DNA from: Bacillota bacterium
GTDB taxonomy: Bacteria > Bacillota > Clostridia > Saccharofermentanales > Saccharofermentanaceae
Reading direction: 5' to 3'
Length of the DNA: 64,000 bases
NCBI GenBank assembly: GCA_036782995.1
Contig: DAIPXZ010000001.1
Span: 1 to 64,000, forward strand
The notes below the pieces were generated by a model that saw nothing but the letters and a program-made list of their open reading frames with translations, was not told the origin of the DNA and did no database searches. A program made the position numbers and the translations under genes. This document shows, in pieces, positions 1 through 64,000 of the stretch (positions within the stretch are counted from its first letter, which is position 1; each line of letters opens with the position of its first letter).

Positions 1-899
1 TCGAGATCAACATAGATATGCTCGTTGACATTGAGTTTGGACAATAAGCATACTGTTTCGACATGTGTCTCTAAAGGTAGGGAATTTTTATCAACGCTAT
101 CTTTAGGGTTAATATCAACTGTATCATAGCGTTTACCCTCAATATTAAGTGGTATCTTGAACTGGATTCTACGAACCCAGCGACCATCTTTTTGCTTCTC
201 TGGGAACAAATCAACTCTTTCTATTATGCTATTCATAATCTCTTTTTCGACTTCATCCGACATATCATCAGCACCAATACTATCAAGGATACAATCCAAA
301 ATATCACTATAACTAGCAATAGATGCTTGCTTATTTTTCGCATTGTCAATCAGTATGGAGTTTTGTACAAGATTCTCATTTACAGCTTTAATATCAGCAT
401 ACTGTGTTTTCAAAACACTCTGCAAATCATCGTACAAATCGTCATATGCTTCATCATCAGCGTCCAATGCATTAATTTTTGATAATAATTTTTTCTTCTT
501 TGTTTCTAATTTTCGTAAATCATTTGTTAATCTGTCTTCTGTTTCCAGCAAGCCCGATAAATCAACACCTGAACCAACGCTCTTTAATACGTTTGCTCTA
601 AAGTCCGAATCCTTTAGAACCCACTTCACAATGGCTTCTACTTCTCTATCGACAATATCCTGTCTAATATGCTTTGAAAAGTTACACTCTGTACCTGTCT
701 GATTCTTACTATTCTTGCATAAATAATACCACATATCTGTGTAAAACTCACCACTACCATCTTTCTTCTCTTTGCGATTGACTACACCATACATACTACC
801 GCCACACCGCGGGCATTTCGTCAATCCAGATAAGATAGGGGGCACTAAATGCTCCTTGTGCTTTTTTCTTACATAAATTGTATTGGCATTAGGCTTCAT
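1..899 (-). pseudogene. Large serine recombinase remnant. Only the C-terminal zinc-ribbon/coiled-coil part is present, the catalytic N-terminal domains are missing, and the 3' end runs off the left edge
   Basis: I translated the minus frame myself and it is open from ATG 899 to position 1: MKPNANTIYVRKKHKEHLVPPILSGLTKCPRCGGSMYGVVNRKEKKDGSGEFYTDMWYYLCKNSKNQTGTECNFSKHIRQDIVDREVEAIVKW...RKLETKKKKLLSKINALDADDEAYDDLYDDLQSVLK... A LSGLxKCxxCG zinc ribbon followed by a coiled coil is the C-terminal architecture of large serine recombinases. Here the ribbon starts at about aa 27, so roughly 250 aa of resolvase/recombinase domain are absent. There is no SD before the ATG and an in-frame TAG lies 15 codons upstream. 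The segment is visibly AT-richer (about 35% GC in the lines I counted) than the rest of the window. Confidence 0.6.
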
Positions 900-936
900 A
901 CATACGTTTGGAATCGCGGCAGTAGCAAATCTTTTC

Positions 937-1719
937 TTATTCGCCTACCAGCCAAGCTTTCACAATCTCGCCATCGCCGTCACCCATGAATGGGTGCTCG
1001 CTTGCCTCCGAAATCGTAAGCTGGCAACCGAATCGATTCGCAAATTCTGTAATCACCTCGCGAGACTGGAACGTATCTTTTCCACCATAAAGGATGGTAG
1101 TCGGGTGCGGCCATTTCGTGATGGGATGGGCAAGAACATACTGAAAATAGTCCCAGCGAAGCGCATCAATCGGCGTGTCAATTTCTTTTTCTTGACGGAG
1201 ACGCTCCTCGGTAACATCATTCCACATAAACATTTGCCGAATCATATACTCCATATCCACAATCGGCGACTGGAAAAAGCATTGCTCAAAAGCTCTGTCC
1301 GCATATGTATTCAGGCTGAAATAGGCACCAAGGCTACAAGCGTATAAGGACACATGCGTCCAACGCGCGAAGGCGAAATTGGCAATCACATCGAGATCTG
1401 TAATGCCATTCCACACGTCACAACGCCGCTCGTGGTCATCAGCGCGTTCGCCATGCTCCGGCAGGTCAAAGCTCAGCGTTTGATAACCCTTCTCTTCCAT
1501 TATCTCTGCGAAAAAAGCAGCATATTCTTTGCGTGACATTTTGCCATGCACATGGATAAATACCTTGTCGGACGGTGCGCCCCAGATTATGGCTGGAATT
1601 CCGGCAATCGCAATTTTTTCTTGTTTCATAAAAACACCATCTCTATTTTGATTGTTCAGCTGACACTCTGTCCCGGGGCTGTGATTCTTGATTTCAGCGT
1701 AGGGCAATGCTTTTTTCAT
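937..1719 (-). CDS. alpha/beta-fold hydrolase
   Basis: 260-aa ORF with VFIHVHGKMSRKE and a nucleophile-elbow-like YACSLGAYF. Size and pattern fit alpha/beta hydrolases. The internal Met (MKQEKIAIAG, start 1629) may be the real start. Confidence 0.65.
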   Translation of the reverse strand: MKKALPYAEIKNHSPGTECQLNNQNRDGVFMKQEKIAIAGIPAIIWGAPSDKVFIHVHGKMSRKEYAAFFAEIMEEKGYQTLSFDLPEHGERADDHERRCDVWNGITDLDVIANFAFARWTHVSLYACSLGAYFSLNTYADRAFEQCFFQSPIVDMEYMIRQMFMWNDVTEERLRQEKEIDTPIDALRWDYFQYVLAHPITKWPHPTTILYGGKDTFQSREVITEFANRFGCQLTISEASEHPFMGDGDGEIVKAWLVGE

Positions 1720-1889
1720 TATAGCACCATGCCGCCTCGACGCGATTATTCACACGAATCACAGTATAACAGCCGCACTTCTTCCCTGTTCTTTATTGCT
1801 TTTTCTTTGCAAAGCACCGCTTCGACTGATGCTATCTCTCAATTTCTGGGGTAAAATAGTAGCGTATTGATTTTGGGAGGTACTTAACT

Positions 1890-2327
1890 ATGAAAATGGA
1901 AGCATTAAAAAGTGAAATGATTACCGCAATGAAGGCTCATGATAAAGAACGAAAAGAATCGATTTCTTGCTTGATTGCTGCGATTAAGAAGGTCGCCATC
2001 GACGAAGGTCTTCGCGACGATATTCCGGAAGAAATGGTAGATACTGTCCTTCTTAAGGAAGTAAAACGCATGAAGGAGCAAGTAGATAGCTGCCCGGATG
2101 CGAGAACAGATTTGAAAGCGGAATATGAGGCGCGATACAAGATTTTCCTCGAGTTCGTTCCAAAGATGATGTCGCAAGATGAAATCGAGGCCTATTTAAA
2201 GGAAAACTTTGCCGAGGTAGTTGCTTCTAAAAACAAGGGTAACATCATGAAAAGTGTCATGGGCGCTTTGAAGGGCAAGGCGGACGGTAAGGACATTAAT
2301 GCTGTCGTTGCGAAGCTTTGCCAATAA
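1890..2327 (+). CDS. GatB/YqeY domain-containing protein
   Basis: 145 aa. MKMEALKSEMITAMKAHDKERKESISCLIAAIKK...GKADGKDINAVVAKL matches the YqeY-type small protein pattern. A GGGAGG SD lies upstream. Confidence 0.8.
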   Translation: MKMEALKSEMITAMKAHDKERKESISCLIAAIKKVAIDEGLRDDIPEEMVDTVLLKEVKRMKEQVDSCPDARTDLKAEYEARYKIFLEFVPKMMSQDEIEAYLKENFAEVVASKNKGNIMKSVMGALKGKADGKDINAVVAKLCQ

Positions 2328-2422
2328 AAACAGTCTTTTTAAGGCGGTAAAATAGTCGAGCTCTCGCATATTTTGCCAATAAGGTCGGATACTTCGATTT
2401 CGATGGAGAGAAAGTAAATGAT

Positions 2423-3241
2423 ATGAAAAACATCATTGCCATGAATTGCATTTGCGCCGATATCTTTGTCGCGAGCGGAGAAATCCGTCCAGGCGGCGAA
2501 GCCTTGAATTTCGCGGCAAATGCCTGCCATTACCCGCATCTACATGTCGGTGTCATCAGCGCCATCGGCGACGATGACTGTGGCAAGACCATTCTCGAAT
2601 CGATGGAACACCTGCCCATTGACCGCGCAGGATTACATGTTTTCGAAGGCAAAACCACTGCGAGCAACCGCACCTATCTTACAAAAACCGGCGACCGCTA
2701 TTATCTTCCCGACTCTTGGAATGGCGGTGTTTATCAGTCCTACGCACTCTCTGACGAGGATTACGCACTTATGGCAAATGCCCATATTGTCCACGTCAAC
2801 CACCGTTCTCCGGTGCTTGAGGATATTCTTCGCGAAAAATCCCGTAGTCACTTTGGCTTATCTATCGATTGCAATACGGATCGTAATGTAACCAAGCTCT
2901 CTCGACTCGCCTCGATGGCAGATTATTTCTTCATCAGTGCCGATGACGAGTTTTTGCAAACCTTACGTAGCTGGTCTCTTCAGTATTCGGGTATTTTTGT
3001 CGGAACGCTTGCCGAGCGCGGCAGTATTGCATATAAAAATGGGCTCGTATACCGAGCCGCGGCGATTCCGGCAGAAACGATAGTGGATACAACCGGTTGC
3101 GGTGACTCCTATCAAGCAGGCTTCATCGGCGCCTACACTCGCCCGTCGTCAGAAGGCGGCGGAGATATCCTTGAGGCGATGAAAGAAGGTTCGCGAGTTG
3201 CATCGCAAACCCTGACACACTTTGGTGGTTTCAGCTGGTAA
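2423..3241 (+). CDS. PfkB-family sugar kinase (fructoselysine/ketohexose kinase-like)
   Basis: 272 aa. The C-terminal DTTGCGDSYQAGFIGAY is the PfkB signature (DTxGxGD). An N-terminal GGEALN motif is also present. Confidence 0.75.
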   Translation: MKNIIAMNCICADIFVASGEIRPGGEALNFAANACHYPHLHVGVISAIGDDDCGKTILESMEHLPIDRAGLHVFEGKTTASNRTYLTKTGDRYYLPDSWNGGVYQSYALSDEDYALMANAHIVHVNHRSPVLEDILREKSRSHFGLSIDCNTDRNVTKLSRLASMADYFFISADDEFLQTLRSWSLQYSGIFVGTLAERGSIAYKNGLVYRAAAIPAETIVDTTGCGDSYQAGFIGAYTRPSSEGGGDILEAMKEGSRVASQTLTHFGGFSW

Positions 3242-3284
3242 TGTTTGGCAGATCAAGAACTGCAATCTGCAATCCATATGTATA

Positions 3285-3479
3285 TTAGATTTCCTGTGCC
3301 TCAAACCCTATATCTGCGAGTTCTTCAATGGCGGCCGACGCTTGTGCGGCACTTCCATTAATCGTGACCGTCGATTGCTCCAATGAGACAACATAATCCA
3401 GCCCCATGTCTGACAGACAATTCGACACTCTTTCCACGCATTTTTCACAAGTCATATTGGCTATCTTTAAATGTTTCAT
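3285..3479 (-). CDS. heavy-metal-associated (HMA) domain protein, CopZ-like metallochaperone
   Basis: 64 aa. MKHLKIANMTCEKCVERV carries the MxCxxC metal-binding motif, and the size fits a ferredoxin-like fold. Confidence 0.7.
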   Translation of the reverse strand: MKHLKIANMTCEKCVERVSNCLSDMGLDYVVSLEQSTVTINGSAAQASAAIEELADIGFEAQEI

Positions 3480-3496
3480 ATTGCCACCCCTTTAAC

Positions 3497-3525
3497 AAAA
3501 TACCGCGAATTCGCAAATTATTCAA
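3497..3525 (-). promoter_or_regulatory. candidate promoter TTGAAT-17-TATTTT with the 10-bp palindrome GCGAATTCGC (3505-3514) in the spacer
   Basis: Read on the minus strand directly upstream of the HMA gene. Hexamer spacing counted as 17 nt. The palindrome is perfect. Confidence 0.25.
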
Positions 3526-3597
3526 TGCGATTGCGTTACTTATCAAACAGCAAACGGCGAGTAAGGTCTTCTCACCCGCCGTTTCTGCTGTTCTTCG

Positions 3598-4182
3598 TTA
3601 ATTGTTTGTATACTTACTTTTTCTGCTCACTACAAGCAAAACAGCAGCACAGGTCAGCACCGAAATTGCAAGCCATGGGATGATGTTACTACTATCGCCC
3701 GTGGCAGGAATGTCCGCAGCAGCTGCTGTAACTTCAGCTGCCGTTATTGTAAATGGTGTATCAACGAAACCATCCGTGTAAAGAATGCGCAAAGTATGCG
3801 TCCCTACTGCGAGTGTATTAAGATAATCTGCATGAAGTGTAATGCTCGTGCTTCCCTCTACCTCTGTTTTGTCGAATTTATCTGCAGCAACAGCGACACC
3901 ATCAAGCATTATGCCCGTGAACTTGCTAAGCTCACCATTTACTTTAATAACCCAAGTGGTGTCTGTGTTCATCTGATGTTTGCCGTATGCACCTGCGAGA
4001 AGTAAGTAGCAATAATCCGAAAGTGTAACATCAGCATCTGTAATGTTGCTAGATGCCAAAGTGACTAAGCCGATTCCCGTATTATAGGACTCAGAGGAAA
4101 CATAGATGGTGTATTCGCCGGATTCTGTATCAAATGATGCAGGGAAGGAATAAACACCATTTGCATTCGTTTTTGTAGTCAT
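3598..4182 (-). pseudogene. C-terminal fragment of a cell-wall-anchored surface protein (IPATG sorting signal), with no signal peptide
   Basis: The ORF ends ...AADIPATGDSSNIIPWLAISVLTCAAVLLVVSRKSKYTNN, which is an LPxTG-like motif followed by a hydrophobic helix and a basic tail. The body looks like beta-rich adhesin repeats (TNANGVYSFPA...). The in-frame extension upstream (to a TAA near 4320) has no signal peptide or good start, and a terminator hairpin sits just upstream. Confidence 0.45.
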
Positions 4183-4343
4183 CGCATCAATATCGATTAC
4201 ATCCAGGGCTTCCTTTACGCACGACCCATGCCGATTGAAGCTTTTGTGCTTTTCTTGAAGGAGAAGATGTAGTCCCTGGCATGAACGGCATCGCGTAAAG
4301 TGCAGTAACAGATACTCATATTGTTAATGCTATTATGACCATG

Positions 4344-4383
4344 AAAAACCCTATTCGACGCCAAATCGAATAGGGCTTTTGTT
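4344..4383. terminator. bidirectional rho-independent terminator
   Basis: AAAAA-CCCTATTCGA-cgccaaa-TCGAATAGGG-CTTTTGTT. The stem is a perfect 10 bp (4349-4375) flanked by an A-run and a T-run. It lies downstream of eutH and the small ORF on the minus strand. Confidence 0.65.
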
Positions 4384-4440
4384 ACTATGTGATGTAATAA
4401 AATTGCACTTCGCGATAGTTTTGCTGTCCACTGATGGTTA

Positions 4441-4608
4441 TCAAGATTTCTCCGGTTTCTGTTCCGCACTCTTGGCTTTCGTTTCAGATTCATCCGACTT
4501 TTTTTGAATGGCTTTGATTTTAGGTAAGATTTTCGGCGCGATAATCATCGCAGCAGCCACAGCAAAGATTCCAGCGACCAATTTTGCCACGATTACCGGA
4601 AAGACCAT
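4441..4608 (-). CDS. hypothetical small membrane protein (55 aa)
   Basis: Not in the ORF track because it is under 60 aa. MVFPVIVAKLVAGIFAVAAAMIIAPKILPKIKAIQKKSDESETKAKSAEQKPEKS is one hydrophobic helix plus a charged tail. It starts 3 nt after the eutH stop. The SD is weak or too close. Confidence 0.3.
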   Translation of the reverse strand: MVFPVIVAKLVAGIFAVAAAMIIAPKILPKIKAIQKKSDESETKAKSAEQKPEKS

Positions 4609-4611
4609 TTC

Positions 4612-5721
4612 CTAACTGGTTCTGGCGACAAAGCCAAGGTGGTCTCCGAAAACAAAAGCTGCGGATACACCAAATGCGATACTGAGCAATTTACCTTTGT
4701 CAGACATTGATTTCACCATACTGAACATCGGAACGGAATTGGCTAAATTGGCTATCATTCCCGAGCAAGCGACATCGTCTACGCCAAGCTTTTTACCGGC
4801 TTTATTCAGAGGCTTCTTGAATGCCTTTGTTATCCATTTTGCCATTGGATAAGCACCCATCAAGATAATACCGATTTGACCACAAACCAATAAAGCCTCA
4901 TCCAAATTCGTCATTCCTGTACTCTCGTTGACGGTAGACATAACACCAAAAACAGGCAAGAATATTCCGGTTATCTGCTGAACCACCGCAATTGCGGTCA
5001 ACATTGTGCCGACAATGCAGACGCCGGTACCAAAAATGTTGAAGCCTTTTATCATTGCTGTTGGTATGAACCATAACCCAAGACAGAGCAAGGCAGCAAA
5101 GATTATTACCGGGATAAGATTAATCAATATTGTGACAAAACTAATCGTATACAAAGTGATATTCATGAGTAAGCCGCCTGCGATACAGCCGAAAGGAACA
5201 CCTACCAGGCCTGCCAAAACACCGGCTGCCAGATATGGCCTGTCCTTTTTCTCGAGAATGCCCAATGCGACAGGAATTGTAAAAGTGATTGTTTGCCCCA
5301 TAACCGTTCCGAGAATCAAGCCCGAAAACATGGTCATCGTTTCATTTTTCGCCATACTTTGCGCCAAAGCATATCCACCCATATCACTGGATAAAAGAGT
5401 CGTCGCAAACATGGAGGGATCGGCACCAACAAGTGTGAAAATCGGAGTAATTATTGGCCCTAACAGCATGGAAAAAATAGGTGCGGCGGCGTATATACCA
5501 ATAAGTGCAAGACCAATCGGCCCAATGGCATTAAATCCATTATCAAATTCTTGACCGTAGCCTCTCTTGTTTCCTCGTATTTTATCGATTGCACCGATAA
5601 GCAAGAAAACCATCATTATCAGCATAATAATGGAGTTGATTGAGATGTTTTCACCAAACAGCTTCAGAGAATCAATAAAATTGTTGTTTTTTATCGTGCC
5701 AACCAGTTCACTAAAATCCAT
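4612..5721 (-). CDS. eutH: ethanolamine utilization protein EutH-family permease
   Basis: Resembles Salmonella EutH by eye along its length (GADPSMFATTLLSSDMGGYALA, IPVALGILEKKDRPYLAAGVLAGLVGVPFGCIAGG, AFGVSAAFVFGDHLGF). I moved the start to ATG 5721 (MDFSELV), which is preceded by AGGAG. Confidence 0.9.
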   Translation of the reverse strand: MDFSELVGTIKNNNFIDSLKLFGENISINSIIMLIMMVFLLIGAIDKIRGNKRGYGQEFDNGFNAIGPIGLALIGIYAAAPIFSMLLGPIITPIFTLVGADPSMFATTLLSSDMGGYALAQSMAKNETMTMFSGLILGTVMGQTITFTIPVALGILEKKDRPYLAAGVLAGLVGVPFGCIAGGLLMNITLYTISFVTILINLIPVIIFAALLCLGLWFIPTAMIKGFNIFGTGVCIVGTMLTAIAVVQQITGIFLPVFGVMSTVNESTGMTNLDEALLVCGQIGIILMGAYPMAKWITKAFKKPLNKAGKKLGVDDVACSGMIANLANSVPMFSMVKSMSDKGKLLSIAFGVSAAFVFGDHLGFVARTS

Positions 5722-6051
5722 CTTGTCACTCCTATAATGCATATATTGTGCTGTAAATCTGTTATACAGATATTTATTCATTGAATAGTGAGTTTATGTA
5801 ATGAATGATTCTGATTGTTGCAGGAGTTGCACCGAGTTTGCACACAGACAGCTTTCGTCTGTTGATGCATGTAGAAAAATACGACCTTCAATGGTTAATG
5901 AATACGGAAAATATCGCGAGCTACTTTTCGTGCTCGGCATTGAATTTGTTAAGTACTTTTAATATATCATAATATAAATTATTCTACAAGGAATTTACTT
6001 TTGCGTTCTTCGCATTACTTCTCATTTGCTAAAAGAATTCTTCAACGCAAA

Positions 6052-8217
6052 TTAACTGTGCGACACATAGCCACCATACACATCATCCATGCTCACGGGC
6101 TCTCCCGTTTTGAGCAAATCCAGTAGCCATTGGCCGTCATCGCCTTCACTTAGAAGGAATCCGTAATAGGCAATATAGGGTGCGCGATAAATCAGATATT
6201 GTCCACAAGTGCCGACAAGCTCAAATGGCTCGGCAATGTAGGTCGGAATCGTTGCGTATGCGTCTTCGGTCGTAATCATTACGACTTCGCCTTGATAATC
6301 TGATGCATTGTAGTATCGTAAGGTGTCGCCCCATAGGGGAGCACCGGCAAAGCCATCATTTACCGTCCGATATGTACGAGTTTCGTCAATCACGCGCAAG
6401 TTGCGAGCAAGCACGAGGTTTTCATCACCGACCACATAGACCATCGGGGTATCATATTGGTCAACGATGTCAGCAAGAATCTCCAGCTCCTCTACGTTGG
6501 TGTGATTGCGGCAGAGAGAATAATAGGAAATGCCGTTCGAACAAATGATACCGAGTATGACGCACAATATGATGGTTTTAGAGAAGAGGCGGTCTTTCGG
6601 CAAGTCTTCGATGTATTGTCCGACAAGCAGGAGCATGCCCATGAAGATAAAAATCACGTAACGCGTCTCGAACACTTCCGACCCATATGTTGTATACGAA
6701 AAAAGTAAGATCGCTATATTGGAGAGAATGAGAATAATCATGGAAAAGAGTGGCGTATCGACATCTTCTGCTTTAAGGTGTTTCTTTGTCGCGATGATGC
6801 TTGCAACGAGAATGAATAGACCGACGGCAAAGAAAACACAATATGCGATTCCTTTCAGTGAAATAATCGATATGTCCGTAGTACTTGGGAACATGGATGT
6901 GATGTCAAAGTATCCGAATAGCAGACCTTTAGCATTGCTTACGACTTCGGTTTTGGCTATCCATGCGATACTGGTATCGCGACTTTCGACGTGAAAAAAG
7001 CGAGCGGCTATGACTTTGCCTACTACTATCATGATACCCGTAATGGCAATGAACCATGTTTCGCGACAGAATACGGATTTGATATCATTTTTAACGAATG
7101 CACGTATTACGATATAGAGTGCAAATGGCGCGACAGTCATGATGAGCATAAATAATCCCGTGGAAAGGCCTGTCAGAAACGAAAGAACAAGACAAATAGC
7201 TGCCCATGGGAGTATTTCACGCATTTTTGCTTTGCGCGCCAGACGGGTCACGACTAAGGCGAATGCCAAAAGGAGTATGACACGATAGCTGTACGAGGCC
7301 ATGAATCCATATACCATGGCAAAATAATTCAATGCATTGTTGGTGTCGAAGGTCGTAAAATAAGGCGTTATGATGAGCGCGATTGTAAGAAGACGTGAAG
7401 ATAGCTGCCACTTCATTTCGCGTGTGAGTCCGGCAACGGCGGCAACAATAATTCCGGTCGTTAAAATGTTGCATAGACCATATGCCGTGAATACGTCACC
7501 AATCGCTCCATAGACGAGCCATGCCATAACGACAGAAGAATCCATTCCGAGGCCGGTCTGATAGGACCAATCATTCGGGAAAAGAGTCTTTTGGTTCCAT
7601 AATTCCTTAACAAAGAGATAGCATGACGATGCATCGAAGCCCAAATGGTTTCGAAGCATGGTGAGATTTACGAATACAATGAGAGCGAGTTCGATTCCGA
7701 CGACGCATAGGAGTACGATGTCGATTGGTTTTAGCTTTTGACGCAGGGTTTGTTCTGCGGCTGTCGTCGCGTTTTCTTTGCGCTTAAATGCCCAGAATTT
7801 ATTGAGCAAGAAGTTCATCGGGATGGTAATCACGAGGTTAATCAACGGCGCAATAAGGTCGGAGATATGGAGACATTCGACCCACACGAACAAAAGCACT
7901 GTGCTGAGAATGAATGTGAAGCCATAGGACGTAAATGATTTGGCATACGCCGTGATGTGTTCTTTGAAGGTTTTCTTTTGGCCGTCTGAAAAGATGAATC
8001 GGCTGTTCCAAATATAGGCATTGGTGACGCTAATCACAAAGCCTAAGATATTGCCGATTTGGTAATGCCAGCCGAATGCGAGGACGCATAAATAGTAGAT
8101 GCCTTGTGAAATCAACGTATTCGAAACACCAACCAAACCGAACTTGATGAATTGCATCAAGGGCTTGATCTTTGGGTGGTTCATAATTTGCGATAACCAG
8201 TTTGTCATTTTACTCAT
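6052..8217 (-). CDS. GtrA-like domain fused to a large polytopic membrane protein (putative GT-C-type terminal glycosyltransferase)
   Basis: 721 aa. The N-terminal ~150 aa are GtrA-like (FIKFGLVGVSNTLISQGIYY...NFLLNKFWAFKRK). They are followed by many hydrophobic helices and a ~130-aa soluble C-terminus. The start overlaps the rfbH stop (ATGA at 8214-8217). Confidence 0.65.
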   Translation of the reverse strand: MSKMTNWLSQIMNHPKIKPLMQFIKFGLVGVSNTLISQGIYYLCVLAFGWHYQIGNILGFVISVTNAYIWNSRFIFSDGQKKTFKEHITAYAKSFTSYGFTFILSTVLLFVWVECLHISDLIAPLINLVITIPMNFLLNKFWAFKRKENATTAAEQTLRQKLKPIDIVLLCVVGIELALIVFVNLTMLRNHLGFDASSCYLFVKELWNQKTLFPNDWSYQTGLGMDSSVVMAWLVYGAIGDVFTAYGLCNILTTGIIVAAVAGLTREMKWQLSSRLLTIALIITPYFTTFDTNNALNYFAMVYGFMASYSYRVILLLAFALVVTRLARKAKMREILPWAAICLVLSFLTGLSTGLFMLIMTVAPFALYIVIRAFVKNDIKSVFCRETWFIAITGIMIVVGKVIAARFFHVESRDTSIAWIAKTEVVSNAKGLLFGYFDITSMFPSTTDISIISLKGIAYCVFFAVGLFILVASIIATKKHLKAEDVDTPLFSMIILILSNIAILLFSYTTYGSEVFETRYVIFIFMGMLLLVGQYIEDLPKDRLFSKTIILCVILGIICSNGISYYSLCRNHTNVEELEILADIVDQYDTPMVYVVGDENLVLARNLRVIDETRTYRTVNDGFAGAPLWGDTLRYYNASDYQGEVVMITTEDAYATIPTYIAEPFELVGTCGQYLIYRAPYIAYYGFLLSEGDDGQWLLDLLKTGEPVSMDDVYGGYVSHS

Positions 8218-9551
8218 GAAATGGCCTCAATAATGGTTTGCGCCATGTAATCAATCATGGCGTCCGTCATGCCCGGATAGACTCCGACCCAGAAGGTGTC
8301 ATTCATGATTTGGTCAGTGACAGAAAGGTCGCCGACGACGCGATAGCCTTCGCCGCTCTTTCTCATCTCGTCAAAGCAAGGGTGACGGGTGAGGTTGCCG
8401 GCAAACAGCATTCTTGTCTGTACGCCCTTCTTTTCTACGTATTGGACGACTTCATTTCTCGAAACGCCCGGTTTGCAAGTAATCAGGAATCCGAACCAGC
8501 TCGGGTCGGCGTTTTCAGCAGCAACCGGCAGAATGAGCTTATCTTCGTAAGGAAGGAGCGCCGCCTTTAGGCGTTTGAAGTTCTCTTTTCTCTTCTCGAC
8601 AAAGGTCGGGAATTTCTGAAGCTGTGCGCATCCGATTGCCGCCTGCATATCAGTGGCTTTGAGGTTATATCCAAAATGAGAATAGACATACTTGTGGTCG
8701 TAACCAAGCGGCAGCTCACCGTATTGCTTGTCAAAGCGATGGCCGCAAAGATTATCCATACCAGACGGGCATACGCAATCACGGCCCCAGTCACGCATGG
8801 AGCGGGCAATCTTATTGAGAAGCGGATCATTAGTGTATACGGCACCGCCCTCACCCATAGTCATGTGATGCGGCGGGTAGAAGCTCGATGTGCCGATATC
8901 ACCGATGGTTCCTGTGAAATATTCTTTTCCGTCGAGCGTGTACTTAGAGCCTAAGGCGTCGCAGTTGTCTTCGACGAGGAAGAGGTTATGCTTTACACAG
9001 AAAGCCTTGACGGAAGCAAGGTCAAACGGATTGCCGAGTGTGTGAGCAATCATGACGGCCTTTGTTTTCGGAGAAAGGGCCTTCTCGAGCATTTCAACAT
9101 CGATATTATATTGCGGAATGGTAAGGTCAACGAATACCGGAATTGCACCATATTGAATCATTGGTGTAACGGTTGTCGGGAAGCCGGCAGCCACTGTGAT
9201 TACTTCGTCACCGCGCTTTACAGCACGTTCGCCGAGAAGCGGCGAGGTCAAGGTCATGAATGCAATAAGGTTCGCAGAGGAACCGGAATTTACCAGCGAG
9301 CAGTACTTGATGCCAAGATAGTTGGCGAGTTTCTTTTCAAATTCATCGGTATAGCGACCGGATGTGAGCCAGAATTCGAGCGAAGAATCGACAAGATTGA
9401 GCATTTCGTCGCTGTTATATACTCGGGAAGCATACGGAATGCGGTTCCCCGGAGTAAAGGGCGGTTTTTGATTGTGATAAGTATCACAGTACTCCTTCAC
9501 CATCTCGAGAATGGATTCTTTTGCTTGTTGTTCTGACATGTTTTCAAACAT
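8214..9551 (-). CDS. rfbH: CDP-4-keto-6-deoxy-D-glucose 3-dehydrase (E1), RfbH/DdhC, DegT/DnrJ/EryC1 family
   Basis: 445 aa. IPYASRVYNSDEMLNLVDSSLEFWLTSGRYTDEFEKKLANYLG...SLVNSGSSANL...VEDNCDALGSKY is the RfbH pattern. Confidence 0.9.
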   Translation of the reverse strand: MFENMSEQQAKESILEMVKEYCDTYHNQKPPFTPGNRIPYASRVYNSDEMLNLVDSSLEFWLTSGRYTDEFEKKLANYLGIKYCSLVNSGSSANLIAFMTLTSPLLGERAVKRGDEVITVAAGFPTTVTPMIQYGAIPVFVDLTIPQYNIDVEMLEKALSPKTKAVMIAHTLGNPFDLASVKAFCVKHNLFLVEDNCDALGSKYTLDGKEYFTGTIGDIGTSSFYPPHHMTMGEGGAVYTNDPLLNKIARSMRDWGRDCVCPSGMDNLCGHRFDKQYGELPLGYDHKYVYSHFGYNLKATDMQAAIGCAQLQKFPTFVEKRKENFKRLKAALLPYEDKLILPVAAENADPSWFGFLITCKPGVSRNEVVQYVEKKGVQTRMLFAGNLTRHPCFDEMRKSGEGYRVVGDLSVTDQIMNDTFWVGVYPGMTDAMIDYMAQTIIEAIS

Positions 9552-10626
9552 GGTTATTCTCCTCCCAATCGGCGGTAAATGCCGAAATTTGTTGATTCAT
9601 TATTTCATTGACGGATTGACCGTCACGATAGACCTTTGCCCATTCGACAGAAGCCGATACAGCCTCGTTAATATGCCATGTTGGCTTCCAGCCGAAAGTC
9701 TTCTTAATCTTTGAGCAATCGAGCTTCAGGAAGTTCGCCTCATGCGGGCCGCCCACAAATTGGTTCTCCCATGTCATGCCCTCGCCCCACGCGTCGCAGA
9801 ACAGATTGACCAAATCGCCGGTTGTGACACAATCGCAATCGTCTGGTCCTACATTATAGTAGTCGGCAAAAGACTTATCTTCATACTGTTTCTTTGCAAT
9901 GAGCAAATAGGTAAAAAGCGGCTCGAGGACATGCTGATATGGCCTTGTCGAATGTGGATTACGCACGACGATGGCATGCTTTGCCAAGGCAGCGCGGATA
10001 GAGTCCGGGATGATGCGGTCGACGGCAAAATCACCGCCGCCAATGACATTACCTGCACGTGCCGTCGAAATCGCAACGTCACGATCGGCAAAAAAAGACA
10101 ATTTGTAGCTATGTGTGACGAGCTCCGAACAGGATTTACTGTTCGAATACGGATCAAATCCGTCGAGCGGGTCAATTTCACGATAGCCCCATTCCCATTC
10201 GTTGTTATGGTAGACCTTATCCGTCGTAACATTCAAAAAGGACTGCACCGTATCGCTCATACGAACACATTCCAAAATATTGACCGTGCCCATGACGTTC
10301 ACTTCGTATGTATATGCGGGGCGAACGTAAGAGTCACGAACAATCGGCTGTGCCGCCATGTGAATGACGATTTCCGGTTTTGCCGCCTGAAAAGCCTTTG
10401 AAAGAGCATCTGTATCGCGGATATCTCCGATGACAGAAGTCATTTTTTCATCAAGCTCGAGCATGCTAAATAAAGACGGCTCCGTCGGCGGATTCAGTGA
10501 ATATCCGGTCAATTCGGCGCCTGCGTCGACCAATATCTTCGAGAGCCACGCGCCCTTAAATCCGGTGTGTCCAGTCAGGAACACTCTTTTCCCTCTGTAA
10601 AAATCCAGCATTACCATGTTTTCCAT
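9544..10626 (-). CDS. rfbG: CDP-glucose 4,6-dehydratase
   Basis: FYRGKRVFLTGHTGFKGAWLSKIL...NVTTDKVY... The start is ambiguous (ATG 10626 or 10617) and either choice overlaps the rfbF 3' end. Confidence 0.9.
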   Translation of the reverse strand: MENMVMLDFYRGKRVFLTGHTGFKGAWLSKILVDAGAELTGYSLNPPTEPSLFSMLELDEKMTSVIGDIRDTDALSKAFQAAKPEIVIHMAAQPIVRDSYVRPAYTYEVNVMGTVNILECVRMSDTVQSFLNVTTDKVYHNNEWEWGYREIDPLDGFDPYSNSKSCSELVTHSYKLSFFADRDVAISTARAGNVIGGGDFAVDRIIPDSIRAALAKHAIVVRNPHSTRPYQHVLEPLFTYLLIAKKQYEDKSFADYYNVGPDDCDCVTTGDLVNLFCDAWGEGMTWENQFVGGPHEANFLKLDCSKIKKTFGWKPTWHINEAVSASVEWAKVYRDGQSVNEIMNQQISAFTADWEENNHV

Positions 10627-11384
10627 GGGGCATTTCCGGATGCCCACATTTCCTCCAGTTCCATTTTATCGCGCTGTGTATCCATGCACTTCCAGAAGCC
10701 TTTATGCTTAAAGGCGTCCAATTGACCTTCCTTGGCCAGCTTTTCGAGCGGAGCTTTCTCGAAAACCGTCTTGTCGCCTTCGATATAATCGAAAACCTTC
10801 GGCTCGAGAATCATGTAGCCGCCGTTGATTAAGCTGCCATCCGCTTCGGATTTCTCACGGAATGATTGAATACATGCATTGCTCGCGATATCCAAAACAC
10901 CAAAACGCTGGCCGACGCTAACCGCCGTCAACGTAGCAATATGATTGTTTTTCTTATGAAATGCGATTAATTTTTCGATATTTACATCGGAAACACCGTC
11001 ACCATATGTCAAAAGAAACGGCTCTTCGCCGATATAGCGAGAGATTCTCTTGATTCGACCGCCGGTCATAGTATTGAGGCCGGTGTCCACGACGGTTACG
11101 CGCCACGGTTCGGCAAAGTTCGAATGGATTTCCATTTTATTCTCTGCGGTAAAATCGAAAGTGATATCCGAACGGTGGAGATAATAGTCAGCGAAAAACT
11201 CCTTAATCACGTGCTGTTTGTATCCACAGCAAATGATAAATTCATTAATGCCGTAATTCGATATGGTCTTCATGACATGCCATAACATCGGCATGCCTCC
11301 GATTTCGATCATAGGCTTCGGCTTCAAGTGGCTTTCTTCGGAGATACGTGTTCCGAACCCGCCTGCTAATATGACTGCCTTCAT
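10611..11384 (-). CDS. rfbF: glucose-1-phosphate cytidylyltransferase
   Basis: MKAVILAGGFGTRISEESHLKPKPMIEIGGMPMLWHVMK... gives 257 aa from ATG 11384, which is preceded by GAGGTGAAGG. The upstream 27 codons of the track ORF are not homologous. Confidence 0.9.
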   Translation of the reverse strand: MKAVILAGGFGTRISEESHLKPKPMIEIGGMPMLWHVMKTISNYGINEFIICCGYKQHVIKEFFADYYLHRSDITFDFTAENKMEIHSNFAEPWRVTVVDTGLNTMTGGRIKRISRYIGEEPFLLTYGDGVSDVNIEKLIAFHKKNNHIATLTAVSVGQRFGVLDIASNACIQSFREKSEADGSLINGGYMILEPKVFDYIEGDKTVFEKAPLEKLAKEGQLDAFKHKGFWKCMDTQRDKMELEEMWASGNAPWKTW

Positions 11385-11492
11385 GTCCTTCACCTCGTTC
11401 TTTTCGCACTTCACAGCTATGAAAATGCAAGTGCTTCTATTCGTAAAATCCCGAAAATCGGGCATTTACCACCAGTGTGAACCATCTCACGT

Positions 11493-11522
11493 ATTATACG
11501 AGCATATGGTTTCGATTGTCAA
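11493..11522 (-). promoter_or_regulatory. near-consensus sigma-A-type promoter TTGACA-18-TATAAT overlapping the GT2 stop codon
   Basis: Minus strand reads ...GAAAATTGACAatcgaaaccatatgctcgTATAATacg. The -35 is at 11517-11522 and the -10 at 11493-11498. A small hairpin CCCGA-ttt-TCGGG plus ATTTT follows in the 134-nt gap before rfbF. Confidence 0.45.
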
Positions 11523-12691
11523 TTTTCCCCGACAGAATCTTTACTTTCCTTGCTGTCCTTGTCTTTCTTGTCGGCAGATTTTTTCGTTGTTTTCTTTGTG
11601 CTCTTTGGCTTCTCGGGTTTGGATTGCTCCTCTTCTTTATCCGTCTTCACGGCCTTGGTTTTTCTGACCTTGGTCGGTTCTTTTGCCAAAAGGTTGGTTT
11701 TCAATGGTGCCACGATTGCTTCTGCTTTCGCTTCAATCTCCGCAGACACGGTTTGCTTATCAAAGTTGATTCGTTCTTCTTCGATGACAAGCGGACGTTT
11801 CATCATACGGTTATTAATGGCAAGAATGTACTCGCCGAGGAAGCCGATGAAAAAGATTTGAACAGAGCCTAAGATAATAACGGCCAATAGAATCGGCAGG
11901 TTACCCGCCGGGAATGAATTCCACATACAAAGCTTCAAAATGAAGTATACAAGACCGGCTACGAGGCTCAAGGCGGCACATAGTGCACCGGCGATGGTCG
12001 CGATGCGAAGACCGACCTTGGTATACGATGTTATCGAGAGCATAGCCGCATCATAGAGTCGATAGAAGTTATTAGAGCTCTTTCCGCGTTCGCGTTTCGG
12101 CTGATCATAAGGAATGTCCTTGCGTTTCCAGCCCATCTCGGCAACAATACCGCGCAAGAACGGGGTTGGGTCATCGAGGCGACGCAGCACATCAATAAAC
12201 TCCTTATCGTAAAGGCCGGAGCCTGTGAAATGTTCAATTTGTTCGACGTCAGAAAGCTTCTTGATTAGCTTATAGTAGCAGGTGCGAAGGAAACGGAGAA
12301 TTTTGTTTTCGTGACTCGTCGTCTTAATTCCGATGACGATTTTATAGCCATTTTCCCACTCGCGCACGTATTTAACGATATTTTCAATCGGGTCTTGGAA
12401 ATCGCAAACCATAGTAACCGTGCAATCACCTGTCGTTTGCAAAAGGCCGTAGTATGGCGAATTGAATTGTCCGAAGTTGCGGACGTTAAAGATTGTCTTG
12501 ATATGTGGATTTTTATGGCAGATTTCACGAAGTAAAGTGCGTGAGCTATCTTTCGAATCGTTATCAATAAAGATGAGCTCCCAATCGTAGTTTGCCAGCT
12601 CGTTGGAAAAAAGATTCGTTATCGCTTCACTCATCGGAATGATATTTAATTCCTCGTTATAACACGGAATTAAAATGCTGATTTTCTTCAT
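11519..12691 (-). CDS. family-2 glycosyltransferase, polyprenyl-phosphate glycosyltransferase type (GtrB/CsbB/ArnC-like)
   Basis: MKKISILIPCYNEELNI...IFIDNDSKDSS...DFQDP. There are two C-terminal TM helices (LRIATIAGALCAALSLVAGLVYFI, LPILLAVIILGSVQIFFIGFLGEYI), then a ~85-aa Lys/Glu-rich tail. Confidence 0.85.
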   Translation of the reverse strand: MKKISILIPCYNEELNIIPMSEAITNLFSNELANYDWELIFIDNDSKDSSRTLLREICHKNPHIKTIFNVRNFGQFNSPYYGLLQTTGDCTVTMVCDFQDPIENIVKYVREWENGYKIVIGIKTTSHENKILRFLRTCYYKLIKKLSDVEQIEHFTGSGLYDKEFIDVLRRLDDPTPFLRGIVAEMGWKRKDIPYDQPKRERGKSSNNFYRLYDAAMLSITSYTKVGLRIATIAGALCAALSLVAGLVYFILKLCMWNSFPAGNLPILLAVIILGSVQIFFIGFLGEYILAINNRMMKRPLVIEEERINFDKQTVSAEIEAKAEAIVAPLKTNLLAKEPTKVRKTKAVKTDKEEEQSKPEKPKSTKKTTKKSADKKDKDSKESKDSVGEN

Positions 12692-12701
12692 AACTGTATC
12701 C

Positions 12702-13619
12702 TCACTTCTCTGTCTTAATCCACTCTAGCGTTTGTTTGATACCTTCTTCAAAGGATGTTTGCGGTGTGAAACCAGTATCGGCAGTCAGCGTATCAATATC
12801 GGCACACAGGTACATGACTTGTTTGTCATAATAGGGCACTTCGCCAAAACCAATGTCCGCTTGTGGTGCGGTCAAATCCCGTATTGTCGTGATATAGTCT
12901 CGAAGCGGCTGCACTCGCCCTCCACCCAATGCATAAACGGCGCCGTCCGGAGCCTTTTCGCAAGCAAGCATAAAGGCACGTGCCGCGTCATCGCAGTATA
13001 AATAGTCCCACATCTGCTCGCCCTTGGTGTATGTCGGGCGTTCCCCTGCGAGAAGCTGACGGATACCAGACATCACCATCGTATGCTCACCGTCATGTGG
13101 CCCGTATACGCTCAATATACGCATCCAGATATGACGAATATGCAAAGCATTACATTCCACTCGTGTCATCTGTCCTGCGCACAGTTTCGCAATACCATAT
13201 CCCGTCTCCGGAAAAGTCGGCGTGTCAGGGGCAAGCTTCGTGCCATCCGGTACTCGACCGTACTCCGCCTGACTTCCCGCGCCAATAAAAACTTCACATC
13301 CGATACGTGAAGCCAATCGAACCGCTTCGACTGCCGCACGCGCATTATCGAGCTGCAGGGGCATATCATTGCGTGCGTCACCATGTGTGCCGCCCCATGC
13401 CAAATGGAAGAAAGCATCGTATTTTTTGTCCGTATGAAAAGACGAAAATGCGCTCATTTCCACCGCCTCGGTGGTCACCAAGGGATGTTTCGGAATGCCG
13501 GCATTGCGGGTAGAAGATGGGTTCGTTAAAACCAATACCTCAACCTCATTTCGAATCAGTTCGCGAATAATCGCGAGCCCAATCATGCCTGTCGCTCCGG
13601 TAATAACCGCTCTTTTCAT
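12702..13619 (-). CDS. NAD-dependent epimerase/dehydratase-family SDR (candidate sugar 4-ketoreductase)
   Basis: MKRAVITGATGMIGLAIIREL has the Rossmann GxxGxxG. A YxxxK-type motif sits in GYGIAKLCAG. 305 aa. Confidence 0.8.
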   Translation of the reverse strand: MKRAVITGATGMIGLAIIRELIRNEVEVLVLTNPSSTRNAGIPKHPLVTTEAVEMSAFSSFHTDKKYDAFFHLAWGGTHGDARNDMPLQLDNARAAVEAVRLASRIGCEVFIGAGSQAEYGRVPDGTKLAPDTPTFPETGYGIAKLCAGQMTRVECNALHIRHIWMRILSVYGPHDGEHTMVMSGIRQLLAGERPTYTKGEQMWDYLYCDDAARAFMLACEKAPDGAVYALGGGRVQPLRDYITTIRDLTAPQADIGFGEVPYYDKQVMYLCADIDTLTADTGFTPQTSFEEGIKQTLEWIKTEK

Positions 13620-13622
13620 GAA

Positions 13623-15455
13623 TCAGTTTGTCTCCAATCGTTTTGCTGCTTCATATTCTTCTCGCTCGAGGAACGGGAACATGTCATCGAGTGATGGTGA
13701 TACGATTTTGCCGTCCGGAAGCACCTTCGAAGAGAGCTTCGGCGAGAAATTCTGCTTCGGGTCAACAACGACTTCACAGAAGATTGGGCCTTCTGTTGAC
13801 AAGAGCTTCTCGGTAATCTCCTTTACGTCGTCCAAATTGTCGAGACGGACAAACGGAATATCATAGGCCGCGGCGAGCTTTTCGGGTGACGGGAACGTAA
13901 GCCCCGAGCCCACACCAATGCCCAAAAGCGGCGGTTGGAAGAAGTTCGTCTGTGTTTGACGGATGGAATGATATCCCTCGTTATTTAAGTAGACGATTTT
14001 TATGTTCATTTTGTTGCATCCAACGGTCGCCAATTCCTGCAAATTCATTTGGAAGCTGCCGTCTCCATCGATGCAAATGACGCGCTTGCCTTTATTCGCC
14101 ACAGCGGCGCCAATGGCGGCCGGAAAACCGTAACCCATGGCGGCGCAGCCAGAGTTCGTGTAAAGGCGTTGATGTTCTTTTACTACGGCGGATTGGAAGG
14201 TCATGACGCAGGCGCTGCCATTACCGCAAATCACGGTCTCATCGTCGGACCAGAGCTTACTGAATTCCGTGACAAAAGCGTATGGATTCATCGGTTGTTT
14301 AACCGCATAGTATTCCGGCATGGTGGCAGGATATTGAAGGAAAACTTTTCTTGCGTGGTCGAGCCAAGCCTTATGATCAGCGTTCTTCGCCGCGCCGATT
14401 GCATAGGTATTCGTCGATTTTTCAAGCGCACGAAGCAGTGAAGGAATCACATCGCCGCAATTTGCATGAATCGGCATATCTGGTGTGACGGTCGGTTTCT
14501 TGAGCTCGTTCTCGTCGATATCAACGACAATTTTGAAGGCATCCTTCGCAAAATCACGATAGTTATAGCTGATGATTCGGATGTTCATACGGCATCCAAG
14601 AACAAGTAACAAATCGCAGCCCTGAACGACAAAGTTTCCACCACGAACACCAATGGTACCCGGACGGCCGCAAAAGCAAGGATTTGCATCTGCTATCAAA
14701 TCGTTGGAGTTCCATGCAGTGACAACCGGAATGCTAAGCTGCGAAACCAGTTTGCTTAATTCCTCGCGCATCCCGGAGAGGTGAACTCCCGTGCCAACGA
14801 GGATACACGGCTTCTTGGCCATAGCAATTTTGGAAAGAATCTCAGGTGTGAGGTTCTCATCATATGTTGGATTGAGTGGTGTATCCAGTTCGTCAGGAGA
14901 GAACCCTGCGAGCTCATCGGTTTCAACAATCGCCGCTTGGATATCGAGTGGGATATCCAGCCATACCGGACCCGGGCGGCCGTTTGTAGCAAGATAGAAT
15001 GCTTTTTCCAAATGATAACGAATGGACGTCGGTTCGGTAATCATAACCGCGTATTTCGTCATATTCTTTACGGAGTCGACAATATTGAATTCTTGGTCGC
15101 CGAGCTGACGAAGCGGAACCGGAGTCGACCATATTGTCGTTTCCCTTTTCACTTGGCCGGAAAGGACAAACATCGGGATAGAATCAAGCCATCCGCCCAT
15201 GACGCCCGTGATGGCGTTCGTCCCGCCGGGGCCGCTCGTTACGCAAAGCGAAGCCATTTTTCCAGTCATACGTGCATAGCTTTCCGCCGCAATGGCCGAT
15301 GCCTGCTCATGGTGGTTATAGATGGTATGAAGTCCGGGATGATGGCCAAGCGCATCGTTCAGGTGCATGGCACCGCCGCCTGTGACGGTGAAGTTGTCTT
15401 CGATTCCTTGCGCAACAAGAAAATCCGCAATGAGATGGGCAATTTTTTGTTTCAT
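13623..15455 (-). CDS. thiamine-diphosphate-dependent enzyme, acetolactate-synthase-like (YerE-like candidate)
   Basis: 610 aa. HHEQASAIAAESYARMTGKMASLCVTSGPGGTNAITGV and GDGSFQMNLQELATV...NNEGY (ThDP-binding GDG...NN motif). Confidence 0.85.
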   Translation of the reverse strand: MKQKIAHLIADFLVAQGIEDNFTVTGGGAMHLNDALGHHPGLHTIYNHHEQASAIAAESYARMTGKMASLCVTSGPGGTNAITGVMGGWLDSIPMFVLSGQVKRETTIWSTPVPLRQLGDQEFNIVDSVKNMTKYAVMITEPTSIRYHLEKAFYLATNGRPGPVWLDIPLDIQAAIVETDELAGFSPDELDTPLNPTYDENLTPEILSKIAMAKKPCILVGTGVHLSGMREELSKLVSQLSIPVVTAWNSNDLIADANPCFCGRPGTIGVRGGNFVVQGCDLLLVLGCRMNIRIISYNYRDFAKDAFKIVVDIDENELKKPTVTPDMPIHANCGDVIPSLLRALEKSTNTYAIGAAKNADHKAWLDHARKVFLQYPATMPEYYAVKQPMNPYAFVTEFSKLWSDDETVICGNGSACVMTFQSAVVKEHQRLYTNSGCAAMGYGFPAAIGAAVANKGKRVICIDGDGSFQMNLQELATVGCNKMNIKIVYLNNEGYHSIRQTQTNFFQPPLLGIGVGSGLTFPSPEKLAAAYDIPFVRLDNLDDVKEITEKLLSTEGPIFCEVVVDPKQNFSPKLSSKVLPDGKIVSPSLDDMFPFLEREEYEAAKRLETN

Positions 15456-15492
15456 AAGTCTTCTCTCCAGTGTATGAAATGCGTATTGACGC

Positions 15493-17103
15493 TTATTCGA
15501 CGAGGTCTTTCTCGTAATATGATTCGGTCACAAAAGTAATGTCCAGACCGTTTCTTACTCGAGCGAGACTCTTCTTCGTATCTTCATTAATCTCGATGGC
15601 CTTCGTCTTACTGAAGCTGTGTGCCATGTTGGGATTGACATAATCTGGTGTTTCCGCCGTCGTATATCCATCAAAGCCCGCAAGTGCGATGCTGTTTACA
15701 CCGATTTTTGACGAAAGCTTCAAAAGCATAATCAGCGGATTATCTACAATCATGGCATCTTCGTCAAGAAGACTGCTGTAATTTAAGGTGTAATCGAAAT
15801 CACCAAGTGCACGTGTGACATTACTCGTCGCAATCGTGCGAATCGAATCCGGAATCATGGAGAGCTGTGATGACAATTGAACATAGCGTTTCGCATTGCT
15901 CATGACGATATAGTCGACACAATAGCTCTTCGGGAGAAAGTTCACGGCAATTACTACCGGGTGATTGGCCTCGATATAGGCATTAACCCGATCTTTATCA
16001 TCAATGACACGATTGCCCGGCCCCAAGAGCAGGATATTCTTTCCGGAAAGCTTGCGTGTCAGGCGTTCGATGGCCTTGCCGTCGTCGCATTCATTTTTTT
16101 GGTAATTAACATAAAGCTCCTCGGCGTATTTCTGATCGTAAAGAAGCTTCTTGTCAGGCGTAATGGAGTCCAGGATTGCATTGATGTCCTTCACGGATAG
16201 CTTCTTTTTGTTTGTTAAATAGGAAACGTAATTCGGGTGGCAGTCATTCGATGCCGAGAGGAAAAACTTAAAGCTGTATCCCCACGGTGTCTTCTTATAG
16301 AAATCAAGCATCGTTACGTCGATGGCCTCGAGTAACTGACTCTTCACGTATTTCTTGCCGCAATAATCATTCATGTAGGTAGCAAGGAGCTCAATTGGCG
16401 CATTGCCGGCGCTCTTGCCCATGCCATAGAGAGTGCCGTCAATTAACAGAGTACGGTCGACTTCATTTTGAAGAAGCTCAATGCAATTTGCAAAAGCGAG
16501 CTGAAAATTGTTGTGGGAGTGATATCCGATGGCTACCGACGGCTTCAATTTCGCATCTGCCATCTGGAAATAATGTTGGAGCTTCTCTTTATGGAGAAGG
16601 CCGTATGTGTCTACCAATGAAAAAGCAAATGGTTCGAGGTCATTTACGAGCCCCATCAGTTCATCAAAATCTTCATCACTATATGCCGTGATGGACACCG
16701 CTTGCGAAAAAACTTGGTATCCCAACGCCTTAAGCTGCTTACAGTATGCAATCGCATCGTGCATGATTTCTTTCTTAAAAATCACGCGAATACCATCAAG
16801 GAAGCAGTCTTTGCAAGGCATAATATTCGAAATATCACATGTGCCGTAGTCAATCATACCGACAACCATCGTGTTGCCCTTATTCAAATGACCATAGATT
16901 TTATTCACCGACAAGGTGTCCGGCATAATGCTACGGTTAATATCGAATTCACGACGGTCATCAAGGAAACCGACTTCGATGACCTCAAGATTGGCTCCAA
17001 TGATACGCTCGAAAATATTGACCATATTGTTGTTGCCAAATGCCCAATCGTTGACGTAACCGCCATCACGCAACGTGCAATCAAGAAGTATTTTATTGCC
17101 CAT
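15493..17103 (-). CDS. DRE-TIM (HMGL-like) aldolase domain fused to a C-terminal DUF115/MAF-like domain
   Basis: 536 aa. The N-terminal LDCTLRDGGYVNDWAFG...GYHSHNNFQLAF is the HMGL-like metallolyase pattern. The C-terminal ~230 aa (ILLLGPGNRV...VMSNAKRY...IALAGFDGY) resemble DUF115-type domains. That second call is from memory and needs an HMM check. Confidence 0.6.
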   Translation of the reverse strand: MGNKILLDCTLRDGGYVNDWAFGNNNMVNIFERIIGANLEVIEVGFLDDRREFDINRSIMPDTLSVNKIYGHLNKGNTMVVGMIDYGTCDISNIMPCKDCFLDGIRVIFKKEIMHDAIAYCKQLKALGYQVFSQAVSITAYSDEDFDELMGLVNDLEPFAFSLVDTYGLLHKEKLQHYFQMADAKLKPSVAIGYHSHNNFQLAFANCIELLQNEVDRTLLIDGTLYGMGKSAGNAPIELLATYMNDYCGKKYVKSQLLEAIDVTMLDFYKKTPWGYSFKFFLSASNDCHPNYVSYLTNKKKLSVKDINAILDSITPDKKLLYDQKYAEELYVNYQKNECDDGKAIERLTRKLSGKNILLLGPGNRVIDDKDRVNAYIEANHPVVIAVNFLPKSYCVDYIVMSNAKRYVQLSSQLSMIPDSIRTIATSNVTRALGDFDYTLNYSSLLDEDAMIVDNPLIMLLKLSSKIGVNSIALAGFDGYTTAETPDYVNPNMAHSFSKTKAIEINEDTKKSLARVRNGLDITFVTESYYEKDLVE

Positions 17104-17149
17104 ATCTACACCCCGTTATTCGGTAATTCATTCGTTACATACTGCTAAA

Positions 17150-17178
17150 ATTGTACAACAGATTTGTATATTATCCAA
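17150..17178 (-). promoter_or_regulatory. candidate promoter TTGGAT-17-TACAAT for the glycan operon
   Basis: Minus strand reads gtgTTGGATaatatacaaatctgttgTACAATttt, about 45 nt upstream of ATG 17103. Confidence 0.4.
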
Positions 17179-17289
17179 CACAAAAAACGAGGTGATACGT
17201 CGCATTTTGCCGTTGTATCTTTCAATAAATTTGGCACATTTCACATAGAGACACGGACAGGAAATGCTTTTCTCGCGCGGAGAATAATA

Positions 17290-18270
17290 TCACTTCTTCG
17301 TTTTCTCCTGCTTGGCTTCAGGGTTTCGTTCTCCTTGTAGGAGTTTTGTCGTTGAAAATACTCGAACCGCGTCCCAAAGCTCTCTTCGCCTTGTCGATTG
17401 TAAATGTGGGAATGCACGCAGGAAACGCTTCTGTTCTTTTCCGAGTGCGGCGTATAGTGTGCGCAACCGGCCCTCAAGGGATGCTCTCTGTTCTTCGTCG
17501 TCTGATTTATTCCGGATTTCATCAAGATACTCCTTGGCTTCTTCAATTCGAAGCTTCGCCCCATCGATTCGTTGCCTTGTTCCTTCGGAAAGAGCGTCTT
17601 TCTGATCCTTCATCGCCGCCACAAGAACATCTTGCTTCTCCTTCACGGTTTCCTTCGTCTTTTCCGCCTTGGCAAGTACGGTCAATGTGCGATCAGCAAC
17701 ACCCGCTCCGATTTTGTCGGAAACGTTGTGTAGTGCCGTCGCCACTTCCTGAATTTGCGCAATACGACGATTCATCTTGACGACTGCCAATACTGTCGCG
17801 ATGAGGTCTGCGAGGAAAACGGCACCAAAACCGCTGTTAATAATCCATAGCACGTATTCCGGAAGCGGGTTCACAGCTGCATTGATAATCGGATGTACGA
17901 CGTCGACAACGAGGACACATGCGAGACCCCAAAGAATGGAAAACGAAAGGCAAATATATCCGCCAAGATTGAACTTTTTATCGGAGTAATCCCACCATGT
18001 TTGGTGAAACAGCTTCTTCATTAGGAACCCCCCAACGAGCTCGACCGACGTGGTTAATAAACAAGATACGAGGAAAAGTAATGCCAGATTATCCTTGAAA
18101 GGATTAATTACAAGAAGAACAAGATTGACACCAAATCCGTAAATCGGGCAAACCGGTCCGAACAAGAATCCACGGTTCACGAATTTGCCTTCTTCCAAAG
18201 CCGCATAAGCAACCTCGGTGCACCAGCCGATAAAAGCGTAAACAAAAAAGAATAGTACAAACTTCGCCAT
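17290..18270 (-). CDS. membrane protein (CmpB-like / putative ABC-transporter type IV family) with a charged coiled-coil C-terminus
   Basis: The N-terminus MAKFVLFFFVYAFIGWCTEVAY...GPVCPIYGFG has 4-5 TM helices. The C-terminal ~150 aa are rich in E/K/R heptad-like sequence. The family assignment is from memory. Confidence 0.5.
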   Translation of the reverse strand: MAKFVLFFFVYAFIGWCTEVAYAALEEGKFVNRGFLFGPVCPIYGFGVNLVLLVINPFKDNLALLFLVSCLLTTSVELVGGFLMKKLFHQTWWDYSDKKFNLGGYICLSFSILWGLACVLVVDVVHPIINAAVNPLPEYVLWIINSGFGAVFLADLIATVLAVVKMNRRIAQIQEVATALHNVSDKIGAGVADRTLTVLAKAEKTKETVKEKQDVLVAAMKDQKDALSEGTRQRIDGAKLRIEEAKEYLDEIRNKSDDEEQRASLEGRLRTLYAALGKEQKRFLRAFPHLQSTRRRELWDAVRVFSTTKLLQGERNPEAKQEKTKK

Positions 18271-18353
18271 CGTTTCTCTCCCTAATCATTATTTATTCAT
18301 TATATCGCATGATTCATGGTAAAATACACGCATGAATCAAGGAGGGGAAATTC

Positions 18354-19025
18354 ATGTATCGTATTTTTGTTGTAGAGGATGATGAAATCATCGCAAAATC
18401 ATTGGCATCTCATTTGGAGAAATGGAATTACGAAGTCATTTTAGTAAATGATTTTTCTAAAGTAGCTGAGGAATTCGTTGCCGCAGAGCCACATTTGGTG
18501 CTCCTTGATATCGTCCTTCCCTTTTTTAATGGTTTTCATTGGTGCACTCAGATACGCCAAATCTCAGATTTACCCATTCTTTTTCTCTCGTCGGCATCGG
18601 ACAACATGAACATGGTTATGTCGATGAATATGGGCGCTGACGATTTTGTTGCGAAGCCCTTTGATTTGAACGTCCTAACGGCAAAGATTCAGGCACTTTT
18701 ACGCCGCTCCTATTCGGTTACACAAACGATGAATGTCATCTCTCATGGTGGCCTTCTCCTGAATCTCTTAGACAATACGCTTGAGTCTAACGGGCAGAAA
18801 ACTGACCTTACCAAGAACGAATTTAAGATTTTGCAAACGCTTCTCGAACAAGCCGGTCGGATTGTATCTCGCGAAGTATTGATGGAGCGCCTCTGGGAAA
18901 GTGACAGCTTCGTCGACGACAATACGTTGACCGTCAATATGACACGCCTTCGCAAAAAACTACGTGAAATCGGGCTTCCCGATTTCGTCAGCACAAAGAA
19001 AGGACTCGGATATATCATTGACTGA
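18354..19025 (+). CDS. OmpR-family response regulator (BceR-like)
   Basis: MYRIFVVEDDEIIA...LVLLDIVLP (receiver domain) and a C-terminal winged helix ...LTVNMTRLRKKL...GLGYIID. Confidence 0.9.
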   Translation: MYRIFVVEDDEIIAKSLASHLEKWNYEVILVNDFSKVAEEFVAAEPHLVLLDIVLPFFNGFHWCTQIRQISDLPILFLSSASDNMNMVMSMNMGADDFVAKPFDLNVLTAKIQALLRRSYSVTQTMNVISHGGLLLNLLDNTLESNGQKTDLTKNEFKILQTLLEQAGRIVSREVLMERLWESDSFVDDNTLTVNMTRLRKKLREIGLPDFVSTKKGLGYIID

Positions 19026-20058
19026 ACACGACACGAAAAAAGCAAAGAAAAGGACGATTCTCTCGTACCTTCTACGTCTGATATGGGCCGACAAGTATTC
19101 GTTGACCTGTGCTTTAATTTGTAGTGTCATCTGCATTTTCGTAATGCTCCTTTATGGTGTCTATTGGGAAGTCATCGCTTATACAATGCTCCTTTGCTTC
19201 ACTTCTGTCCTTGCATTCCTCATTCTTCGCTTTATTCGTCTATGGAATAAACATAATGATTTGCAAAGACTTCTTCTAAACATCGACGCCTTGCTCGGCG
19301 AATTACCGCGTTCTTTTTCTCCACTGGAAGATGATTATCAAGAACTACTTGTTGCGCTCAATCAAGCAAGAAGCCGTTCCGCGACTGATTTTCACACTGC
19401 ACAACAAGAGATGAGCGATTACTACTCCATGTGGGCGCATCAAATAAAGACCCCCATTGCCGCAATGTCATTGATGCTACAAGACATGGAAGACGGCACC
19501 GCCAACAAAAATGAGTTGGTAGCACAGCTCTTTTCCATCGAGCAATATGTAGATATGGTCATGCATTATGTGCGAATGGATTCGATTCATTCCGATTTAG
19601 CCTTTGCTTATTTCCCCATCGATAAAGTAATTAAAGCAGTGGTAAAGAAACATGCGAGGTCCTTTATCTATCGGAAAATCGCTCTTGATTACGAAAAGCC
19701 TGACGACCGCGTGTTATCCGACGAGAAATGGCTGGGATTCGTGATTGACCAGGTGCTTTCAAACGCGCTGAAATACACAAAAACGGGTAAAATCCGCATC
19801 TATATGAATGATTCAATGACTTTGGTGATTGAAGACACCGGCATCGGTATTCGCCCCGAAGATTTACCCCGCGTATTCGAACGTGGATATACTGGGTTTA
19901 ACGGTCGAGCGAATAGTAAATCCAGTGGCATCGGACTCTTCCTCTGCAAAGAAATCATGAAACGCTTGGGACACTCCATCACTATTGAATCAACGTTGAA
20001 CCAAGGAACAAAGGTTTTCTTGCACCTTTCCCGTAAAGAGCTAAATGTCAGTGACTAA
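19018..20058 (+). CDS. intramembrane-sensing histidine kinase (BceS-like)
   Basis: Two TM helices are separated by only about 3 residues (…LLYGVYWEVIAYTML…). H-box SMWAHQIKTPI. ATPase motifs DTGIGI and GIGLFL. The probable TTG start at 19018 overlaps the RR stop. The track ORF begins at an upstream in-frame ATG (18964) inside the RR gene. Confidence 0.8.
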   Translation: MTEHDTKKAKKRTILSYLLRLIWADKYSLTCALICSVICIFVMLLYGVYWEVIAYTMLLCFTSVLAFLILRFIRLWNKHNDLQRLLLNIDALLGELPRSFSPLEDDYQELLVALNQARSRSATDFHTAQQEMSDYYSMWAHQIKTPIAAMSLMLQDMEDGTANKNELVAQLFSIEQYVDMVMHYVRMDSIHSDLAFAYFPIDKVIKAVVKKHARSFIYRKIALDYEKPDDRVLSDEKWLGFVIDQVLSNALKYTKTGKIRIYMNDSMTLVIEDTGIGIRPEDLPRVFERGYTGFNGRANSKSSGIGLFLCKEIMKRLGHSITIESTLNQGTKVFLHLSRKELNVSD

Positions 20059-20093
20059 ATAAAAAACACATTTGAAAAATAAGGATTGTTTTT

Positions 20094-21488
20094 ATGAAGA
20101 ACAAAGAACTATACAAAATTGCTTTGGCCCTCGCCGTGCCGATGATGATTCAAAATGCTATCACTAATATGGTTGGTATGGTCGACAGCATCATGGTCGG
20201 AAGCCTTGGCACCGAAGCCATCACCGCTGTCTCCATTATCGGACAGCTTATTTTCGTCTTTAATCTCGGCATCTTCGGTTGCCTCTCCGGCCCCGGTATT
20301 TTCGGCGCACAATACTTTGGCAAGGGCGACCTCGAAAATGTCCGCAACACTTTCCGATTGAAGCTTTGGCTCTCCACACTCGTGGTTTTACTCGGCACGC
20401 TCGTTTTTATTTTCGGTGGAGACTTTCTCATTGCCCGGTATTTGCGAGGAGAGGCCGCCGACGTCGATTTGTCACTAACCGTTTCCATGGCCAAGGATTA
20501 CCTCGCGATTATGCTCTTCTCATTTCTGCCCTTTGCGTACACACAAGTATACGCAGGTACTCTACGCGAAACAGGAAGCTCCATTCCCGCCATGGCAGCA
20601 GGAATCGTCTCTGTCGTGACAGATATTGTTCTCAATTATTTGTTCATCTTCGGAAAATTCGGATGCCCACAGCTTGGTGTCCGTGGTGCCGCACTCGCGA
20701 CGGTCATTGCTCGTGTCGTCGAGTTTGTCGTGCTCGTCTCTTGGGTGCATTGGAACAAACATCGCTATGAGGTCATTCGCGGTATCTATCGTACCGTCCT
20801 TTTGCCCATTAAGCTCGCTCTCACTATCGTAAAAAATGGCTTGCCAATATTTCTAAACGAATTTATGTGGGCGGCAGGAATCGCAGTCATGACGCAATGC
20901 TATTCCATCCGTGGCATGGATATCGTTCCGGGGCTCAATATTGCCAATGTTTTAATGAATTTGTTTAATGTCGTTTTTATCGCCATGGGAAATGCCGTCG
21001 GTATTCTTTCGGGGCAACGTCTCGGTGCCTCAGAATTCGATCGTGCGAAAAAAGATGCCTTTGCACTCGCCCGATTCACCGGCCTGCTTTGCCTCGGATT
21101 AACAGTCATCTTATTGGGTTTATCCCAGTTCTTCCCGAACCTATACCACACATCAGATCAGGTGCGTCATCACGCGACACTTTTTATCATGATTCAAGCT
21201 GCTTTTTTACCCGTTCAGGGCATACTCAACGCCCTCTATTTCACCATTCGTTCTGGCGGTAAAACCATGATTACATTCTTGTTCGACAGTGTTTATTCCT
21301 GGGTAATTACTGTGCCGATTGCATTTCTTCTTTCCAATTTTACCGGGATATCCATCTTCATCATCTTCACCATCATCCAATGCTGTGATGTGATAAAGCT
21401 CTTGGTCGGCTGGTACCTCGTAAAAAAAGGCGTTTGGATTGTAAACATCGCTAATGCAAAAGGAAGCTCGGAGTCTGCTTCTACTTAA
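20094..21488 (+). CDS. MATE-family efflux transporter
   Basis: 464 aa, 12-TM pattern. The N-terminus LALAVPMMIQNAITNMVGMVDSIMVGSLG is typical of MATE. Confidence 0.9.
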   Translation: MKNKELYKIALALAVPMMIQNAITNMVGMVDSIMVGSLGTEAITAVSIIGQLIFVFNLGIFGCLSGPGIFGAQYFGKGDLENVRNTFRLKLWLSTLVVLLGTLVFIFGGDFLIARYLRGEAADVDLSLTVSMAKDYLAIMLFSFLPFAYTQVYAGTLRETGSSIPAMAAGIVSVVTDIVLNYLFIFGKFGCPQLGVRGAALATVIARVVEFVVLVSWVHWNKHRYEVIRGIYRTVLLPIKLALTIVKNGLPIFLNEFMWAAGIAVMTQCYSIRGMDIVPGLNIANVLMNLFNVVFIAMGNAVGILSGQRLGASEFDRAKKDAFALARFTGLLCLGLTVILLGLSQFFPNLYHTSDQVRHHATLFIMIQAAFLPVQGILNALYFTIRSGGKTMITFLFDSVYSWVITVPIAFLLSNFTGISIFIIFTIIQCCDVIKLLVGWYLVKKGVWIVNIANAKGSSESAST

Positions 21489-22635
21489 CCTTCGGAGGCA
21501 ATTTCAAAGAGGGAATCTTTGGCAATGCCAGACCCTTTTTTCTGTGTTCCTTTAAATTCAGATAGACCAAAATACGAATCGTGTCGATGATGTTTTCCTT
21601 CGTTTTGGCGTCAATTGATTTTGTCGCTTCGAGGATAGAATTCGCCTTATCACGCCACGTATCAGAGATTTCAAACACATTCTCCGTTCTGCTCGCTTGG
21701 ACAATATGGTAAATCGTATCGGCCACCGCGCGGCGTTTTTCGTCAGAAAGCGTCGCCACCCATGCATTCACCGTATTTACACGAATCTCCGCCTGCGGCG
21801 ATACCTCAGACGCATAGATGAAATCCGTCGCACCAACATACCAGGTAAACGGATCGTGTTGCGAAAGCCACATCGAAGTGCTCTCTACGATTTTGTGATT
21901 CGTCGGTATCTCCAAAAGCTGGCCAACCAATGAGGCCTTCGGAATATAATGCTCCACCTTATCACGAATTGGCTCGTATTCGGGAAGCTCGTGTATCGGA
22001 ATCTTGTACCCCGGACCATCAAAAGAATAGACCTTTTCAATTCGTTTCTGCACATCAAGTGGTGCATATGTTGCTGCGTACATCGCGCAATTTCCGCCCT
22101 TTGAATGTCCACCAACGAGAAGCTTTATTTTTTTCGGAAGATGTTTTGCCGCGTCCAAAAGATATGACAGTGCGTCTGCCTGGCAACCGACAGGAAACAT
22201 CGCCGCCATGTTAAAGTCTTCCTTCCATCCAACGAAGGTTCCGTTCGTTCCGCGATACGAAATATATGCCATCTCGTCGTCGATATTGCATGTCACGGCC
22301 GCAAATTGCTCTTCTTTCCCCAGGTCTTCAATCTCATGAAACCGCGTTAATTCAATCAATGAAAACCGTTGGCTTACTCGAATCGCTTCATAAAGCAGAA
22401 AACACTCGTCCGGAGAGGCAATTCTTTCAATTAGCGGAATCGCCGCCTCTTTCGCGGGCAACTCCCTGATGAGAATCTTTGAAGGACAAGGAGACCCTTT
22501 CCTGAGATAGTCCCCAATCACGAGCTCCCAATGGAAATAGCTGATATGAGATAGAATTACAGCATCCACCGAATTAAACGGTAACTCTTCAAAGGTACGT
22601 TGTTCTTCTTCGGCATATTGGATAATACTTCGCAT
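21481..22635 (-). CDS. DUF2974/Mbeg1-like alpha/beta (lipase-fold) protein
   Basis: LLVGGHSKGGNCAMYAA nucleophile elbow. I moved the start to ATG 22635, behind GGAGGG. Confidence 0.6.
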   Translation of the reverse strand: MRSIIQYAEEEQRTFEELPFNSVDAVILSHISYFHWELVIGDYLRKGSPCPSKILIRELPAKEAAIPLIERIASPDECFLLYEAIRVSQRFSLIELTRFHEIEDLGKEEQFAAVTCNIDDEMAYISYRGTNGTFVGWKEDFNMAAMFPVGCQADALSYLLDAAKHLPKKIKLLVGGHSKGGNCAMYAATYAPLDVQKRIEKVYSFDGPGYKIPIHELPEYEPIRDKVEHYIPKASLVGQLLEIPTNHKIVESTSMWLSQHDPFTWYVGATDFIYASEVSPQAEIRVNTVNAWVATLSDEKRRAVADTIYHIVQASRTENVFEISDTWRDKANSILEATKSIDAKTKENIIDTIRILVYLNLKEHRKKGLALPKIPSLKLPPKVK

Positions 22636-22750
22636 CGTGAATCCCTCCACACATCATAAACACTAGAAGTGGTATTAATTTGCAAAATAATTTTACCATA
22701 TTCTCGCCATCATTTTTACGCATTCAATCATTTATCTTATGAATGGTATC

Positions 22751-22795
22751 TCAAACAACAAATAAACAGACCCTGCCATTTCTGGCAAGGTCTGT
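22751..22795 (-). terminator. rho-independent terminator after the bceB-like gene
   Basis: ACAGACC-CTGCCA-tttc-TGGCA-a-GGTCTGT (22766-22795), followed on the minus strand by TTATTTGTTGTTTGA. Confidence 0.6.
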
Positions 22796-22831
22796 TCAGT
22801 AAAGAGAGAATCATTACGTAAATTGGTTTAG

Positions 22832-24814
22832 TTATTTTTCAACGATGCGATAGTATGTTCTCGATGTAATGGCATAAACCAAAGCATAGAGCATAGCAAA
22901 AACCACAATCGTTCCCAAAAGACAGCGAATAAATAGCGCAGTATCAGTCAGGTTTAATAAAGCCAAAAGCTTCACAATGACAGGGTAAGCAAAGGTGATA
23001 TGAACACATGCAGTTGCCAGCGGCAAGAAGAAAACAATCAAAACCTGATTAAGAATCGTCTTTTTGACTTCTCCCTTATCCATACCGACACTTTGTAAGA
23101 TGTGAAATCTTTCTTTATCTTCATAACCTTCTGACAATTGTTTATAGTAAATGATCATAACGGTTGCCATGAGGAATAAGAGTCCGAGGAAGATGCCGAT
23201 AAAGAAGAGGCTACCATATATGGCGAAAAATTCTGAACGGCTTCCCTCTCTTGAGTTAACCCAAGCTCCGGATTCTGTGACCAATAAAGCATCATCTAGC
23301 TCTTCACTGAATGCAAGCTGCTCTTCCTCTGTCAAATCCACATAATCAAAGCTAATCTCATACTGAAAAGGAGCTGTTTCTGTGGTATATGGTCCTCCCT
23401 CAAGGTCATCTAATTCGAGCATTTTGAGCAATTGCTCATCGTCTTTCACGACGCAAACATACGTATCCACCACTGTACGGTCGTCACGGAAAATGGTCAT
23501 ATAATCAACATCCCCAACAATATCGTACAGATAATCGGCGATATGTACATCGTCTTCCTTAAACGAGCCGGCAACCTGGGAAAAAAGCACTTCATCATCT
23601 GCCAATGACACATCATTGCCCGTGCAATGGTTATAGTCATCCTGCGTAAAAATGCATATGCTGCAGTAATTTGTGCTACTGTCGCCTACGGAATCCGTTG
23701 TGAATTGATTGCCGCCCATATAGCCGGTCAAAGAAACGGAAGCCAATTCGATTCTATTTTCAACAGCAACTTCCTTTTCCTCAATGAAGGAATCTACACA
23801 CTCTAGTATTCTATCTCTGGCCTCATGATCTGCCTGAAAAGTATATATCTCCATTTCATATGGATAGATTTGTTTGAGCATGCCATCCATACCGATAAAC
23901 ATAGAGACCGTCGTGGAAAGCGTAACAAGAACGGCAGTAGACAGAATGCAAATGTTGGCAAGTCCGACAGCATTTTGCTTCATACGATAAAGCATGCCGG
24001 AAACATTAGTAAAATGATTTGACTTATAGTAGAACGATTTCCAATTGCGAAGCATTTTGATAAAAGCGATTGACCCAGCGGTAAATGTCGCATAGGTACC
24101 GACCATAACAAAGAGTACAGCAACGAAGAACATCGGTAACGAATTGAGCGGCGTCTTTACGTTTAGTGAAATAAAGTAACCAATACCTAGCGAGACGACA
24201 CCGATAATGGCGAGAAGCCATTTGGTTTTCGGTTCTTTTTCACCCACATTTCCACCACGCAAAAGCTCGACCGGTGATGAGATGGAGACCGTGCGAACGG
24301 TAGTGAGGAAGCTTGCAAAGAAGATTGCTGCAAACATTGCCACGGTAATCAAAATTGATTTGAAATCGAGGGAGAAGCCAAAGTTGATTTTATACCTTAT
24401 CACTCGAAAAAGAATCAAATAAAGAAGCTTCGATAAAAGCACGCCCGCCAGAATACCGGCGCCAATATTAATTCCCGACACAATCAAAGACTCTTGGAAT
24501 ACAAGACGCAACAAATGGCGTTTCCCCATGCCCAAAATATTCAAAAGTCCGAATTCTTTCTTTCTGCGTTTCACAAGAAAACTATTTGTGTAAAACAGAA
24601 ATATGCTGCAAAATAATCCGATTACGATGGTTCCAAACATCAACATAAGCTTAACACTGCTGCCTGCTGGTGCATCCATTACATCCGGGTTCTGTGCGAG
24701 CGAAATCATGTTAAAGAACATGGCAATTGACCCAATAGATGTCAACATATAAGGAAGGTAGGTCTGACGATTGTTCTTGATATTCGTCAGTGCTAAACGC
24801 GTGTACAAGCTCAT
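22832..24814 (-). CDS. BceB-type ABC transporter permease (FtsX-like, 10 TM with a large extracellular domain)
   Basis: 660 aa. MSLYTRLALTNIKNNRQTYLPYMLT. A central ~200-aa soluble domain sits between TM blocks. The start overlaps the ATPase gene stop. Confidence 0.85.
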   Translation of the reverse strand: MSLYTRLALTNIKNNRQTYLPYMLTSIGSIAMFFNMISLAQNPDVMDAPAGSSVKLMLMFGTIVIGLFCSIFLFYTNSFLVKRRKKEFGLLNILGMGKRHLLRLVFQESLIVSGINIGAGILAGVLLSKLLYLILFRVIRYKINFGFSLDFKSILITVAMFAAIFFASFLTTVRTVSISSPVELLRGGNVGEKEPKTKWLLAIIGVVSLGIGYFISLNVKTPLNSLPMFFVAVLFVMVGTYATFTAGSIAFIKMLRNWKSFYYKSNHFTNVSGMLYRMKQNAVGLANICILSTAVLVTLSTTVSMFIGMDGMLKQIYPYEMEIYTFQADHEARDRILECVDSFIEEKEVAVENRIELASVSLTGYMGGNQFTTDSVGDSSTNYCSICIFTQDDYNHCTGNDVSLADDEVLFSQVAGSFKEDDVHIADYLYDIVGDVDYMTIFRDDRTVVDTYVCVVKDDEQLLKMLELDDLEGGPYTTETAPFQYEISFDYVDLTEEEQLAFSEELDDALLVTESGAWVNSREGSRSEFFAIYGSLFFIGIFLGLLFLMATVMIIYYKQLSEGYEDKERFHILQSVGMDKGEVKKTILNQVLIVFFLPLATACVHITFAYPVIVKLLALLNLTDTALFIRCLLGTIVVFAMLYALVYAITSRTYYRIVEK

Positions 24815-25575
24815 GCTGTTTCACCCCCAGACATCATTGCCGTAAGTGTTTCAGAAATCTTAGCATAAAGCTCCGAATTGCTCATGTTACCGCGATACAA
24901 CTGATGGAAAACAGACCCGTCTTTGATGAAAAGCACGCGCTTTGCATGGCTGGCCGCCTTCGTTGAGTGTGTAACCATAAGAATGGTTTGTCCCTTGTCA
25001 TTGATTTCAGAAAATTGAGAAAGCAAGCTATCCGTCGACTTCGAGTCCAATGCACCCGTCGGCTCATCCGCCAAAATAATCCTCGGATTCGTAATCAAGG
25101 CTCTTGCCACAGCTGTTCTTTGCTTTTGACCGCCAGAAATTTCATATGGATATTTCTTTAACAGATTTTGTATTCCAAGAAGCTCCGCAATCGGCTCCAT
25201 CTTTTTCTTCATTTCAGTATGTTTTTCGCCCGAAAGTACTAAAGGCAAATAAATGTTATCGGCAATATTGAGCGTATCTAAAAGATTGAAATCCTGGAAC
25301 ACGAAGCCCAAGTTATTTCGACGGAAAGCGGCAAGTTCTTTTTCCTTAATGGAAGCAAAGCTCTTTCCCATCAACTTCACCTCACCGGTGGTCGGCTTAT
25401 CAAGAGAAGCCAGGATATTCAATAGAGTCGTTTTACCCGATCCGGATTCACCCATTATCGCTACGTATTCGCCTTCTTCTACAGAAAAAGTTACATCGCG
25501 AAGTGCCTGCACCTGGTTTGCACCAAAGCGCGTCGTATAAATTTTTGATAGTTGATTAACCTCTAAAAGTGCCAT
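24811..25575 (-). CDS. BceA-type ABC transporter ATP-binding protein
   Basis: MALLEVNQLSKIY...GESGSGKTT (Walker A), LSGGQKQR (signature), ILADEPTGALD (Walker B). Start at 25575, behind AGGAGGAA. Confidence 0.9.
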   Translation of the reverse strand: MALLEVNQLSKIYTTRFGANQVQALRDVTFSVEEGEYVAIMGESGSGKTTLLNILASLDKPTTGEVKLMGKSFASIKEKELAAFRRNNLGFVFQDFNLLDTLNIADNIYLPLVLSGEKHTEMKKKMEPIAELLGIQNLLKKYPYEISGGQKQRTAVARALITNPRIILADEPTGALDSKSTDSLLSQFSEINDKGQTILMVTHSTKAASHAKRVLFIKDGSVFHQLYRGNMSNSELYAKISETLTAMMSGGETA

Positions 25576-25682
25576 GTAATGATTCCTCCTTTGGAATGTC
25601 GTATTTCTTTTCTTTACGCTACAAGAATACGATATGAGGGAGGTGGTAACCATCGCTTTACCTTACAAATCGCGCGACTAAT

Positions 25683-25698
25683 CTTACAATATTGTAAG
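25683..25698. promoter_or_regulatory. perfect 16-bp palindrome CTTACAATATTGTAAG, a candidate BceR-type response-regulator box
   Basis: Located 108-123 nt upstream of the bceA-like ATG. The half-sites TTACA-N4-TGTAA fit the TNACA-N4-TGTAA architecture I recall for BceR-like regulators. Confidence 0.5.
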
Positions 25699-25777
25699 GT
25701 TTCTCCTCTTACGTTTATCTACAATACGTTCGCGCGAGTTGTCTTCCTACGCATACATGGCATTCATCTAAACACGC

Positions 25778-25807
25778 AAAAAAGCCGCACATTTCCCCTA
25801 ATGCGGC
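25778..25807 (-). terminator. rho-independent terminator after the lipoprotein gene
   Basis: GCCGCA-12 nt-TGCGGC (25784-25807), followed on the minus strand by TTTTTT. Confidence 0.55.
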
Positions 25808-25851
25808 CTCTGCTCCATAAACACAAACTCTCCGGAGGAAGAGCGGATGGA

Positions 25852-26502
25852 CTATATTGTTCCAATGATATCTTGCATTCCCCCAACATCAATGGAAAAA
25901 GCAATAATCAAGATGTTTGTTTCGTAATCACACTCGAGAACCATGGGAAAAAGGGAATCATTCACAATTAGCTCCATGCCATTCTCATCACTATTATCCT
26001 CGATATCGCTTGCATCATAGCAGTCGAAGATAAATGACTGTGCGTGATATTCAGCGCCCACCTTGCGGTCCTCATCTGTCGGGAATCGGACAACGTAGTA
26101 GTACTGAGAAGAATCCGAGACACTGGTTGCAACAAAGCCTTCACTCATATCAAAACCTAATGTGTCAGCGGTAGTAGAATTTCCTAAATCTTCAACGATA
26201 AAGTCCTCACTTTCGAGTAAATCTTTTATCGATTCCATCTCCAATGAGTAAACCTTCTCATTCGGATCATTGGTCGGCTCTGTCTCGCTAGGATCAATCG
26301 TTTCTATCGTGAAACTCGGCTCCTCTGTTTCAGTAGCCCGTTGGCGTTTCGTCGTCTCCTCGACAGTAGTCTCTATCGTGGTTTCTCTTCTTTCTCTTCT
26401 ACTACTTGAACCTTCGTCTTCATCGTCGCGCCTTACATTACAGCCTGACAAAATCACTGACGTAATCAGTATTCCGGAAAGTAGTAGCATTTCTTTTTTC
26501 AT
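25852..26502 (-). CDS. lipoprotein of unknown function
   Basis: MKKEMLLLSGILITSVILSGC has a signal peptide and lipobox, followed by an acidic Ser/Thr/Glu-rich linker and a ~130-aa domain. Confidence 0.6.
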   Translation of the reverse strand: MKKEMLLLSGILITSVILSGCNVRRDDEDEGSSSRRERRETTIETTVEETTKRQRATETEEPSFTIETIDPSETEPTNDPNEKVYSLEMESIKDLLESEDFIVEDLGNSTTADTLGFDMSEGFVATSVSDSSQYYYVVRFPTDEDRKVGAEYHAQSFIFDCYDASDIEDNSDENGMELIVNDSLFPMVLECDYETNILIIAFSIDVGGMQDIIGTI

Positions 26503-26667
26503 TTCGTTTGTCCCCCCTGTTTCTGGATTCATGATACAAGATAGTAAATGTCAATTCTGTAAATACGAAAATAATTTCACCCGTGTCCGTTGCATTTTGT
26601 TCACAAATTCATTTCGAACATGCAAGGCCCGCTTTGACAGCTTCAATGAATCGTATCTACACACTGC

Positions 26668-26701
26668 AAAAAGAGGCCGCCACGATACTCGTGACAGCCC
26701 C
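26668..26701 (-). terminator. rho-independent terminator after the flotillin gene
   Basis: On the minus strand, GGGGCTGTCACG-agtat-CGTGGCGGCCTC (12 bp including 3 G-U pairs) followed by TTTTT. Confidence 0.5.
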
Positions 26702-26764
26702 TTAATGTTATTTATAGAAGAGTAAGGTAATGATGGTATTTGTAAGTTACATAGATGCGACGAT

Positions 26765-28240
26765 TTATGCTTTCGTAACGGTAGCTGCAGATGATGTTTC
26801 CGCAATCGCTTCGCCAGCTCCCGCCAAATCAGCGGCATCGGCAACATTTTTCGCATTTACAGCAGAAGTATCCATCTTCTTTCCTAAGTAATCAGGAAGC
26901 TGCATACCTGCCATCTCAAAGATTTCATTCATCGGAGGCACGCTCTTCATAAGTCCGGATACAAAGTTCGCTGTGGAGCTTTTGCCGTCGCCATTGCTTC
27001 CTGCGCCGCTGTCCCAAACAGTAACCTTGTCGATCTTCAAGTCGCGGATTGCTTCGACCTGAATCTTCATCAAGGCCTCCATCTTATCGGCGAGCATGAG
27101 CATCATAGCATCTTTCGCATTGCCACCAGCAGCATCGACAATTTTCTCGAAACCAGCAGCTTGCTTGGTCAAAATCTCTTGCATACCACGAGCTTCTGCT
27201 TCCATCTTTGCATAGATAGCACTTGCTTCACCAACGGCTTGACGGCGAATTCTTTCACCTTCTGCTTCAGCAGCAAGCTCGATTTCACGTTTCTGAATCT
27301 CTGCCTTTACGATAACATCAGCTTCGAGTGTTGCTTTCTCACGAGCAGAACGAGAAAGCTCAGCTTCTTTTTCTGCAAGATATGCTTCTTCGAGGGCTTT
27401 AGCGGCTTGTACCTTTTCTGCAGCGATTGCGATACGCATCGACTCAGCAGCCTTCTCACGACGAAGCGCTTCGGATTGTGCAACTTCAATCTTCGCAGTG
27501 TTTTCACCTTGGATTGCGAGAGAGTTCGCAGATGCAACCTCGATACGCTGATCCTTCTGAGCAATCGCTTCACCAATAGAACCGTCGCGCTCTTTTTCAG
27601 CAACGTTCTTCTTCGCATCGTTGATTGCTTTTGCGGCAGCTTCTTTACCAAGAGCGGAGATATATCCGGATTCATCACTGATATCAGTAACGTTAACGTT
27701 AATCAAGCGAAGACCGATTTTCTTCAATTCTGTTTCCACGTTGCGGGAAACTGCTTCGAGGAACTTATCACGGTCGGTGTTGATTTCTTCGATGTCCATC
27801 GTTGCAATAACCAAACGAAGCTGACCGAAAATAATATCCTTCGCAAGGTCCTGAATGTCAACTAAATGAAGTCCGAGAAGACGCTCAGCTGCGTTTTGCA
27901 TAACGCCTTGTTCTGTCGAAATACCGACGGTAAAAATCGAAGGTACGTCAATACGAATGTTCTGACGAGAAAGAGCGCTCTTTAAGTCAACCGAGATAGA
28001 AATTGGTGTCAAATCGAGATAAGCATAAGATTGTATAATCGGCCATACAAAAGATGCACCACCATGAATACAACGAGAAGATCTTGTCGATCCATCCGTA
28101 TTTTTACCGACTTTACCATAGATGACCATGATGCGGTCAGAAGGGCACTTTCTAAAACGAGAAAGGAAAATCAGTAAGCAGGTAAATGCCAACACAGCAA
28201 CAATGATAAGAACAACGAGTACTTCAAAATCAAATGGCAT
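26765..28240 (-). CDS. flotillin-family (SPFH/band-7) protein, FloT/YuaG-like
   Basis: 491 aa. It has an N-terminal TM, an SPFH domain, then a long Ala/Glu-rich coiled-coil region (EAAAKAINDAKKNVAEKE...AEKEAELSRSAREKATLEADV...). Confidence 0.9.
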   Translation of the reverse strand: MPFDFEVLVVLIIVAVLAFTCLLIFLSRFRKCPSDRIMVIYGKVGKNTDGSTRSSRCIHGGASFVWPIIQSYAYLDLTPISISVDLKSALSRQNIRIDVPSIFTVGISTEQGVMQNAAERLLGLHLVDIQDLAKDIIFGQLRLVIATMDIEEINTDRDKFLEAVSRNVETELKKIGLRLINVNVTDISDESGYISALGKEAAAKAINDAKKNVAEKERDGSIGEAIAQKDQRIEVASANSLAIQGENTAKIEVAQSEALRREKAAESMRIAIAAEKVQAAKALEEAYLAEKEAELSRSAREKATLEADVIVKAEIQKREIELAAEAEGERIRRQAVGEASAIYAKMEAEARGMQEILTKQAAGFEKIVDAAGGNAKDAMMLMLADKMEALMKIQVEAIRDLKIDKVTVWDSGAGSNGDGKSSTANFVSGLMKSVPPMNEIFEMAGMQLPDYLGKKMDTSAVNAKNVADAADLAGAGEAIAETSSAATVTKA

Positions 28241-28256
28241 AGTATAATCCTCCTAT

Positions 28257-29252
28257 TTATTGTTTGGTTACGATCAGAGTATTACCACGTGTAATTCCAA
28301 TTACAGTGACAGATGCTCCGGTCGGAATCAACTGTTTATCATCAGTAACCGCATCAAATTCAGTTATTTGTTCTTGAACGGTTACCATGATTTTTCCAGA
28401 ACGCTCACGTGAAGCGGGAATCGGCAGATATGTTTCTCCGCTCTTTCTGAGCGCATACCGTATGTCCATCGTTCCGTCGTCCTGAAGCTTCAGCATCCCC
28501 CACATTGCCAAAGCCATTAAAAACATTGCAGCAAATCCACATATGAAAGCGAGGAAGGATGCCACAATAATGGGCAGACCCGCATGAATAAATATTAACC
28601 CTGTCCATCCGAAGATGCAAGCAAAGGCGATAATCCCCTGCATGGTAAAAAGGCGAAGCCCTGTACCATGTGTCTTGTCTGCAAGGTCGTGATAGACATT
28701 GTCTTGCGGCAGATGCGAGTCATCGATTCCAGCATCCTGTGGAAGTGAATGTGTCATATGAATCGTATCTATATAGATATCGCCAGGTAATGCGCCGGGG
28801 TGTAAAACCTCGACTGGGATATGCCCCCCGAGATCCCCATGCAGGTCCCCTTGAATATCTCCGAAATGTCCGTCAATATTCCCTGCATGAGAATCACCGA
28901 AGTATGCGTCACCCAATTGGGTATTCCCCAAATGAGCGTCTCCCATGGGAGTGTCTCCCATGTGACTTCCGAAGTCCCCCAAATGGCCATCACTAAGGTT
29001 CGTATCCCCTAAGTGAGTCCCCCCCATATGACTCCCGAAATCACCGGAATGACCCCCACCAAAATGAGCATCACCGGCGTGACCGCCTAGGTCAACATCG
29101 TGTCCGCCAAAATCCGGACCCGAATGTGCCGCACCTAAAATGAGTAGAATAGTTTCAAAAAACAGTAGCACTGCACCGACTATACCGATGCACGCATAGA
29201 TTTGTTCTACCAGCTCCATGCTTTCGAACCAATTAATGAACCATGCAAACAT
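28257..29252 (-). CDS. NfeD-like membrane protein with a ~155-aa His/Gly/Asp-rich insert
   Basis: The C-terminal OB-like segment GKIMVTVQEQITEFDAVTDDKQLIPTGASVTVIGITRGNTLIV and its position directly upstream of flotillin match NfeD/YuaF logic. The low-complexity insert spans aa 42-196. Confidence 0.7.
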   Translation of the reverse strand: MFAWFINWFESMELVEQIYACIGIVGAVLLFFETILLILGAAHSGPDFGGHDVDLGGHAGDAHFGGGHSGDFGSHMGGTHLGDTNLSDGHLGDFGSHMGDTPMGDAHLGNTQLGDAYFGDSHAGNIDGHFGDIQGDLHGDLGGHIPVEVLHPGALPGDIYIDTIHMTHSLPQDAGIDDSHLPQDNVYHDLADKTHGTGLRLFTMQGIIAFACIFGWTGLIFIHAGLPIIVASFLAFICGFAAMFLMALAMWGMLKLQDDGTMDIRYALRKSGETYLPIPASRERSGKIMVTVQEQITEFDAVTDDKQLIPTGASVTVIGITRGNTLIVTKQ

Positions 29253-29275
29253 AACTTTATCCTCCCCTTGCGAGA

Positions 29276-29797
29276 TCAGCTTAATAATAGCTTCTCAGCT
29301 TCATGCTTTAAAACAATAGATAAGTGAGCGACATAAAGAATGGTGAGAAGCTTTTCTGCCTGCACTTTGCTGGTTCTTGTGTAATCCAACGGTACAAAAT
29401 CGATGGACTCTTCTACGAACTCCGCAAGCTTTGTCTCACTTCGAATTGGATCCGATGGTGTAAGAGAAAGCAAATGGCAAAAGGCTTTGTATACGAGATC
29501 ATCTTGTCCCACATACCTCAAAAGCTCGAGGATTTGTTCCAATGCAAACACATCCTTGAAGTAATTGAGGAGGGCGAGTCGCACAAACCGACTTCGGTCA
29601 TATAGCTTCTTGACCGGAGAAGGAATGAATCCGCGTTTTACCCAATTCTGTACGGTGTGTGGTTCAACACCGATGAGCTGTGTAATCTGTCTTAACTGCA
29701 TCCCCTCTGATAAAAACATCGGCCCATAGATTAAATCAACATCAGCTAAGTGCGACTGATTGACTTCTATCGTGGTACCGGGTAATCGAAAGGTCAT
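29276..29797 (-). CDS. HTH DNA-binding protein (MerR-like/DUF1836-like)
   Basis: 173 aa. MQLRQITQLIGVEPHTVQNWVKRGFIPSPVKKLY is HTH-like. It is the first gene of the flotillin operon. Confidence 0.5.
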   Translation of the reverse strand: MTFRLPGTTIEVNQSHLADVDLIYGPMFLSEGMQLRQITQLIGVEPHTVQNWVKRGFIPSPVKKLYDRSRFVRLALLNYFKDVFALEQILELLRYVGQDDLVYKAFCHLLSLTPSDPIRSETKLAEFVEESIDFVPLDYTRTSKVQAEKLLTILYVAHLSIVLKHEAEKLLLS

Positions 29798-29997
29798 ATT
29801 GTGCGCCTCCTTTCCGTTCGATGGTTGAATTATATCAGACGGTCACTTGACTGTCAACAACGTTCGCGCGATTTTTTGGCATTGTTTTCTGTTCGGAATT
29901 GTGAATGCCTTTTCATCTATTTCCTGCCGCAAAAGAAAACAAATATGTATTAATGCATGGTAAAATGAATTCAACCTATGAATCGGAGGACACGATA

Positions 29998-30948
29998 ATG
30001 ACATGTACTTCATATTCATTTACTAGCGCTGATGGCGCTACTTCTATTCAATACTTTGTTTGGCCGCCAAAGTCTGCTGCGCGCGGTGTAATGCAAATCT
30101 CGCACGGTATGTGTGAATACATGGGACGATATGACGAGATGGCGGAATTTTTAAAACGAAAAGGTTTTGTTGTTTGCGGACTCGATCATTTGGGACATGG
30201 CGAATCGGTTGGTGAAAAGGATACATTCGGCTATTTTGGAAAGAAATATGGGCCGGATTTTCTCGTAGAGGATCAGGAAAAGCTACATCGTATTATGACT
30301 GACCTATACCCTGATGCGCCCTATATTATGTACGGACATTCGATGGGTTCATTTATCGCGCGACTTTGGTATGAAAAGTACGGTAACGATATTTCAGCCG
30401 TGATTTTCTCAGGCACAGCGACAGCTAATCCACTGGCAACGCCGCTTAAAGGCTTGGCACATCTTTCGATTCTTTTGCGTGGTGACAGAAAGCCAGCCGA
30501 CTTCATCGGGCGCACGATGTCGAAGGTATATACATCAAAGATTGAAAAGGTGCAAACCAACTCAGACTGGATTTCGCATGATTCGGACATAGTAAAGAAG
30601 TATGTGAATGATCCGTTTTGTAACTATACGTTTACGGATCGCGGGTATATTGACCTTTTCACAATGTTAGCGCGATGTAATCGCAAGAAGTGGTTTGCGA
30701 AGATTCCGAAGGATAAGCCGATGCTATTATTGTCGGGCACAGAAGATCCGGTCGGTGACTATGGCAAGGGCGTGATGATAGTAACGAAGAAGCTGCAAGA
30801 ATCAGGACAGAACCGCCTCATCATCGATCTTCGCTCGGGTATGCGTCACGAGCCACATAACGAGATAAATCGCAAGGTGATTTATCAACGACTTGAGGCT
30901 TTTCTGGTTGAAGTCGTGGAAAAGAACGGAAAAAAATCTGAAGTCTAA
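29998..30948 (+). CDS. alpha/beta hydrolase (lysophospholipase/monoacylglycerol-lipase-like)
   Basis: HGMCEY...GLDHLGHGES...MYGHSMGSFIA (GHSMG nucleophile elbow). Start at ATG 29998, behind GGAGG. Confidence 0.75.
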   Translation: MTCTSYSFTSADGATSIQYFVWPPKSAARGVMQISHGMCEYMGRYDEMAEFLKRKGFVVCGLDHLGHGESVGEKDTFGYFGKKYGPDFLVEDQEKLHRIMTDLYPDAPYIMYGHSMGSFIARLWYEKYGNDISAVIFSGTATANPLATPLKGLAHLSILLRGDRKPADFIGRTMSKVYTSKIEKVQTNSDWISHDSDIVKKYVNDPFCNYTFTDRGYIDLFTMLARCNRKKWFAKIPKDKPMLLLSGTEDPVGDYGKGVMIVTKKLQESGQNRLIIDLRSGMRHEPHNEINRKVIYQRLEAFLVEVVEKNGKKSEV

Positions 30949-30980
30949 GTATAACGAAAAGCACCGCAGCGTCGGTGCTT

Positions 30981-32531
30981 TTACAGTATCGGAGCAAACA
31001 GGCGGAGAATTTGGCGTGCGACACTCCACGTTGGGTTATAACGTAATTCTTCAGGAAGAAGCTCATCAGAGACATCAAGGATTTGCATGAAATCTTCTTT
31101 GACGGACGCAATAGAGGGCGTATCGAGAAGCCAGACACCACATTCAAAATGAAGATAGAGGCTGCGATAATCGAGGTTGACTGTACCTACTGTTGCGCAA
31201 CGATCATCAACGATGAAGGCTTTGCTGTGGATGAAGCCAGGTGTGTAGGTGTATATTTTGACCCCTGCGGTAACGAGATCACGGAAAGAGGAGCGCGAGG
31301 CCTGGTATATTATCCATTTGTCCCATTTTCCCGGTGTAACAATACGCACGTCTATCCCGCTTTTGGCGGCGAGACAAAGGGCTGAAATCATGGAGTCGTC
31401 GATAATGAGATATGGCGTACTAATGTAGATGTATTTTTGAGCGGTTGTAATCATATGCATGTAGACGTGTTCAGATACATGCTCTGAATCAATCGGGGAA
31501 TCACAATAGGGTTGCACGTAGCCTTGAGTAGCTGAAAGTGTCGGCGGAGCTTCGTTCTTCCACGGATAAAAATCATAATAGTTATCTGGCGCTTTCTGCG
31601 CGATTTGCCATATTTCAAGGAAAAAGAGTGTGAGCGACCAAGCCGCCTCACCACGAACCATAATGGCAGAATCCTTCCAGTAGCCATGCTTTTGTATGAC
31701 GTTGATATATTCGTCAGAGAGATTGATACCGCCCGTGAACGCGCATTTCCCGTCGATTGCCGTGATTTTTCGGTGGTCACGGTTGTTTTGAATGGTCGTC
31801 ACAAAGGGCGAAAACGGGTTGAAGATGATACACTTTATTCCTTTGTCCTGCATATTCTGACGAAAGTGTTTTGGCAAGGTTAAAAAACAGCCAACATCGT
31901 CATATATGATACGAACTTCGATGCCCTGCGCGGCTTTGCGTTCGAGAATATCAATAATCGCATCCCACATAACGCCATTTTCGATGATAAAGTATTCCAT
32001 GAAAATGTATTTCTCCGCTTTTTCGAGTTCCTCCAAGAGGCGCGGAAAGAAGACTTCTCCCGGAGTAAGAAATTCGGTCTCTGTATTGGAATATACGGGA
32101 AAGCCCTCCTGCATGTCGAGATAGCGCATGTTGACCGTATAGGAAGGAGCATCATGTCGTGCACGAAGATGAGCGGTTTTTACCGATGGTGGCAATCGAA
32201 AGAGAGGGCGTACCTCTGCTTCGACACGTGCCGATGCGCGCACATATGATTTTGTCGTTCGTTGGTTGTTAAAGAAGATGTACATGACACCGCCGATTGT
32301 CGGCATAAGCAAAACAAGAAAAACCCAAATGAGCTTATACCCGCCCTTGTCTTTTTTACTGACAACATAGAGCGCGACGAGCAAGCTTAAGAGACGAAAC
32401 AGCAATGAGATGATACCGGAATAGCTGCCACCAATTAAAATGAGAACCACAAGAACCCCGATTTCCAATAGAATCAGAAAGCAGAAAAATATGCGACGTA
32501 AGATAAATGAAGGAAACAAGTGATTTCTCAT
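30981..32531 (-). CDS. cls: cardiolipin synthase
   Basis: Two N-terminal TM helices and two PLD HKD motifs (HRKITAIDG and HSKAFIVDD). 516 aa. Confidence 0.9.
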   Translation of the reverse strand: MRNHLFPSFILRRIFFCFLILLEIGVLVVLILIGGSYSGIISLLFRLLSLLVALYVVSKKDKGGYKLIWVFLVLLMPTIGGVMYIFFNNQRTTKSYVRASARVEAEVRPLFRLPPSVKTAHLRARHDAPSYTVNMRYLDMQEGFPVYSNTETEFLTPGEVFFPRLLEELEKAEKYIFMEYFIIENGVMWDAIIDILERKAAQGIEVRIIYDDVGCFLTLPKHFRQNMQDKGIKCIIFNPFSPFVTTIQNNRDHRKITAIDGKCAFTGGINLSDEYINVIQKHGYWKDSAIMVRGEAAWSLTLFFLEIWQIAQKAPDNYYDFYPWKNEAPPTLSATQGYVQPYCDSPIDSEHVSEHVYMHMITTAQKYIYISTPYLIIDDSMISALCLAAKSGIDVRIVTPGKWDKWIIYQASRSSFRDLVTAGVKIYTYTPGFIHSKAFIVDDRCATVGTVNLDYRSLYLHFECGVWLLDTPSIASVKEDFMQILDVSDELLPEELRYNPTWSVARQILRLFAPIL

Positions 32532-32539
32532 TTTAAATG

Positions 32540-34159
32540 CTATTCATTATCCTCCGAATCGTCGCCTTCATCCTCAAAGGTATCACAAAGGAGCGACGGC
32601 GTGCTGAAGTAGTATCCTTGGAGATAGTCCGCACCTAAGCTGGTGCAAATCTCGGCAAGCTTGCGATTCTCGATGCCTTCCGCAACGACTTCAATCGCGG
32701 AGCTCTTCGCAAAATCGATGATGCTCTTCACGAGAGCGAGACCGCTTTCTGTTGTGACTTTACTAATCAGCGAGCGATCAATCTTGATTATATCAATTGG
32801 GAGATCCGTTACTAATCCATAGTTTGCCATGCCAGCTCCGAAACCGTCGATAACAATGGAAACACCGTGGTTACGAAGAAATTGTAGGTTTTCACGGGTT
32901 TGGTGTAAATCCGAAGCGAAGTTGCCGCGCAATTCGACCAAGACCTTCGCCGGGTCAACATTAGCTTCTTTGAGCGTCCGAATAAACTCCATGATGTTTT
33001 TTTCGTTAATGTCTTCTGCCGTCAGATTGATTGAAATCGGAAGGTCTTTGTATTGTGGTAGCTTCGAATACTCGATAAGACGCTTGGTCATGAAAATAGT
33101 AAGGTCGTGAATAACGGCAGTTTGTTCGATGACAGGAACGAATTCATCTGCCATCATACGAGTACCGTCTTTTCGTACCCATTTCGCTAACAATTCGATG
33201 CCGCCAACTTCATATGTGCCGCCGCGATGAACGGTCTGGTAAGCAGCTTGAATCGAGTTATTGCTCAATGCGTTCGGAAATTCGGATGCGATGCTGACGA
33301 TACCGCGATAGTAATCTTCCATACCAGGAGAGAAGCGGCAAATTCTTAATTCCTTCATAAAGGAATATCGCATAGCGACGTTGGAACGACTCATCAGTCT
33401 TTCCATGGTCTCCCCTTTTTCATGTGTTGCGAAGCCGCCGCGGAATGCGATGAACACCGGTACATTTTCGACATTAAGTGTCGTTTCATTTAGCTTTGAA
33501 AGTGTCACAATCAGGTCTTCGAGATTGTCTTTCTCGTTCGGATGACGTACAAGAACAGAAAATTCGAGTCCCGAATCATGGAAAATTTGCGCATGTGGAT
33601 ATGCTGTTAATGCCTTTTGTATTTCATTTGAAAAAGAAGCGATGATCTTATTATAGAATGTATATCCGAAAAATCCCTGTAGATCATTACCATCAACAAC
33701 GGACAATGTCACAAGAGAGACGGAACGGTCATCAAAGAGGATTTCTTGTTGTAATGCCTCATAATTTTTCAATCCAGTGAAACGATCAGTAGTTGCAAGA
33801 TTCATCATTTCGGCACTTCTTTTCCGGTTGTCGGTCGAGAAGGCAGATACGAGTAATGCAATAGCAATATAGATAAATACTCGAACACCCCACGCAAGAG
33901 AAAAGCTCCAAGAGGTCTGTTCGAGAACAATGGCCTCAATCGGTCCGACACCAACGCCGCAAATCAATGCAAATATGATACTGTTCGGTACAGAATACAG
34001 GCAGGACACAATCGCGATTAGAAGATACATAATATTGGCATATGCATTCGGTGTTCCGCCCGTCCGATATACGAGATAAACGACGGCCGCAGCCCCGATA
34101 TATGAAATCAGTATTGGAATGACCTTCATTAAACCATTTGTTGACTCATTCTTGCTCAT
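32540..34159 (-). CDS. membrane-anchored degenerate-GGDEF plus EAL domain protein (c-di-GMP phosphodiesterase candidate)
   Basis: N-terminal TM block. A GGDEF-like domain has SGLEF in place of GGDEF. The EAL domain has GIELLAKW, DGFG and ...EGIE motifs. Confidence 0.85.
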   Translation of the reverse strand: MSKNESTNGLMKVIPILISYIGAAAVVYLVYRTGGTPNAYANIMYLLIAIVSCLYSVPNSIIFALICGVGVGPIEAIVLEQTSWSFSLAWGVRVFIYIAIALLVSAFSTDNRKRSAEMMNLATTDRFTGLKNYEALQQEILFDDRSVSLVTLSVVDGNDLQGFFGYTFYNKIIASFSNEIQKALTAYPHAQIFHDSGLEFSVLVRHPNEKDNLEDLIVTLSKLNETTLNVENVPVFIAFRGGFATHEKGETMERLMSRSNVAMRYSFMKELRICRFSPGMEDYYRGIVSIASEFPNALSNNSIQAAYQTVHRGGTYEVGGIELLAKWVRKDGTRMMADEFVPVIEQTAVIHDLTIFMTKRLIEYSKLPQYKDLPISINLTAEDINEKNIMEFIRTLKEANVDPAKVLVELRGNFASDLHQTRENLQFLRNHGVSIVIDGFGAGMANYGLVTDLPIDIIKIDRSLISKVTTESGLALVKSIIDFAKSSAIEVVAEGIENRKLAEICTSLGADYLQGYYFSTPSLLCDTFEDEGDDSEDNE

Positions 34160-34313
34160 GTCCGCCTCTTTTCTGAATCAATTATCGATTCGTGAAATAA
34201 AGAACTGGTTTAATATGTGTAACCTTTTTGAAAAAAGAAAACTTACTTTAATGACCTCTCCATCTTATCAAAAATAATTTGTAAAGTCATCACGGTTTTG
34301 TGAACTGTCCATA

Positions 34314-34493
34314 CTATTTTTGTTTCCTTGCCATGCGAATCAAGAGAATCATTACAACAAGTAGTCCGATTGCCGCCAAACAAACACCGACGATCATGGG
34401 TAGATTTGAACCACGATCGCCGGTTATTGGTAGAAAATGTAGATTTATCATAATATCACCTGCTTTGCATTCTGTGAATAATACTATCCTCAT
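34314..34493 (-). CDS. mini-ORF (59 aa, or 45 aa from ATG 34451) that is essentially an isolated sortase sorting signal
   Basis: Not in the ORF track because it is under 60 aa. MRIVLFTECKAGDIMINLHFLPITGDRGSNLPMIVGVCLAAIGLLVVMILLIRMARKQK contains LPITG, a hydrophobic helix and a basic tail. AGGTGA lies 4-5 nt before the internal ATG. Confidence 0.3.
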   Translation of the reverse strand: MRIVLFTECKAGDIMINLHFLPITGDRGSNLPMIVGVCLAAIGLLVVMILLIRMARKQK

Positions 34494-34537
34494 TTCTATT
34501 ATGCACTGAATTGCAGGTTTGTCACAGACACAATAGC

Positions 34538-35722
34538 TTATGCGTTAATGCGTTTCTGCTTTGTGATAACCAGAGATAATGTGAAGAGGACTACAGCGAA
34601 TCCAAGCTGAATGCCGATGCATAGGATAATTTTTGATAGAGCATCACCGGAGAGGCTCGTAGCTTCTTTTACTAGGTTAATGGCACGTACATACCAATAC
34701 ACAGGCATGAAACTCGCTATGGTTTTGACCGAAGTTGCTAAGTATGTCTGATCAACGAAAACACCACTTATAAAGCAGAGGCCGAGGGAAGCAGCGTTTG
34801 ACACAAAGGTCATAAGGTTCTCATTACGAATTAATGCACTGATAAGCAAACCGAGTGAGAGGCAAACAATATAGAATACCAATGCATTGATGATCAACAT
34901 CCAAATACGAGGATTACTCATGTCGTCAAACATTGAGCTGGCACATATCGCGATTAATCCGAGGAAGATAAGGCCCAAGAAGGTCAGGCTGCCGACGAAA
35001 ATAAGGAAAGTCATCTTCGCGTTCTTGATGGGAGCGCAACGGATACGAGCTGCAGTCATTTGCGAGCGGAAAGCTTTGAAGATGGTATAGGTTCCGAGGA
35101 TGCAAATGCCGAGTGCAGCATAGGCAAAGAACGTAAAATGTCGAGATGCGTTTTCAAACGAAACACTTACATCAGATCCCTTCCAACTCGTTTCTACCGA
35201 TGATGAGATATCATTCTTTACATTTTCGGCGATGGCGCGGATTTGTTCATCACTTTGTACGCCATCTTCGCCCGTCGTTCCAATATAGATTCGGCTGATT
35301 TCGAAATACTTGTTGAGCTGCATTTCGATTTGCTGTTCGATGGAAGCCTGTTTGCTGCAGACACGTTTGATGGTTAATTCATGAGTATTACTTACAAAGT
35401 CGTCACCGAAGCCTTCCGGAATCACCAAAAGTAGATACTGTTCCCCCGAGCTTACAGCGTCCTCGGCAATTTCTTCGTCAGCATAATCCGTATTCACATT
35501 ATGAATCGTTTTCAAGTAGTCCAGAAAAGAGTCAGAGAATGCGTTACCCTCATCTTGATTGATGACTATAATGTCTTGTCTAATACTCATGAACTCTTTC
35601 GTCATGGTTTGTGATTCCTTTTGCGCCATAGAAAAGAAGAAAAACATAAACACTCCGATATATATGGCAAGAACCGGCCAATTACGAGCAATGACTTTGC
35701 AGACGTTTTTTATGATATGCAT
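34538..35722 (-). CDS. ABC-2-type transporter permease
   Basis: 394 aa. One N-terminal TM, a ~150-aa extracytoplasmic domain and 5 C-terminal TM helices, which is the typical ABC-2 (YhaP/NatB-like) topology. Confidence 0.75.
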   Translation of the reverse strand: MHIIKNVCKVIARNWPVLAIYIGVFMFFFFSMAQKESQTMTKEFMSIRQDIIVINQDEGNAFSDSFLDYLKTIHNVNTDYADEEIAEDAVSSGEQYLLLVIPEGFGDDFVSNTHELTIKRVCSKQASIEQQIEMQLNKYFEISRIYIGTTGEDGVQSDEQIRAIAENVKNDISSSVETSWKGSDVSVSFENASRHFTFFAYAALGICILGTYTIFKAFRSQMTAARIRCAPIKNAKMTFLIFVGSLTFLGLIFLGLIAICASSMFDDMSNPRIWMLIINALVFYIVCLSLGLLISALIRNENLMTFVSNAASLGLCFISGVFVDQTYLATSVKTIASFMPVYWYVRAINLVKEATSLSGDALSKIILCIGIQLGFAVVLFTLSLVITKQKRINA

Positions 35723-35733
35723 AATTATCCTCC

Positions 35734-36885
35734 TTAAATCGCAAGCGAGCGGTAGCTTTGCTTACGAAGAATCAATGTGACAACGAGAAGCATGGCAATA
35801 ATACCGGCACTGAGAATCCCTATGTTCATCCAGTAACGAGTCATATCCCTCACGTAGTAGAGTGAATAGAAAGCATCTGCAATCAAATTGCCTGGGTTAA
35901 TGTATTGCATAATCGGGGCCTTTTGAATGACTTTGGTTTTCACTGCAGAATCCATAAGACCCGCCAAATAACTGCAAATCATAGAGAAGGCGAGAACCAC
36001 TGCAATTTTTCCGCTTAGATTTGTTTTCAAAATCACTCCGATAAAGGCGCCGAGCAGGACACCGAAAACAACCGACAAAAACGAGGCCAGAATTAATAGT
36101 GCGATGTTGCTTCCAAAGCTCACACCAAGCCCAAATTTTAAATATGCAATCAAGAGAAGAATCGTGATGAATTGTACAAGAACCGTAGAGGAAAGTGTCA
36201 CAACGACGAGCTTCCATTTGTTTACAGGAGCCATGGATTGGCGCGCTGCCAAAGTCGATTGATTTGCCTGCAATATGGCTATATCGCGCAAGCCGGCAAA
36301 GGAAGCATAGAGGCAGGACATCGCAAGAAGTGCATAATAGAAAACCACCACAATATCGGCAATAGGGCCATCAGGAGCCTTCGAATAAGTATACTCCTGC
36401 GAAGTTAATTCGCTGATTTTGGCCAAGCTTGCAGGATTTGTTGTTGCGATGTTTGTAATCGTCTTGTTCATTTGGTTATACCAATCAAAGAATTCACGAA
36501 TCATCGTTTGCGATACTCCGGCTTTGGTAAACTGCAATGTGATTTCACCCTTTTCATTGAGCATCATCAAACCTTCAATTTCTTCGTTGGCGAGTGCTTT
36601 TTCTGCATCTTCTTGCGCGTCAAAATATGTGGTTTCAAACATCGCGTCTTCGTTGTCCTCTTTCGATTGTTCTTCGATTTGCGATTTGAGGGTCGTGTTC
36701 TGTTCGTACTGCGCATTGTTCACCACACCGAGCTTCGCGCGCTCAAATCCATTCGAAACATTCGAAAGCGCAAGCGAAAAGAATGTCGCGAGCAAAAACG
36801 GGAAAGCTATAGTCCAGAAAATGACACCCTTGTCGCGTAATTGCCCTTTGAGTCGGTAACCAAAAATACGGATTGCGGTATTCAT
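35734..36885 (-). CDS. ABC-2-type transporter permease
   Basis: 383 aa with the same topology as its neighbour. The two look like paralogs. Confidence 0.75.
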   Translation of the reverse strand: MNTAIRIFGYRLKGQLRDKGVIFWTIAFPFLLATFFSLALSNVSNGFERAKLGVVNNAQYEQNTTLKSQIEEQSKEDNEDAMFETTYFDAQEDAEKALANEEIEGLMMLNEKGEITLQFTKAGVSQTMIREFFDWYNQMNKTITNIATTNPASLAKISELTSQEYTYSKAPDGPIADIVVVFYYALLAMSCLYASFAGLRDIAILQANQSTLAARQSMAPVNKWKLVVVTLSSTVLVQFITILLLIAYLKFGLGVSFGSNIALLILASFLSVVFGVLLGAFIGVILKTNLSGKIAVVLAFSMICSYLAGLMDSAVKTKVIQKAPIMQYINPGNLIADAFYSLYYVRDMTRYWMNIGILSAGIIAMLLVVTLILRKQSYRSLAI

Positions 36886-36900
36886 ATTATTGTCCTCCTC

Positions 36901-37839
36901 TTATGCGTCACGAAGTTCTTTTCCGGTTATCTCTAGGAACACGTCATTTAACGAAGGGCGCTCACCGAAAATGCGGCCCGTCTTTATATCCCGTTTGCCC
37001 AGCTCATCCAAAAGTTTCGACATCGCATTGGTTTCTTGCTTCGCTTTTACTACGAGCATGCCCTCTTTGATTTTTGCCGAAGAAACAAATTCCATCTCCT
37101 TGACCCACGGAAGAACATCCTCCGGATTCGAGAGAAGAAGCTCTATCGATATTTTTTCTCCGATTCTTACCATATCGATTAGCTCTTGCTTGGTGCCCTG
37201 CGCGATGATCTGACCGTTATCCATGATGGCAATTCGATTACAAAGGTGTTCTACTTCTTCCATGTAATGCGAAGTATAGATAATCGTCGCTCCACTCTTA
37301 TTTAAATTCTTAATTCCTTCTAGAATGTTATTTCGACTCTGCGGGTCAACGGCCACAGTTGGCTCATCAAAGAAGATAAGCTTCGGCTTATGGGCAATGC
37401 CGCATGCGATATTCAATCTGCGAAGAAGTCCACCGGAGAGCTTCTTCGGATAGAATTTGCGAAAATCATTGAGACCAACCATCTCAATTGCCTCGTCAAC
37501 CAGTGCTTTGCGTTCCTTATTGTCTTTGATATACAGTCCGCAGAAGAAATCGACATTTTCAAGCACGGTCAATTCATCAATAACGGCAACATTTTGCATC
37601 ACGACACCGATATCTCGTTTCGATGCATAGCTCGATGGAGTCATCGGTTTCCCAAAAATCTCAATTTCACCTTTATCGTACGCAAGAAGAGAAAGCATAC
37701 AATTAATCGCTGTCGTTTTTCCGGAGCCGTTCGGTCCTAATAGTCCGAATACTTCGCCTTCCTGAATGTCGAGGCTTAAGTGGTCCAATGCGATTAAGTC
37801 GCCATATCTTTTTACTAAATCTTTTACATGAATAATCAT
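36901..37839 (-). CDS. ABC transporter ATP-binding protein
   Basis: GPNGSGKTT (Walker A), LSGGLLRRL (signature), LIFFDEPT (Walker B), plus a C-terminal accessory domain. Confidence 0.9.
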   Translation of the reverse strand: MIIHVKDLVKRYGDLIALDHLSLDIQEGEVFGLLGPNGSGKTTAINCMLSLLAYDKGEIEIFGKPMTPSSYASKRDIGVVMQNVAVIDELTVLENVDFFCGLYIKDNKERKALVDEAIEMVGLNDFRKFYPKKLSGGLLRRLNIACGIAHKPKLIFFDEPTVAVDPQSRNNILEGIKNLNKSGATIIYTSHYMEEVEHLCNRIAIMDNGQIIAQGTKQELIDMVRIGEKISIELLLSNPEDVLPWVKEMEFVSSAKIKEGMLVVKAKQETNAMSKLLDELGKRDIKTGRIFGERPSLNDVFLEITGKELRDA

Positions 37840-38093
37840 AATGTTGCCCTGCCCTTCCTTTTTCTATGGTGTCATTCTACCGAATGACCGAATACGACAA
37901 TAGTGATATTCTTCCTCTTCGATTGTGAGAAATGTCATGGTTTTCATTTTTTCCGTTGCATGACACTTTCCACATAACGTGGCTCTAAACGCATAAAACA
38001 AGTTAGGTGCGAAGGATGGGCTTTGCTTTTTGGGAGAAAGGCCAGTAAACTATGGCGTGGAAAGAAAATGCTCGTTGGTAAGGAGTTTCGGAA

Positions 38094-38828
38094 ATGAAAC
38101 ATGGGAAATCCAGTCTTATACGATTAGTAAGCATCGTGGTCGCCACGTTGGTGCTGGTTACCACTATTCTTGCTATTGGGAGACATTGCATTGAATCATA
38201 TGCAAATCGTGTACCCGCCCTCACCGATGAAGCATTAGCAACAATTGATTTTTTAAAAGCCAAGAACCTCATGATTGTCGCACATCCGGATGACGAAACG
38301 CTCTGGGGTGGCGCACATCTCTATTCTCATGATTATTTGGTCGTTTGCCTGACTGGCGGACGAAACTCCGAGCGCGCAAAAGAATTTGCTTCAGTGATGG
38401 AGGCCGCAGATTGCCAATTCTTGCAATTGTCTTACCCCGATAAAGTATGCGGCTTACGAAGTAATTGGAAAGCCGTTAGGGAGCAAATGGAAGCGGATAT
38501 CCAGAAAATCGTTGAAGCCAATGATTGGGCACTCATCGTGACGCATAATGCGAAGGGTGAATATGGCCACCAGCACCACATCATGACCCACGATTCTGTA
38601 TGCAAAGTGTATTACGCGTCCGATTCGATGGCAGATCTTTATGTTTTCGGTGATTATTATTCGGCAAAAAAACTGGAAACGGCCGATAATCTGCCACAAG
38701 AAATCGATGATAGTCGTCTGTGTTTTAAGGAAGACCTTCTTTCCCATTACAGCTCGCAGGACAATACCGTGAAAAAGCTTTCGCATATGAATGTGTATGA
38801 GGATTGGACACTCATCGAGGACAGATAG
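38094..38828 (+). CDS. PIG-L/LmbE-family deacetylase with an N-terminal signal-anchor helix
   Basis: MKHGKSSLIRLVSIVVATLVLVTTILAI (positive N-terminus plus a TM helix), then MIVAHPDDETLWGG and HNAKGEYGHQHH, the PIG-L motifs. Confidence 0.85.
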   Translation: MKHGKSSLIRLVSIVVATLVLVTTILAIGRHCIESYANRVPALTDEALATIDFLKAKNLMIVAHPDDETLWGGAHLYSHDYLVVCLTGGRNSERAKEFASVMEAADCQFLQLSYPDKVCGLRSNWKAVREQMEADIQKIVEANDWALIVTHNAKGEYGHQHHIMTHDSVCKVYYASDSMADLYVFGDYYSAKKLETADNLPQEIDDSRLCFKEDLLSHYSSQDNTVKKLSHMNVYEDWTLIEDR

Positions 38829-38831
38829 TTT

Positions 38832-41426
38832 ATGATAAATAACCGTGTTTTACACAAGAAAGACTACTTCTATATACTCATCATCGAATTGATTTTATGT
38901 ATGTTCCTTTTGACGTTGGCATGTCTGGGATACAAATTTGGCTCAACCATAGATTGGAATAACCAGCATTGGGCTATCCCCGATTATTTCCGAATGCTTT
39001 TTTACGATACACACGACCTTTTTCCGGATTTCGCCGCAAATCTCGGCGCCGGGCAAAATATATACTATCTATCCTATTATGGACTTTTTAGTCCGATCAT
39101 TCTGGTATCGTTTCTGTTCCCCAATGTGCCGATGGTCTTGTATATAATCGTTGTTAGCATTCTCTCTCTTTACGTCGATGTTGCTTTATTCTACTATTGG
39201 GTCAAGCCAAAATTTGGAGCGGATAATGCGTTTCTAGTAACATTTCTCTTCATCTTTTCGACGTCCCTGATTTTTCACAGCCACCGACATATCATGTTCG
39301 TCAATTACATGCCGTTTTTGCTTCTCGCCCTCATCGGTGTAGAACGCTTTCGAGCAACAAAGAGTCGGGTGCTCCTGATTATTTCTTCCCTATGTATCAT
39401 TCTCTCGAGCTACTTTTTCTCTGTCGGCGCGCTTATCGCTATAGTGCTCTATTTTTGGTATCTCGAAATCCGGGAATCGGATCGTTTCATGACGAAAGAA
39501 ATGATAAAGAAGCTTCTTTCATTCCTGATTGCGCCGATTATTGCGATATTTATGGCTGGCATCCTATTGTTACCGACAGCGTTCGTCTTACTGAACGGTC
39601 GCGATCCGAGTGCCGGCGGCAGCACGACCGCATGGCTCCCCCTTCTTTTCAAACCAATTCTGGGAAATATCGTATATAACCCTTATTCAATCGGAACAAT
39701 GGGATTTGGCGTCATCGCTGTCATCATCGGTCTCCTTTCAAGGAAAAAGCACGTCTTTATGTTATCCGTATGCTTTTCACTCTTCTTCTGCTGTCCGATA
39801 TTCATTTACCTGTTGAACGGTACACTCTATCTCGATGCAAAAGTGTTGATTCCGTTTCTACCGATATTTATGTTGATTGTTGGTAACGCAATCGATAGCA
39901 TATTCCAAAAGAAAGTGTCACGTCTTTCTTTATTAATTGCCAGTCTCGCTTGCACTTGCTTATTCGGAACGTCCTGTCTTTTCGGCCAAGACATGAATTA
40001 TTACACCATCATCATGGTTTCTTTTCCAATCGATGTAATCATGATTCTCGCAGGTATTGCATTATATAACCGTATTGGAAAACGTCGGACACTCGTCATT
40101 CCATTGATTTCCTTTTGCTTGATTGCTTGTATATCCATCAATGCAAAAGAAAAATACGTACCAATGGTCTCGGAATATACTGATTATGATTCAACCATCA
40201 ATGATTATATCAATCAAACACTGAAAGACGATTCTTCTTTCTATCGCTTCGGCTCTATTATTAAGACACACGACACCGTAAATTTCGCCTATAACACCGA
40301 GATGTATCGTACGACCATCTATTCGTCGCTTCACAACCGTTATTTAAGCGACTTCTATTTCGATGAGCTCTATAACGAAAACCAATATCGGAATGCCGCC
40401 CTGATGACTGAATCACGTAATTATCTTTATAACATGTATATGGGGCAAAAATACTTGGTCGGGGTCGCAGGAAAGAAGATACCCGGGTACTCCGCCGTGA
40501 CAACTATTGGTTCGACAAGCCTTTTCATGACCAACTACGCCTTTCCTGTCGGATATGCCAGCGATAAAATCATGAGTGAAGCCGAGTTCAACACTCTAGA
40601 ATACCCTTATGACATCGAGGCATTGATGGAATACACCATTGTCGACACGCCCTATTTTGACAGCGGATTCTCATCGGAAATCACTGCAATGACACTGTCT
40701 TCGGTCCCGGAATTAGTCGAACAATTACCTGTTAAGAAGCTGTCAGAAGATGATTATGTTGTCTCATCTGAAACAAGTATCCGCTTTAATTATGACTTGC
40801 CGGAGCCGTTGACTCAAAGCGTCGTGCTCCTTCGTTTCAACGTAAACAACGTCATCAACGAAGGAAAATCACCGACCGTCAAGATTTCCATCAATGGCAC
40901 CACCAACAAATTAACAAACGCCGACGGAAAATATTTCAACGGAAACAACAGCTTCGAGTACGTCTTTATTGCCGGTAAAACACCTATGAAGAACTTCCGA
41001 ATTCGCGTATCCGAAGGTGCCTACCAAATTTCCGATATTCAAGTTTATGTCATGCCACTTGCAAATATTCGGGAAATATCAAACGACCTGGATGCCTATA
41101 ACATCGACCGCGAGACCACACAAGGCAACATTTATTCCGGCACGATTGATGTTACGAAGGATGGATATTTCGTCATGTCTGTCCCCTATGACGAGGGATT
41201 CGATATCATCATTGACGGTCAATCCGTCCCTGTCGAAAGAGTCGATAAAGATTTCATCGGCGCAAAAATCGAGGCAGGACACCACACCATACGTATCGAA
41301 TTCCATGCGCCTCTCAAACGGGAAGGCACCATCCTTTCCGCCATCGGGACGTCCATGTTTCTCGTAGTGATTGGATGTGAAATTGCTCGCTCCCTACGTC
41401 GGGAACGAGCAATCAAAAAGAAATAA
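38832..41426 (+). CDS. YfhO-family polytopic membrane protein (putative glycosyltransferase)
   Basis: 864 aa with about 13 TM helices followed by a ~420-aa extracytoplasmic domain and a final TM, which is YfhO-like architecture. It starts 3 nt after the PIG-L stop. Confidence 0.75.
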   Translation: MINNRVLHKKDYFYILIIELILCMFLLTLACLGYKFGSTIDWNNQHWAIPDYFRMLFYDTHDLFPDFAANLGAGQNIYYLSYYGLFSPIILVSFLFPNVPMVLYIIVVSILSLYVDVALFYYWVKPKFGADNAFLVTFLFIFSTSLIFHSHRHIMFVNYMPFLLLALIGVERFRATKSRVLLIISSLCIILSSYFFSVGALIAIVLYFWYLEIRESDRFMTKEMIKKLLSFLIAPIIAIFMAGILLLPTAFVLLNGRDPSAGGSTTAWLPLLFKPILGNIVYNPYSIGTMGFGVIAVIIGLLSRKKHVFMLSVCFSLFFCCPIFIYLLNGTLYLDAKVLIPFLPIFMLIVGNAIDSIFQKKVSRLSLLIASLACTCLFGTSCLFGQDMNYYTIIMVSFPIDVIMILAGIALYNRIGKRRTLVIPLISFCLIACISINAKEKYVPMVSEYTDYDSTINDYINQTLKDDSSFYRFGSIIKTHDTVNFAYNTEMYRTTIYSSLHNRYLSDFYFDELYNENQYRNAALMTESRNYLYNMYMGQKYLVGVAGKKIPGYSAVTTIGSTSLFMTNYAFPVGYASDKIMSEAEFNTLEYPYDIEALMEYTIVDTPYFDSGFSSEITAMTLSSVPELVEQLPVKKLSEDDYVVSSETSIRFNYDLPEPLTQSVVLLRFNVNNVINEGKSPTVKISINGTTNKLTNADGKYFNGNNSFEYVFIAGKTPMKNFRIRVSEGAYQISDIQVYVMPLANIREISNDLDAYNIDRETTQGNIYSGTIDVTKDGYFVMSVPYDEGFDIIIDGQSVPVERVDKDFIGAKIEAGHHTIRIEFHAPLKREGTILSAIGTSMFLVVIGCEIARSLRRERAIKKK

Positions 41427-41450
41427 AACCAAATTTTTGTTTTTTCAGAA

Positions 41451-42509
41451 TCAGGCAACCTGATGTACATATTCCTCACTGGTTGCGATGACCTCACAAT
41501 TGTTCACGTAATCCAATATCTCAATGCTAAAAGATATGGTTTCCAGATCTTCCTGTTCAATCCCGAGAGCTTCCAGACTGTCCGCCATGACAAACAAGTA
41601 CGTGTAGCCATTTGTACCACCCAAAATCGTTTGCGCGTAGACGCTAAAATCATCATTTCCGTTTATTTTGACACTGTCACAATATGTCATGAAAATATCA
41701 TCACTATCGTTCATGCAGTAAATTTCGATACAATATAGATCCTGACTCCATTCGCCTTCACCAACAATTACTGAGAATCCATTTTCATCGTAGATTGTAG
41801 TTCCAATGGCCGAAAAACTATAATCCTTATCATCATAACCATCTGTAATAACGGAAGCTGTCTCATTCCCAATCAAGCCGTATGAATACGCATCTAAGAC
41901 TTCGATATACAACAATACTTCTCCGACTGTATTAATACTTGTGATGTCATTATCCTCTATTGATAAGTAAACATAATCCTGTACGGTTTCACCCGCAGGA
42001 ACCGTAACGTTGGATTCGTTCGTCGTCATTATGCCGTTTGCTGCGACGCCTGCTATATCGAAGACGATATCAGTATCACTTTGATTCGTTACTTCATAAT
42101 CAAGAACATCCATCCCATATGCCGATTCTGCTGTTGTATAGGAAAGAGCCGTGGCTGTCACTCCATCTGCGTCATAAATCACTTGTTCTTCGATATTCAC
42201 AGGTGTGCGTGGTTCACGCATTACAAATTCATCATCTTCACGCGGAATCGATGTCGTCGGGTCATCCGTCTCTTCCGGTACTATTGATTTTTCCGGTGTT
42301 TCTGGTTCTGTTGGTTCTTGATTTCTGTTCTCTTCGGACTCTTCGTCCTCGTCGTCTTCGTCATCTTCCTCAGCGTTGTCACGATCACTGGTTTTCTCGT
42401 CAGAATCCTCATCCTTGGAATAACTATTCGATTTACAGGCAACACTCATTGCTGCAATCATGGATATGCAAATTACTACACATAATCCCTTTAAAAGATA
42501 CTTTTTCAT
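41451..42509 (-). CDS. lipoprotein of unknown function with an acidic linker
   Basis: MKKYLLKGLCVVICISMIAAMSVAC (lipobox), an Asp/Glu-rich ~70-aa linker, then beta-rich domains. Confidence 0.6.
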   Translation of the reverse strand: MKKYLLKGLCVVICISMIAAMSVACKSNSYSKDEDSDEKTSDRDNAEEDDEDDEDEESEENRNQEPTEPETPEKSIVPEETDDPTTSIPREDDEFVMREPRTPVNIEEQVIYDADGVTATALSYTTAESAYGMDVLDYEVTNQSDTDIVFDIAGVAANGIMTTNESNVTVPAGETVQDYVYLSIEDNDITSINTVGEVLLYIEVLDAYSYGLIGNETASVITDGYDDKDYSFSAIGTTIYDENGFSVIVGEGEWSQDLYCIEIYCMNDSDDIFMTYCDSVKINGNDDFSVYAQTILGGTNGYTYLFVMADSLEALGIEQEDLETISFSIEILDYVNNCEVIATSEEYVHQVA

Positions 42510-42620
42510 TTTTGTTTCCTCCGTTCAGGTATACATTTATTTCGTAACCCCATACGCATCATAGCAAAAGATTTATGAATGCTCTGTAAACGCCACATAT
42601 GCGAGGTATTTCATTTGTGA

Positions 42621-42659
42621 ACAAATAATAAAGGCATCGGTACACTTCGTACCGATGCC
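42621..42659 (-). terminator. rho-independent terminator
   Basis: GGCATCGGTAC-acttc-GTACCGATGCC is a perfect 11-bp stem (42633-42659), followed on the minus strand by TTTATTATTTGT. Confidence 0.7.
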
Positions 42660-42684
42660 CTTCACAACCAAGGAAAAAATATCA

Positions 42685-43665
42685 TTAATTTTTCACGGTC
42701 ATATATTCTGCGCAAAAATTAGCGATTTCAATAACCACAGATTCCATGTAGGTGCGGTTGAGAGGATAATCCTCAGGCAAATTACTCGCATAAGACAAAA
42801 TCACCAATGTCACTGTATAGATTCCGACTGAAGAAAAATGCGTTCCACCACGCCTAAAGTACGGGCTGGCCGAGAGAAGAGCTTCCGTCTCTGCGCACTT
42901 ATCGATAATCGCTTCCGGCGTATCTGGCAGTAATGTCATGAACGCAAGTAAGTAATTCATATAGCTAAAGGATTTCACGCAATTCTTCTTTTGCATTTCT
43001 GAAATGAGTGCGAGGTAGAAATCACAAGCCTCCTGCGGTGTGCGATTTGGTAAAAGCGACAGCATGCAGCATGTCTCCTTCAATGAAATAGAAGGCATGA
43101 ATCGCGTTTTCAAAATCTCATAGCACATATCCATACGGTCCGCACATTGATTTGTTATAGACATATCAGAAAAGTAAAGCATTGCTGCTAAAAACGGATC
43201 TTCAAGATAGGCTAGGAAGCGGTGGTTCTTATTTATGGTGGAAATCATCTTAATAATCTCTTTCGCCGTCGCTTCATATTGGTTCTGCTCAGTAAAAATT
43301 GTCATCAAACGTGCTGCTCTTGCATTACGCATTTTCTTTCCCAGTGCATCAGAAAGATATGTTTCCGCTAAAAACATCAACGCCAGCTGCTCAACTGGTT
43401 CCGACGATTGTGCCGCCAAAGCTATCGTCGACAGACCTGAATACTGTCTGAAAGGTGAGCCCCACGTAGAGCGACGCTTTAATTCCTTCTTTAACATCTT
43501 CAGACGTTCTGTATCGATATGACCACGTCCACCTAAAAACTGCAGAGCACACACTGGAATAGCGTAATCTTTCTTTTTAGCAATACCGTATAATTCCGGA
43601 ATGCGAGTGATGAATTCTTCGACCTTATTCTCAATTTCTGTTCTCATTTGAATGCCCTTTTTCAC
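42685..43665 (-). CDS. hypothetical all-helical soluble protein (possibly DUF4003-like)
   Basis: A 326-aa ORF with coding-like composition and its own terminator. I recognise no catalytic motif. The family guess is from weak memory only. Confidence 0.45.
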   Translation of the reverse strand: MKKGIQMRTEIENKVEEFITRIPELYGIAKKKDYAIPVCALQFLGGRGHIDTERLKMLKKELKRRSTWGSPFRQYSGLSTIALAAQSSEPVEQLALMFLAETYLSDALGKKMRNARAARLMTIFTEQNQYEATAKEIIKMISTINKNHRFLAYLEDPFLAAMLYFSDMSITNQCADRMDMCYEILKTRFMPSISLKETCCMLSLLPNRTPQEACDFYLALISEMQKKNCVKSFSYMNYLLAFMTLLPDTPEAIIDKCAETEALLSASPYFRRGGTHFSSVGIYTVTLVILSYASNLPEDYPLNRTYMESVVIEIANFCAEYMTVKN

Positions 43666-43912
43666 CTATATTCTGTATTACTATTCTTAATTCCGTGGTT
43701 TCTTTCGCCTTGGGTTTTGCGCAGGCTGTAAAAGCACAGTCAGCAATTATCACACCAAAAGCAAAGTTACTATTCTTTTCAAGATTGCACCTTCATAATT
43801 CGAAATGACTATACATGTTGTAAAAGATTTTTGCAAGATGATAGCCATATCCTATTTTGTGAATTTAGTTTACAATCTAACTTAAGCTATACCAAAGGAG
43901 GATTACGTCGTC

Positions 43913-45094
43913 ATGTCTGTTTTGATTGATAAGGGCATGCTCGTCATATGTTGCGTCGCGGTTCTTTTCTCCAGCGACATAAATCCTTACTGCGTGATTT
44001 ATTTATTGATCGCATTTGCGCTTTCTTTAGCAGTTACATATATATCCTCGCGGACATTCACAGTTGCCGTATCTATTGCTTACGGCATTCTCTCTCTCTT
44101 CTTTCCGCCGCTTTGCTGTTTTTTCCCTCTATTCCTATATGATTTGATTGTCGTGAAATCGCCGTGGCCGAGTTTGCTTTTTCTTTTTTCGCTGGTCAAT
44201 GCAACTTGGTTAATAGACGACTTGTCTTTACTTCATTTATTCCTCGTGTGCGGATTATGTGGTGTGGCTGGTCTTTTGTCCGTTCGCACTACGGAGGCTC
44301 GCCGAAAAACCACAGAATTGAATTCTTTGCGTGATGGCCTCACATCCGAGCAACGAACGCTAAAAAAAGCGAATCACGAACTTATGGATAAGCAAGATTA
44401 CGAAGTGCATGTCGCCATATTAGGCGAGCGCAATCGTATTTCCCGTGAGTTACATGACAGTATCGGTCACGTGCTTACTCGTTCAATTCTCCAAGCCGGA
44501 GCACTCTCTGCTGTGGCAAACCGTCTTTCTCACGAAGAGAGTTCAGAAAAAGAGACCGCAAACAATACCGAAGAGCTTTCCGAGAAAGCCCAGAATGTGC
44601 AAGCCTTGCAGGATGGCATCACCGCCTTACAAGCATCTCTTTCAGACGGTATGACACAGATTCGAGAGAGCATACACAATTTACATGAGGACTCCATGGA
44701 TATGAAAACCGAGCTTGAAGCCGTCCTTCGTGGATTTACGCAATGTCCGGTCGAGCTCACTGTCGCCACAACGACTTTGCCGCCGAAAAATATTCGTTTC
44801 GCCATGATATCCATTGTTAAAGAATGCATGTCCAATGTAACCAAACATGCCCCCGACGCGACACAGGTCACAGTCACTTTACGTGAGCATCCGGTTATGT
44901 GGCAATTGATTATTGAAGATAATGGAGAAGCCGTACGCGGTAAAGATCTCCAATCGTTACTAATTTCGCAATCTGCCGGTATCGGAATCACGAGTATTCG
45001 TGCGCGTGTGGAAGAATTACATGGTCGTTCTGCCATCTCGACAGAAGACGGCTTCTGTCTTCACATCACTTTCCCCAAGGAGGACAACAAATGA
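43913..45094 (+). CDS. HisKA_3-type sensor histidine kinase (DesK/LiaS-like)
   Basis: Polytopic N-terminus, H-box ERNRISRELHDSIGHVL and a C-terminal HATPase domain (DNGEA...GIGITSI). Confidence 0.85.
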   Translation: MSVLIDKGMLVICCVAVLFSSDINPYCVIYLLIAFALSLAVTYISSRTFTVAVSIAYGILSLFFPPLCCFFPLFLYDLIVVKSPWPSLLFLFSLVNATWLIDDLSLLHLFLVCGLCGVAGLLSVRTTEARRKTTELNSLRDGLTSEQRTLKKANHELMDKQDYEVHVAILGERNRISRELHDSIGHVLTRSILQAGALSAVANRLSHEESSEKETANNTEELSEKAQNVQALQDGITALQASLSDGMTQIRESIHNLHEDSMDMKTELEAVLRGFTQCPVELTVATTTLPPKNIRFAMISIVKECMSNVTKHAPDATQVTVTLREHPVMWQLIIEDNGEAVRGKDLQSLLISQSAGIGITSIRARVEELHGRSAISTEDGFCLHITFPKEDNK

Positions 45095-45774
45095 AAACAC
45101 GCTTAATCATTATCGATGATGATCGTTTTATCGTATCCGCACTTACGACCATACTCTCCGCCGACACGGCCATCGAGGTCGTTGCAACCGGCAATGATGG
45201 AAGCGAGGCGTTAACGCTCTGGCGGGCTCATCAACCAGACGTATTACTCATGGATATCCGTATGCCGGGAACAGATGGATTACAAGGCGCAGCCGAGGTG
45301 ATTACAGCATTTCCGGAAGCGAAAATTCTTTTCCTCACGACCTTCTCAGACGATGAATATATCGTTAAAGCATTACGCATCGGTGCACGTGGCTATTTAC
45401 TCAAAGAGAAGTTCGAATCCATTGCCCCCGCGATTTCCGCGGTGCGTGCGGGACAAAGCGTTTTCGGCGAAGAGATTATCTCCCGTATCACCTTCCCTGT
45501 CACCTCACTTTACGATGATCAGCCGGAAAAAGGCGGTGACGTCGCCACAGTTGGATCAAAATCCATTCCGACTGATGACCCTCTTTATGCATGTCTCACG
45601 CCGAGAGAAGTGAACATTTTGGAAGCAATCAGCGCCGGATTAAGCAATAAAGAGATTGCCGAGCAACTGTTCTTAAGTGAAGGAACCGTACGTAACAGTA
45701 TCACATCCATGCTCGACAAACTCGAGCTCAAAAGCCGAACGCAGCTTGCCATTTACTATCTGAAACGACAATAA
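45091..45774 (+). CDS. LuxR/NarL-family response regulator
   Basis: Receiver domain (LIIIDDDRF...VLLMDIRMPG) plus a C-terminal LuxR HTH (LTPREVNILEAISAGLSNKEIAEQLFLSEGTVRN). ATGA overlap with the kinase gene. Confidence 0.9.
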   Translation: MKTRLIIIDDDRFIVSALTTILSADTAIEVVATGNDGSEALTLWRAHQPDVLLMDIRMPGTDGLQGAAEVITAFPEAKILFLTTFSDDEYIVKALRIGARGYLLKEKFESIAPAISAVRAGQSVFGEEIISRITFPVTSLYDDQPEKGGDVATVGSKSIPTDDPLYACLTPREVNILEAISAGLSNKEIAEQLFLSEGTVRNSITSMLDKLELKSRTQLAIYYLKRQ

Positions 45775-45825
45775 GGCTTTCCAGATTAGTTGTGTTACGG
45801 CACACTGAACAAGCGAAAATATTCG

Positions 45826-47289
45826 TTAATCCATTACGGAATCAATGGCTTTTTTTATCTTCTTTATCTGTCTGCGGCCGAAAAACTTCATGTAATTGTA
45901 CGCTTTTCGTGTCCTGCCCTTCACATCGTTACGGAGCTCCGCCCCTTTAGAACGTAAATTAAGAACGTCGATGGCATCGAAAATATCTTCCGTCTCCGGT
46001 GAAATAAAGGCGTTATCCGATTCCGGACGACGCATGACCAATTTCGTGTAGCGTAATTTTCGTGGCTTAGGAATCTGACGCAAAGTGACTTTTCTCGATT
46101 CTTTTTCCAGAATATACCGGTCAATTGCACTCTTGTATGCATCTTCAACGCGCGATGCAAAGGTTTCCGACGAGAATGTTGCAACCGATTCCTTAGCATG
46201 TTCGCGATATCGCTTCAATGCATCTTCGTCGCTGAATAATTCTTCCATAATGGATGGAATGTCAGCTTCGTCGTCGAATAATCGCGAATTCTCTCCGTCA
46301 TGGAAAAGGACGTTTCCTGCGTCGTCGCGGCGAGCAACTACAGGTAGTCCCGCTGCCATTGCTTCATAATATGTGAGCCCCTGAGTCTCTGATGTGGAGC
46401 AAGAGATAAAAACATCTCCGAGCTGATAGTACTTACCTATCTCGGAATAAGGCGCCGAGCCCGCGAAAATGACATACGGAGTCGCATGCACGCTTGCAGC
46501 CAATTCTTTCAGTTCTTGAAGAGCCGGGCCATCACCAATGATGAGGAGGCGAGCTTCCGGAATCTTCTCCACAACAAACGGCATCTCTTCGACGATCATG
46601 TCTATGCTTTTCTCTTTCGCTATACGACCTAGGCTCAAGATGACCTTGTGCGAAGGTAACAGTCCATACTTACTTCGAAGAGTCGTAATCTCCGCATCTG
46701 CATACTTTTCACGTCGGAATGGCGAAAGATCTATTCCTGAAGGAATGACAAAAATCGGCTTCTGAACGCCATACGATTCGAGTGAATTCTTGACCTTTTC
46801 AGTCGGTACAATCAGCGCCGTAGGCAAATTACAGAATCGGCGGCTATACCACTCCGCCATTTCCGGTGTAATAATCTTCGTTACCTTGCCATTAAGAATG
46901 TAATGCGTATAATCAGCAAGCATCGTGTGATAGGTGTGAATAATCGGGAGATGCAATGTCGTCGCCGAAGAAAGTCCGACGAAGCCCATGGAAAACTCCG
47001 TCTGCGTGTGAATAATATCAATTCTCAATCGCTTTAATATCTGCATTAAACGTACCGAATATGGCATTGTCGTTCGATAAGGGCGAACCAATACCATCGG
47101 AATTGACGGAATGCGATAGACTGCCGGATTCTTGTTAACTTTCCGAATCGCGGTAGAAGATTTTTCCGATGTTGCAAAAATATAGACGCGGTGACCGCGT
47201 TTTTGCAAGGCCATCGCCAAAGTGTAAATCGATGATGTGACACCATTAATATCGGGGAAATAAGTATCTGTGATGATTGCGATATTCAT
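45826..47289 (-). CDS. family-4 glycosyltransferase (diacylglycerol glycosyltransferase-like) with a basic C-terminal extension
   Basis: MNIAIITDTYFPDINGVTSS... and the GT4 E-x7-E region (STSETQGLTYYEAMAAGLPVV). Confidence 0.8.
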   Translation of the reverse strand: MNIAIITDTYFPDINGVTSSIYTLAMALQKRGHRVYIFATSEKSSTAIRKVNKNPAVYRIPSIPMVLVRPYRTTMPYSVRLMQILKRLRIDIIHTQTEFSMGFVGLSSATTLHLPIIHTYHTMLADYTHYILNGKVTKIITPEMAEWYSRRFCNLPTALIVPTEKVKNSLESYGVQKPIFVIPSGIDLSPFRREKYADAEITTLRSKYGLLPSHKVILSLGRIAKEKSIDMIVEEMPFVVEKIPEARLLIIGDGPALQELKELAASVHATPYVIFAGSAPYSEIGKYYQLGDVFISCSTSETQGLTYYEAMAAGLPVVARRDDAGNVLFHDGENSRLFDDEADIPSIMEELFSDEDALKRYREHAKESVATFSSETFASRVEDAYKSAIDRYILEKESRKVTLRQIPKPRKLRYTKLVMRRPESDNAFISPETEDIFDAIDVLNLRSKGAELRNDVKGRTRKAYNYMKFFGRRQIKKIKKAIDSVMD

Positions 47290-47524
47290 TCGCTAAACCT
47301 CCTTCAATTCATCCCCTTTCCAAGCTTCCTGTATTATACCATGATGCTCCAATAAAAAGTGATTATCCTGTCACTTTGTTATTCTTGCCTATGATTGTAT
47401 GGCAAATAAAAGAACGACTTAAATCTGATAGAAAAGACAGTTTTCTGCTATTCGCTATTTTTATCATTTGTTATACTGCTTGTATAAGATACAATCTATT
47501 TCTCATTGTTAGGAGGATAAGCGA

Positions 47525-48889
47525 ATGCCTTTTTCAAAGAATTTTATGTGGGGCGTTGCCTCTGCCGCATTTCAGCTCGAGGGAGCCTGGAATGAAGATG
47601 GTAAGGGGGCTTCGATCTGGGACACCTATCCACATGGCTATGACAACGTCGTAAAGTATAACGAGACAGCCGATGTCGCATGTGACCACTATCATCACAT
47701 GAAAGAAGATGTCGCCTTGTTGAAAGAAATGGGCGTGAAGAATTATCGATTCTCCATTTCCTGGCCGAGAATTTTGCCAAACGGCACAGGCGAGGTGAAT
47801 CCGAAGGGAATCGCATTCTACTCCGACTTAATTGACGAATTACTGAAAAACGACATTCAGCCGCTTGTTACGATTTTTCATTGGGATTTTCCACAAGCAC
47901 TTTACGATCGCGGTGGCTGGCTGAATCCCGATGTCGCAGAATGGTTTTCCGAATACACACGTGTTCTGGTTGATGCATTTTCCGATCGAGTCACTTATTG
48001 GATGACGATTAACGAACCGCAAATATTTGTCGGATCGGGTTACAAGATGGGGATGCATGCCCCATTCCTAAAGCTTCACGATCGAGATGTCGGAATCATT
48101 TCCAAAAACGTTTTGTTGGCACACGGTCGAGCTGTCCAAACGATTCGCGCATTTGCAAAGAAGAAACCGATGGTTTCTTTCGCGATAACCGGTCCGACAT
48201 TCGAACCGCTTTCCAATTCTCCCGAAGATATCGAGAGTGCACGCGAAATGTCTTTTGCGCTTCGTAAAGAGAATTACACTTTATCGAATTCATGGTGGGC
48301 CGATCCGATGATCCTCGGACATTTCCCACAGCAAGCATATGATGAGCTCGGCGATGCTATGCCGGTCATCTCCGCCGACGAATGGAAGATAATTACGGCT
48401 CCATTGGATTTTTACGGCACAAATATCTATAACCGCATCCCCCGTTTCGATAATGCCGGTTTTCATAACAAAGGCTTCGAGGGATTTGCGCGCACGGCAA
48501 ACCGTTGGGAAGTCACCCCGGATGTTCTCTATTGGTCGCCGAAGTTCCTTTATGAGCGCTATCACCTACCGATAATGATTACTGAGAACGGAATGGCAAA
48601 TTGCGATTGGGTACACTTGGACGGTACGGTCCCGGATGATGCAAGAATCGATTATACCACTCGTTATCTTCGTTCCTTTCATCGTGCTGAAGAAGAGGGA
48701 ATTCCACTTGTCGGATATATGCACTGGTCCTTTATGGATAATTTTGAATGGGCAGAGGGATACGATATGCGTTTCGGTCTTGTCCATGTTGATTATCAAA
48801 CACAAAAGCGCACGCTGAAAAAATCTGCCTATTGGTATAAGGATGTCATGGCGACGAACGGCGATCGTGCATTACTACATGATAACTAA
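47525..48889 (+). CDS. GH1 beta-glucosidase / 6-phospho-beta-glucosidase
   Basis: FMWGVASAAFQLEGAWNEDGKG, the acid/base region TINEPQ, and the nucleophile in ITENGMA. Confidence 0.9.
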   Translation: MPFSKNFMWGVASAAFQLEGAWNEDGKGASIWDTYPHGYDNVVKYNETADVACDHYHHMKEDVALLKEMGVKNYRFSISWPRILPNGTGEVNPKGIAFYSDLIDELLKNDIQPLVTIFHWDFPQALYDRGGWLNPDVAEWFSEYTRVLVDAFSDRVTYWMTINEPQIFVGSGYKMGMHAPFLKLHDRDVGIISKNVLLAHGRAVQTIRAFAKKKPMVSFAITGPTFEPLSNSPEDIESAREMSFALRKENYTLSNSWWADPMILGHFPQQAYDELGDAMPVISADEWKIITAPLDFYGTNIYNRIPRFDNAGFHNKGFEGFARTANRWEVTPDVLYWSPKFLYERYHLPIMITENGMANCDWVHLDGTVPDDARIDYTTRYLRSFHRAEEEGIPLVGYMHWSFMDNFEWAEGYDMRFGLVHVDYQTQKRTLKKSAYWYKDVMATNGDRALLHDN

Positions 48890-48965
48890 GTTCTTCCATT
48901 CATACTGGCTATCGTTTACGTGACATTCTAGGACGATTATGTTGCCTATAATGCAGTAAATAAAG

Positions 48966-49041
48966 AGCAAAAGCATGAGAACCTTAGGTTAGCTTCTCCT
49001 CCAAGAGAATCGCCTGCTTCCTGGGTTCACGTGCTTTTGCT
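48966..49041. terminator. long imperfect inverted repeat between convergent genes (probable bidirectional terminator)
   Basis: The arms AGCAAAAGCATGAGAACC and GGTTCACGTGCTTTTGCT pair over 18 positions (1 mismatch, 1 G-U) around a 40-nt interior. T-rich tracts follow on both strands. Confidence 0.4.
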
Positions 49042-49067
49042 TTATTCTTTGCTTTTTTATGTAAATG

Positions 49068-50534
49068 TTACAACACCGGCTTTTCGAGTGCATTCTCCAA
49101 TGCATCGATGATGATCTCGATGGTTTTTACGCGGGCATAAAGCTTATCATTGCCTTCAATAATATGCCAGGGCGCATATTCCGTCGATGTTTTCTGTAGC
49201 ATATCATTGACGGCCTCTTCGTATGCATCCCATTTCTCGCGGTTACGCCAATCTTCGTCTGTGATCTTCCATTGCTTTTCAGGTGTTTCTTGGCGTTCGT
49301 TGAAACGAGCAAGCTGGACGTCTTTATCAATTTGAAGCCAAAATTTTATCACGATTGTGCCTTCCGATGCCAACTGATATTCAAATTCATTCATTTCACG
49401 GTAGGCGCGTTTCCATTCCTTTTGATCGCAAAAGCCTTCTATGCGTTCTACCATAACACGCCCGTACCACGTACGGTCAAAAAGTGCTATATGCCCGGTT
49501 TTCGGCATTTTCTCCCAGAAACGCCATAAATAATGGCGATTCTTTTCTGGTGGGGTCGGCGATGCAACAGGATTTACTTCATATCCGCGTGCATCGAGTG
49601 CTTGCGTCACGCGTTTTATGGCACCACCCTTCCCTGCTGCGTCCCATCCTTCAAAAAGCAAGACGACGGGGATGTGGCGGGCGTAGATGTGATTATGAAG
49701 CTCACGCAGACGTTTCTGATCCTTTTTCAGACGCTCCTCGTAGTCTTCGCGGGGTAGCGCAAGAGATAGGTCAACCTCGTGTAGAAGCGGCATAGATATC
49801 GGCTTCGGGAGTTTCGGTACATATTTTGCAACCGCTTTCTTGTCGATTCCGTTGTGCAAACGATCGGAGATGGCGTCGATTAAATAGCGAAGTGCGTAGA
49901 ATTCACTGATAAGTGGTTTTTTCGCTTCGATAACATGCCATGGAGCAAAAGGCGAATCCGTCTTTTCCATTATTTCTTGGTAAGCCGCCTTAACTTCGCA
50001 ATAGTTCTTCGCTTCCCATGCATCATGCTCTGAAACCCGCCATGCGGTTGCTTGGTCAGCGAGCAGGCGATTGAGTCTGCATTTCTGTTCATCTTCATCG
50101 ATATTCAGGAAGATTTTCACTAAAAGATATCCGTTTTCAGTCAATGACCGCTCAAATTGCTTAACAAATTCGATACGACGCTTATATGTATCTGACGTGA
50201 TGCTTCGTTCCAAATTTGAAGTAGCTAGAATTGACGGCCATCCGCTATCTAGGAACGTGAACTTTCCTTGTTCAGGAATGGTTCGAAAATAGCGATAAAG
50301 AAAGTGTCTTCTCGTTTCTTCCGGACTCGGACGATCCATAGAACAGACGCGATAAAAGCGCGGATCGATACAAGTAATTAAGCGATTAATCAATGAACCC
50401 TTGCCCGATGCGGCAAAGCCTTCCACGAGAACAAATACTGAAATCCCCGCCTTTTTGATTTCCTGTTGTAGAGTAAGGAGTTCTCCTTGCATTTCTGAAA
50501 TTTCTGCCTTCATCTGCTTTTTTTCTTCACGCAT
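49068..50534 (-). CDS. tandem-domain PPK2-family polyphosphate:nucleotide phosphotransferase
   Basis: Two PPK2 repeats, each with a P-loop-like motif (VLVEGFAASGKGS and LLFEGWDAAGKGG). Start at ATG 50534, behind AAGGAGG. It overlaps the upstream gene stop (ATGCGTGA). Confidence 0.85.
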   Translation of the reverse strand: MREEKKQMKAEISEMQGELLTLQQEIKKAGISVFVLVEGFAASGKGSLINRLITCIDPRFYRVCSMDRPSPEETRRHFLYRYFRTIPEQGKFTFLDSGWPSILATSNLERSITSDTYKRRIEFVKQFERSLTENGYLLVKIFLNIDEDEQKCRLNRLLADQATAWRVSEHDAWEAKNYCEVKAAYQEIMEKTDSPFAPWHVIEAKKPLISEFYALRYLIDAISDRLHNGIDKKAVAKYVPKLPKPISMPLLHEVDLSLALPREDYEERLKKDQKRLRELHNHIYARHIPVVLLFEGWDAAGKGGAIKRVTQALDARGYEVNPVASPTPPEKNRHYLWRFWEKMPKTGHIALFDRTWYGRVMVERIEGFCDQKEWKRAYREMNEFEYQLASEGTIVIKFWLQIDKDVQLARFNERQETPEKQWKITDEDWRNREKWDAYEEAVNDMLQKTSTEYAPWHIIEGNDKLYARVKTIEIIIDALENALEKPVL

Positions 50535-51678
50535 ACGATTGTACCTCCTTGTACTTCTCATCGACTCGATTCATTAATTCGAGTTCATCAAGGATTTCCC
50601 CTTGATATGGGTACGTATTCCTCATGCTCTCGAATTGTTCACGTATGTTTTGGGCGTCATTCGTATTATTGTCCTCGAGTAACGCCTTCGCATATTGATA
50701 GCGCAAAACGGTAGGATTTTCCTTCATCTTCTGAATGAAGTCCATTGTTGTTTTTGATAAAAAAGAGTTCCGTTCATCTTTGGGCTGTTCGGTAAGCAAT
50801 GAAAGGTAGGTTAACTCCATATCGATAAAGGCACCTATTATTCCGCTTCTTGGTATCTCCGTATGATTATGAAGCCACTTTAGTTTTTCATAAGCTTCAT
50901 CTAATCGACCATTGATGATGTAATAGCAACAACTGTTTACGTATTGCGTGGTAATTATTGCTGTCGTCATCTCTTTTTCCGTAGGAAAAAAGTAATTGGC
51001 TTCGTCTATATCTTTCATGCGAGCATCTTCAGCGTATTCCGCAAGTGTAATCATCTGTGTGTAGAATACACGAATCATCAATGGGTTACGTTTACAGGCC
51101 AAGATATTCGCTCCGTCGTTATTCAACATTTTGCCGGAAAACGGAATGCCATTTATTACGGCAGGAATCAACGCCATTGCCGCAGCAGTGATAAAAAACG
51201 CACGGCTAATCGGTGCAATCGGCAAGAGACAGAGTCCGCCAAATATACCGGCACACAACATGTTCATGAGCACTCCGCCGAGTTGATAAAGATTAATCGG
51301 ATTTTTTCCGTTCTCTTGATATAGCGGTGGTTTCATTAAGCATTGACCCGCCGTTCCGGTAAGCTTATATTTCTTGATCGCGAGCTTTCCATTCTTCTTT
51401 ATCCAAACAGTATTGTATACTCGGAAGCTTATAAAAGAATATCCGGAAATCAAGCCCGCAAACAAGTGTCCTAGTTCATGGAGAACAAGTTGAATATTAT
51501 ACAAAACAATGCTGACCATACAAAAGACAAGCGTAACCAAGAAACCATGTGTTCCAATAGAATTCGGATATGCCCCCTTTATGATCGCATTGATTATCAT
51601 CATCGAGCCAAAGTAGATGATTACCAATATTGTGCATATAAGAAAACAATTCACTGCATTGATTTTCTTTGATTCCAT
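50527..51678 (-). CDS. M50/site-2-protease-like polytopic membrane protein with a helical soluble C-terminal domain
   Basis: HELGH at aa 67-71 sits at the end of a TM helix, and a later NNDGANIL resembles the second M50 motif. It has 4-5 TM helices and then ~170 aa of helical, TPR-like sequence. Confidence 0.55.
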   Translation of the reverse strand: MESKKINAVNCFLICTILVIIYFGSMMIINAIIKGAYPNSIGTHGFLVTLVFCMVSIVLYNIQLVLHELGHLFAGLISGYSFISFRVYNTVWIKKNGKLAIKKYKLTGTAGQCLMKPPLYQENGKNPINLYQLGGVLMNMLCAGIFGGLCLLPIAPISRAFFITAAAMALIPAVINGIPFSGKMLNNDGANILACKRNPLMIRVFYTQMITLAEYAEDARMKDIDEANYFFPTEKEMTTAIITTQYVNSCCYYIINGRLDEAYEKLKWLHNHTEIPRSGIIGAFIDMELTYLSLLTEQPKDERNSFLSKTTMDFIQKMKENPTVLRYQYAKALLEDNNTNDAQNIREQFESMRNTYPYQGEILDELELMNRVDEKYKEVQSYA

Positions 51679-51714
51679 AAATACTCCTTATTGCACAAGT
51701 CTCGAACTTGTAGC

Positions 51715-53187
51715 TTATTCGGAAGACGCATCGGAGGTCGTTTTTTTGAACGGGGAGGGTCCTTCACTGTCAAATTCGGGAATATCCTCCAATCCGATTT
51801 CCAACGCAACGTCCATCGCCGATTTTGCCGGAGCTTTAGGGATATTGCTTCCAAGACTACGATCCGTTGCCGGGAAGAAGCCGGAGCCTCTTCCGAGCTG
51901 TTGACTACGTGCTTGATCAATGGATAGATAGATTTCCGAATGCTTTTCGGGGAGAGGTACAGGGGCACTCGGAATGTTGACTTGCCTTTCCAAGGCAAAT
52001 TTATCACTGTCAACACCATGATACGCTTCTTCAACATTTTTTTGATTTACAACAACCTTGGCTGGCGCAACACGTACATTTCTTTCCATGCGAATCAGAA
52101 CCTTGTCCACAGCATTTTCATTCATCGCTATATCGATTAATGCAGACGAGTTCGGAATGTCGAGGTATGCACGGCATTCCGAAGGACGATAGATGGGGCG
52201 TGAAGACGCAATCCTTCCGTTAACCGCATTCATCAGCCAATGGAATGGCTTTCCCTTCACAGTAGTTTTTATCTGCCAATAAGGGAAGTAGGTTAAGATG
52301 CCAAGGCTTTCCTCGTATTTCGACTGGTCGACATAGGACACAACCGCCGATTCTTTTTCTTCCTCACTAACCCAGATGCCGCGCACCCACAGCTTGATAT
52401 GGGCAATTAAATCATCCATGATTTCCTGACCCGACCGGTTAGGCATGACGAAAATAGCGTTATTCTTATCGACCGAATCAAAGTCTTTGCTCATCGAAAA
52501 GGAATATGGGCCAATATCATCAAACGAATCGTTACTGATATAGTCCGAAGCAGGGATTGGGATGTCGTTAAAGCGGAATTGTCCTCCGACATTTCGATCG
52601 ACATAATAACCATCTGTCGAAGACATCGGACGCATAATAGCCGTGTTCTCGACTCTCTTTTGGTTATCATTTTTGTACGTTGTAGGTACTTTTTCAGCCA
52701 AATTCTTGGTGACAATCGCACTGGTAAATGCTTCATAATCAAAGATATAAACAGGCAAGTACGTTTTCACCATCATTTCAGCGAGCTTGGTGTATTTTCC
52801 GGAAAGAAAGAACTTTTCCTTCATGGATTTTTCAAAAGCTTCCTTCGCTTCGTTCGCATCGACGTAAAATGGTACGATTTGTTGAGCCTTGGGAAAAGGG
52901 TGTTGTTTATTGTCGACCTTCGGCACTCTTTCTTTTCCGCAAACAATACAGGTCGAACGGGCGGAAGATAAATCCGTTTCCGAAAACATTATCGTCTTAC
53001 ATTGAGGACACTCATAAGAATAATAATCTCGCAACGCGCTGTATTCCGGGAAATAAAAACCACCGTCTACCTTTTCCACTTGATTCTCTGGCAAAAGCGG
53101 CGTATGACAAAACACGCATTCGTATTTATCGTGCGTGTTTGTAATAACATTAGCATGACATTTGGGGCATGCAAACGCAATATCCAT
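51715..53187 (-). CDS. double zinc-ribbon protein, uncharacterised family (short paralog, 490 aa)
   Basis: MDIAFACPKC...KYECVFCHT is the first 4-Cys ribbon and YECPQC...CIVCG the second. It shares blocks with the upstream gene. AGGAG SD. No TM or signal peptide. Confidence 0.7.
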   Translation of the reverse strand: MDIAFACPKCHANVITNTHDKYECVFCHTPLLPENQVEKVDGGFYFPEYSALRDYYSYECPQCKTIMFSETDLSSARSTCIVCGKERVPKVDNKQHPFPKAQQIVPFYVDANEAKEAFEKSMKEKFFLSGKYTKLAEMMVKTYLPVYIFDYEAFTSAIVTKNLAEKVPTTYKNDNQKRVENTAIMRPMSSTDGYYVDRNVGGQFRFNDIPIPASDYISNDSFDDIGPYSFSMSKDFDSVDKNNAIFVMPNRSGQEIMDDLIAHIKLWVRGIWVSEEEKESAVVSYVDQSKYEESLGILTYFPYWQIKTTVKGKPFHWLMNAVNGRIASSRPIYRPSECRAYLDIPNSSALIDIAMNENAVDKVLIRMERNVRVAPAKVVVNQKNVEEAYHGVDSDKFALERQVNIPSAPVPLPEKHSEIYLSIDQARSQQLGRGSGFFPATDRSLGSNIPKAPAKSAMDVALEIGLEDIPEFDSEGPSPFKKTTSDASSE

Positions 53188-53256
53188 AACAATTCACTCC
53201 TATCATTCAGACGGTAAGGATGAAAAGTCTTCGTTTGAGAATGCTCGAAAGAATGA

Positions 53257-56200
53257 TTATCTTTCCCGTCTTATCGGTTTCTTGGCAAATGGGCTTGGTC
53301 CATTCGGATCAAACTTCGGAATATCGCTTAACGAACGACGAGCCGCCGCTTCCTCTTCAACGATTCCTTTGCGAATTGGATCCATTCCGCCATATGCTAG
53401 CGATGGGATCGGTCGTTCGCCGCCGTATCTTGGTAATCCTTCATCCTCAGGCGGTCGTGTACCCGTGGCGACCGGTTGTGCTGTTTCTTGCAAAGTTGTT
53501 CCTGTCGGATGTTCTGTCAAATTGCTCTCTTCTACTGTTCTGCTACCAGGACGCAGCATCACCGCAGCCATGTTTGTATTCTCCACATTGATGGTCGATT
53601 CTTTTACCGAAAATGCCGGCAGAACTTCTTCGTCCTGTTCGCGATTGCTTTCTTCGACGTCAGCCGTATGAATGGTCATCGGTACCGAGCGTGTATACTC
53701 AACCGGTTCTTCAACGGGCTGTTCCGCCTTTGGAGCAAATACGGGCGCATCCTCACTTGATGCTTTGAAAGCCGCTTGGACATTGGCCTGACGTGCCGCT
53801 TCTTCTAATGCGCGTCTCTCGCGATATGTGCGTGGACGATCGCTCGAGAATGTAATTGGAGAAGATTCATCCTCGGTGCCACGAACAGAAGTATTTACTG
53901 TTTCATCGAGCGTCGTATTCGGACGTAATGCTGAACCCGGACGTGTTGCGGCCGGTTCATTTGCGGAGGACGAAGAAGTCGATGGCTGTTTATCTTCGTC
54001 AATCGTTAACTCTTCCTTCTGATGTAATGGCATTTCTCCACCGCGGCTTGTTGCTGAATGATCGGCAGCAGCAAGAACACTATTGTTTCTCGGTTTTTCA
54101 ACATTAATTACGATATCTTGTGGCTTTGCAAAACGAGGTTTCGTATCTTCTGGTTCAGGCAATCCCGTTGATGGTGATGCCCATGTCGGAATCGGTCGAT
54201 CACTACGAATTGAACGCTCCCAAATCGGTACGGACTTCGAAGAATTCTCTTCTTGGCTTCTATGTCCACGCATGGCAGGACCACTAGTTGCTTGTGCCGC
54301 CGTCGTTGACGCTTGCGTTTCTTCCTGTGATACGCTTCTGCGCGATGCAAAAGGAGAAATCGAATCTTCCGGTCTTCCCCATGTCGGAGGCGGCGTAATT
54401 GCAGATGAAAGAGGACTACGGCTTACGGAAGACGTATCCGTTTTTGGAGTCGAAGGTGCATTGGTTGCTACCGTCGGACGGCTCGTCGTGGAATCACTAC
54501 GCGTTGACGTTCCAGGACGAGAAGCTGCCCCCGGTCGCGTCGCAGCAACGGATTCACGTGATGTCGTCGGTTCTGATGCCGAAGTCGCTTGCACTGGAGC
54601 TTTATGTTGTAATGTCGAATCTTGTGATGCCGGCACAGACATATTCGGGCGTGGCGGACGCTTTATCTGTCCGTTTTGACCAACAGTTGTAGCGGACGCA
54701 CTTGTTTTTTTTGCCCAGTCGGGTGTCTCTCCCGCTGGCATTTCACCCCAAATTGGTTTGCGTGGCATATGAATTGAATCATCTTCTGATGGTGTTGAAA
54801 CAGAACGAGCCATTTGCGCAAGCGGAGATGGTTCACGCGGAGCAAGAGGCTTCGAAACAGGCTTCGGTGTTGGCAAGACATCTTCGTCTTTCTCAACCAT
54901 AGGAAGTGGCATGTGCTTTTCTTCTTCGATAATCGGAGCCTTCTTCTCCATGAAAGAAAGAGAAAGGTGTTGCTCTTCCTTTTCAAACGTATCAGCGCCG
55001 ACAGGTGTCACTTCTTCCTTCATCGGGAGTGGTTGTGATGTTGTTTTCGGTGTCGTGGCTTTCTTGGCCTGCAAAACGATATCATCCGCTTTCTCAACCG
55101 CCGATTTAGTCTTACGTGACTTATCGGGTACGATATCATCCGCAGATTCAACGATGCCCTTCTTGGTAGTCGACTTTAATGAATCATCGGTATCATTGTC
55201 TGCACGTGATACAGTAGTCGTCGCGTTTTTCTCTTCCGTACTCGGTTGTTCCATCGCGGCTTCACGACGCTTCAGCTCTCTAAGTGCGCTGAGTGGCAAG
55301 GAATTGATTGTCTCGGCATCCAAATCAGCAAGAGTCAAGCCATCCAGATTCATCAATGGAGATGCTATTTGCGTAGACTGTACATCCGACATATTCGAAA
55401 TATATGCGGACTCCCACGCTGGATGGTTTTGTTCCATAGTCTTCGACGAGGAAAGAGTCGATGCCGGAGCTTGAACGGCTTCGATTGGTTGCTCTTCTTC
55501 ACCATTCACCTTCGCCTTCATGCTGGATACTTTCTTTTCCGGAACATGTGCACCAAATGCGTTCACGCTTGCGTCTTGCGGGCGATCCCATACCGGTACC
55601 TGTGTTTCTTTTTTCTCGATGGCAGGCTTCTTTGTTCGAACGGTACGATTGCTGTTTGGAACAGCGACCTCCGTCGGCTTCGAGTTCTTCGCCCACGCCG
55701 GTGCTTCCACTGCAGCTTTCATCTCGCCCGGATTTTCCTTGGCTGCTGCTTTAATGGCAGCTGGTCGAGTAATCGGTTCCAGTTTCTTTTTCTGAGGCAT
55801 CTTCGTTAAATCGCTAATATTGGTCACAATCGGAATATCAAGAAGTGGCGCACCCTCTGGGCGATTTGCCGCTTCAGCACGACGTTTTTCCATTGCCTCA
55901 GCGCGTTTCTTCGCCTCTTCATCTGCCTTAATGTCTGCCTCCGTTGCGGTGTGAACCATCAACTGCGCATCAAAATCATCCGGCTTCTTTGGTTTTCTTG
56001 TTTTCGGCTTCTCAAAGAAGGAGTAATCAAGAATTTCGTGCGCTGGATTATATAGATCGAACTCAAAGTGTGTGTCCTTCAATGCCGTACAGCGGTCCAT
56101 ATTGGCATATTCGTGATATCCGGTCTTGTCATTTTGTGATGCGACCTTCGCCATCGGAATATTTGCCTCGACGACACCGTTTTGAGCATTCATGGCATAG

Positions 56201-57183
56201 TGGAACTCTCTTCCTAAGTATTCGCCTCGCATAGCCCAAATCGGTAAGAGGACAAGTTCTCCGATACCAAGTGGATAATCGGTCTTATCAGAATAGAAGG
56301 AAATATCGTATTGCACAGAATGTGCGTCATATATCATTTGACGGGTCCATTTCTTGATGCGCCCCATGAACTCTTGCATCATTGAAATCGCATCTTTATA
56401 TGTCGCTACGACCGGAACATCACCCAATGCCGTTGTCGTAACCGGGACCATCTTAGAAAAATCATATGGTTGAATGTTGCGAACCGTATTGTCAGGTAAA
56501 CATCCAGTCGCGTCAAAAGGTACGCCCATCCATGATAAAACACCACCTGTGATTCTTTCGGTCGGTAGTTCCTGCGTCTCTTTGACACCGCGAAGGCTAT
56601 TATTAATCTTTTTAAAAGAAGAACGAAGCGGCATCATCAGCTCTTTTAATTGTTCCGGAGCCGCCGTGTCCAAGATTGATTGCGTAGGAATATGCTTCAA
56701 CATTGCGGTGAGTCGCACGTTCGCTAATACTTCGTAGTTAAATATCCAACACGGAACATAGACCTTCTTTAGAAGGGCCTTGTTCTCATCAGTTACCAGT
56801 GCACGTCCGACAGCCGAGTTATTTCGACAGTATTCTTCAAAAACGCTTTCCGCTTTTTGTCGATTGTAGGAAAACAGAATCATTCGACGTGGCATCGCCC
56901 CTAGCGCCGGGCCCTTATCCGTAAGCTTCGAAACACCACAAAGTGGGCAATCCATCTTTTGACCATCTGCTACTCTTGCGAATACCTGACCACCGCATTC
57001 TTCACAGGTAAATGAATGATAAGCCTTTTCGTCCCATGCTTCACTAACGTAATATCCGCCTTCCAATTCAAGAACTTCATCTGCCGGTGTTAAATCGGTA
57101 TGGCAAAAACAGCAACGATATTTCTTCGACTCATCAAAAATCAAATCCGCCGAGCAATTCGGACAATGAAATGCTATATCCAT
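53257..57183 (-). CDS. double zinc-ribbon protein, uncharacterised family (long paralog, 1308 aa, with a ~915-aa disordered C-terminal region)
   Basis: The start is set at MDIAFHCPNC (ATG 57183) by homology with the paralog and an upstream AGGAGG. The two ribbons are CPNC...CCFC and CEEC...CPLC. From about aa 421 of the track ORF the sequence is low-complexity and rich in P/S/T/A/E/K. Confidence 0.7.
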   Translation of the reverse strand: MDIAFHCPNCSADLIFDESKKYRCCFCHTDLTPADEVLELEGGYYVSEAWDEKAYHSFTCEECGGQVFARVADGQKMDCPLCGVSKLTDKGPALGAMPRRMILFSYNRQKAESVFEEYCRNNSAVGRALVTDENKALLKKVYVPCWIFNYEVLANVRLTAMLKHIPTQSILDTAAPEQLKELMMPLRSSFKKINNSLRGVKETQELPTERITGGVLSWMGVPFDATGCLPDNTVRNIQPYDFSKMVPVTTTALGDVPVVATYKDAISMMQEFMGRIKKWTRQMIYDAHSVQYDISFYSDKTDYPLGIGELVLLPIWAMRGEYLGREFHYAMNAQNGVVEANIPMAKVASQNDKTGYHEYANMDRCTALKDTHFEFDLYNPAHEILDYSFFEKPKTRKPKKPDDFDAQLMVHTATEADIKADEEAKKRAEAMEKRRAEAANRPEGAPLLDIPIVTNISDLTKMPQKKKLEPITRPAAIKAAAKENPGEMKAAVEAPAWAKNSKPTEVAVPNSNRTVRTKKPAIEKKETQVPVWDRPQDASVNAFGAHVPEKKVSSMKAKVNGEEEQPIEAVQAPASTLSSSKTMEQNHPAWESAYISNMSDVQSTQIASPLMNLDGLTLADLDAETINSLPLSALRELKRREAAMEQPSTEEKNATTTVSRADNDTDDSLKSTTKKGIVESADDIVPDKSRKTKSAVEKADDIVLQAKKATTPKTTSQPLPMKEEVTPVGADTFEKEEQHLSLSFMEKKAPIIEEEKHMPLPMVEKDEDVLPTPKPVSKPLAPREPSPLAQMARSVSTPSEDDSIHMPRKPIWGEMPAGETPDWAKKTSASATTVGQNGQIKRPPRPNMSVPASQDSTLQHKAPVQATSASEPTTSRESVAATRPGAASRPGTSTRSDSTTSRPTVATNAPSTPKTDTSSVSRSPLSSAITPPPTWGRPEDSISPFASRRSVSQEETQASTTAAQATSGPAMRGHRSQEENSSKSVPIWERSIRSDRPIPTWASPSTGLPEPEDTKPRFAKPQDIVINVEKPRNNSVLAAADHSATSRGGEMPLHQKEELTIDEDKQPSTSSSSANEPAATRPGSALRPNTTLDETVNTSVRGTEDESSPITFSSDRPRTYRERRALEEAARQANVQAAFKASSEDAPVFAPKAEQPVEEPVEYTRSVPMTIHTADVEESNREQDEEVLPAFSVKESTINVENTNMAAVMLRPGSRTVEESNLTEHPTGTTLQETAQPVATGTRPPEDEGLPRYGGERPIPSLAYGGMDPIRKGIVEEEAAARRSLSDIPKFDPNGPSPFAKKPIRRER

Positions 57184-57275
57184 GTTGGGTTTATCCCTCC
57201 TGTCGCGAAAGCGTGATCGCCTTACTGAGGCCTTCGCTAACGATATCTCTACTAGAGCAATTATAGTCAAACTAT

Positions 57276-57304
57276 AATATAAAGGGTGAACGGATTATTG
57301 TCAA
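57276..57304 (-). promoter_or_regulatory. near-consensus promoter TTGACA-17-TATATT upstream of the zinc-ribbon operon
   Basis: Minus strand reads aataaTTGACAataatccgttcaccctTTATATTatag. The -35 is at 57299-57304 and the -10 at 57276-57281, about 90 nt before ATG 57183. Confidence 0.45.
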
Positions 57305-57340
57305 TTATTTTTTGTTATTTACGAGTGCTGTAAAGTGTCA

Positions 57341-58270
57341 TTAAACAAAAATAATCGAACAAAAGAATATCATTATTGGCAACGTTATCACCATCAAAAG
57401 CATGCTTTGCACGACCGAGCGCGCCGCGAATTTCGGTGCGCAATTGTATTTTTCGGAAAAGATAACGTTCATCGAGCCACATGGCAAAGCACACATCAAC
57501 ACAATGACAGCGGCTGTAGTTGGCATAATCGGAACAAGGCGATACAGAATAAACATGGCAAGAAGAGCTAGTCCCGGAATGATAACCAATCGCATTAACG
57601 AAGTCACGTATGCTTTCACGTCACTTATCACCTTGAGAAATGGCAAGGTCGCGATAGACGAGCCGATGATAATCATGGAAAGCGGAATTGTCATTGCCCC
57701 AATATCGGCAACTGGGTCGACAATGATTTCCGGCAAACGGAAAGGCGAGATGAATAGTGCAATCGCCGCGACCGATGCAATCGTCACCGGGTTTAGAATC
57801 AATTGACGAAGCTCGCCCTTCTTCCCACTGACAAGATGAATACCATAGGTGTACATAAATAAGTTATATACCATATTAAATATTACGGCGAGTAATAAGC
57901 CTCTTTCTCCGTAAAGTGCATACATCAAAGGAAATCCGACAAATCCTGTGTTCGCAAAAACCGTCATCGTCACAAAGATGCGCTTCTCGTCGTCTTCAAG
58001 CGGGAGCTTCTTGCTTAATTTCCGCATGAGTACCAATGTCACGGCGTAATAACACATTGCAGCCGCACCCGTCGCCAGCATAGCCTTGACGAGCTCAATA
58101 GAATAATCATAATTTGCAGAAGAAATAATGCTGAATGGCAAGATTGCCTTTAAAAGCAATTCGGAAAGACCTTTTTGAATTCTCTCGTCAATCACGCGAA
58201 ATTTGCGAAGACAAATACCAAGTGACACCATGATAGCAAGTTTAACAATCACATATAGCAAAGCGGTCAT
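57341..58270 (-). CDS. AEC (auxin efflux carrier) family transporter
   Basis: 309 aa, about 10 TM helices in a two-repeat organisation typical of AEC permeases. Confidence 0.8.
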   Translation of the reverse strand: MTALLYVIVKLAIMVSLGICLRKFRVIDERIQKGLSELLLKAILPFSIISSANYDYSIELVKAMLATGAAAMCYYAVTLVLMRKLSKKLPLEDDEKRIFVTMTVFANTGFVGFPLMYALYGERGLLLAVIFNMVYNLFMYTYGIHLVSGKKGELRQLILNPVTIASVAAIALFISPFRLPEIIVDPVADIGAMTIPLSMIIIGSSIATLPFLKVISDVKAYVTSLMRLVIIPGLALLAMFILYRLVPIMPTTAAVIVLMCALPCGSMNVIFSEKYNCAPKFAARSVVQSMLLMVITLPIMIFFCSIIFV

Positions 58271-58345
58271 GAAAAAACTCCTTTTTCGGCTTCATTCGTC
58301 TCGGCACATACAGTCGATTATTTCGGTCGTTCCTGCCAATCGTTC

Positions 58346-59857
58346 TTATTGATCGGCCCACTTACCAGAACGTGCCACCGCGCGATTCCAAAGGTCGATG
58401 AGACGATTTTTCTCGGTCGCCTTCATATTCGGCACGAAAAGCTTATCACATGTCCTCAAGTGCCGCAATTCATCTGTCCCTTGCCAATATCCACAAGAAA
58501 TTCCGGCCATATAGGCAGCTCCTTGAGCAGTTGTTTCACGCTCACGAGGACGATCTACGGGCACATCTAGAATATCCGCCTGAAATTGCATCAAAAACGC
58601 ACTGACACTCGCGCCACCATCCACACGAAGTGAAGTAACGGCGAAGCCGGAATCTTTTTTCATAAGCTCGATGAGATCATACACTTGGTACGCAATCGCT
58701 TCAAGGCATGCACGTGCAATATGCGCTTTTCCTGTACCGCGTGTTAATCCGACAATCGTTCCGCGTGCATACATATCCCAATAAGGTGCACCAAGGCCGG
58801 AAAAGGCCGGTACCAGATACACACCAGCATTATCTTCGACCGATTCGGCAAGCGTATCACATTCCGAAGCACGCGAAATCATCTGCATTTCGTCTCTTAG
58901 CCATTGAATTGTGGAGCCACCATTAAAAACACTGCCTTCAAGAGCGTAGGTGGTTTTCCCGTTTAGTGTCCAAGCGGCTGACGTAAGAAGGCCGTTTTCG
59001 GAGGAAACGATATTCTCACCTGTATTCATGAGGCAAAAGCAACCCGTTCCATACGTGTTTTTCAGATCGCCGGGGTCAAGTGCCATTTGCCCGAAAAGCG
59101 CGGCAGGCTGATCGCCAATAACCGCACAAATACCAACACCGGCAAGACTTTCAATGCCAATAATGCCTTCCGTTACTGTGCCAAAATCAGAAGCCGACGG
59201 CTGCGCCTCCGGAAGCAGGTTCATCGGGATACCAAAAAGCGCACATAGCTCCGCATCCCACGATAATGTATGTATATTAAAGAGCATTGTACGAGAAGCA
59301 TTGGAATAATCGGTTGCATGTGATTTGCCACCGGTTAATCGATATATGAGCCAGGCGTCCACGTTACCGAACATTAACTCCCCTGCATCGGCCATGAGCC
59401 GTGCCCCTGGCACTTCATCGAGAATCCATTTTATCTTTGAAGCAGAAAAATAAGCGTCCATAACCAGGCCGGTCTTGGCCTTAACCTCTGCCTCTCGCCC
59501 TTCTTTTTTGAGCGTTTCGCATAGCGATGCCGTACGACGGCACTGCCAAACAATCGCGGGATAAATTGGTTTCCCGGTTTTCGCAGACCACACAATAGTC
59601 GTTTCTCTTTGGTTTGTTATGCCAATGCCAGCCACGTCGTGTCCCGTAATTCCGGCGGCGCCAAGTGCGCGATCGATAGCGGTGATGGTCGTGACCCACA
59701 AATCGTCGGGATCATGCTCGACCCAGCCCGGCTTCGGATAATGCTGGGCAAATGACTCCTGCCCGACACCGACAGCCTCGCCTTGGTGATTGAAAATGAT
59801 GCATCGTGAGCTTGTTGTTCCCTGATCAATGGCCAAAATAAACTTTTCCATGGTCAC
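58346..59857 (-). CDS. glpK: glycerol kinase
   Basis: FILAIDQGTTSSRCIIF...GITNQRETTIVW...GALFGQ...EGSVF. Full-length FGGY kinase with the GlpK pattern. Confidence 0.95.
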   Translation of the reverse strand: MTMEKFILAIDQGTTSSRCIIFNHQGEAVGVGQESFAQHYPKPGWVEHDPDDLWVTTITAIDRALGAAGITGHDVAGIGITNQRETTIVWSAKTGKPIYPAIVWQCRRTASLCETLKKEGREAEVKAKTGLVMDAYFSASKIKWILDEVPGARLMADAGELMFGNVDAWLIYRLTGGKSHATDYSNASRTMLFNIHTLSWDAELCALFGIPMNLLPEAQPSASDFGTVTEGIIGIESLAGVGICAVIGDQPAALFGQMALDPGDLKNTYGTGCFCLMNTGENIVSSENGLLTSAAWTLNGKTTYALEGSVFNGGSTIQWLRDEMQMISRASECDTLAESVEDNAGVYLVPAFSGLGAPYWDMYARGTIVGLTRGTGKAHIARACLEAIAYQVYDLIELMKKDSGFAVTSLRVDGGASVSAFLMQFQADILDVPVDRPRERETTAQGAAYMAGISCGYWQGTDELRHLRTCDKLFVPNMKATEKNRLIDLWNRAVARSGKWADQ

Positions 59858-59895
59858 CTCGTCTCTGCTTCCGCGTCCGGATTCTTCGAGATTGT

Positions 59896-61404
59896 TTACT
59901 GCTGACAGCGCTTATAAATCGTATTCAATTCTTTTAACCATGCAATATTGATTTGTTTGAGTCCTTCCGTTCCAAAACGCACTCGCCAGTTACCTGTTGG
60001 TGTACCCGGTGTATTCATGCGCGTATCCGCACCGTACCCAAGTAAATCCTGCACCGGTACTACGGCAAGTGACGCGGCACTACTCCACACCGATGTAATC
60101 AACGCATGCAGGCTCAATCCTGAAGGTCCACCCTCGCCCCAATTTTTTCCGTCGAATCGGCAATATTTCAAAGCAAAGTTTCGGTCTGTTTCGGACGCTT
60201 CCCAAAGCCATCCCAGAATGGTGTTGTTATCGTGTGTCCCCGTGTAGGCCACGCAATTTTTCGGATAGTTATGTGGTAGATGTTTACTATCATCATATGG
60301 ATTGAATCCAAATTGCAAGACTCGCATGGTCGCAAATCCGGTCTCTTCGAGAAAGGCTTCCAGTTCCGGTGTCATTTCACCTAAGTCTTCGGCAAAAATC
60401 GGCGCGTCCTTGAAAACTTCACCAATTTTGTTGAAAAGCTTCATACCCGGGCCTTGCTTCCATTCGCCTTCTCGTGCTGTTTTTGCATCGGCAGGAATCG
60501 AATAGTAGGATGAAAATGCGCGGAAATGATCAATTCGGAGAAGGTCGTAATGTAGGAAGTTTTGTTTCAAACGTGCAATCCACCATGAATAGCCCGTTCT
60601 CTCATGTTCATCCCAGTCATAAATCGGATTGCCCCAGAGCTGACCATCTTTGGCAAAATAATCCGGCGGTACACCGGCAACTTGCGAGAAACGACCCTTT
60701 TCGTCCGTCAGGAAAAGGGAACGATTCGCCCATACATCGCTGCTGTCTGCCGACACATATATCGGGATGTCACCGATGATTTTGATACCTATATCGTTGA
60801 TTTCGCGTTTCAGCTCCGTCCATTGCGTATAAAAGACGTATTGAATGAAGCAATAGAACCAAAATAGGTCACGGTGGCGCTCTTCAAAAATTGCGAGAGC
60901 ATCTTCATCGTGTGCGGAAAGAAAAGAATCGGACCAATCCCACCATGCCTTGTCACCCTCTGTGGACTTTATGGCTTGATAGAGTGCGACATCCTTTAGC
61001 CATGGATTAGCTCCGGCAAATTCGTAAACACAGATGAATTTCTTTTCATCGAGTCGAGAGTATGCCTGACGTAGCATGGTCATTCGATTTTCGCGAACAA
61101 ATGCGTAATCGACCGCGTACGGCGAACCGGAATAGCGGCACGCATCCTTTTCCTCACAGGAAAGAAGACCCGCTTCGAAAAGCTGTCTCGGATCAATAAG
61201 TAAGGGGCTGCCTGCAAATGCCGAATCACTCTGATAAGGTGAATCTCCCGAGCCTGGGTTGGTGAAAGGCAATACCTGCCAGTATGTAAATCCCGCTTCT
61301 TTCAGTATTTTTGCAAATCCGACAGCTTCGTCTCCGAATCCGCCAATACCGTATTCACCAGGCAATGATGTAATGTGCATTAGGCATCCTGAACTTCTTT
61401 TCAT
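59896..61404 (-). CDS. malQ: 4-alpha-glucanotransferase (amylomaltase, GH77)
   Basis: MKRSSGCLMHITSLPGEYGIGGFG...RIDHFRAF...VAYTGTHDN. Start at ATG 61404, behind GGGAGGAA. Confidence 0.9.
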   Translation of the reverse strand: MKRSSGCLMHITSLPGEYGIGGFGDEAVGFAKILKEAGFTYWQVLPFTNPGSGDSPYQSDSAFAGSPLLIDPRQLFEAGLLSCEEKDACRYSGSPYAVDYAFVRENRMTMLRQAYSRLDEKKFICVYEFAGANPWLKDVALYQAIKSTEGDKAWWDWSDSFLSAHDEDALAIFEERHRDLFWFYCFIQYVFYTQWTELKREINDIGIKIIGDIPIYVSADSSDVWANRSLFLTDEKGRFSQVAGVPPDYFAKDGQLWGNPIYDWDEHERTGYSWWIARLKQNFLHYDLLRIDHFRAFSSYYSIPADAKTAREGEWKQGPGMKLFNKIGEVFKDAPIFAEDLGEMTPELEAFLEETGFATMRVLQFGFNPYDDSKHLPHNYPKNCVAYTGTHDNNTILGWLWEASETDRNFALKYCRFDGKNWGEGGPSGLSLHALITSVWSSAASLAVVPVQDLLGYGADTRMNTPGTPTGNWRVRFGTEGLKQINIAWLKELNTIYKRCQQ

Positions 61405-61411
61405 GAAATTA

Positions 61412-62383
61412 TTATTCCTCCCGATTTCGAACATAGACTAGTTTGATTTGTGGATTTTTATCATTTGTACGGTGCTCATATTCGACCCAGTCGAGAGATT
61501 GTACCATTTTGGACATTTTTGCGAACCCGTAGTTTCTGGAATCAAATGACGGGCTCTTCTTATTGATGAGGTTACCGACATCTCCCAAGAAGGCCCAGCC
61601 CTCTTCATCTGCCAGATCAGCGATTGAAGAAGCAATCAATTCAATCGTCGCTTCGTCAATTTTGAGAATGGAACGTTCCTCATCTTTGACGATAAAGCCT
61701 GTCGAGGATTCTCTTTCGGCGATATCGGATGTATTCTCTTTATCGTCTTTGTCCTTTTTCGTCTTGCGTGACGTCTTTAATGAGCGTTTGGTCGCTTTTA
61801 CGGCATTCTTTCCCACTGTAGCTTCTGATTTAGCAGAAACAGAATCGTTCGTGGATTGCTTCACTTCAGTTTTATCAACGTCTTTGCTCTTCACGGTCTT
61901 CATCAACAGACCGAGACGTCCCGGCACAGGGCTTTTGCGCGTGTGCGTTTCCAGAATCTCAAGGAAAATGAAGCGATCACAAGCGGCAACGAAAGCCGTC
62001 GGCGTTTTCTTTTCACCAATACCATATACTATTTTTCCTGCTTCACGAAGGCGTGTCGCGAGTCGCGTGAAGTCGCTGTCGCTCGAAACAAGGCAGAAGC
62101 CATCGACCTTTTCCGTATACAATATATCCATTGCATCAATGATGAGTGTCGAGTCCGTCGCATTCTTTCCCGTCGTATAACCAAATTGCTGTACAGGCGA
62201 AATAGCGTGATCCAAAAGGACCGTTTTCCATGGGCCAAGCTGGGGTTTTGTCCAGTCTCCGTATATTCTTTTGATTGTAGGATTGCCATATCGAGCGATT
62301 TCAAGCATCATGGGTTTGATGTAATTCGCGGAGATATTGTCCGCGTCAATCAAAACTGCCAGACGCACGTCTTTTCCGGCCAT
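61412..62383 (-). CDS. NYN (LabA-like) domain protein with a C-terminal OST-HTH/LOTUS domain
   Basis: VRLAVLIDADNISANYI...KNATDSTLIIDAMD...LVSSDSDFTRLATRLREAGK (NYN), a Lys-rich linker, then WAFLGDVGNLINKKSPSFDSRNYGFAKMSKMV (LOTUS-like). Start at ATG 62383, behind GAGGAAGG. Confidence 0.8.
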   Translation of the reverse strand: MAGKDVRLAVLIDADNISANYIKPMMLEIARYGNPTIKRIYGDWTKPQLGPWKTVLLDHAISPVQQFGYTTGKNATDSTLIIDAMDILYTEKVDGFCLVSSDSDFTRLATRLREAGKIVYGIGEKKTPTAFVAACDRFIFLEILETHTRKSPVPGRLGLLMKTVKSKDVDKTEVKQSTNDSVSAKSEATVGKNAVKATKRSLKTSRKTKKDKDDKENTSDIAERESSTGFIVKDEERSILKIDEATIELIASSIADLADEEGWAFLGDVGNLINKKSPSFDSRNYGFAKMSKMVQSLDWVEYEHRTNDKNPQIKLVYVRNREE

Positions 62384-62522
62384 AATTCCTTCCTCTCTTC
62401 TTGCCATAATCAATACTAGGCTGATATAATAGGCAAGTTGCGCGAGTATTGTTTTGCGCCACATTTAATTATAACGTAATTTAGTTTTCTTGCCCACACC
62501 GATAACGAAAGAGGCCTGACTC

Positions 62523-64000
62523 ATGAGTGAACAAATCCATTCCGAAATCAACCGTCGCCGCACCTTTGCCATTATTTCACACCCGGATGCCGGTAAAACA
62601 ACTATGACGGAGAAGCTTCTTCTCTACGGTGGTGCGATTCATATGGCCGGCTCAGTTAAGGCCCGTAAGGCCTCGAAACACGCCACATCAGACTGGATGG
62701 AGATTGAAAAGCAACGTGGTATTTCTGTGACCTCGTCGGTTATGCAATTTAACTATGACGGATATTGCATCAACATTTTGGATACACCCGGTCACCAAGA
62801 TTTCTCTGAGGATACGTATCGTACGCTTTGCGCCGCCGATGCGGCCGTCATGCTTCTCGATGGCGCGAAGGGTGTCGAAGCACAAACCATTAAGCTCTTT
62901 ACGGTATGCCGCAAGCGTGGCATCCCGATTTTCACCTTTATCAATAAGATGGACCGTGCTGCAAAGAATCCTTTCGATCTCATCGACGAACTCGAGAAGG
63001 TGTTAGGTATCCGTTCCACTCCGATTAACTGGCCGATTGGCACAGATGGTGATTTTCAAGGCGTCTACATGCGCGAGACTCAAGAAGTCGAACTTTTCGA
63101 CAGCGAGACAAAGGATCACGGCGCATCGATGGTTAAGGCAATCAACGCCGGTGTAAATGACGAGGCCGCACTCCGAAAGATTTTGAGTGCTTCTCATTAC
63201 GAAACACTGAAAAACGATATTGAATTGCTCGACATGGCAGGCGATCCTTTCGATCTGGAAAAGATTTTGCGAGGCGAATTAACCCCTGTGTTTTTTGGGT
63301 CCGCCATCACGAACTTCGGCGTGGAGCCTTTTCTCAAGAAATTCCTCGCCATTGCTCCTGCCCCACAGCCGCATAATACGACAATTGGAAATATTGAGCC
63401 GACGGAAAACTTTTTCTCCGGTTTTATCTTCAAGGTGCAAGCCAATATGGACCCGAATCATCGTGACCGTATGTCATTCCTTCGCATTTGCTCAGGCAAA
63501 TTCGAAAAAGGGATGACCGTGAAGCAGGTTCGTACCGGGAAAAAGGTCACTCTTGCTCAGCCACAGCAATTTATGGCACAGGATCGTACAATTGTCGACG
63601 ATGCATATGCCGGTGACATTATTGGTCTATTCGACCCAGGCATTTTCCGTCTTGGCGACACGCTTTCCGCTGGGCCGAAGGATTTCACCTTTGATCCAAT
63701 ACCAGTCTTCCCTCCGGAAAATTTTGCGCGTGTACAGCCGAAGGATTCCATGAAGCGCAAGCAGTTCCTGAAGGGCATTGAACAGCTCTCCGAAGAAGGT
63801 GCGGTACAGCTCTATAAGCAACCAGATATTGGTACAGAAACCTATATCATGGGTGTCGTCGGTGTTCTTCAATTTGAAGTATTGGAACACCGACTGAAAT
63901 CAGAATATGGTGTCGACATCATTCGCACCAATCTGAATTATCGTCATGCACGCTGGTGTAAGGCAGAAAGTCCCGACATTTCTATTGATTTTTCGAAGCT
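62523..64000 (+). CDS. prfC: peptide chain release factor 3 (3' end beyond the window)
   Basis: My translation from ATG 62523 reads MSEQIHSEINRRRTFAIISHPDAGKTTMTEKLLLYGGAI...DTPGHQDFSEDTYR. This is a translational GTPase with the RF3 N-terminus. The frame is open to the window edge. Confidence 0.9.
   Translation, partial: MSEQIHSEINRRRTFAIISHPDAGKTTMTEKLLLYGGAIHMAGSVKARKASKHATSDWMEIEKQRGISVTSSVMQFNYDGYCINILDTPGHQDFSEDTYRTLCAADAAVMLLDGAKGVEAQTIKLFTVCRKRGIPIFTFINKMDRAAKNPFDLIDELEKVLGIRSTPINWPIGTDGDFQGVYMRETQEVELFDSETKDHGASMVKAINAGVNDEAALRKILSASHYETLKNDIELLDMAGDPFDLEKILRGELTPVFFGSAITNFGVEPFLKKFLAIAPAPQPHNTTIGNIEPTENFFSGFIFKVQANMDPNHRDRMSFLRICSGKFEKGMTVKQVRTGKKVTLAQPQQFMAQDRTIVDDAYAGDIIGLFDPGIFRLGDTLSAGPKDFTFDPIPVFPPENFARVQPKDSMKRKQFLKGIEQLSEEGAVQLYKQPDIGTETYIMGVVGVLQFEVLEHRLKSEYGVDIIRTNLNYRHARWCKAESPDISIDFSK

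Follow-up and report, generated by a model that had tools for sequence, protein, structure and literature searches.

This locus raises the question of which sugar is built where the CDP-3,6-dideoxyhexose genes rfbF, rfbG and rfbH stand next to genes for a ThDP enzyme and an SDR, and of where such a sugar would be delivered. We analyzed a window of 64 kb, i.e., the whole stretch of DNA at its full length, for which a preliminary description had proposed a strand-contiguous cluster of these genes and, by analogy with Yersinia, a yersiniose-like sugar on the envelope of a Firmicute. The ORFs and family scores bear out the cluster: all the genes named are contiguous on the minus strand between 8214 and 15455, which encodes RfbH/E1, RfbG, RfbF, a GT2 glycosyltransferase, the SDR and the ThDP enzyme. 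The Firmicute host fits the source, identical proteins having been deposited from “Bacillota bacterium” MAGs. Three genes had been overlooked, namely that of the GtrB/ArnC-type GT2, which lies inside the range described, and those of an aldolase and of a GtrA fusion protein. The features are:

6052..8217, minus strand: GtrA fusion protein, 721 aa (Pfam GtrA_DPMS_TM, E 3.8e-23, residues 25-144)
8214..9551, minus strand: RfbH/E1, PMP- and [2Fe-2S]-dependent CDP-4-keto-6-deoxyglucose 3-dehydrase, 445 aa (NCBIfam NF011936, 718.6 bits, cutoff 423)
9544..10647, minus strand: RfbG, CDP-glucose 4,6-dehydratase, 367 aa (TIGR02622, 440.2 bits, cutoff 278)
10611..11384, minus strand: RfbF, glucose-1-phosphate cytidylyltransferase, 257 aa (TIGR02623, 397.5 bits, cutoff 300)
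11493..11522, minus strand: promoter-like site of sigma-70 type, TTGACA-18-TATAAT, between the GT2 gene and rfbF (12/12 consensus matches)
11519..12691, minus strand: GtrB/ArnC-type polyprenyl-phosphate glycosyltransferase, GT2, 390 aa (Pfam Glycos_transf_2)
12702..13619, minus strand: extended SDR, 305 aa (Pfam Epimerase, E 4.3e-36)
13623..15455, minus strand: ThDP-dependent carboligase of a JanthE-related family, 610 aa (Pfam TPP_enzyme N, M and C domains)
15493..17103, minus strand: two-domain aldolase, 536 aa, directly upstream of the ThDP gene

Since the scores of RfbF, RfbG and RfbH exceed the curated equivalog cutoffs, chance matches are ruled out, and the proposed CDP-4-keto-3,6-dideoxyglucose core is real. 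On this family-level evidence, RfbF would make CDP-glucose, RfbG would convert it into CDP-4-keto-6-deoxyglucose, and the E1-type RfbH would remove the 3-OH to give CDP-4-keto-3,6-dideoxyglucose. The rfbF ORF reaches 11465, and the TIGR02623 alignment begins at ORF residue 28; the probable start is the ATG at 11384, which is preceded by a Shine-Dalgarno-like GAGGTGAAGG and gives the 257 aa of public gene calls. The promoter-like site upstream might drive rfbF-rfbG-rfbH-gtrA from within the cluster; it is a consensus match, in a region where the overall count of such sites is at shuffle level. RfbH is 58% identical to the Yersinia E1 structure 3bcx (E 2.8e-158) and has the catalytic His (H228/H229), and its Cys197, 259, 261 and 269 align with the cluster cysteines of E1. 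We take these to be the cluster ligands, following the E1 literature and PMC8987622.

Because E1 retains the [2Fe-2S] cysteines, an electron donor is still required. The preliminary description had reported no E3 reductase in the window, and a motif scan together with Pfam and gene-call annotation leads to the same result: none of the ORFs in the 64 kb has both FNR motifs and a plant-type 2Fe-2S motif, and among nearly all the larger ones no Fer2, FAD_binding_6 or NAD_binding_1 match was annotated. Similarly, an E3-like ORF was found in 0 of 80 related loci. A precedent is SpnQ, of the spinosyn forosamine pathway, an E1-type dehydrase without a dedicated E3 that relies on general pairs of a reductase with ferredoxin or flavodoxin; its substrate is a dTDP-2,6-dideoxy sugar in an actinomycete antibiotic pathway (PMC8987622), whereas the E1 studied here is closely orthologous to the CDP-specific enzyme of Yersinia. 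Both are PMP/[2Fe-2S] 3-dehydrases encoded without an E3 partner, and by analogy with SpnQ the electron donor is probably a general ferredoxin or flavodoxin, which would reduce E1 in place of a dedicated E3.

The ThDP enzyme carries the expected motifs (GDG464...NN491, Glu50), and its best PDB match, over the full length, is JanthE of Janthinobacterium sp. HH01 (8rph, with 8rpi and 8rpj; E 1.6e-108, 367 bits, 35% identity), its nearest solved relative, which has an unusual CDG where the enzyme of this locus has the canonical GDG. JanthE is a YerE-like carboligase that accepts non-activated ketones and takes 2-oxo acids from C3 upward, including pyruvate and 4-hydroxy-2-oxovalerate. Generic source annotations name relatives “acetolactate synthase large subunit,” and the best NCBIfam matches are indeed AHAS models, which would suit an ordinary acetolactate/acetohydroxyacid synthase placed beside sugar genes by chance. 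We find this barely credible, given that every AHAS equivalog score is far under its cutoff (TIGR00118, 331 bits vs. 538; other AHAS models, 230-315 vs. 738-1084), that matches to AHAS in the PDB (about 242 bits) fall far short of the one to JanthE, and that no small subunit or ilv genes were found among the annotated ORFs of the 64 kb window. The enzyme thus stands outside the bona fide acetolactate synthases, as the preliminary description had supposed. Its relatives number at least 597 in GTDB species genomes. For neighborhood counts we used 80 related ThDP loci from many phyla, with the 37 closest as a subset. The sugar-gene surroundings are conserved across phyla: the family almost always lies among sugar-nucleotide or glycosyltransferase genes, and in 54 of the 80 loci a gene for RfbF, RfbG or RfbH lies at most 10 kb from the ThDP gene, RfbH being near it in 22/37 of the closest. 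The ThDP enzyme is hence predicted to be a sugar C-branching enzyme.

The length of the branch depends on the acyl donor, for which the aldolase is informative. It consists of an N-terminal DRE-TIM/HMGL-like metallo-aldolase domain, which retains the metal and enolate residues, and a C-terminal part (about residues 340-536) with an MptE/Maf/sialyltransferase-like nucleotide-binding fold, an architecture of ~535 aa conserved in thousands of homologues; in 29 of the 37 closest loci its gene immediately precedes that of the ThDP enzyme. An aldolase beside a ThDP enzyme and a reductase marks the longer acyl branches of erwiniose, caryophyllose and gastriose (PMC9306805), and by analogy the three genes fit such a scheme better than the two-carbon branch of yersiniose. 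The locus resembles that scheme (aldolase ErwI, ThDP enzyme ErwE, reductase ErwF; Steitz et al. 2022, PMC9306805) in combining aldolase, ThDP carboligase and NAD(P)H reductase genes with those for CDP-4-keto-3,6-dideoxyglucose, and in a predicted C4 acyl branch longer than C2. Its aldolase differs: it is neither BphI-like with a BphJ-like dehydrogenase nor of HpcH/citrate-lyase type, but a remote member of the DRE-TIM group with a fused MptE/Maf-like domain. Further differences are that the ThDP enzyme belongs to the JanthE-related family, that no E3 lies in the window, that the host is a Bacillota without LPS, and that delivery appears to run through GtrB, GtrA and a membrane transferase. The aldolase is distant from the BphI/DmpG-type pyruvate aldolases (E about 1e-8), has Tyr at the position of DmpG His21 and comes without an acetaldehyde dehydrogenase (ErwJ/BphJ) as partner, so that one can only guess at its substrates. 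On that footing, it would condense pyruvate with a small aldehyde to a 4-hydroxy-2-oxo acid. The ThDP enzyme would decarboxylate this acid and add the resulting acyl-anion equivalent to the ketone at C4, which would become a tertiary alcohol bearing a side chain of more than two carbons. Many relatives have a HAD phosphatase gene between the aldolase and ThDP genes, which is absent here and hints at chemistry outside the proposed model. The SDR, whose GxxGxxG (GATGMIG) and YxxxK (YGIAK) motifs are intact, passes no NCBIfam equivalog model; of the 37 closest loci, 25 have a homologue no more than 10 kb from the ThDP gene, mostly immediately behind it. It is predicted to be an NAD(P)H-dependent reductase with a YerF/ErwF-like role, and would reduce the side-chain ketone.

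The remaining genes concern delivery. The GT2 has TM helices near its C terminus (233-251 and 267-285), followed by a Lys-rich tail, and it matches the GtrB sll0501 (E 3e-37) and ArnC (about 1e-27) structures, with matches to the NCBIfam models PgfS and ArnC below cutoff; it is present in 41 of the 80 related loci, and near the ThDP gene in 21 of the 37 closest. The GtrA fusion, whose start overlaps the rfbH stop, has an N-terminal GtrA-type domain, after which the TM profile shows about 10 more membrane-spanning segments and a soluble portion at the C terminus. Its remaining 571 aa, to which Pfam gave no match, define a family of 532 matches at E<=1e-3, and for the fused membrane domain no similarity was detected to YfhO, to GT87 or to PDB chains. 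In two of four cases, homologues lie either among deoxysugar genes together with a GT2 of GtrB size or beside GT2, UbiA and GtrA. The closest relative, L007, reads RfbF-RfbG-RfbH-GtrA-aldolase-HAD-ThDP-SDR-GT2, with two GT87 (GT-C) genes after it. We predict that the fusion combines a flippase with an extracytoplasmic GT-C-like transferase, although the missing sequence similarity counts against the GT-C assignment.

Together, the GtrB/ArnC-type GT2 and the GtrA fusion suggest that the sugar is placed on a lipid carrier, flipped and attached outside the cell. The GT2 would transfer it from CDP to undecaprenyl phosphate, the GtrA domain would flip the lipid-linked sugar, and the fused membrane domain would join it to its acceptor, a protein or a glycopolymer of the wall or membrane. 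Counting against the first of these steps, no GtrB-type enzyme is known to use a CDP-sugar. The multi-component transmembrane glycosylation systems known so far (GtrA/GtrB/GtrC, CsbB-GtcA-YfhO, ArnC-ArnE/F-ArnT) use UDP- or GDP-sugar donors, whereas the donor here would be a CDP-sugar. The likeness to them lies in the GtrB/ArnC-like GT2 and its pair of C-terminal TM helices, the GtrA-family domain and the large polytopic membrane protein alongside, in whose place close relatives have GT87 GT-C genes; unlike in those systems, flippase and putative transferase form one fusion protein, and the latter comes from the family described above. A multi-component model of this kind is described in PMC8035078. 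The GT2 and the GtrA fusion indicate an envelope route for the sugar.

Based on these features, we consider it somewhat better than an even chance that 6052-17103 is a self-contained cassette that would make a CDP-activated, C4-acyl-branched 3,6-dideoxyhexose and transfer it to an envelope polymer via a lipid carrier; we infer the structure of the product and its acceptor from the genes. The yersiniose-like logic originally put forward holds for the 4-keto-3,6-dideoxy core and the probably sugar-acting ThDP enzyme; its pyruvate donor and C2 branch find no support in that form, the adjoining conserved aldolase having been left out of account. In the Y. pseudotuberculosis yersiniose A pathway (DdhA-D/AscA-D, YerE, YerF), which shares the core enzymes, the ThDP enzyme and the reductase likewise act after the 4-keto-3,6-dideoxy intermediate, and RfbF/G/H with ThDP enzyme and SDR matches that logic. 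Were it followed here, the ThDP enzyme would add an acetyl group from pyruvate at C4 and the SDR would reduce it to a 1-hydroxyethyl branch, giving CDP-yersiniose A or an isomer, with the aldolase left to a later elaboration or to a function of its C-terminal domain. JanthE, the nearest characterized relative, accepts pyruvate among other donors, which leaves room for a C2 branch, and some loci (L071, L072, L078 and L082 among them) carry the ThDP, RfbF/G/H and SDR genes without the two-domain aldolase. Nevertheless, we regard this outcome as unlikely: the aldolase is the immediate upstream neighbor in most of the closest loci, the aldolase-less relatives are more distant (about 50% identity), and ErwE, the ThDP enzyme of the sole aldolase-associated system tested, rejects pyruvate (PMC9306805). 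The cassette further departs from the yersiniose A pathway in its lack of an E3 (AscD/DdhD), in the extra conserved aldolase, in a ThDP enzyme against which the solved YerE homologue PpYerE (5ahk) scores below AHAS (216 vs. 242 bits), and in a sugar predicted to go onto a polyprenyl-phosphate carrier rather than into an O-unit.

Alternatively, the aldolase might work on the nucleotide sugar itself, its C-terminal domain binding the cytidine nucleotide while the DRE-TIM domain adds a pyruvate enolate to the C4 ketone, so that the sugar would bear a 2-oxo-acid side chain to be decarboxylated or ligated further by the ThDP enzyme; in a variant, the C-terminal domain would be a (pyro)phosphokinase giving a phosphorylated intermediate. 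Such a reaction is without precedent, several loci (L020, L022, L025 and L033 among them) have the aldolase but no CDP-glucose genes within 10 kb, and the system described in PMC9306805 works with a free 2-oxo acid, all of which makes this route improbable. More doubtful still is a linear 3,6-dideoxyhexose of paratose or abequose type. The SDR would then reduce the ketone at C4, and the ThDP enzyme and the aldolase would be there either for the synthesis of an unrelated small molecule or for a modification at another position of the sugar. For the flagellar glycosylation islands of Clostridium, CDP-paratose synthesis has been predicted from RfbF/G/H and an SDR, RfbS, with no E3 listed (PMC13317340), and the SDR of this locus, matching no characterized reductase family, is without a specific assignment. 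However, it also matches no RfbS/RfbJ-type NCBIfam model, if NCBIfam has one, the order ThDP-SDR-GT2 is conserved in one operon with the CDP-sugar genes, and the habitual sugar-gene setting of the ThDP family speaks against an unrelated product. Candidates for cultured relatives with the cassette are Robinsoniella peoriensis, Clostridium thailandense and Lachnospiraceae bacterium A4. The compact gene set of this uncultured Gram-positive bacterium most likely serves to make a 3,6-dideoxy sugar with a carbon branch and to link it to the envelope via a lipid carrier; many gut Clostridia have the same set, and such a sugar is unreported from them in the literature searched.

The cassette consists of eight tightly packed genes, recognized among the ORFs of the window at 6052-17103 on the minus strand and given here in transcription order.

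Genes of the cassette
15493-17103, minus strand: HMGL-like aldolase, 536 aa, first in transcription order
13623-15455, minus strand: ThDP enzyme, 610 aa, second
12702-13619, minus strand: extended SDR, 305 aa, third
11519-12691, minus strand: GT2, 390 aa, fourth
10611-11384 (ORF to 11465), minus strand: RfbF, fifth
9544-10647, minus strand: RfbG, sixth
8214-9551, minus strand: RfbH, seventh
6052-8217, minus strand: 721-aa protein with an N-terminal GtrA domain (the GtrA fusion), eighth and last

The preliminary description, which ran from 8214 to 15455, left out two functionally essential genes, those of the aldolase and the GtrA fusion. Identical proteins in the same gene set are found on 18 public contigs labelled "Bacillota bacterium," two MAG assemblies among them. 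A perfect TTGACA-18-TATAAT site, which is a consensus match only, lies between the GT2 stop codon and rfbF, so that the cassette may be transcribed as two units. The cassette is flanked on one side by genes for a CmpB-like membrane protein, a two-component system and MatE, and on the opposite side by that for EutH; these neighbors are unrelated to the cassette and are not conserved in the related loci. The upstream CmpB-like gene (17290-18270) was considered as a further member of the cassette and left out because it is conserved in no related locus. EutH is an ethanolamine permease (4612-5781, minus strand, E 2e-119) whose gene immediately follows the cassette in the same orientation; no further eut genes were seen near it, and a tie to acetaldehyde supply for the aldolase would be pure speculation. 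Mbeg1-like and EAL-domain genes also lie near the cassette (21481-22650 and 32540-34159, both on the minus strand), and in locus L089 a homologue of the GtrA fusion's membrane domain is likewise flanked by members of both families, which may be coincidence. Elsewhere in the window, a 1337-aa ORF (53257-57270, minus strand) and neighboring ORFs of 383 and 490 aa (within 50527-53187, minus strand) gave no Pfam hit at a threshold of E<=1e-5.

The core of the CDP-sugar pathway was borne out as first described, with RfbF, RfbG and RfbH all passing the curated NCBI equivalog cutoffs (TIGR02623, 397.5 vs. a cutoff of 300; TIGR02622, 440.2 vs. 278; and NF011936, 718.6 vs. 423, respectively). RfbH matches the Yersinia E1 structure 3bcx with 58% identity (E 2.8e-158), and in this alignment the His-His motif, which stands where aminotransferases have Lys, is conserved, while C197, C259, C261 and C269 align with the cysteines of the E1 cluster. 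As judged from its sequence, RfbH is thus a true E1 dehydrase, and since it keeps the cluster cysteines, it should still need electrons. The earlier observation that the window lacks an E3, the iron-sulfur flavoprotein reductase of the RfbI/AscD/DdhD type, also held in both searches made for it: neither the window nor any of the 80 related loci contains an ORF with both plant-type 2Fe-2S and FNR motifs, and among nearly all larger ORFs of the window, Pfam scans together with public gene-call annotation showed no Fer2, FAD_binding_6 or NAD_binding_1 domain. A motif search of the window for 4Fe-4S ferredoxins as possible E1 reductants was likewise empty. SpnQ, a [2Fe-2S] dehydrase of the E1 type, is served by general ferredoxin/flavodoxin reductase pairs and has no dedicated E3 (PMC8987622), and in Clostridium flagellar islands RfbF/G/H/S form a predicted paratose set in which E3 is not listed (PMC13317340). 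Together with the empty loci, these precedents suggest that, across the window and the 80 loci, the absence of E3 looks like a regular trait of these Bacillota cassettes rather than a gap in the window.

The ThDP enzyme contains three TPP_enzyme domains (Pfam), a canonical GDG464-X24-NN491 motif and the catalytic Glu (E50). Its best NCBIfam matches are equivalog models of acetohydroxyacid (acetolactate) synthase (AHAS), but all of them score far under cutoff (TIGR00118, 331 vs. 538), and the window holds neither ilv genes nor an AHAS small regulatory subunit. By these scores and this gene content, the enzyme is not an AHAS. Its relation to enzymes of solved structure is as follows.

Similarity of the ThDP enzyme to structurally characterized relatives
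JanthE (8rph): 367 bits, E 1.6e-108, 35% identity over full length
Plant AHAS: ~242 bits
E. coli AHAS I: 234 bits
PpYerE (5ahk): 216 bits

By PDB bit scores only, the enzyme is nearer to JanthE than to AHAS, but PpYerE falls below AHAS. JanthE, in turn, is at much the same distance from PpYerE (231 bits) as from AHAS I (219 bits), so that "YerE-like" is partly a functional label. JanthE is a YerE-like carboligase that takes non-activated ketones as acceptors, has pyruvate and 4-hydroxy-2-oxovalerate among its donors, and carries an unusual CDG motif (PMC12188165, PMC12247030); the enzyme studied here has the canonical GDG instead. The predicted reaction of the ThDP enzyme is the addition of an acyl anion from a 2-oxo acid to the C4 ketone of the sugar.

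That the ThDP enzyme acts on the CDP-sugar is best supported by the conservation of its neighborhood. In the window its gene shares an operon with those of RfbF, RfbG and RfbH. The family is large, with all 8000 of the 8000 scored candidates at E<=1e-30 and the best 120 of these 8000 at 63-68% identity to the query. GTDB species genomes contain at least 597 relatives; 80 loci were kept for context, and RfbF, RfbG or RfbH is encoded within 10 kb of the ThDP gene in 54 of these 80. Among the 37 closest of the kept loci (52-66% identity, nearly all from Clostridia), the two-domain aldolase gene adjoins the ThDP gene in 29, and an SDR is found in 25, RfbH in 22 and a GtrB-like GT2 in 21. Cultured bacteria that carry the cassette include Robinsoniella peoriensis, Clostridium thailandense PL3, Desulfosporosinus metallidurans, Lachnospiraceae bacterium A4 and Paenibacillus sp. 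P8. The closest among the matches listed, locus L007 of a Clostridium sp. MAG, reads RfbF-RfbG-RfbH-GtrA-aldolase-HAD-ThDP-SDR-GT2-GT87-GT87.

The accessory genes of these relatives, encoding a HAD phosphatase, a DHQ-synthase-like protein, a FabG-type SDR, an aldolase-like protein of ~275 aa and a NeuB-like protein, were all absent from the window. In many close relatives (loci L007, L012, L015-L019, L022, L026, L028-L034 and others), a HAD-family phosphatase of ~220 aa is encoded between the two-domain aldolase and the ThDP enzyme, which suggests that those systems pass through phosphorylated intermediates. In more distant relatives (L044-L086, e.g., L056, L064, L065 and L075), from hosts such as Sphingomonas, Bradyrhizobium, Methylotenera, Legionella and Planctomycetes, the ThDP gene is accompanied by genes for the DHQ-synthase-like protein, the ~275-aa aldolase-like protein and the FabG-type SDR, as well as for RfbF/RfbG and a GtrB-like GT2, mostly without RfbH. 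This gene set seems to be another kind of CDP-sugar branching cassette, apparently one not described before.

The prediction of branch length rests on the aldolase, whose gene lies upstream of the ThDP gene and ends 38 bp before its start. Its residues R12, D13, H195 and H197 align with the enolate-stabilizing Arg and the metal ligands of DmpG, and the position of DmpG His21 is occupied by Tyr. The ~535-aa two-domain form is kept in thousands of homologues, and the C-terminal domain (~340-536), an extra MptE/Maf-like domain with many invariant residues, has no significant Pfam match. The extended SDR, encoded directly downstream of the ThDP gene with intact cofactor and catalytic motifs, is a predicted NAD(P)H-dependent reductase. 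Steitz et al. showed pathways to longer acyl-branched sugars to be marked by an aldolase that accompanies a YerE-type enzyme and a reductase, with branches of C4 in erwiniose, C6 in caryophyllose and C7 in gastriose, and also that ErwE (WP_011093010) takes 4-hydroxy-2-oxo acids and rejects pyruvate (PMC9306805). By the same logic, the combination of aldolase, ThDP enzyme and reductase predicts a branch of more than two carbons, longer than that of yersiniose. We considered whether the aldolase is of the BphI/ErwI type with a dehydrogenase partner, or of the HpcH type known from M. marinum, and rejected both: it is no more than remotely similar to structures of the DmpG/BphI type (E 9e-9), it scores 74 vs. 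a cutoff of 229 with the 4-hydroxy-2-oxovalerate aldolase model, and the cassette contains no dehydrogenase gene that could encode a partner acylating acetaldehyde dehydrogenase. In the Pectobacterium erwiniose system, by contrast, a BphI/ErwI-type aldolase is paired with its dehydrogenase; because the aldolase of the window is distant from that type, unpartnered and equipped with an unexplained extra domain, the prediction of branch length is weaker here than in Pectobacterium.

The remaining two genes point to the envelope. GT2 resembles the GtrB protein sll0501 (E 3e-37) and ArnC (E ~1e-27), and has two C-terminal TM helices (233-285) typical of polyprenyl-phosphate glycosyltransferases. 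The 721-aa protein carries a GtrA domain at residues 25-144 (PF04138, E 3.8e-23), after which come ~10 TM segments and, at the C-terminal end, a soluble portion. A word-indexed homologue search with the whole fusion gave a full-length match to itself only, and an exhaustive HMMER search with the 571-aa membrane part (residues 151-721; 6052-7767, minus strand) recovered a 532-member family at 22-35% identity, with an invariant Asn and Asp directly after the first TM segment. This family has no Pfam match, and no similarity was detected to the YfhO protein of the window or one of the L007 GT87 proteins (hhalign), or to the PDB (profile search). Lipid-carrier glycosylation genes occur in two of the four readable neighborhoods of its members (L087 and L091), one holding a GtrB-size GT2 and deoxysugar genes and the other GT2, UbiA, GLF and GtrA. 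In L007, GT87 genes of the GT-C class occupy the position of the membrane domain, which suggests, by analogy, a three-component route of lipid-carrier glycosylation of the envelope, of a kind known from a review on Gram-positive wall polymers (PMC8035078). GT2 would move the sugar from CDP to Und-P, GtrA would flip the lipid-linked sugar, and the putative transferase domain would carry out the extracytoplasmic transfer, the context making the membrane domain a candidate GT-C-type transferase. To our knowledge, a CDP-sugar donor would be without precedent for an enzyme of the GtrB type. Another, separate enzyme of extracytoplasmic glycosylation is encoded ~20 kb from the cassette, an 864-aa GT-C protein of the YfhO family (PF09586, E 4.6e-60), whose gene is preceded by that of a PIG-L-family deacetylase of 244 aa (the pair at 38094-41426, plus strand).

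Summed over the variants of branch length, a C4-branched 3,6-dideoxyhexose made by the ThDP enzyme is the best reading of the cassette, and we regard it as probable. This part of the preliminary description is supported, and its two-carbon yersiniose logic is less so: with the aldolase conserved next to the ThDP enzyme, the gene logic is, by comparison with the described systems, better fitted by an aldolase-fed scheme of the erwiniose type. A literature search for yersiniose-type sugars in Eubacterium saburreum gave no usable result, and that idea was dropped. What appears new, from the genes, is a host among the Bacillota, an enzyme family related to JanthE, the fusion in the aldolase, the systematic lack of E3 and the predicted delivery by a lipid carrier. 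A bolder reading, which we think unlikely to hold as a whole, is that an undescribed higher-carbon C4-branched 3,6-dideoxy sugar is a common envelope decoration of gut and environmental Clostridia, made by way of three unprecedented elements taken jointly: a DRE-TIM aldolase with an MptE/Maf-like domain that would supply a new 2-oxo-acid donor or act on the cytidine-linked sugar, an E1 that would run on general ferredoxin/flavodoxin without E3, and a CDP-sugar-using GtrB-type enzyme that would pass the sugar on to extracytoplasmic transferases of a new family outside Pfam.

The GDG-type JanthE relative and the aldolase with its unusual fused domain would be new biocatalysts, and the cassette poses the question of how E1-type dehydrases get reduced in anaerobes without E3. 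Branched-chain sugars made by ThDP enzymes have so far been described in Gram-negative LPS, mycobacterial lipooligosaccharides and actinomycete antibiotics (PMC9306805, PMC12188165/PMC12247030), and with this cassette their range would come to include the cell envelope of Bacillota. Since homologues at 58-68% identity number in the thousands for the ThDP enzyme and likewise for the two-domain aldolase, many of them in Lachnospiraceae and other gut Clostridia, this rare and probably immunogenic sugar could be common on the surface of gut commensals and yet have gone unseen.

Follow-up and report, generated by a model that had tools for sequence, protein, structure and literature searches.

A GtrA and GT-C fusion protein in an operon with genes for a CDP-activated, probably branched dideoxy sugar in a gut-type Firmicute

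The window, which is the whole stretch of 64,000 nucleotides analysed here, comes from an uncultured MAG of a gut-type Firmicute. Its minus strand carries an eight-gene operon at positions 6052-17103, and this operon is the functional unit (Table 1). We believe, with moderate confidence, that the operon encodes a self-contained pathway that places a branched deoxy-sugar onto an extracytoplasmic envelope acceptor via a lipid-linked intermediate. The first-pass annotation had bounded the unit at 6052-12691, which was too short. The 5' end reaches 17103, and the three added upstream genes (SDR, YerE-like ThDP enzyme and HMGL-like aldolase) are co-directional with the rest of the operon.

Table 1. 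Features of the eight-gene operon, listed from its 5' end
Feature	Position	Strand	Basis
HMGL-like (pyruvate) aldolase, 536 aa	15493..17103	-	Pfam HMGL-like
YerE-like ThDP-dependent carboligase, 610 aa	13623..15455	-	three TPP_enzyme domains
Extended SDR, 305 aa	12702..13619	-	Pfam Epimerase 4.3e-36
GtrB/ArnC-type GT2 polyprenyl-phosphate glycosyltransferase, 390 aa	11519..12691	-	Pfam Glycos_transf_2
Possible internal promoter, TTGACA-18-TATAAT	11493..11522	-	perfect sigma-70 consensus, GT2/rfbF interval
rfbF, glucose-1-phosphate cytidylyltransferase, 257 aa	10611..11384	-	TIGR02623
rfbG, CDP-glucose 4,6-dehydratase	9544..10647	-	TIGR02622
rfbH (E1), CDP-6-deoxy-4-keto-glucose 3-dehydrase	8214..9551	-	NF011936; 3bcx match
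GtrA domain of fusion, aa 25-144, four TM helices	7786..8145	-	Pfam PF04138
Basic cytoplasmic linker, aa 145-163, KRKENATTAAEQTLRQKLK	7729..7785	-	sequence; low pLDDT
GT-C fold membrane domain, aa 164-570	6508..7728	-	family-conserved residues
Extracytoplasmic alpha/beta C-terminal domain, aa 571-721	6055..6507	-	family motifs RNLRVxD, WGD

The ORF at 6052-8217 (minus strand) encodes the fusion protein of 721 aa. Its N-terminal part, earlier called GtrA-like, is a bona fide GtrA domain (Pfam GtrA_DPMS_TM, 3.8e-23; PF04138, 82 bits, cutoff 26.1). The domain is 56-61% identical to stand-alone GtrA proteins over 95-100% of its own length, and its helices lie at aa 18-47, 52-75, 84-115 and 123-143 in the full-length model (pLDDT 75-94). 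The remaining part of about 570 aa contains approximately 11-12 hydrophobic helices (aa 165-563) followed by a soluble tail, in agreement with the polytopic-plus-soluble description. The linker connects GtrA with the first TM helix of the GT-C domain. Four TM helices would place the C-terminus of GtrA inside, which matches the predicted inside N-terminus of the GT-C domain. The full-length AF2 model is poor around aa 171-244 and leaves the packing of the two predicted domains undefined. The rfbH stop and the fusion start overlap as ATGA at 8214-8217, as described for the proposed translational coupling. Four full-length 721-aa alleles, which are 1-6 conservative substitutions apart, were found in independent assemblies, which shows that the fusion did not arise through misassembly. 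The fusion was found in only one lineage and is as unusual as had been suggested: none of the 149 other listed GT-C family representatives has a GtrA domain, and all of the closest 120 GtrA relatives stand alone, with lengths of 124-206 aa. GtrA proteins probably function as dimers (PMC8035078), so the fusion probably would have to dimerise.

The GtrA domain could also serve as a scaffold for recruiting or stabilising the GT-C domain and possibly the GT2, with the Und-P-sugar crossing via the GT-C domain or another transporter. In the literature consulted, flippase activity is a proposal for all GtrA members, and some authors regard GtrA proteins as scaffolds. The Pseudomonas GtrA-like protein 6247, for which ArnE/F could partly substitute, has been proposed to act as a hub. 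GtrA domains are fused to an SDR (P0002), a GT87 (P0003) and other polytopic proteins (P0004-6). The only solved structure matched by the window domain, the Pyrococcus furiosus dolichol-phosphate mannose synthase (DPMS; 5mlz, E 0.0018), is likewise a GT2 catalytic domain fused to a GtrA-like TM domain. As in the window, a GtrA-like domain is covalently joined there to another component of such a pathway, whereas the window GtrA is joined to an extracytoplasmic GT-C transferase. Such different partners fit a generic anchoring module. However, the position of gtrA right after rfbH is conserved, and GtrA is the only candidate transporter of the operon. Moreover, GT-C family members without GtrA nearby have SMR/EamA-type candidates, as if a flippase function were required. 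On these grounds, we consider a scaffold role unlikely and prefer the flippase. A scaffold role would alter one step, not the whole pathway.

The genes for the activated sugar were assigned by profile search. The product of rfbF matches TIGR02623 with 397 bits (cutoff 300), that of rfbG matches TIGR02622 with 440 bits (cutoff 278), and that of rfbH matches NF011936 with 718 bits (cutoff 423), which is a firm assignment. For rfbF, the start chosen by the gene callers is the ATG at 11384; the reading frame stays open as far as 11465, and the TIGR02623 match begins at residue 28 of this long ORF. RfbH matches the Yersinia E1 structure 3bcx (2.8e-158, 530 bits), and in this alignment it keeps both His residues of the active site (HH) and the cysteines of the Fe-S motif. 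The cytidylyltransferase, the 4,6-dehydratase and E1 of the CDP-3,6-dideoxyhexose pathway are thus present. E3 (AscD/RfbI/DdhD), the [2Fe-2S] flavoprotein reductase that classically partners RfbH, was found neither in the operon nor among about 40 larger ORFs of the 64-kb window scanned with Pfam, and none was seen in the operons of the related loci L014, L016, L019 and L021. The 3-deoxygenation by RfbH would therefore need another electron donor. E3 could be encoded elsewhere, or a general ferredoxin/flavodoxin system could take its place.

The three upstream genes bear on the structure of the sugar. The best solved relative of the ThDP enzyme is 8rph (1.6e-108, 367 bits), which is JanthE, a YerE-like enzyme (PMC12188165, PMC12247030); plant AHAS reached 242 bits. 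By analogy, the ThDP enzyme is proposed to place an acyl branch onto C-4 of CDP-4-keto-3,6-dideoxyglucose. The SDR gene lies 3 bp downstream of the ThDP gene, and from this position the SDR is a candidate YerF/ErwF-type branch-carbonyl reductase. The aldolase gene lies 37 bp upstream of the ThDP gene. The aldolase has an HMGL-like domain at aa 5-246 (1.6e-21) and matches the NCBIfam 4-hydroxy-2-oxovalerate aldolase models below cutoff, and its C-terminal half has no annotation. It is a candidate source of an extended 4-hydroxy-2-oxo acid donor, as in the ErwI/ErwE scheme (PMC9306805). An aldolase, a ThDP enzyme, a reductase and the genes for CDP-4-keto-3,6-dideoxyglucose lead to acyl-branched sugars (PMC9306805, PMC12247030). 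The upstream genes, with the ThDP carboligase beside both reductase and aldolase, correspond, together with rfbF/G/H, to the set of genes that has been published for 3,6-dideoxyhexoses with an acyl branch at C-4. The earlier derivation of the lipid-linked sugar from a CDP-dideoxy pathway is supported as to the CDP pathway but probably not as to a plain dideoxyhexose, because the yerE/yerF-like and aldolase genes just upstream make a C-4 acyl-branched sugar of the yersiniose/erwiniose type probable.

The GT2 has the two C-terminal TM helices first described (aa 233-251 and 267-285). They follow a Glycos_transf_2 domain at aa 5-136 and precede a K/E-rich tail at aa 305-390. It aligns end-to-end, both TM helices included, with GtrB sll0501 (5eke; 3e-37, aa 3-304) and ArnC (7e-28), and its best NCBIfam match, PgfS (170 bits), is below cutoff. 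The GT2 carries the variant motifs IDNDS (12554-12568) and VCDFQDP (12389-12409). Compared with GtrB and ArnC, the first Asp of DxD is replaced and the DDGS motif is altered in 7 of 7 deoxysugar-linked GT2s. The orthologues of the window GT2 score 481 bits in L018, 432 in L016, 431 in L019 and 429 in L014. The next-nearest relatives adjoin NDP-hexose 2,3-dehydratase genes.

The gene order rfbF-rfbG-rfbH-gtrA with a close GT2 orthologue occurs in four other loci. In L014, L016 and L019, gtrA overlaps rfbH and a YerE-like gene is present; the polytopic partners are GtrII, GT87 and unnamed proteins of 604 and 685 aa. The SDR orthologues lie directly downstream of the YerE-like gene in L016 and L019. 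L021, from a related genome, has all eight functions, with GtrA (212 aa) and GT-C (588 aa) as separate genes and the SDR orthologue (66% identity) upstream of the GT2 instead. Its GT2 is 82% identical to that of the window, in step with RfbF/G/H (79-85%) and far above YerE (48%), the aldolase (36%), GtrA (34%) and GT-C (33%); a Band_7 neighbour is 90% identical. Orthologues of the aldolase have 536 aa in L018 (671 bits) and 524 aa in L021. No glycosyltransferase besides the GT2 and the fusion was found in the operon by the Pfam and NCBIfam scan. The recurring block with its GT2 and the lack of another glycosyltransferase in the operon thus support the predicted CDP feed well beyond the ATGA overlap alone.

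The GT2, GtrA and GT-C components may instead form a conventional system of the CsbB-GtcA-YfhO kind that draws on UDP-Glc, UDP-GlcNAc or UDP-Gal, with the CDP-sugar used by a Leloir glycosyltransferase elsewhere. No GtrB-family enzyme is known to use a CDP-sugar. The GtrB-type enzymes characterised so far take UDP- or GDP-sugars (PMC8035078), and adjacency of genes does not equal specificity. The possible internal promoter would lie between the GT2 gene on one side and rfbFGH with the fusion gene on the other. It is the sole 12/12 sigma-70 match in the region, but promoter-like matches overall were not above the shuffled expectation, so this element is only a lead. Against a UDP donor, five independent loci combine the GT2 subclade with rfbFGH and/or YerE-like genes but differ in their GT-C partner, and in L021 the GT2 is conserved in step with RfbF/G/H. 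The 2,3-dehydratase genes beside its nearest further relatives belong to a non-UDP pathway, the DDGS and DxD motifs of the subclade are altered, and the CDP-sugar has no alternative user within the operon. We hold the UDP system to be decidedly improbable and favour a CDP donor.

The GT-C similarity of the C-terminal membrane domain was borne out by structure. In the comparison of its model (pLDDT 91.5), ArnT was the best match by both methods (TM-score 0.55-0.58), and 429 residues superpose at 3.7 A with only about 10-11% sequence identity. The GT-C core fold and conserved acidic residues in the first extracytoplasmic loop are both present. At the sequence level, the domain found no home among the YfhO, ArnT, PMT and GtrC types suggested earlier. 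No profile match to YfhO PF09586, GtrII PF14264, GT87 PF09594 or the ArnT/PMT-type models was obtained. For aa 150-721 there was no Pfam family at E<=0.01 and none common to 75 aligned relatives, no NCBIfam match, and no match in a profile search of PDB sequences. Likewise, the family HMM matched none of the GtrII, GT87, DUF2142 and YfhO proteins of this window and the related loci. Judged against Pfam, NCBIfam and the PDB, the domain probably founds an unnamed family.

This family has about 530 cluster representatives and occurs commonly among Lachnospiraceae, Oscillospiraceae and Eubacteriaceae from the gut and the environment. Every named member looked up was annotated as "hypothetical protein". 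Among 75 members, D195 (7633-7635) is invariant and D226 (7540-7542) is conserved in at least 90%. Both lie in the first outside loop, which the model places between TM1 and TM2, and we infer that they are candidate catalytic residues. At 6658-6669, E517 is conserved in at least 90% and R519-Y520 are invariant; these three residues are candidate phosphate or donor contacts. The C-terminal alpha/beta domain, a candidate acceptor-binding module, lacks a beta-rich extension of about 130 aa that is found in most relatives. A second component of such a system lies near the stand-alone members in 8 of 8 loci: a GtrB-like GT2 in L004, L005, L006 and L011, a UbiA-type synthase with HAD and/or GtrA in L007 and L012, an SMR/EamA pair with HAD in L013, and only a shorter GT2 without TM helices in L009. 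The matches to PglB, AglB and STT3 oligosaccharyltransferases and an ABC-2 polysaccharide exporter adjoining P0022 might suggest that the 572-aa domain works on an Und-PP-linked oligosaccharide, as a GT-C-like polymerase, ligase or oligosaccharyltransferase. This is very improbable, given that the top match ArnT uses an Und-P-monosaccharide, that the GT2 of the operon belongs with the Und-P-monosaccharide synthases, and that the Pfam and NCBIfam scan found no priming (phosphoglycosyl) transferase, Wzx or Wzy gene in the operon.

The window contains all parts of a Gtr-type three-component system, namely a GT2 with C-terminal TM helices, a small-flippase candidate and a co-encoded GT-C. In phage, Shigella and Salmonella GtrA-GtrB-GtrC and in Bacillus, Listeria and Staphylococcus CsbB(GtlA)-GtcA-YfhO(GtlB), these are separate proteins, whereas here GtrA and GT-C are one polypeptide. 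The window GT-C has no sequence match to YfhO, GtrC (Glucos_trans_II) or any Pfam family, and in the window GT2 the first Asp of DxD is missing. The known systems draw on UDP-Glc, UDP-GlcNAc and UDP-Gal pools, whereas the window system sits in a CDP-sugar operon. ArnC-ArnE/F-ArnT uses an SMR-type flippase, a UDP donor and lipid A as acceptor; the window has a GtrA-type flippase candidate and a predicted CDP donor, and its host is Gram-positive-type, so the acceptor would not be lipid A. Pentofuranose systems combine a polyprenyl-phosphoribose synthase, a MATE flippase and a GT136 GT-C (PMC11127046). They are a recent precedent for non-UDP donors and for unnamed GT-C proteins that found families, and L007 and L012 show the same gene logic. 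However, they use PRPP and MATE, whereas the window has a GT2, a nucleotide-sugar and another flippase class. The synthesis of yersiniose, erwiniose and caryophyllose (DdhA-C, YerE/ErwE and YerF/ErwF, with or without ErwI; PMC9306805) uses the same activated-sugar enzyme set, and the window aldolase is HMGL/BphI-type, as is ErwI. That pathway is known from Proteobacteria and mycobacteria, and cytoplasmic GT-A enzymes are assumed to attach the sugar there. In contrast, the only transferases of the window operon are the GtrB-type GT2 and the GT-C, and it lacks the E3 reductase and an acetaldehyde dehydrogenase partner.

The proposed pathway has four steps. First, RfbF, RfbG and RfbH would convert glucose-1-phosphate into CDP-4-keto-3,6-dideoxy-D-glucose, a step well supported by sequence. 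Second, by homology and published precedent, the aldolase would form a 4-hydroxy-2-oxo acid, the YerE-like enzyme would decarboxylate it and join the acyl group to the keto-sugar at C-4, and the SDR would reduce the branch carbonyl to give a CDP-linked yersiniose/erwiniose-type sugar. Third, at the inner membrane face, the GT2 would take the sugar off CDP and load it onto undecaprenyl phosphate. Fourth, the GtrA domain would carry the Und-P-sugar to the outer leaflet, and the attached GT-C domain would transfer the sugar to a candidate acceptor, such as a teichoic acid, a secondary wall polysaccharide or a surface protein. In the most likely scenario for its origin, a GT-C gene landed immediately downstream of gtrA, and loss of the stop codon joined the two; the fusion may hand the flipped donor straight to the transferase. 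A broader proposal, which could fall either way, is that Clostridia-type Firmicutes have an undescribed three-component class. Its GtrB subclade without the first DxD Asp would load Und-P with rare deoxy or branched sugars from CDP donors and, in relatives near 2,3-dehydratase genes, from other NDP donors, probably of dTDP type. Its GT-C modules, including the new family, would be interchangeable and would deliver these sugars to the cell surface, and the window fusion would be the Rosetta stone for physical coupling of GtrA and GT-C.

The donors so far known for lipid-linked glycosylation are UDP-sugars, GDP-Man and, since 2024, PRPP-derived pentofuranoses; the UDP-sugars named in the first-pass annotation are correct but slightly too narrow. 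If our reading is true, the donors extend to CDP-activated, C-branched 3,6-dideoxy sugars, and an altered nucleotide/metal motif marks a recognisable GT2 subclade. A sizeable GT-C family would also be defined that has no Pfam or NCBIfam model. Whether GtrA is a flippase or a scaffold is a long-standing question, and the fusion speaks for a GtrA that works beside the GT-C; it would provide a construct of one polypeptide chain for structural studies and reconstitution. Yersiniose/erwiniose-type sugars, which are known from Gram-negative LPS and mycobacterial glycolipids, would then also decorate Firmicute cell walls.

The system lies in eight minus-strand genes, all running in one direction and flanked by a gene for a CmpB-like membrane protein and by eutH (see the table). 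The intergenic distances were between -37 and +37 bp, with a sole exception of 134 bp. The first-pass annotation had treated 6052-12691 as the unit, which covers the downstream five genes and falls short of the whole cluster by three more genes, up to 17103. Judged from its sequence, RfbH is a genuine E1: it matched the structure 3bcx from Yersinia with 530 bits and keeps both the Lys-replacing His pair and the Fe-S cysteines. A perfect TTGACA-18-TATAAT element stands in the 134-bp gap that separates the GT2 gene from rfbF. It is the sole perfect sigma-70 consensus in the region, where the count of promoter-like matches was not above the shuffled expectation. As a lead only, the element may act as an internal promoter and divide the cluster between two transcripts, aldolase-YerE-SDR-GT2 and rfbFGH-fusion.

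Positions of the eight-gene cluster, its sequence elements and other genes of the window
Feature	Position	Strand	Basis or remark
CmpB-like membrane protein gene	17290-18270		flanking gene
HMGL-like aldolase, 536 aa	15493-17103	-	domain matches
Aldolase C-terminal part, aa 247-536	15493-16365	-	no Pfam match
ThDP enzyme, three-domain, 610 aa	13623-15455	-	domain matches
Extended SDR, 305 aa	12702-13619	-	domain matches
GT2, 390 aa	11519-12691	-	domain matches
GT2, DDGS position	12554-12568	-	altered motif
GT2, DxD position	12389-12409	-	VCD
GT2 tail, aa 305-390	11519-11777	-	low complexity
TTGACA-18-TATAAT element	11493-11522	-	promoter-like
rfbF	10611-11384	-	TIGR02623, 397 bits (cutoff 300)
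rfbG	9544-10647	-	TIGR02622, 440 bits (cutoff 278)
rfbH	8214-9551	-	NF011936, 718 bits (cutoff 423)
GtrA fusion protein, 721 aa	6052-8217	-	Pfam and sequence
eutH	4612-5781		flanking gene
PIG-L family deacetylase gene	38094-38828	+	
YfhO-family GT-C, 864 aa	38832-41426		PF09586, 4.6e-60
1337-aa ORF, TTG start	53257-57270	-	no Pfam match
Two further ORFs	50527-53187	-	no match; directly downstream of the 1337-aa ORF

The last gene had been described as encoding a GtrA-like N-terminus fused to a long polytopic part, and PF04138 indeed matched aa 25-144 with 82 bits (cutoff 26). The GtrA domain is followed by a basic linker, about a dozen more TM helices and a soluble tail. Independent assemblies contain four 721-aa alleles, which were 1-6 conservative substitutions apart, with none in the linker, so the fusion is genuine; these alleles rule out an assembly or frameshift artefact as its origin. 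The fusion is also unusual, as had been supposed. The GtrA domain was absent from all other 149 representatives of the GT-C family retrieved (the best 150 of 532), and its own 120 nearest relatives, which reach 61% identity across the complete domain, were all stand-alone proteins of 124-206 aa. A custom GtrA HMM found no second GtrA gene in the window, which leaves the fused domain as the only one within 64 kb. Elsewhere, GtrA was found in SDR-GtrA (P0002), GT87-GtrA (P0003), polytopic protein-GtrA (P0004 and P0005) and GtrA-DUF6044 (P0006) fusions, and a GT2-GtrA-like fusion is known from the archaeal DPM synthase 5mlz. Both domain orders occur. Therefore, GtrA fusion appears to be a rare but recurrent event. 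The topology would be compatible with it: the four GtrA helices are expected to leave the C-terminus in the cytoplasm, where the GT-C domain starts. The full-length AF2 model, with pLDDT below 50 at aa 171-244, was left out of the judgement of domain packing; the low values are probably due to an alignment that mixed stand-alone GtrA and GT-C sequences. We believe that the GtrA domain would translocate the lipid-linked sugar. Flippase activity is unproven for any GtrA, and the domain might instead be a scaffold, a reading that is rather unlikely and compatible with the remaining model.

RfbF, RfbG and RfbH would form CDP-4-keto-3,6-dideoxyglucose, a step that is well supported. The ThDP enzyme had its best PDB match in 8rph (367 bits); acetohydroxyacid synthases reached at most 242 bits, and 5ahk, which we take to be PpYerE, reached 216 bits. 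The structure 8RPH is JanthE, a YerE-like enzyme (PMC12188165, PMC12247030). The published scheme for C-4 acyl-branched sugars, among them erwiniose, caryophyllose and gastriose, combines the CDP-4-keto-3,6-dideoxyglucose genes with a BphI/HMGL-type aldolase, a ThDP enzyme like YerE and an NAD(P)H reductase; its acyl donor is the aldolase product, not pyruvate (PMC9306805). By its predicted genes, the window holds exactly this enzyme set. By homology and precedent, the aldolase, the YerE-like enzyme and the SDR would carry out acyl branching and then reduction of the CDP-sugar. An acetaldehyde dehydrogenase partner of the aldolase was absent from the window gene set. The HMGL-like match is confined to the first 246 aa of the aldolase, followed by a C-terminal part of about 290 aa; the long form is kept in L018 (10630-12240, 671 bits) and L021 (524 aa), two comparative loci described below. 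E3 (the AscD/RfbI reductase, the classical electron partner of E1) was found neither in the operon nor among about 40 larger window ORFs scanned with Pfam, and it was also absent from the rfbH operons L014, L016, L019 and L021. Therefore, these anaerobes may reduce E1 by a general ferredoxin/flavodoxin system or encode E3 elsewhere.

The start of the fusion gene does overlap the rfbH stop in an ATGA, as first read, and a CDP-sugar feed had been deduced from it. By itself this overlap is weak evidence; comparative genomics argues for the feed much more strongly. In the loci of the nearest stand-alone gtrA genes (L014, L016/L017 and L019), gtrA follows rfbF-rfbG-rfbH and overlaps rfbH. A YerE-like ThDP gene comes after gtrA, and a GT2 of 316-320 aa lies further along. 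Scoring 429-432 bits, the GT2s of L014, L016 and L019 are of the type most closely related to the window GT2. The SDR directly follows the YerE-like gene in L016 and L019; its position in L014 is taken by an acetyltransferase and two aminotransferases. The polytopic partners in such loci vary (Glucos_trans_II, GT87, unnamed 604- and 685-aa proteins), and none belongs to the GT-C family of the window. The gene set of L018 comprises GtrA, an aldolase of 536 aa, a YerE-like enzyme, a GT2 (481 bits) and a GT-C of the GtrII type. It carries a DHQ-synthase-like gene of the sugar-phosphate cyclase type (12902-13957) instead of rfbFGH, which hints that YerE-like branching and Und-P loading may be applied also to another keto-sugar or cyclitol scaffold.

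The GT-C domain has its closest relative in L021 (P0020, 33% identity). This locus belongs to a related genome, with a Band_7 neighbour 90% identical and an Mbeg1-like gene common to both. All eight functions are present in L021, where GtrA (212 aa, after rfbH) and GT-C (588 aa, in the opposite orientation) are encoded by genes of their own. The identities between the window and L021 were 85% for RfbH, 82% for GT2, 80% for RfbF, 79% for RfbG, 66% for SDR, 48% for the YerE-like enzyme, 36% for the aldolase, 34% for GtrA and 33% for GT-C. This series indicates that the GT2 was conserved along with the CDP-hexose enzymes, whereas the branch-determining and transfer modules diverged.

The GT2 was aligned over aa 1-306 to the solved Und-P glycosyltransferases GtrB (sll0501, 3e-37) and ArnC (7e-28). 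The two C-terminal TM helices noted before were recovered by hydropathy at aa 233-251 and 267-285, both inside these alignments. The scores were 170 bits to PgfS, 132 to GtrB and 101 to ArnC. The lysine/glutamate-rich tail of about 85 aa is absent from the 316-355-aa orthologues in L014, L016, L018, L019 and L021. In all seven GtrB-like GT2s adjoining deoxysugar genes, the first Asp of DxD is replaced (VCD in the window, CCD in L018, AAD in L016, ASD in L019, CAD in L014, FGD in L011 and MGD in L004) and DDGS is changed to D-N/D-x-S. In GtrB, ArnC and two unrelated GT2s, the forms DAD/DDD and D-G/N-S are retained. The altered motifs may be a signature of a different, non-UDP nucleotide donor. 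No other glycosyltransferase able to use a CDP-sugar was found in the eight-gene operon. We consider it improbable that the GT2 uses a UDP-sugar and adjoins the CDP genes by coincidence. The GT2 would load the CDP-derived sugar onto Und-P.

The C-terminal 572 residues of the fusion protein and their relatives had no Pfam or NCBIfam match, and no PDB match was obtained by sequence or profile. Word-index searches with the full protein or the family profile were swamped by TM-helix words and returned only GtrA-domain matches or the query. The family emerged only when 1.84 billion cluster representatives were searched exhaustively with HMMER: 532 relatives reached E<=1e-3, and 150 reached E<=1e-30. 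For the best 150 of the 532, identity was typically 23-35% over residues ~10-530. The named members looked up were all annotated as "hypothetical protein", and their hosts were Lachnospiraceae, Oscillospiraceae, Eubacteriaceae and unclassified Bacillota. Most relatives carry a beta-rich C-terminal module of about 130 aa that is absent from the window protein, and the additional N-terminal regions of the longer members P0067, P0089 and P0093 had no Pfam domain.

An AlphaFold model of the domain, with 75 relatives as alignment, had a pLDDT of 91.5 and a pTM of 0.91. Its best structure match was ArnT (score 20.3; 429 residues, 3.7 A), followed by Pmt4 (18.7), AglB (18.1), ALG12 (18.0), STT3B (17.6), Pmt2 (17.4), AftA (15.4), AftD (15.1) and PglB (14.7); the top 20 all belonged to the GT-C superfamily. 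Foldseek gave 12 significant matches, to ArnT (TM-score 0.55-0.58), PglB, STT3 and AftA. The earlier proposal of a GT-C-type domain was therefore borne out by the structure comparison. At the sequence level, the domain belongs to none of the YfhO, ArnT, PMT or GtrC types named for comparison with it, nor to any other named GT-C sequence family, and forms an unnamed one. The first outside loop of the model, directly past TM1, holds D195 (invariant) and D226 (at least 90% of 75 members), in full-length numbering. This is the site of the catalytic acidic residues in GT-C enzymes, and the two residues fit the fold. An E517-x-R519-Y520 motif of the family starts a later helix in the model. It is reminiscent of the Arg-Tyr pair of GT136, a proposed contact for lipid phosphate and sugar (PMC11127046). 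PglB, STT3B and AglB are among the matches, with ArnT at their head, and it is very doubtful that the domain is an oligosaccharyltransferase or polymerase.

A 7-sequence alignment of family members led to 3 genome loci. Stand-alone members adjoin a GtrB-like GT2 and an NDP-hexose 2,3-dehydratase in L004 and L011; matched to the window GT2, these GT2s scored 283 and 341 bits, and they have two TM helices. L006 has a partial GtrB-like GT2, an NDP-hexose 2,3-dehydratase and an ABC-2 polysaccharide exporter, and L005 a partial GtrB-like GT2. L007 and L012 have a UbiA-type synthase and GtrA, with a HAD phosphatase in L007 too; L013 has an SMR/EamA candidate flippase and HAD, and in L009 the sole such neighbour is a shorter GT2 that lacks TM helices. 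By gene content, all these contexts are lipid-linked extracytoplasmic glycosylation systems, and their donors are often unusual sugars. Some loci, L007 (1-11007) and L012 (3394-13743), have two GT-C-family paralogues or two GtrA genes. With UbiA/HAD/GLF, radical-SAM, ATP-grasp and acyltransferase genes, they form large surface-glycan modification islands of uncultured Clostridia.

The window encodes a second, conventional GT-C of the YfhO family, whose gene follows that of a PIG-L family deacetylase by 4 bp. Neither a GT2 nor a GtrA gene of its own was found in its vicinity. This gene pair suggests modification with a deacetylated amino sugar.

In this study, we are highly confident of the architecture, in which a CDP-branched-sugar operon contains a GtrB-type GT2 together with a fusion of GtrA and GT-C domains. 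The attached GT-C domain would transfer the sugar to a wall or surface acceptor by means of D195 and D226. The complete mechanism, including use of the CDP donor, is deduced from the genome of an uncultured bacterium and carries moderate confidence. The working scheme proposed would be the same as in the Gtr, CsbB-GtcA-YfhO and Arn systems, and by its gene components the cluster groups with such three-component systems. The literature searched contained no report of a GtrA-GT-C fusion or a CDP-fed three-component system. Its nearest precedent was a speculation on LOS synthesis in M. kansasii, in which a DPM-synthase-like GT, encoded beside a cytidylyltransferase gene, would make a polyprenyl-linked sugar. 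What is new here is the class of donor, the GT-C family and the fused architecture; the pentofuranose/GT136 work of 2024 is of a similar kind. The fusion would make the GtrA question more tractable.

Follow-up and report, generated by a model that had tools for sequence, protein, structure and literature searches.

The loop between the first and second transmembrane (TM) helices of an NfeD-like protein, encoded in a 64,000-nucleotide stretch of a Bacillota genome (contig DAIPXZ010000001.1, hereafter the window), is, judged from its homologs, the extreme of a family trait rather than a unique insert. Alignments identify residues 44–196 of this 331-aa protein as an expanded, lineage-specific form of the acidic, Gly-rich loop that is typical of a large flotillin-partner NfeD subfamily, and dN/dS values within a sister clade point firmly to purifying selection on the loop sequence, His above all. 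We tentatively favour the idea, with somewhat less than even confidence, that the loop would be a disordered tether, kept by selection next to the flotillin-docking domain, that binds cations or protons at multiple sites.

The gene for this protein lies on the minus strand of the window. Its ATG is preceded by a GGGGAGGA Shine-Dalgarno sequence, 49 clusters of homologous proteins support the minus-strand frame, and an identical protein was called on 10 public contigs from metagenome-assembled genomes (MAGs). A spurious ORF or a reading of the wrong strand was rejected on the basis of the homologous clusters and the Shine-Dalgarno sequence, and the overlapping plus-strand and alternative-frame ORFs (e.g. 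28670..28996) were without support. In the AlphaFold model the pLDDT is above 90 outside the loop, including the OB strands (residues 271–276, 286–292, 295–303, 314–320, and 325–330), and the whole loop is predicted to be disordered. Only four residues form the modelled turn between TM2 and TM3. The coordinates of these and neighbouring features are collected in Table 1.

Table 1. Features of the nfeD-like gene and its surroundings (positions in the window)
Feature	Position	Strand	Description	Evidence
nfeD-like gene	28257..29252	-	331 aa: TM1, loop, TM2/TM3 hairpin, OB-fold domain	ORF, AlphaFold model, Foldseek
TM1	29124..29213	-	aa 14-43	hydropathy and model helix
Loop, repeat part	28818..29123	-	aa 44-145; 29 Gly, 16 Asp, 13 His, no Lys/Arg	pLDDT ~40
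Loop, non-repetitive C-terminal part	28665..28817	-	aa 146-196	motifs common to relatives (alignments)
TM2	28584..28643	-	aa 204-223	hydropathy, alignment and model helix
TM3	28473..28571	-	aa 228-260; tight hairpin with TM2	model helix
OB-fold, five-strand, C-terminal (NfeD partner-binding domain)	28263..28442	-	aa 271-330	model and Foldseek
Flotillin (SPFH/Band_7) gene	26765..28240	-	491 aa; start 16 nt downstream of nfeD	Band_7 E=5e-27
DUF1836 / MerR-like HTH gene	29276..29797	-	173 aa; ends 23 nt upstream of nfeD	PF08876 E=2e-10, MerR_1 E=5e-5
Sigma-70-type promoter-like site	29829..29857	-	TTGACA-17-TATAAT, 12/12, extended -10; upstream of DUF1836 gene	consensus match only

Flotillins and the NfeD proteins that partner them occur widely among bacteria. 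Membership of the 331-aa protein in the NfeD family rests on fold and gene context because the sequence scores are low. The Pfam NfeD profile (PF01957) matched residues 298–330 of the query with 15.8 bits (E=0.016), below its cutoff of 29.1, and reached E<0.01 in 19 of 42 family members (best 2.8e-4). When the family profile was compared with PDB sequences, YuaF came no closer than E=0.43 and the best-ranked matches were spurious ones to designed beta-propellers. With the AlphaFold model as query, the top five Foldseek matches in the PDB were all NfeD OB domains (YuaF 2K14, 3CP0, YbbJ 8Z5G, MTH693 (2K5H), and PH1510-C (3WWV)), with probability 1.00 and E-values from 1.6e-4, for 2K14, to 4.3e-4. 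The features of the family are present: a five-strand OB barrel, three TM helices before it, and an operon with a Band_7 gene. The NfeD fold and the conserved order of DUF1836, nfeD, and flotillin genes thus support the proposal of the preliminary description that the protein, as modelled, is a genuine NfeD partner of a flotillin; docking of its OB domain onto the flotillin would follow by analogy with other members.

Besides its Band_7 domain, the flotillin itself has a long C-terminal region of coiled coil, and its NCBIfam FloT match (E=2.7e-44, 152 bits) is far below the equivalog cutoff of 700. Related loci were sought with an alignment of 25 closer sequences. A flotillin homolog lies directly downstream of nfeD in nearly all of 80 species loci, and a DUF1836 gene lies upstream in approximately 65 of them. 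DUF1836 has been described as a putative regulator of the HTH clan (PMC3146951), and the protein encoded here is probably the operon regulator; there is no obvious metal-ligand motif in its sequence. The total number of sigma-70-like sites in the region is not above shuffle expectation. Other neighbours of nfeD encode a lipoprotein, an alpha/beta hydrolase, a PLD-type enzyme, an EAL protein, and ABC transporters.

As a comparison, the genes for YuaF (NfeD2) of B. subtilis and YqiJ of E. coli also lie directly upstream of a flotillin gene (FloT/YuaG and YqiK, respectively), an operon type that has been described (PMC2636767; PMC11237479), and both proteins share the plan of three TM helices followed by a C-terminal OB-like beta domain. 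The locus studied here differs in that a DUF1836 regulator gene precedes the nfeD–flotillin pair. YuaF (2K14) is 22% identical to the query over 88 columns of the OB domain. The alignment of the family profile with E. coli YqiJ by hhalign was not significant (E=0.29) and none of 42 family members matched the Pfam YqiJ family. The TM1–TM2 loop of YqiJ is approximately 32 aa long and free of Lys and Arg, with 5 His and 3 Asp; the query loop is about five times longer and repetitive, with 20 His. YbbJ, a short NfeD whose SPFH partner builds a closed cage above a patch of membrane (QmcA–YbbJ, PDB 8Z5G; PMC12478178), aligned with the query over 151 columns in Foldseek, TM helices and OB domain included. 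Unlike the query, YbbJ (148 residues in the solved chain) has no long TM1–TM2 loop and its partner is stomatin-type rather than a flotillin.

A His/Gly/Asp-rich insert with about 20 His had been reported at nucleotides 28665–29129. This segment (residues 42–196) is real and lies between TM1 and the TM2/TM3 hairpin; it contains exactly 20 His together with 33 Gly, 24 Asp, 1 Glu, 1 Lys, and no Arg. Taking the composition of other long ORFs in the window as expectation, His (2.7 expected, P=5e-12), Gly (9.3 expected, P=2e-10), and Asp (8.9 expected, P=1e-5) are enriched and Lys plus Arg are depleted (1 versus 16.2 expected, P=7e-7). The loop proper spans 153 residues (44–196, nucleotides 28665–29123). 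Recurring HLGD and GDxxG units had also been claimed. Such units are present (11 GD and 5 H-hydrophobic-G-D), but they form a loose, degenerate, pentapeptide-like pattern (x-H-hydrophobic-G-D) rather than a strict repeat, with weak periodicity (autocorrelation z ≤2.9 at lags 5, 7, and 12), and the low-complexity repeat is confined to residues 44–145. Residues 146–196 are non-repetitive and have motifs that are common to relatives in alignments, D-V-H-x-G-D-I-Y and G-I-x-D-x-D-L. The query reads …GDIY…, …GIDD.HLP.D…DLADKTHG in this part and aligns with VVVDVHSGDIYLA…GPDVGIPDQDLPDGRTYVDRADKxHG in the clade with long loops described below. Across the query loop, Asp is favoured at positions –2, –4, and +3 from His, and successive His are 3–15 residues apart, mostly 5–10, with no HH or HxH. 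The isolated loop had no match in Pfam, including TSP_3 and TSP3_bac, no match among PDB sequences, and no DxDxDGxxD motif. The loop of a long-clade homolog, L014, gave only a low-complexity match among PDB sequences, to the (EEVG)n tract of Plasmodium P230.

At E≤1e-10 the NfeD subfamily comprised 2,932 representative clusters, and we surveyed the loops of the best 149 of these. In all 149, the TM1–TM2 position is taken by an acidic loop rich in Gly, in which Asp greatly outnumbers Glu. Its length ranges from 22 to 187 aa (median 54), the median content of Asp plus Glu is 28% and that of His is 3.8%, and 125 of the loops have no Lys or Arg. His makes up at least 10% of 43 loops (29%), in which it is built into differing repeat units. 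Among 224 unique loops, Asp accounts for 22.7% of residues, Glu for 3.3% (a ratio of 6.9:1), His for 8.9%, and Lys plus Arg for 0.7%; in the rest of these proteins the values are 2.7% for Asp, 4.2% for Glu, and 0.5% for His. Because the loop is universal within the subfamily, we consider the query an extreme version of a family trait. The earlier remark that short YuaF-type NfeDs lack such an insert holds for the canonical short proteins of 140–150 aa, which consist of three hydrophobic stretches and a beta domain with no long TM1–TM2 loop (PMC2636767), but not for this subfamily. The literature searched on NfeD/flotillin or YqiJ contained nothing on such loops and nothing that ties NfeD to histidine, zinc, nickel, or disorder.

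The longest loops belong to the query and to a clade of rumen and gut Clostridia (the long clade), which comes almost wholly from ruminant and other animal gut MAGs. Long-clade loops carry GHGHD, (GHDx)n, and GHDHDFGHGHD tracts with His spaced 2–5 residues apart. There are 23–31 His per loop against 0–8 Asn and 3–4 Tyr, whose codons are likewise one step away from those of Asp. Among the loops of relatives, 6 have C-x(0-3)-C pairs (for the most part CDxC) amid His where 1.3 were expected. In relatives such as Pseudoflavonifractor capillosus and Lawsonibacter, one to three DLDGDG[IV]PD units occupy the same loop position. By parsimony on a neighbour-joining tree, which is deep and, with 170 columns, weak, the His-rich state clusters no more than randomly assigned labels do. 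We read this as lability.

Comparison with homologs had been put forward as a way to recognize neutral expansion, and the answer depends on the distance between the proteins compared. A functionless low-complexity expansion through replication slippage would account for loops that differ greatly in length and sequence among distant relatives, for the unclumped His-rich state on the deep tree, and for the predicted disorder. The results from close relatives are very different. We computed dN/dS within the sister long clade rather than on the query's own lineage because the closest sequenced relative of the query is only about 47% identical. In eight close species pairs the loop dN/dS was 0.03–0.09, equal to that of the TM and OB parts, and six of the eight had no loop indels. 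All loop His are kept in the six closest pairs (24/24 to 30/30), and 22/23 to 26/29 are kept in more divergent pairs, with dS up to 0.9 and beyond. The low dN/dS and the retention of His make a strong argument against neutral expansion. Furthermore, variants of the query lineage show no loop length polymorphism across samples, and Lys and Arg are excluded family-wide. A recent slippage array was also rejected. Tandem Repeats Finder detected only a 15-nt × 2.3 trace in the loop DNA, the few direct repeats of 17–18 nt are 72–83% identical, and even in the regular (GHDx)n array of L014 the match between DNA copies is no more than about 72%, which makes the units old. We therefore regard neutral expansion as extremely improbable.

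The TM2/TM3 hairpin of the model puts the loop and the OB domain on a shared membrane face. Across the family, Lys plus Arg average 0.13 over the N-tail, 0.97 just ahead of TM2, 0.46 within the TM2–TM3 turn, and 2.07 beyond TM3; in the query the N-tail has no Lys or Arg, and a basic, near-invariant G-L-R-L-F motif directly precedes TM2. In S. aureus the OB-like domain of NfeD is cytoplasmic and binds FloA (PMC11222466). This positive-inside charge distribution and the published NfeD/flotillin topology suggest that the shared face is the cytoplasm, which would leave the N-tail before TM1 extracytoplasmic. The opposite arrangement, in which the loop binds Ca2+ or wall-associated cations at the outer membrane face, draws on the similarity of the DxDGDG[IV]PD units of relatives to thrombospondin type-3 or DxDxDG calcium sites, which are typically extracellular, and on the fact that highly acidic loops can be translocated. 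We consider it very unlikely. The hairpin would force the loop onto the face of the flotillin-binding OB domain, and positive charges cluster before TM2 and after TM3 rather than in the N-tail. Additionally, the N-terminus of the flotillin reads DFE-TM-RFRK, the CDxC pairs fit a reducing compartment, and the TSP3-type Pfam matches in the loops of relatives (TSP_3, TSP3_bac) are sub-threshold (E 0.06–0.2).

Binding of metal by the loop is chemically likely but physiologically unproven. In the model we favour, the D-x-H-hydrophobic-G-D units would act as many weak, adjacent His/Asp ligand sets that jointly form a multivalent divalent-cation binder of low to moderate affinity. His-rich versions of the loop would favour Zn2+, Ni2+, or Co2+, and the Asp-only and DxDGDGxPD versions of relatives would favour Ca2+ or Mg2+. 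Once cations bind or His become protonated, a large part of the loop charge (approximately –22) would be neutralised and the loop would compact, which may alter the packing of the NfeD/flotillin scaffold or what the scaffold lets into the membrane patch. In this model the loop is a polyelectrolyte tether whose charge can be tuned, with no catalytic or transport role. Coordination chemistry is favoured over generic charge by the Asp:Glu ratio, by the excess of His over Asn and Tyr, by the CDxC pairs, and by the DxDGDGxPD units; we also count for it that His enrichment arises from differing repeat units that are scattered on the tree.

Known proteins offer partial parallels. CDF/ZnT proteins have His-rich cytoplasmic loops, and SlyD, HypB, and Hpn are cytoplasmic metallochaperones with His/Asp-rich tails (H, D, G, and sometimes Cys pairs). 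The composition of these tails resembles the GHDHDFGHGHD tracts of the long clade and the CDxC loops of relatives. However, the query has no homology to these metallochaperones and no linked hydrogenase or urease maturation genes, and its loop is tethered to the membrane at both ends. The ZIP transporter Zrt2 has a flexible, disordered inter-TM loop that is His/Asp/Gly-rich like that of the query (e.g. GPHTHSHFGD) and that binds Zn2+ and Cu2+ in peptide studies (PMC8773511). By contrast with ZIP and CDF proteins, the host of the query loop is a scaffold partner that lacks a transport pathway, and the loop greatly exceeds theirs in length and acidity, with no HxHxH. An E. coli yqiJ deletion scored as Ag-sensitive in a genome-wide screen (PMC6071238), a weak functional hint.

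Several observations count against a metal role. Free cytoplasmic Zn and Ni are buffered at very low levels, so weak loop sites might rarely be occupied. Among 15 neighbouring genes there is no metal transporter, metallochaperone, or metal-sensing regulator, and this lack of linked metal-homeostasis genes counts against the idea. So does the His spacing of the query, which is sparser in sequence than classical high-affinity tracts, given that HxHxH binds more strongly than wider spacings (PMC8773511).

Two explanations do without metal. The loop could be a pH-titratable charge switch that tunes NfeD–flotillin assembly, in which acidification would turn a strongly anionic, extended coil with about 20 His and about 25 acidic residues into a near-neutral one that is collapsed or adheres to the membrane. 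A Henderson–Hasselbalch estimate of the net charge of the query loop goes from –22 at pH 7.5 to –9 at pH 6.0 and –6 at pH 5.5, and that of the L014 loop from –32 to –7 over pH 7.5–5.5. Throughout the long clade, loops have close to equal numbers of His and acidic residues, each unit includes a hydrophobic residue, and cytoplasmic acidification is common in fermenters of the rumen and gut, the source of nearly all long-clade MAGs. A pH switch leaves Asp far above Glu, the CDxC pairs, and the DxDGDGxPD units of relatives unexplained, and since His is scarce or absent in the majority of family loops, a pH switch cannot serve the family as a whole. We see this explanation as unlikely but credible; it and metal binding are not mutually exclusive.

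The other explanation, to which we give a rather low probability, is that the loop serves as a nonspecific polyanionic spacer or entropic brush, or pairs electrostatically with the disordered tail of the flotillin or with clients. Its task would be to keep other material out of the patch beneath the flotillin scaffold or to assist in holding unfolded clients, with His merely tolerated. It fits the predicted disorder and the fact that the family-wide invariant is negative charge with nearly no Lys or Arg, not His. Loop length also co-varies with the length of the disordered C-terminal tail of the flotillin (Spearman 0.75, n=72, phylogenetically uncorrected), but the query's own flotillin is without a long C-terminal tail. 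FloA–NfeD has been reported to stabilise unfolded proteins through low-complexity 'tentacles' (PMC11222466). Such a spacer predicts fast sequence turnover with composition kept and no bias between Asp and Glu. What we observed instead was low dN/dS with position-specific conservation of His, an Asp:Glu ratio far from even, and recurrent independent enrichment of His.

Together, these comparisons indicate that a large NfeD subfamily carries a selected, predicted-disordered acidic loop beside its flotillin-docking domain, which lineages appear to have independently built from His/Asp repeats or from calcium-site-like units. The loop is a clear case of a low-complexity, predicted-disordered segment under purifying selection that matches that on folded domains. 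A broader and distinctly speculative proposal, which we think improbable as it stands, is that the acidic, nearly Lys/Arg-free, often His-rich TM1–TM2 loop is a general, unrecognised regulatory module of flotillin-partner NfeDs, E. coli YqiJ possibly among them. With dozens of copies in each assembly, a polyelectrolyte layer that metal or protons can titrate would then line the enclosed patch on its cytoplasmic side, and assembly or client capture would answer directly to cytoplasmic Zn, Ni, or Ca or to pH. If the loops do bind cations or protons, flotillin microdomains would gain a direct chemical input, a hypothesis that is testable in cultured relatives, among them Christensenella and Pseudoflavonifractor capillosus, and perhaps with E. 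coli YqiJ.

The nfeD-like gene encodes a protein of 331 residues, and its ATG is preceded by the ribosome-binding site GGGGAGGA. The preliminary description had placed a His/Gly/Asp-rich segment of ~155 residues between the first TM helix and the later TM block of this protein, and composition counts, hydropathy and the AlphaFold model all agree with this. Residues 42–196 contain 33 Gly, 24 Asp, 20 His, 1 Glu, 1 Lys and no Arg. Taking the remaining long ORFs of the window as background (His 1.7%, Gly 6.0%, Asp 5.8%, Lys plus Arg 10.4%), the segment is enriched in His (P = 5e-12), Gly (P = 2e-10) and Asp (P = 1e-5) and depleted in Lys and Arg (P = 7e-7). The HLGD and GDxxG units described earlier are present, with GD occurring 11 times and His-hydrophobic-Gly-Asp five times, but the array is only a loose pentapeptide-like pattern (autocorrelation z ≤2.9) and the last part of the loop is not repetitive. 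Around the loop His, Asp is preferred at –4, –2 and +3, and a trace of the repeats at the DNA level is almost absent. AlphaFold pLDDT was ~40 over residues 44–196 vs above 90 outside the loop, and the loop sequence had no match in Pfam or among PDB sequences. Judging from the model, the loop is best regarded as intrinsically disordered.

Features of the nfeD-like protein and its neighbourhood (window coordinates or residue numbers)
Feature	Position	Strand	Remark
Mbeg1-like protein	21481..22650	minus	
Terminator-like hairpin	25827..25844		first non-coding one past flotillin gene; after lipoprotein gene
Lipoprotein ORF, 226 aa	25852..26532	minus	after flotillin gene
Band_7/flotillin gene, 491 aa	26765..28240	minus	16 nt downstream of nfeD-like gene
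nfeD-like ORF	28257..29252	minus	
His/Gly/Asp-rich segment	28665..29129	minus	aa 42–196, 155 aa
DUF1836/MerR-like HTH gene	29276..29797	minus	23 nt upstream of nfeD-like gene
Sigma-70-type promoter match	29829..29857	minus	TTGACA-17-TATAAT, perfect, extended –10; upstream of DUF1836 gene
Alpha/beta hydrolase	29905..30948		divergent
PLD/HKD enzyme	30981..32531	minus	PLDc_2 x2, PLDc_N
EAL-domain protein	32540..34159	minus	
TM1	aa 14–43		hydropathy, AlphaFold model
Low-complexity repeat part of loop	aa 44–145		
Non-repetitive part of loop	aa 146–196		motifs common to relatives (alignments)
TM2/TM3 hairpin	aa 204–223, 228–260		hydropathy, AlphaFold model
Five-strand beta domain	aa 271–330		C-terminal to hairpin; AlphaFold model

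The Pfam NfeD match of the protein was below threshold (15.8 bits vs 29.1), 19 of 42 relatives matched this model at E<0.01, and a profile search of PDB sequences returned YuaF only at E = 0.43. When the AlphaFold model was compared with the PDB using Foldseek, the five best matches were all NfeD C-terminal domains: 2K14 (B. subtilis YuaF, E = 1.6e-4), 3CP0, 8Z5G (E. coli YbbJ in the QmcA-YbbJ cage, with 151 aligned columns including TM helices), 2K5H (MTH693) and 3WWV (PH1510-C). Because of these structure matches and the operon context, the protein is, as had been claimed, an NfeD-type partner of flotillin, identified by fold and gene context rather than by a curated sequence model. The NfeD family, its OB fold and its association with flotillins have been described before (PMC2636767, PMC11222466, PMC11237479). 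In nearly all of 80 species-level loci the nfeD-like gene has a flotillin homolog after it, and in ~65 a DUF1836 homolog lies before it. The one functional assignment known for DUF1836 is membership of the HTH clan, and it was earlier tied by neighbourhood to hemolysin III genes (PMC3146951).

The lipoprotein ORF carries a lipobox-like LSGC, its N-terminal region is very acidic and rich in Thr and Glu, and a Pfam search gave no match for it. The ORF occurs in the lineage studied here (called as 216 aa in locus L085) and is absent at that position in loci of the sister long clade, the nearest relatives with similarly long loops. A cardiolipin-synthase-like PLD/HKD enzyme is encoded two genes from the operon, the alpha/beta hydrolase gene being the only one between; in some Proteobacteria a PLD-superfamily gene lies within flotillin-YqiJ/YuaF operons (PMC11237479). 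The EAL-domain and Mbeg1-like proteins flank both this locus and that of long-clade relative L002, a sign of broader synteny shared by the two long-loop lineages.

Representative clusters found by an exhaustive profile search numbered 4,761 at E≤0.001, of which 2,932 also reached E≤1e-10. In the 149 best full-length representatives, we bounded the loop by the near-invariant Gly40 and Gly198 columns. Its length ranged from 22 to 187 aa (median 54), Lys and Arg were absent in 125 of the 149, median Asp plus Glu was 28%, and 43 loops had ≥10% His, 24 of them ≥15%. Pooling 224 unique loops gave Asp 22.7%, Glu 3.3%, His 8.9%, Gly 18.9% and Lys plus Arg 0.7%, vs Asp 2.7%, Glu 4.2% and His 0.5% in the remainder of the same proteins. 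The loop is a family trait. Canonical NfeDs of 140–150 aa are without it (PMC2636767), as the preliminary description had said of short YuaF-type NfeD proteins. The units of His-rich loops vary by lineage (GHDF, DHFDG, LHMDHGAD, HTD[LMI], AHD[LFM]D), and loops of other relatives carry one to three DLDGDG[IV]PD units. C-x(0-3)-C pairs occur in six His-rich loops, some of them related, vs 1.3 expected from shuffles (L039, L041 and L047 from Pseudoflavonifractor-type MAGs; cluster representatives P0096, P0119 and P0140); most are CDxC (CDSC, CDTC, CDAC), with CALC and CNCC also seen. Among the best 150, only two 50%-identity clusters exceed 300 aa: that of the protein studied here and P0023, the long clade, which represents Clostridia MAGs of ~25 species from rumen and gut, their loops being of the GHDxGHD type and 167–192 aa long. 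Since these two are mutual nearest relatives and the loops of their next neighbours are not rich in His, a single loop expansion in their common ancestor is the simplest history. Placed on a deep (and weak) tree, His-rich loops cluster no more than randomly assigned labels would.

The closest relatives usable for a selection test were the long clade, where we estimated dN/dS by the Nei-Gojobori method in eight close species pairs. Loop dN/dS was 0.03–0.09 vs 0.03–0.14 in the TM and OB parts, with loop dS from ~0.2 to >1. Indels were few or none in six of the eight pairs, and all loop His were kept in the six closest pairs (24/24 to 30/30), the more divergent ones keeping 22/23 to 26/29. By the preliminary description, absence or high variability of the insert in close relatives would have pointed to neutral expansion; in the sister long clade neither was seen. 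Selection on the loop was similar in Christensenella and Pseudoflavonifractor pairs, and variants of the lineage studied here across samples showed no length change and one loop substitution. Loops contain 20–31 His vs 0–8 Asn and 3–4 Tyr, though Asp codons are one step away from those of each; His is specifically favoured. Identity between our protein and the long clade is 40% in the loop vs 61–65% elsewhere, and the loop sequence turns over at great evolutionary distances. The picture is of a lineage-specific loop design that is tightly held once acquired, the direct selection test being that in the sister clade. Within the same nfeD gene, dS was 2–4x higher in loop-coding than in TM/OB-coding sequence (L014/L022, L016/L019, L011/L012, L020/L021 and other locus pairs), with dN/dS equal in the two parts despite this; it could reflect constraint on codon usage, recombination, or an artefact of the estimator with Gly/Asp/His codons.

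The tight TM2/TM3 hairpin puts the loop and the OB domain on the same membrane face. This face is very probably cytoplasmic because of the family distribution of Lys and Arg (means of 0.97 just before TM2, 2.07 after TM3, 0.13 in the N-tail and 0.46 in the turn), the TM flanks of flotillin (DFE on one side, RFRK on the other), and a report that the OB-like domain of S. aureus NfeD is cytoplasmic and binds FloA (PMC11222466).

We argue that the loop chemistry would suit specific coordination rather than generic negative charge because Asp far exceeds Glu, His far exceeds Asn and Tyr, Cys pairs occur amid His in some lineages, and DxDGDGxPD units in others resemble calcium sites, all in a Gly-rich flexible chain. 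These four coordination-like features lead us to favour a putative multivalent His/Asp cation-binding tether. It would sit next to the domain by which NfeD docks to the flotillin scaffold, and cation binding would change its charge and dimensions. By this proposed mode of action, the closest experimentally characterised analogue is the loop of the ZIP transporter Zrt2; further analogues are the His-rich loops of CDF transporters and the tails of SlyD and HypB. Peptides of the disordered His/Asp loop of Zrt2 bind Zn2+ and Cu2+ (PMC8773511). E. coli YqiJ, partner of the flotillin YqiK (K-12 locus L084, 2209..2838), has a Lys/Arg-free TM1–TM2 loop of ~32 aa with 5 His and 3 Asp, and its sequence relationship to this NfeD family was not significant. 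In a genome-wide screen of the Keio collection, a yqiJ deletion was one of 119 hits sensitive to silver (PMC6071238), a faint functional hint.

A serious rival, compatible with metal binding, is a proton-driven switch; the estimated loop charge goes from –22 at pH 7.5 to –6 at pH 5.5. It is also possible that the loop is a generic brush or a partner of the disordered C-terminal tail of flotillin; tail and loop lengths correlate across 72 species (loci L001–L083) with no phylogenetic correction (Spearman 0.75, p = 4e-14), but this relation fails for the flotillin of our own locus. Long-clade flotillin tails are Ala/Pro/Lys/Glu-rich, a P-I-W motif often forming their end; the tail at our locus has 73 aa and is without repeats of that type. 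For the cation-binding tether itself, a dedicated role in metal homeostasis is disfavoured because no metal-related gene was found among the neighbouring genes, the His of our loop are widely spaced, and free metal at physiological levels may leave weak sites empty.

The loop observation itself is solid. In the literature, of which our coverage is incomplete, we found no description of an acidic or His-rich TM1–TM2 loop as a subfamily hallmark, of purifying selection on the NfeD loop, or of a DUF1836-nfeD-flotillin operon. Together, the family-wide loop pattern and the selection signal are of more interest than a single insert.
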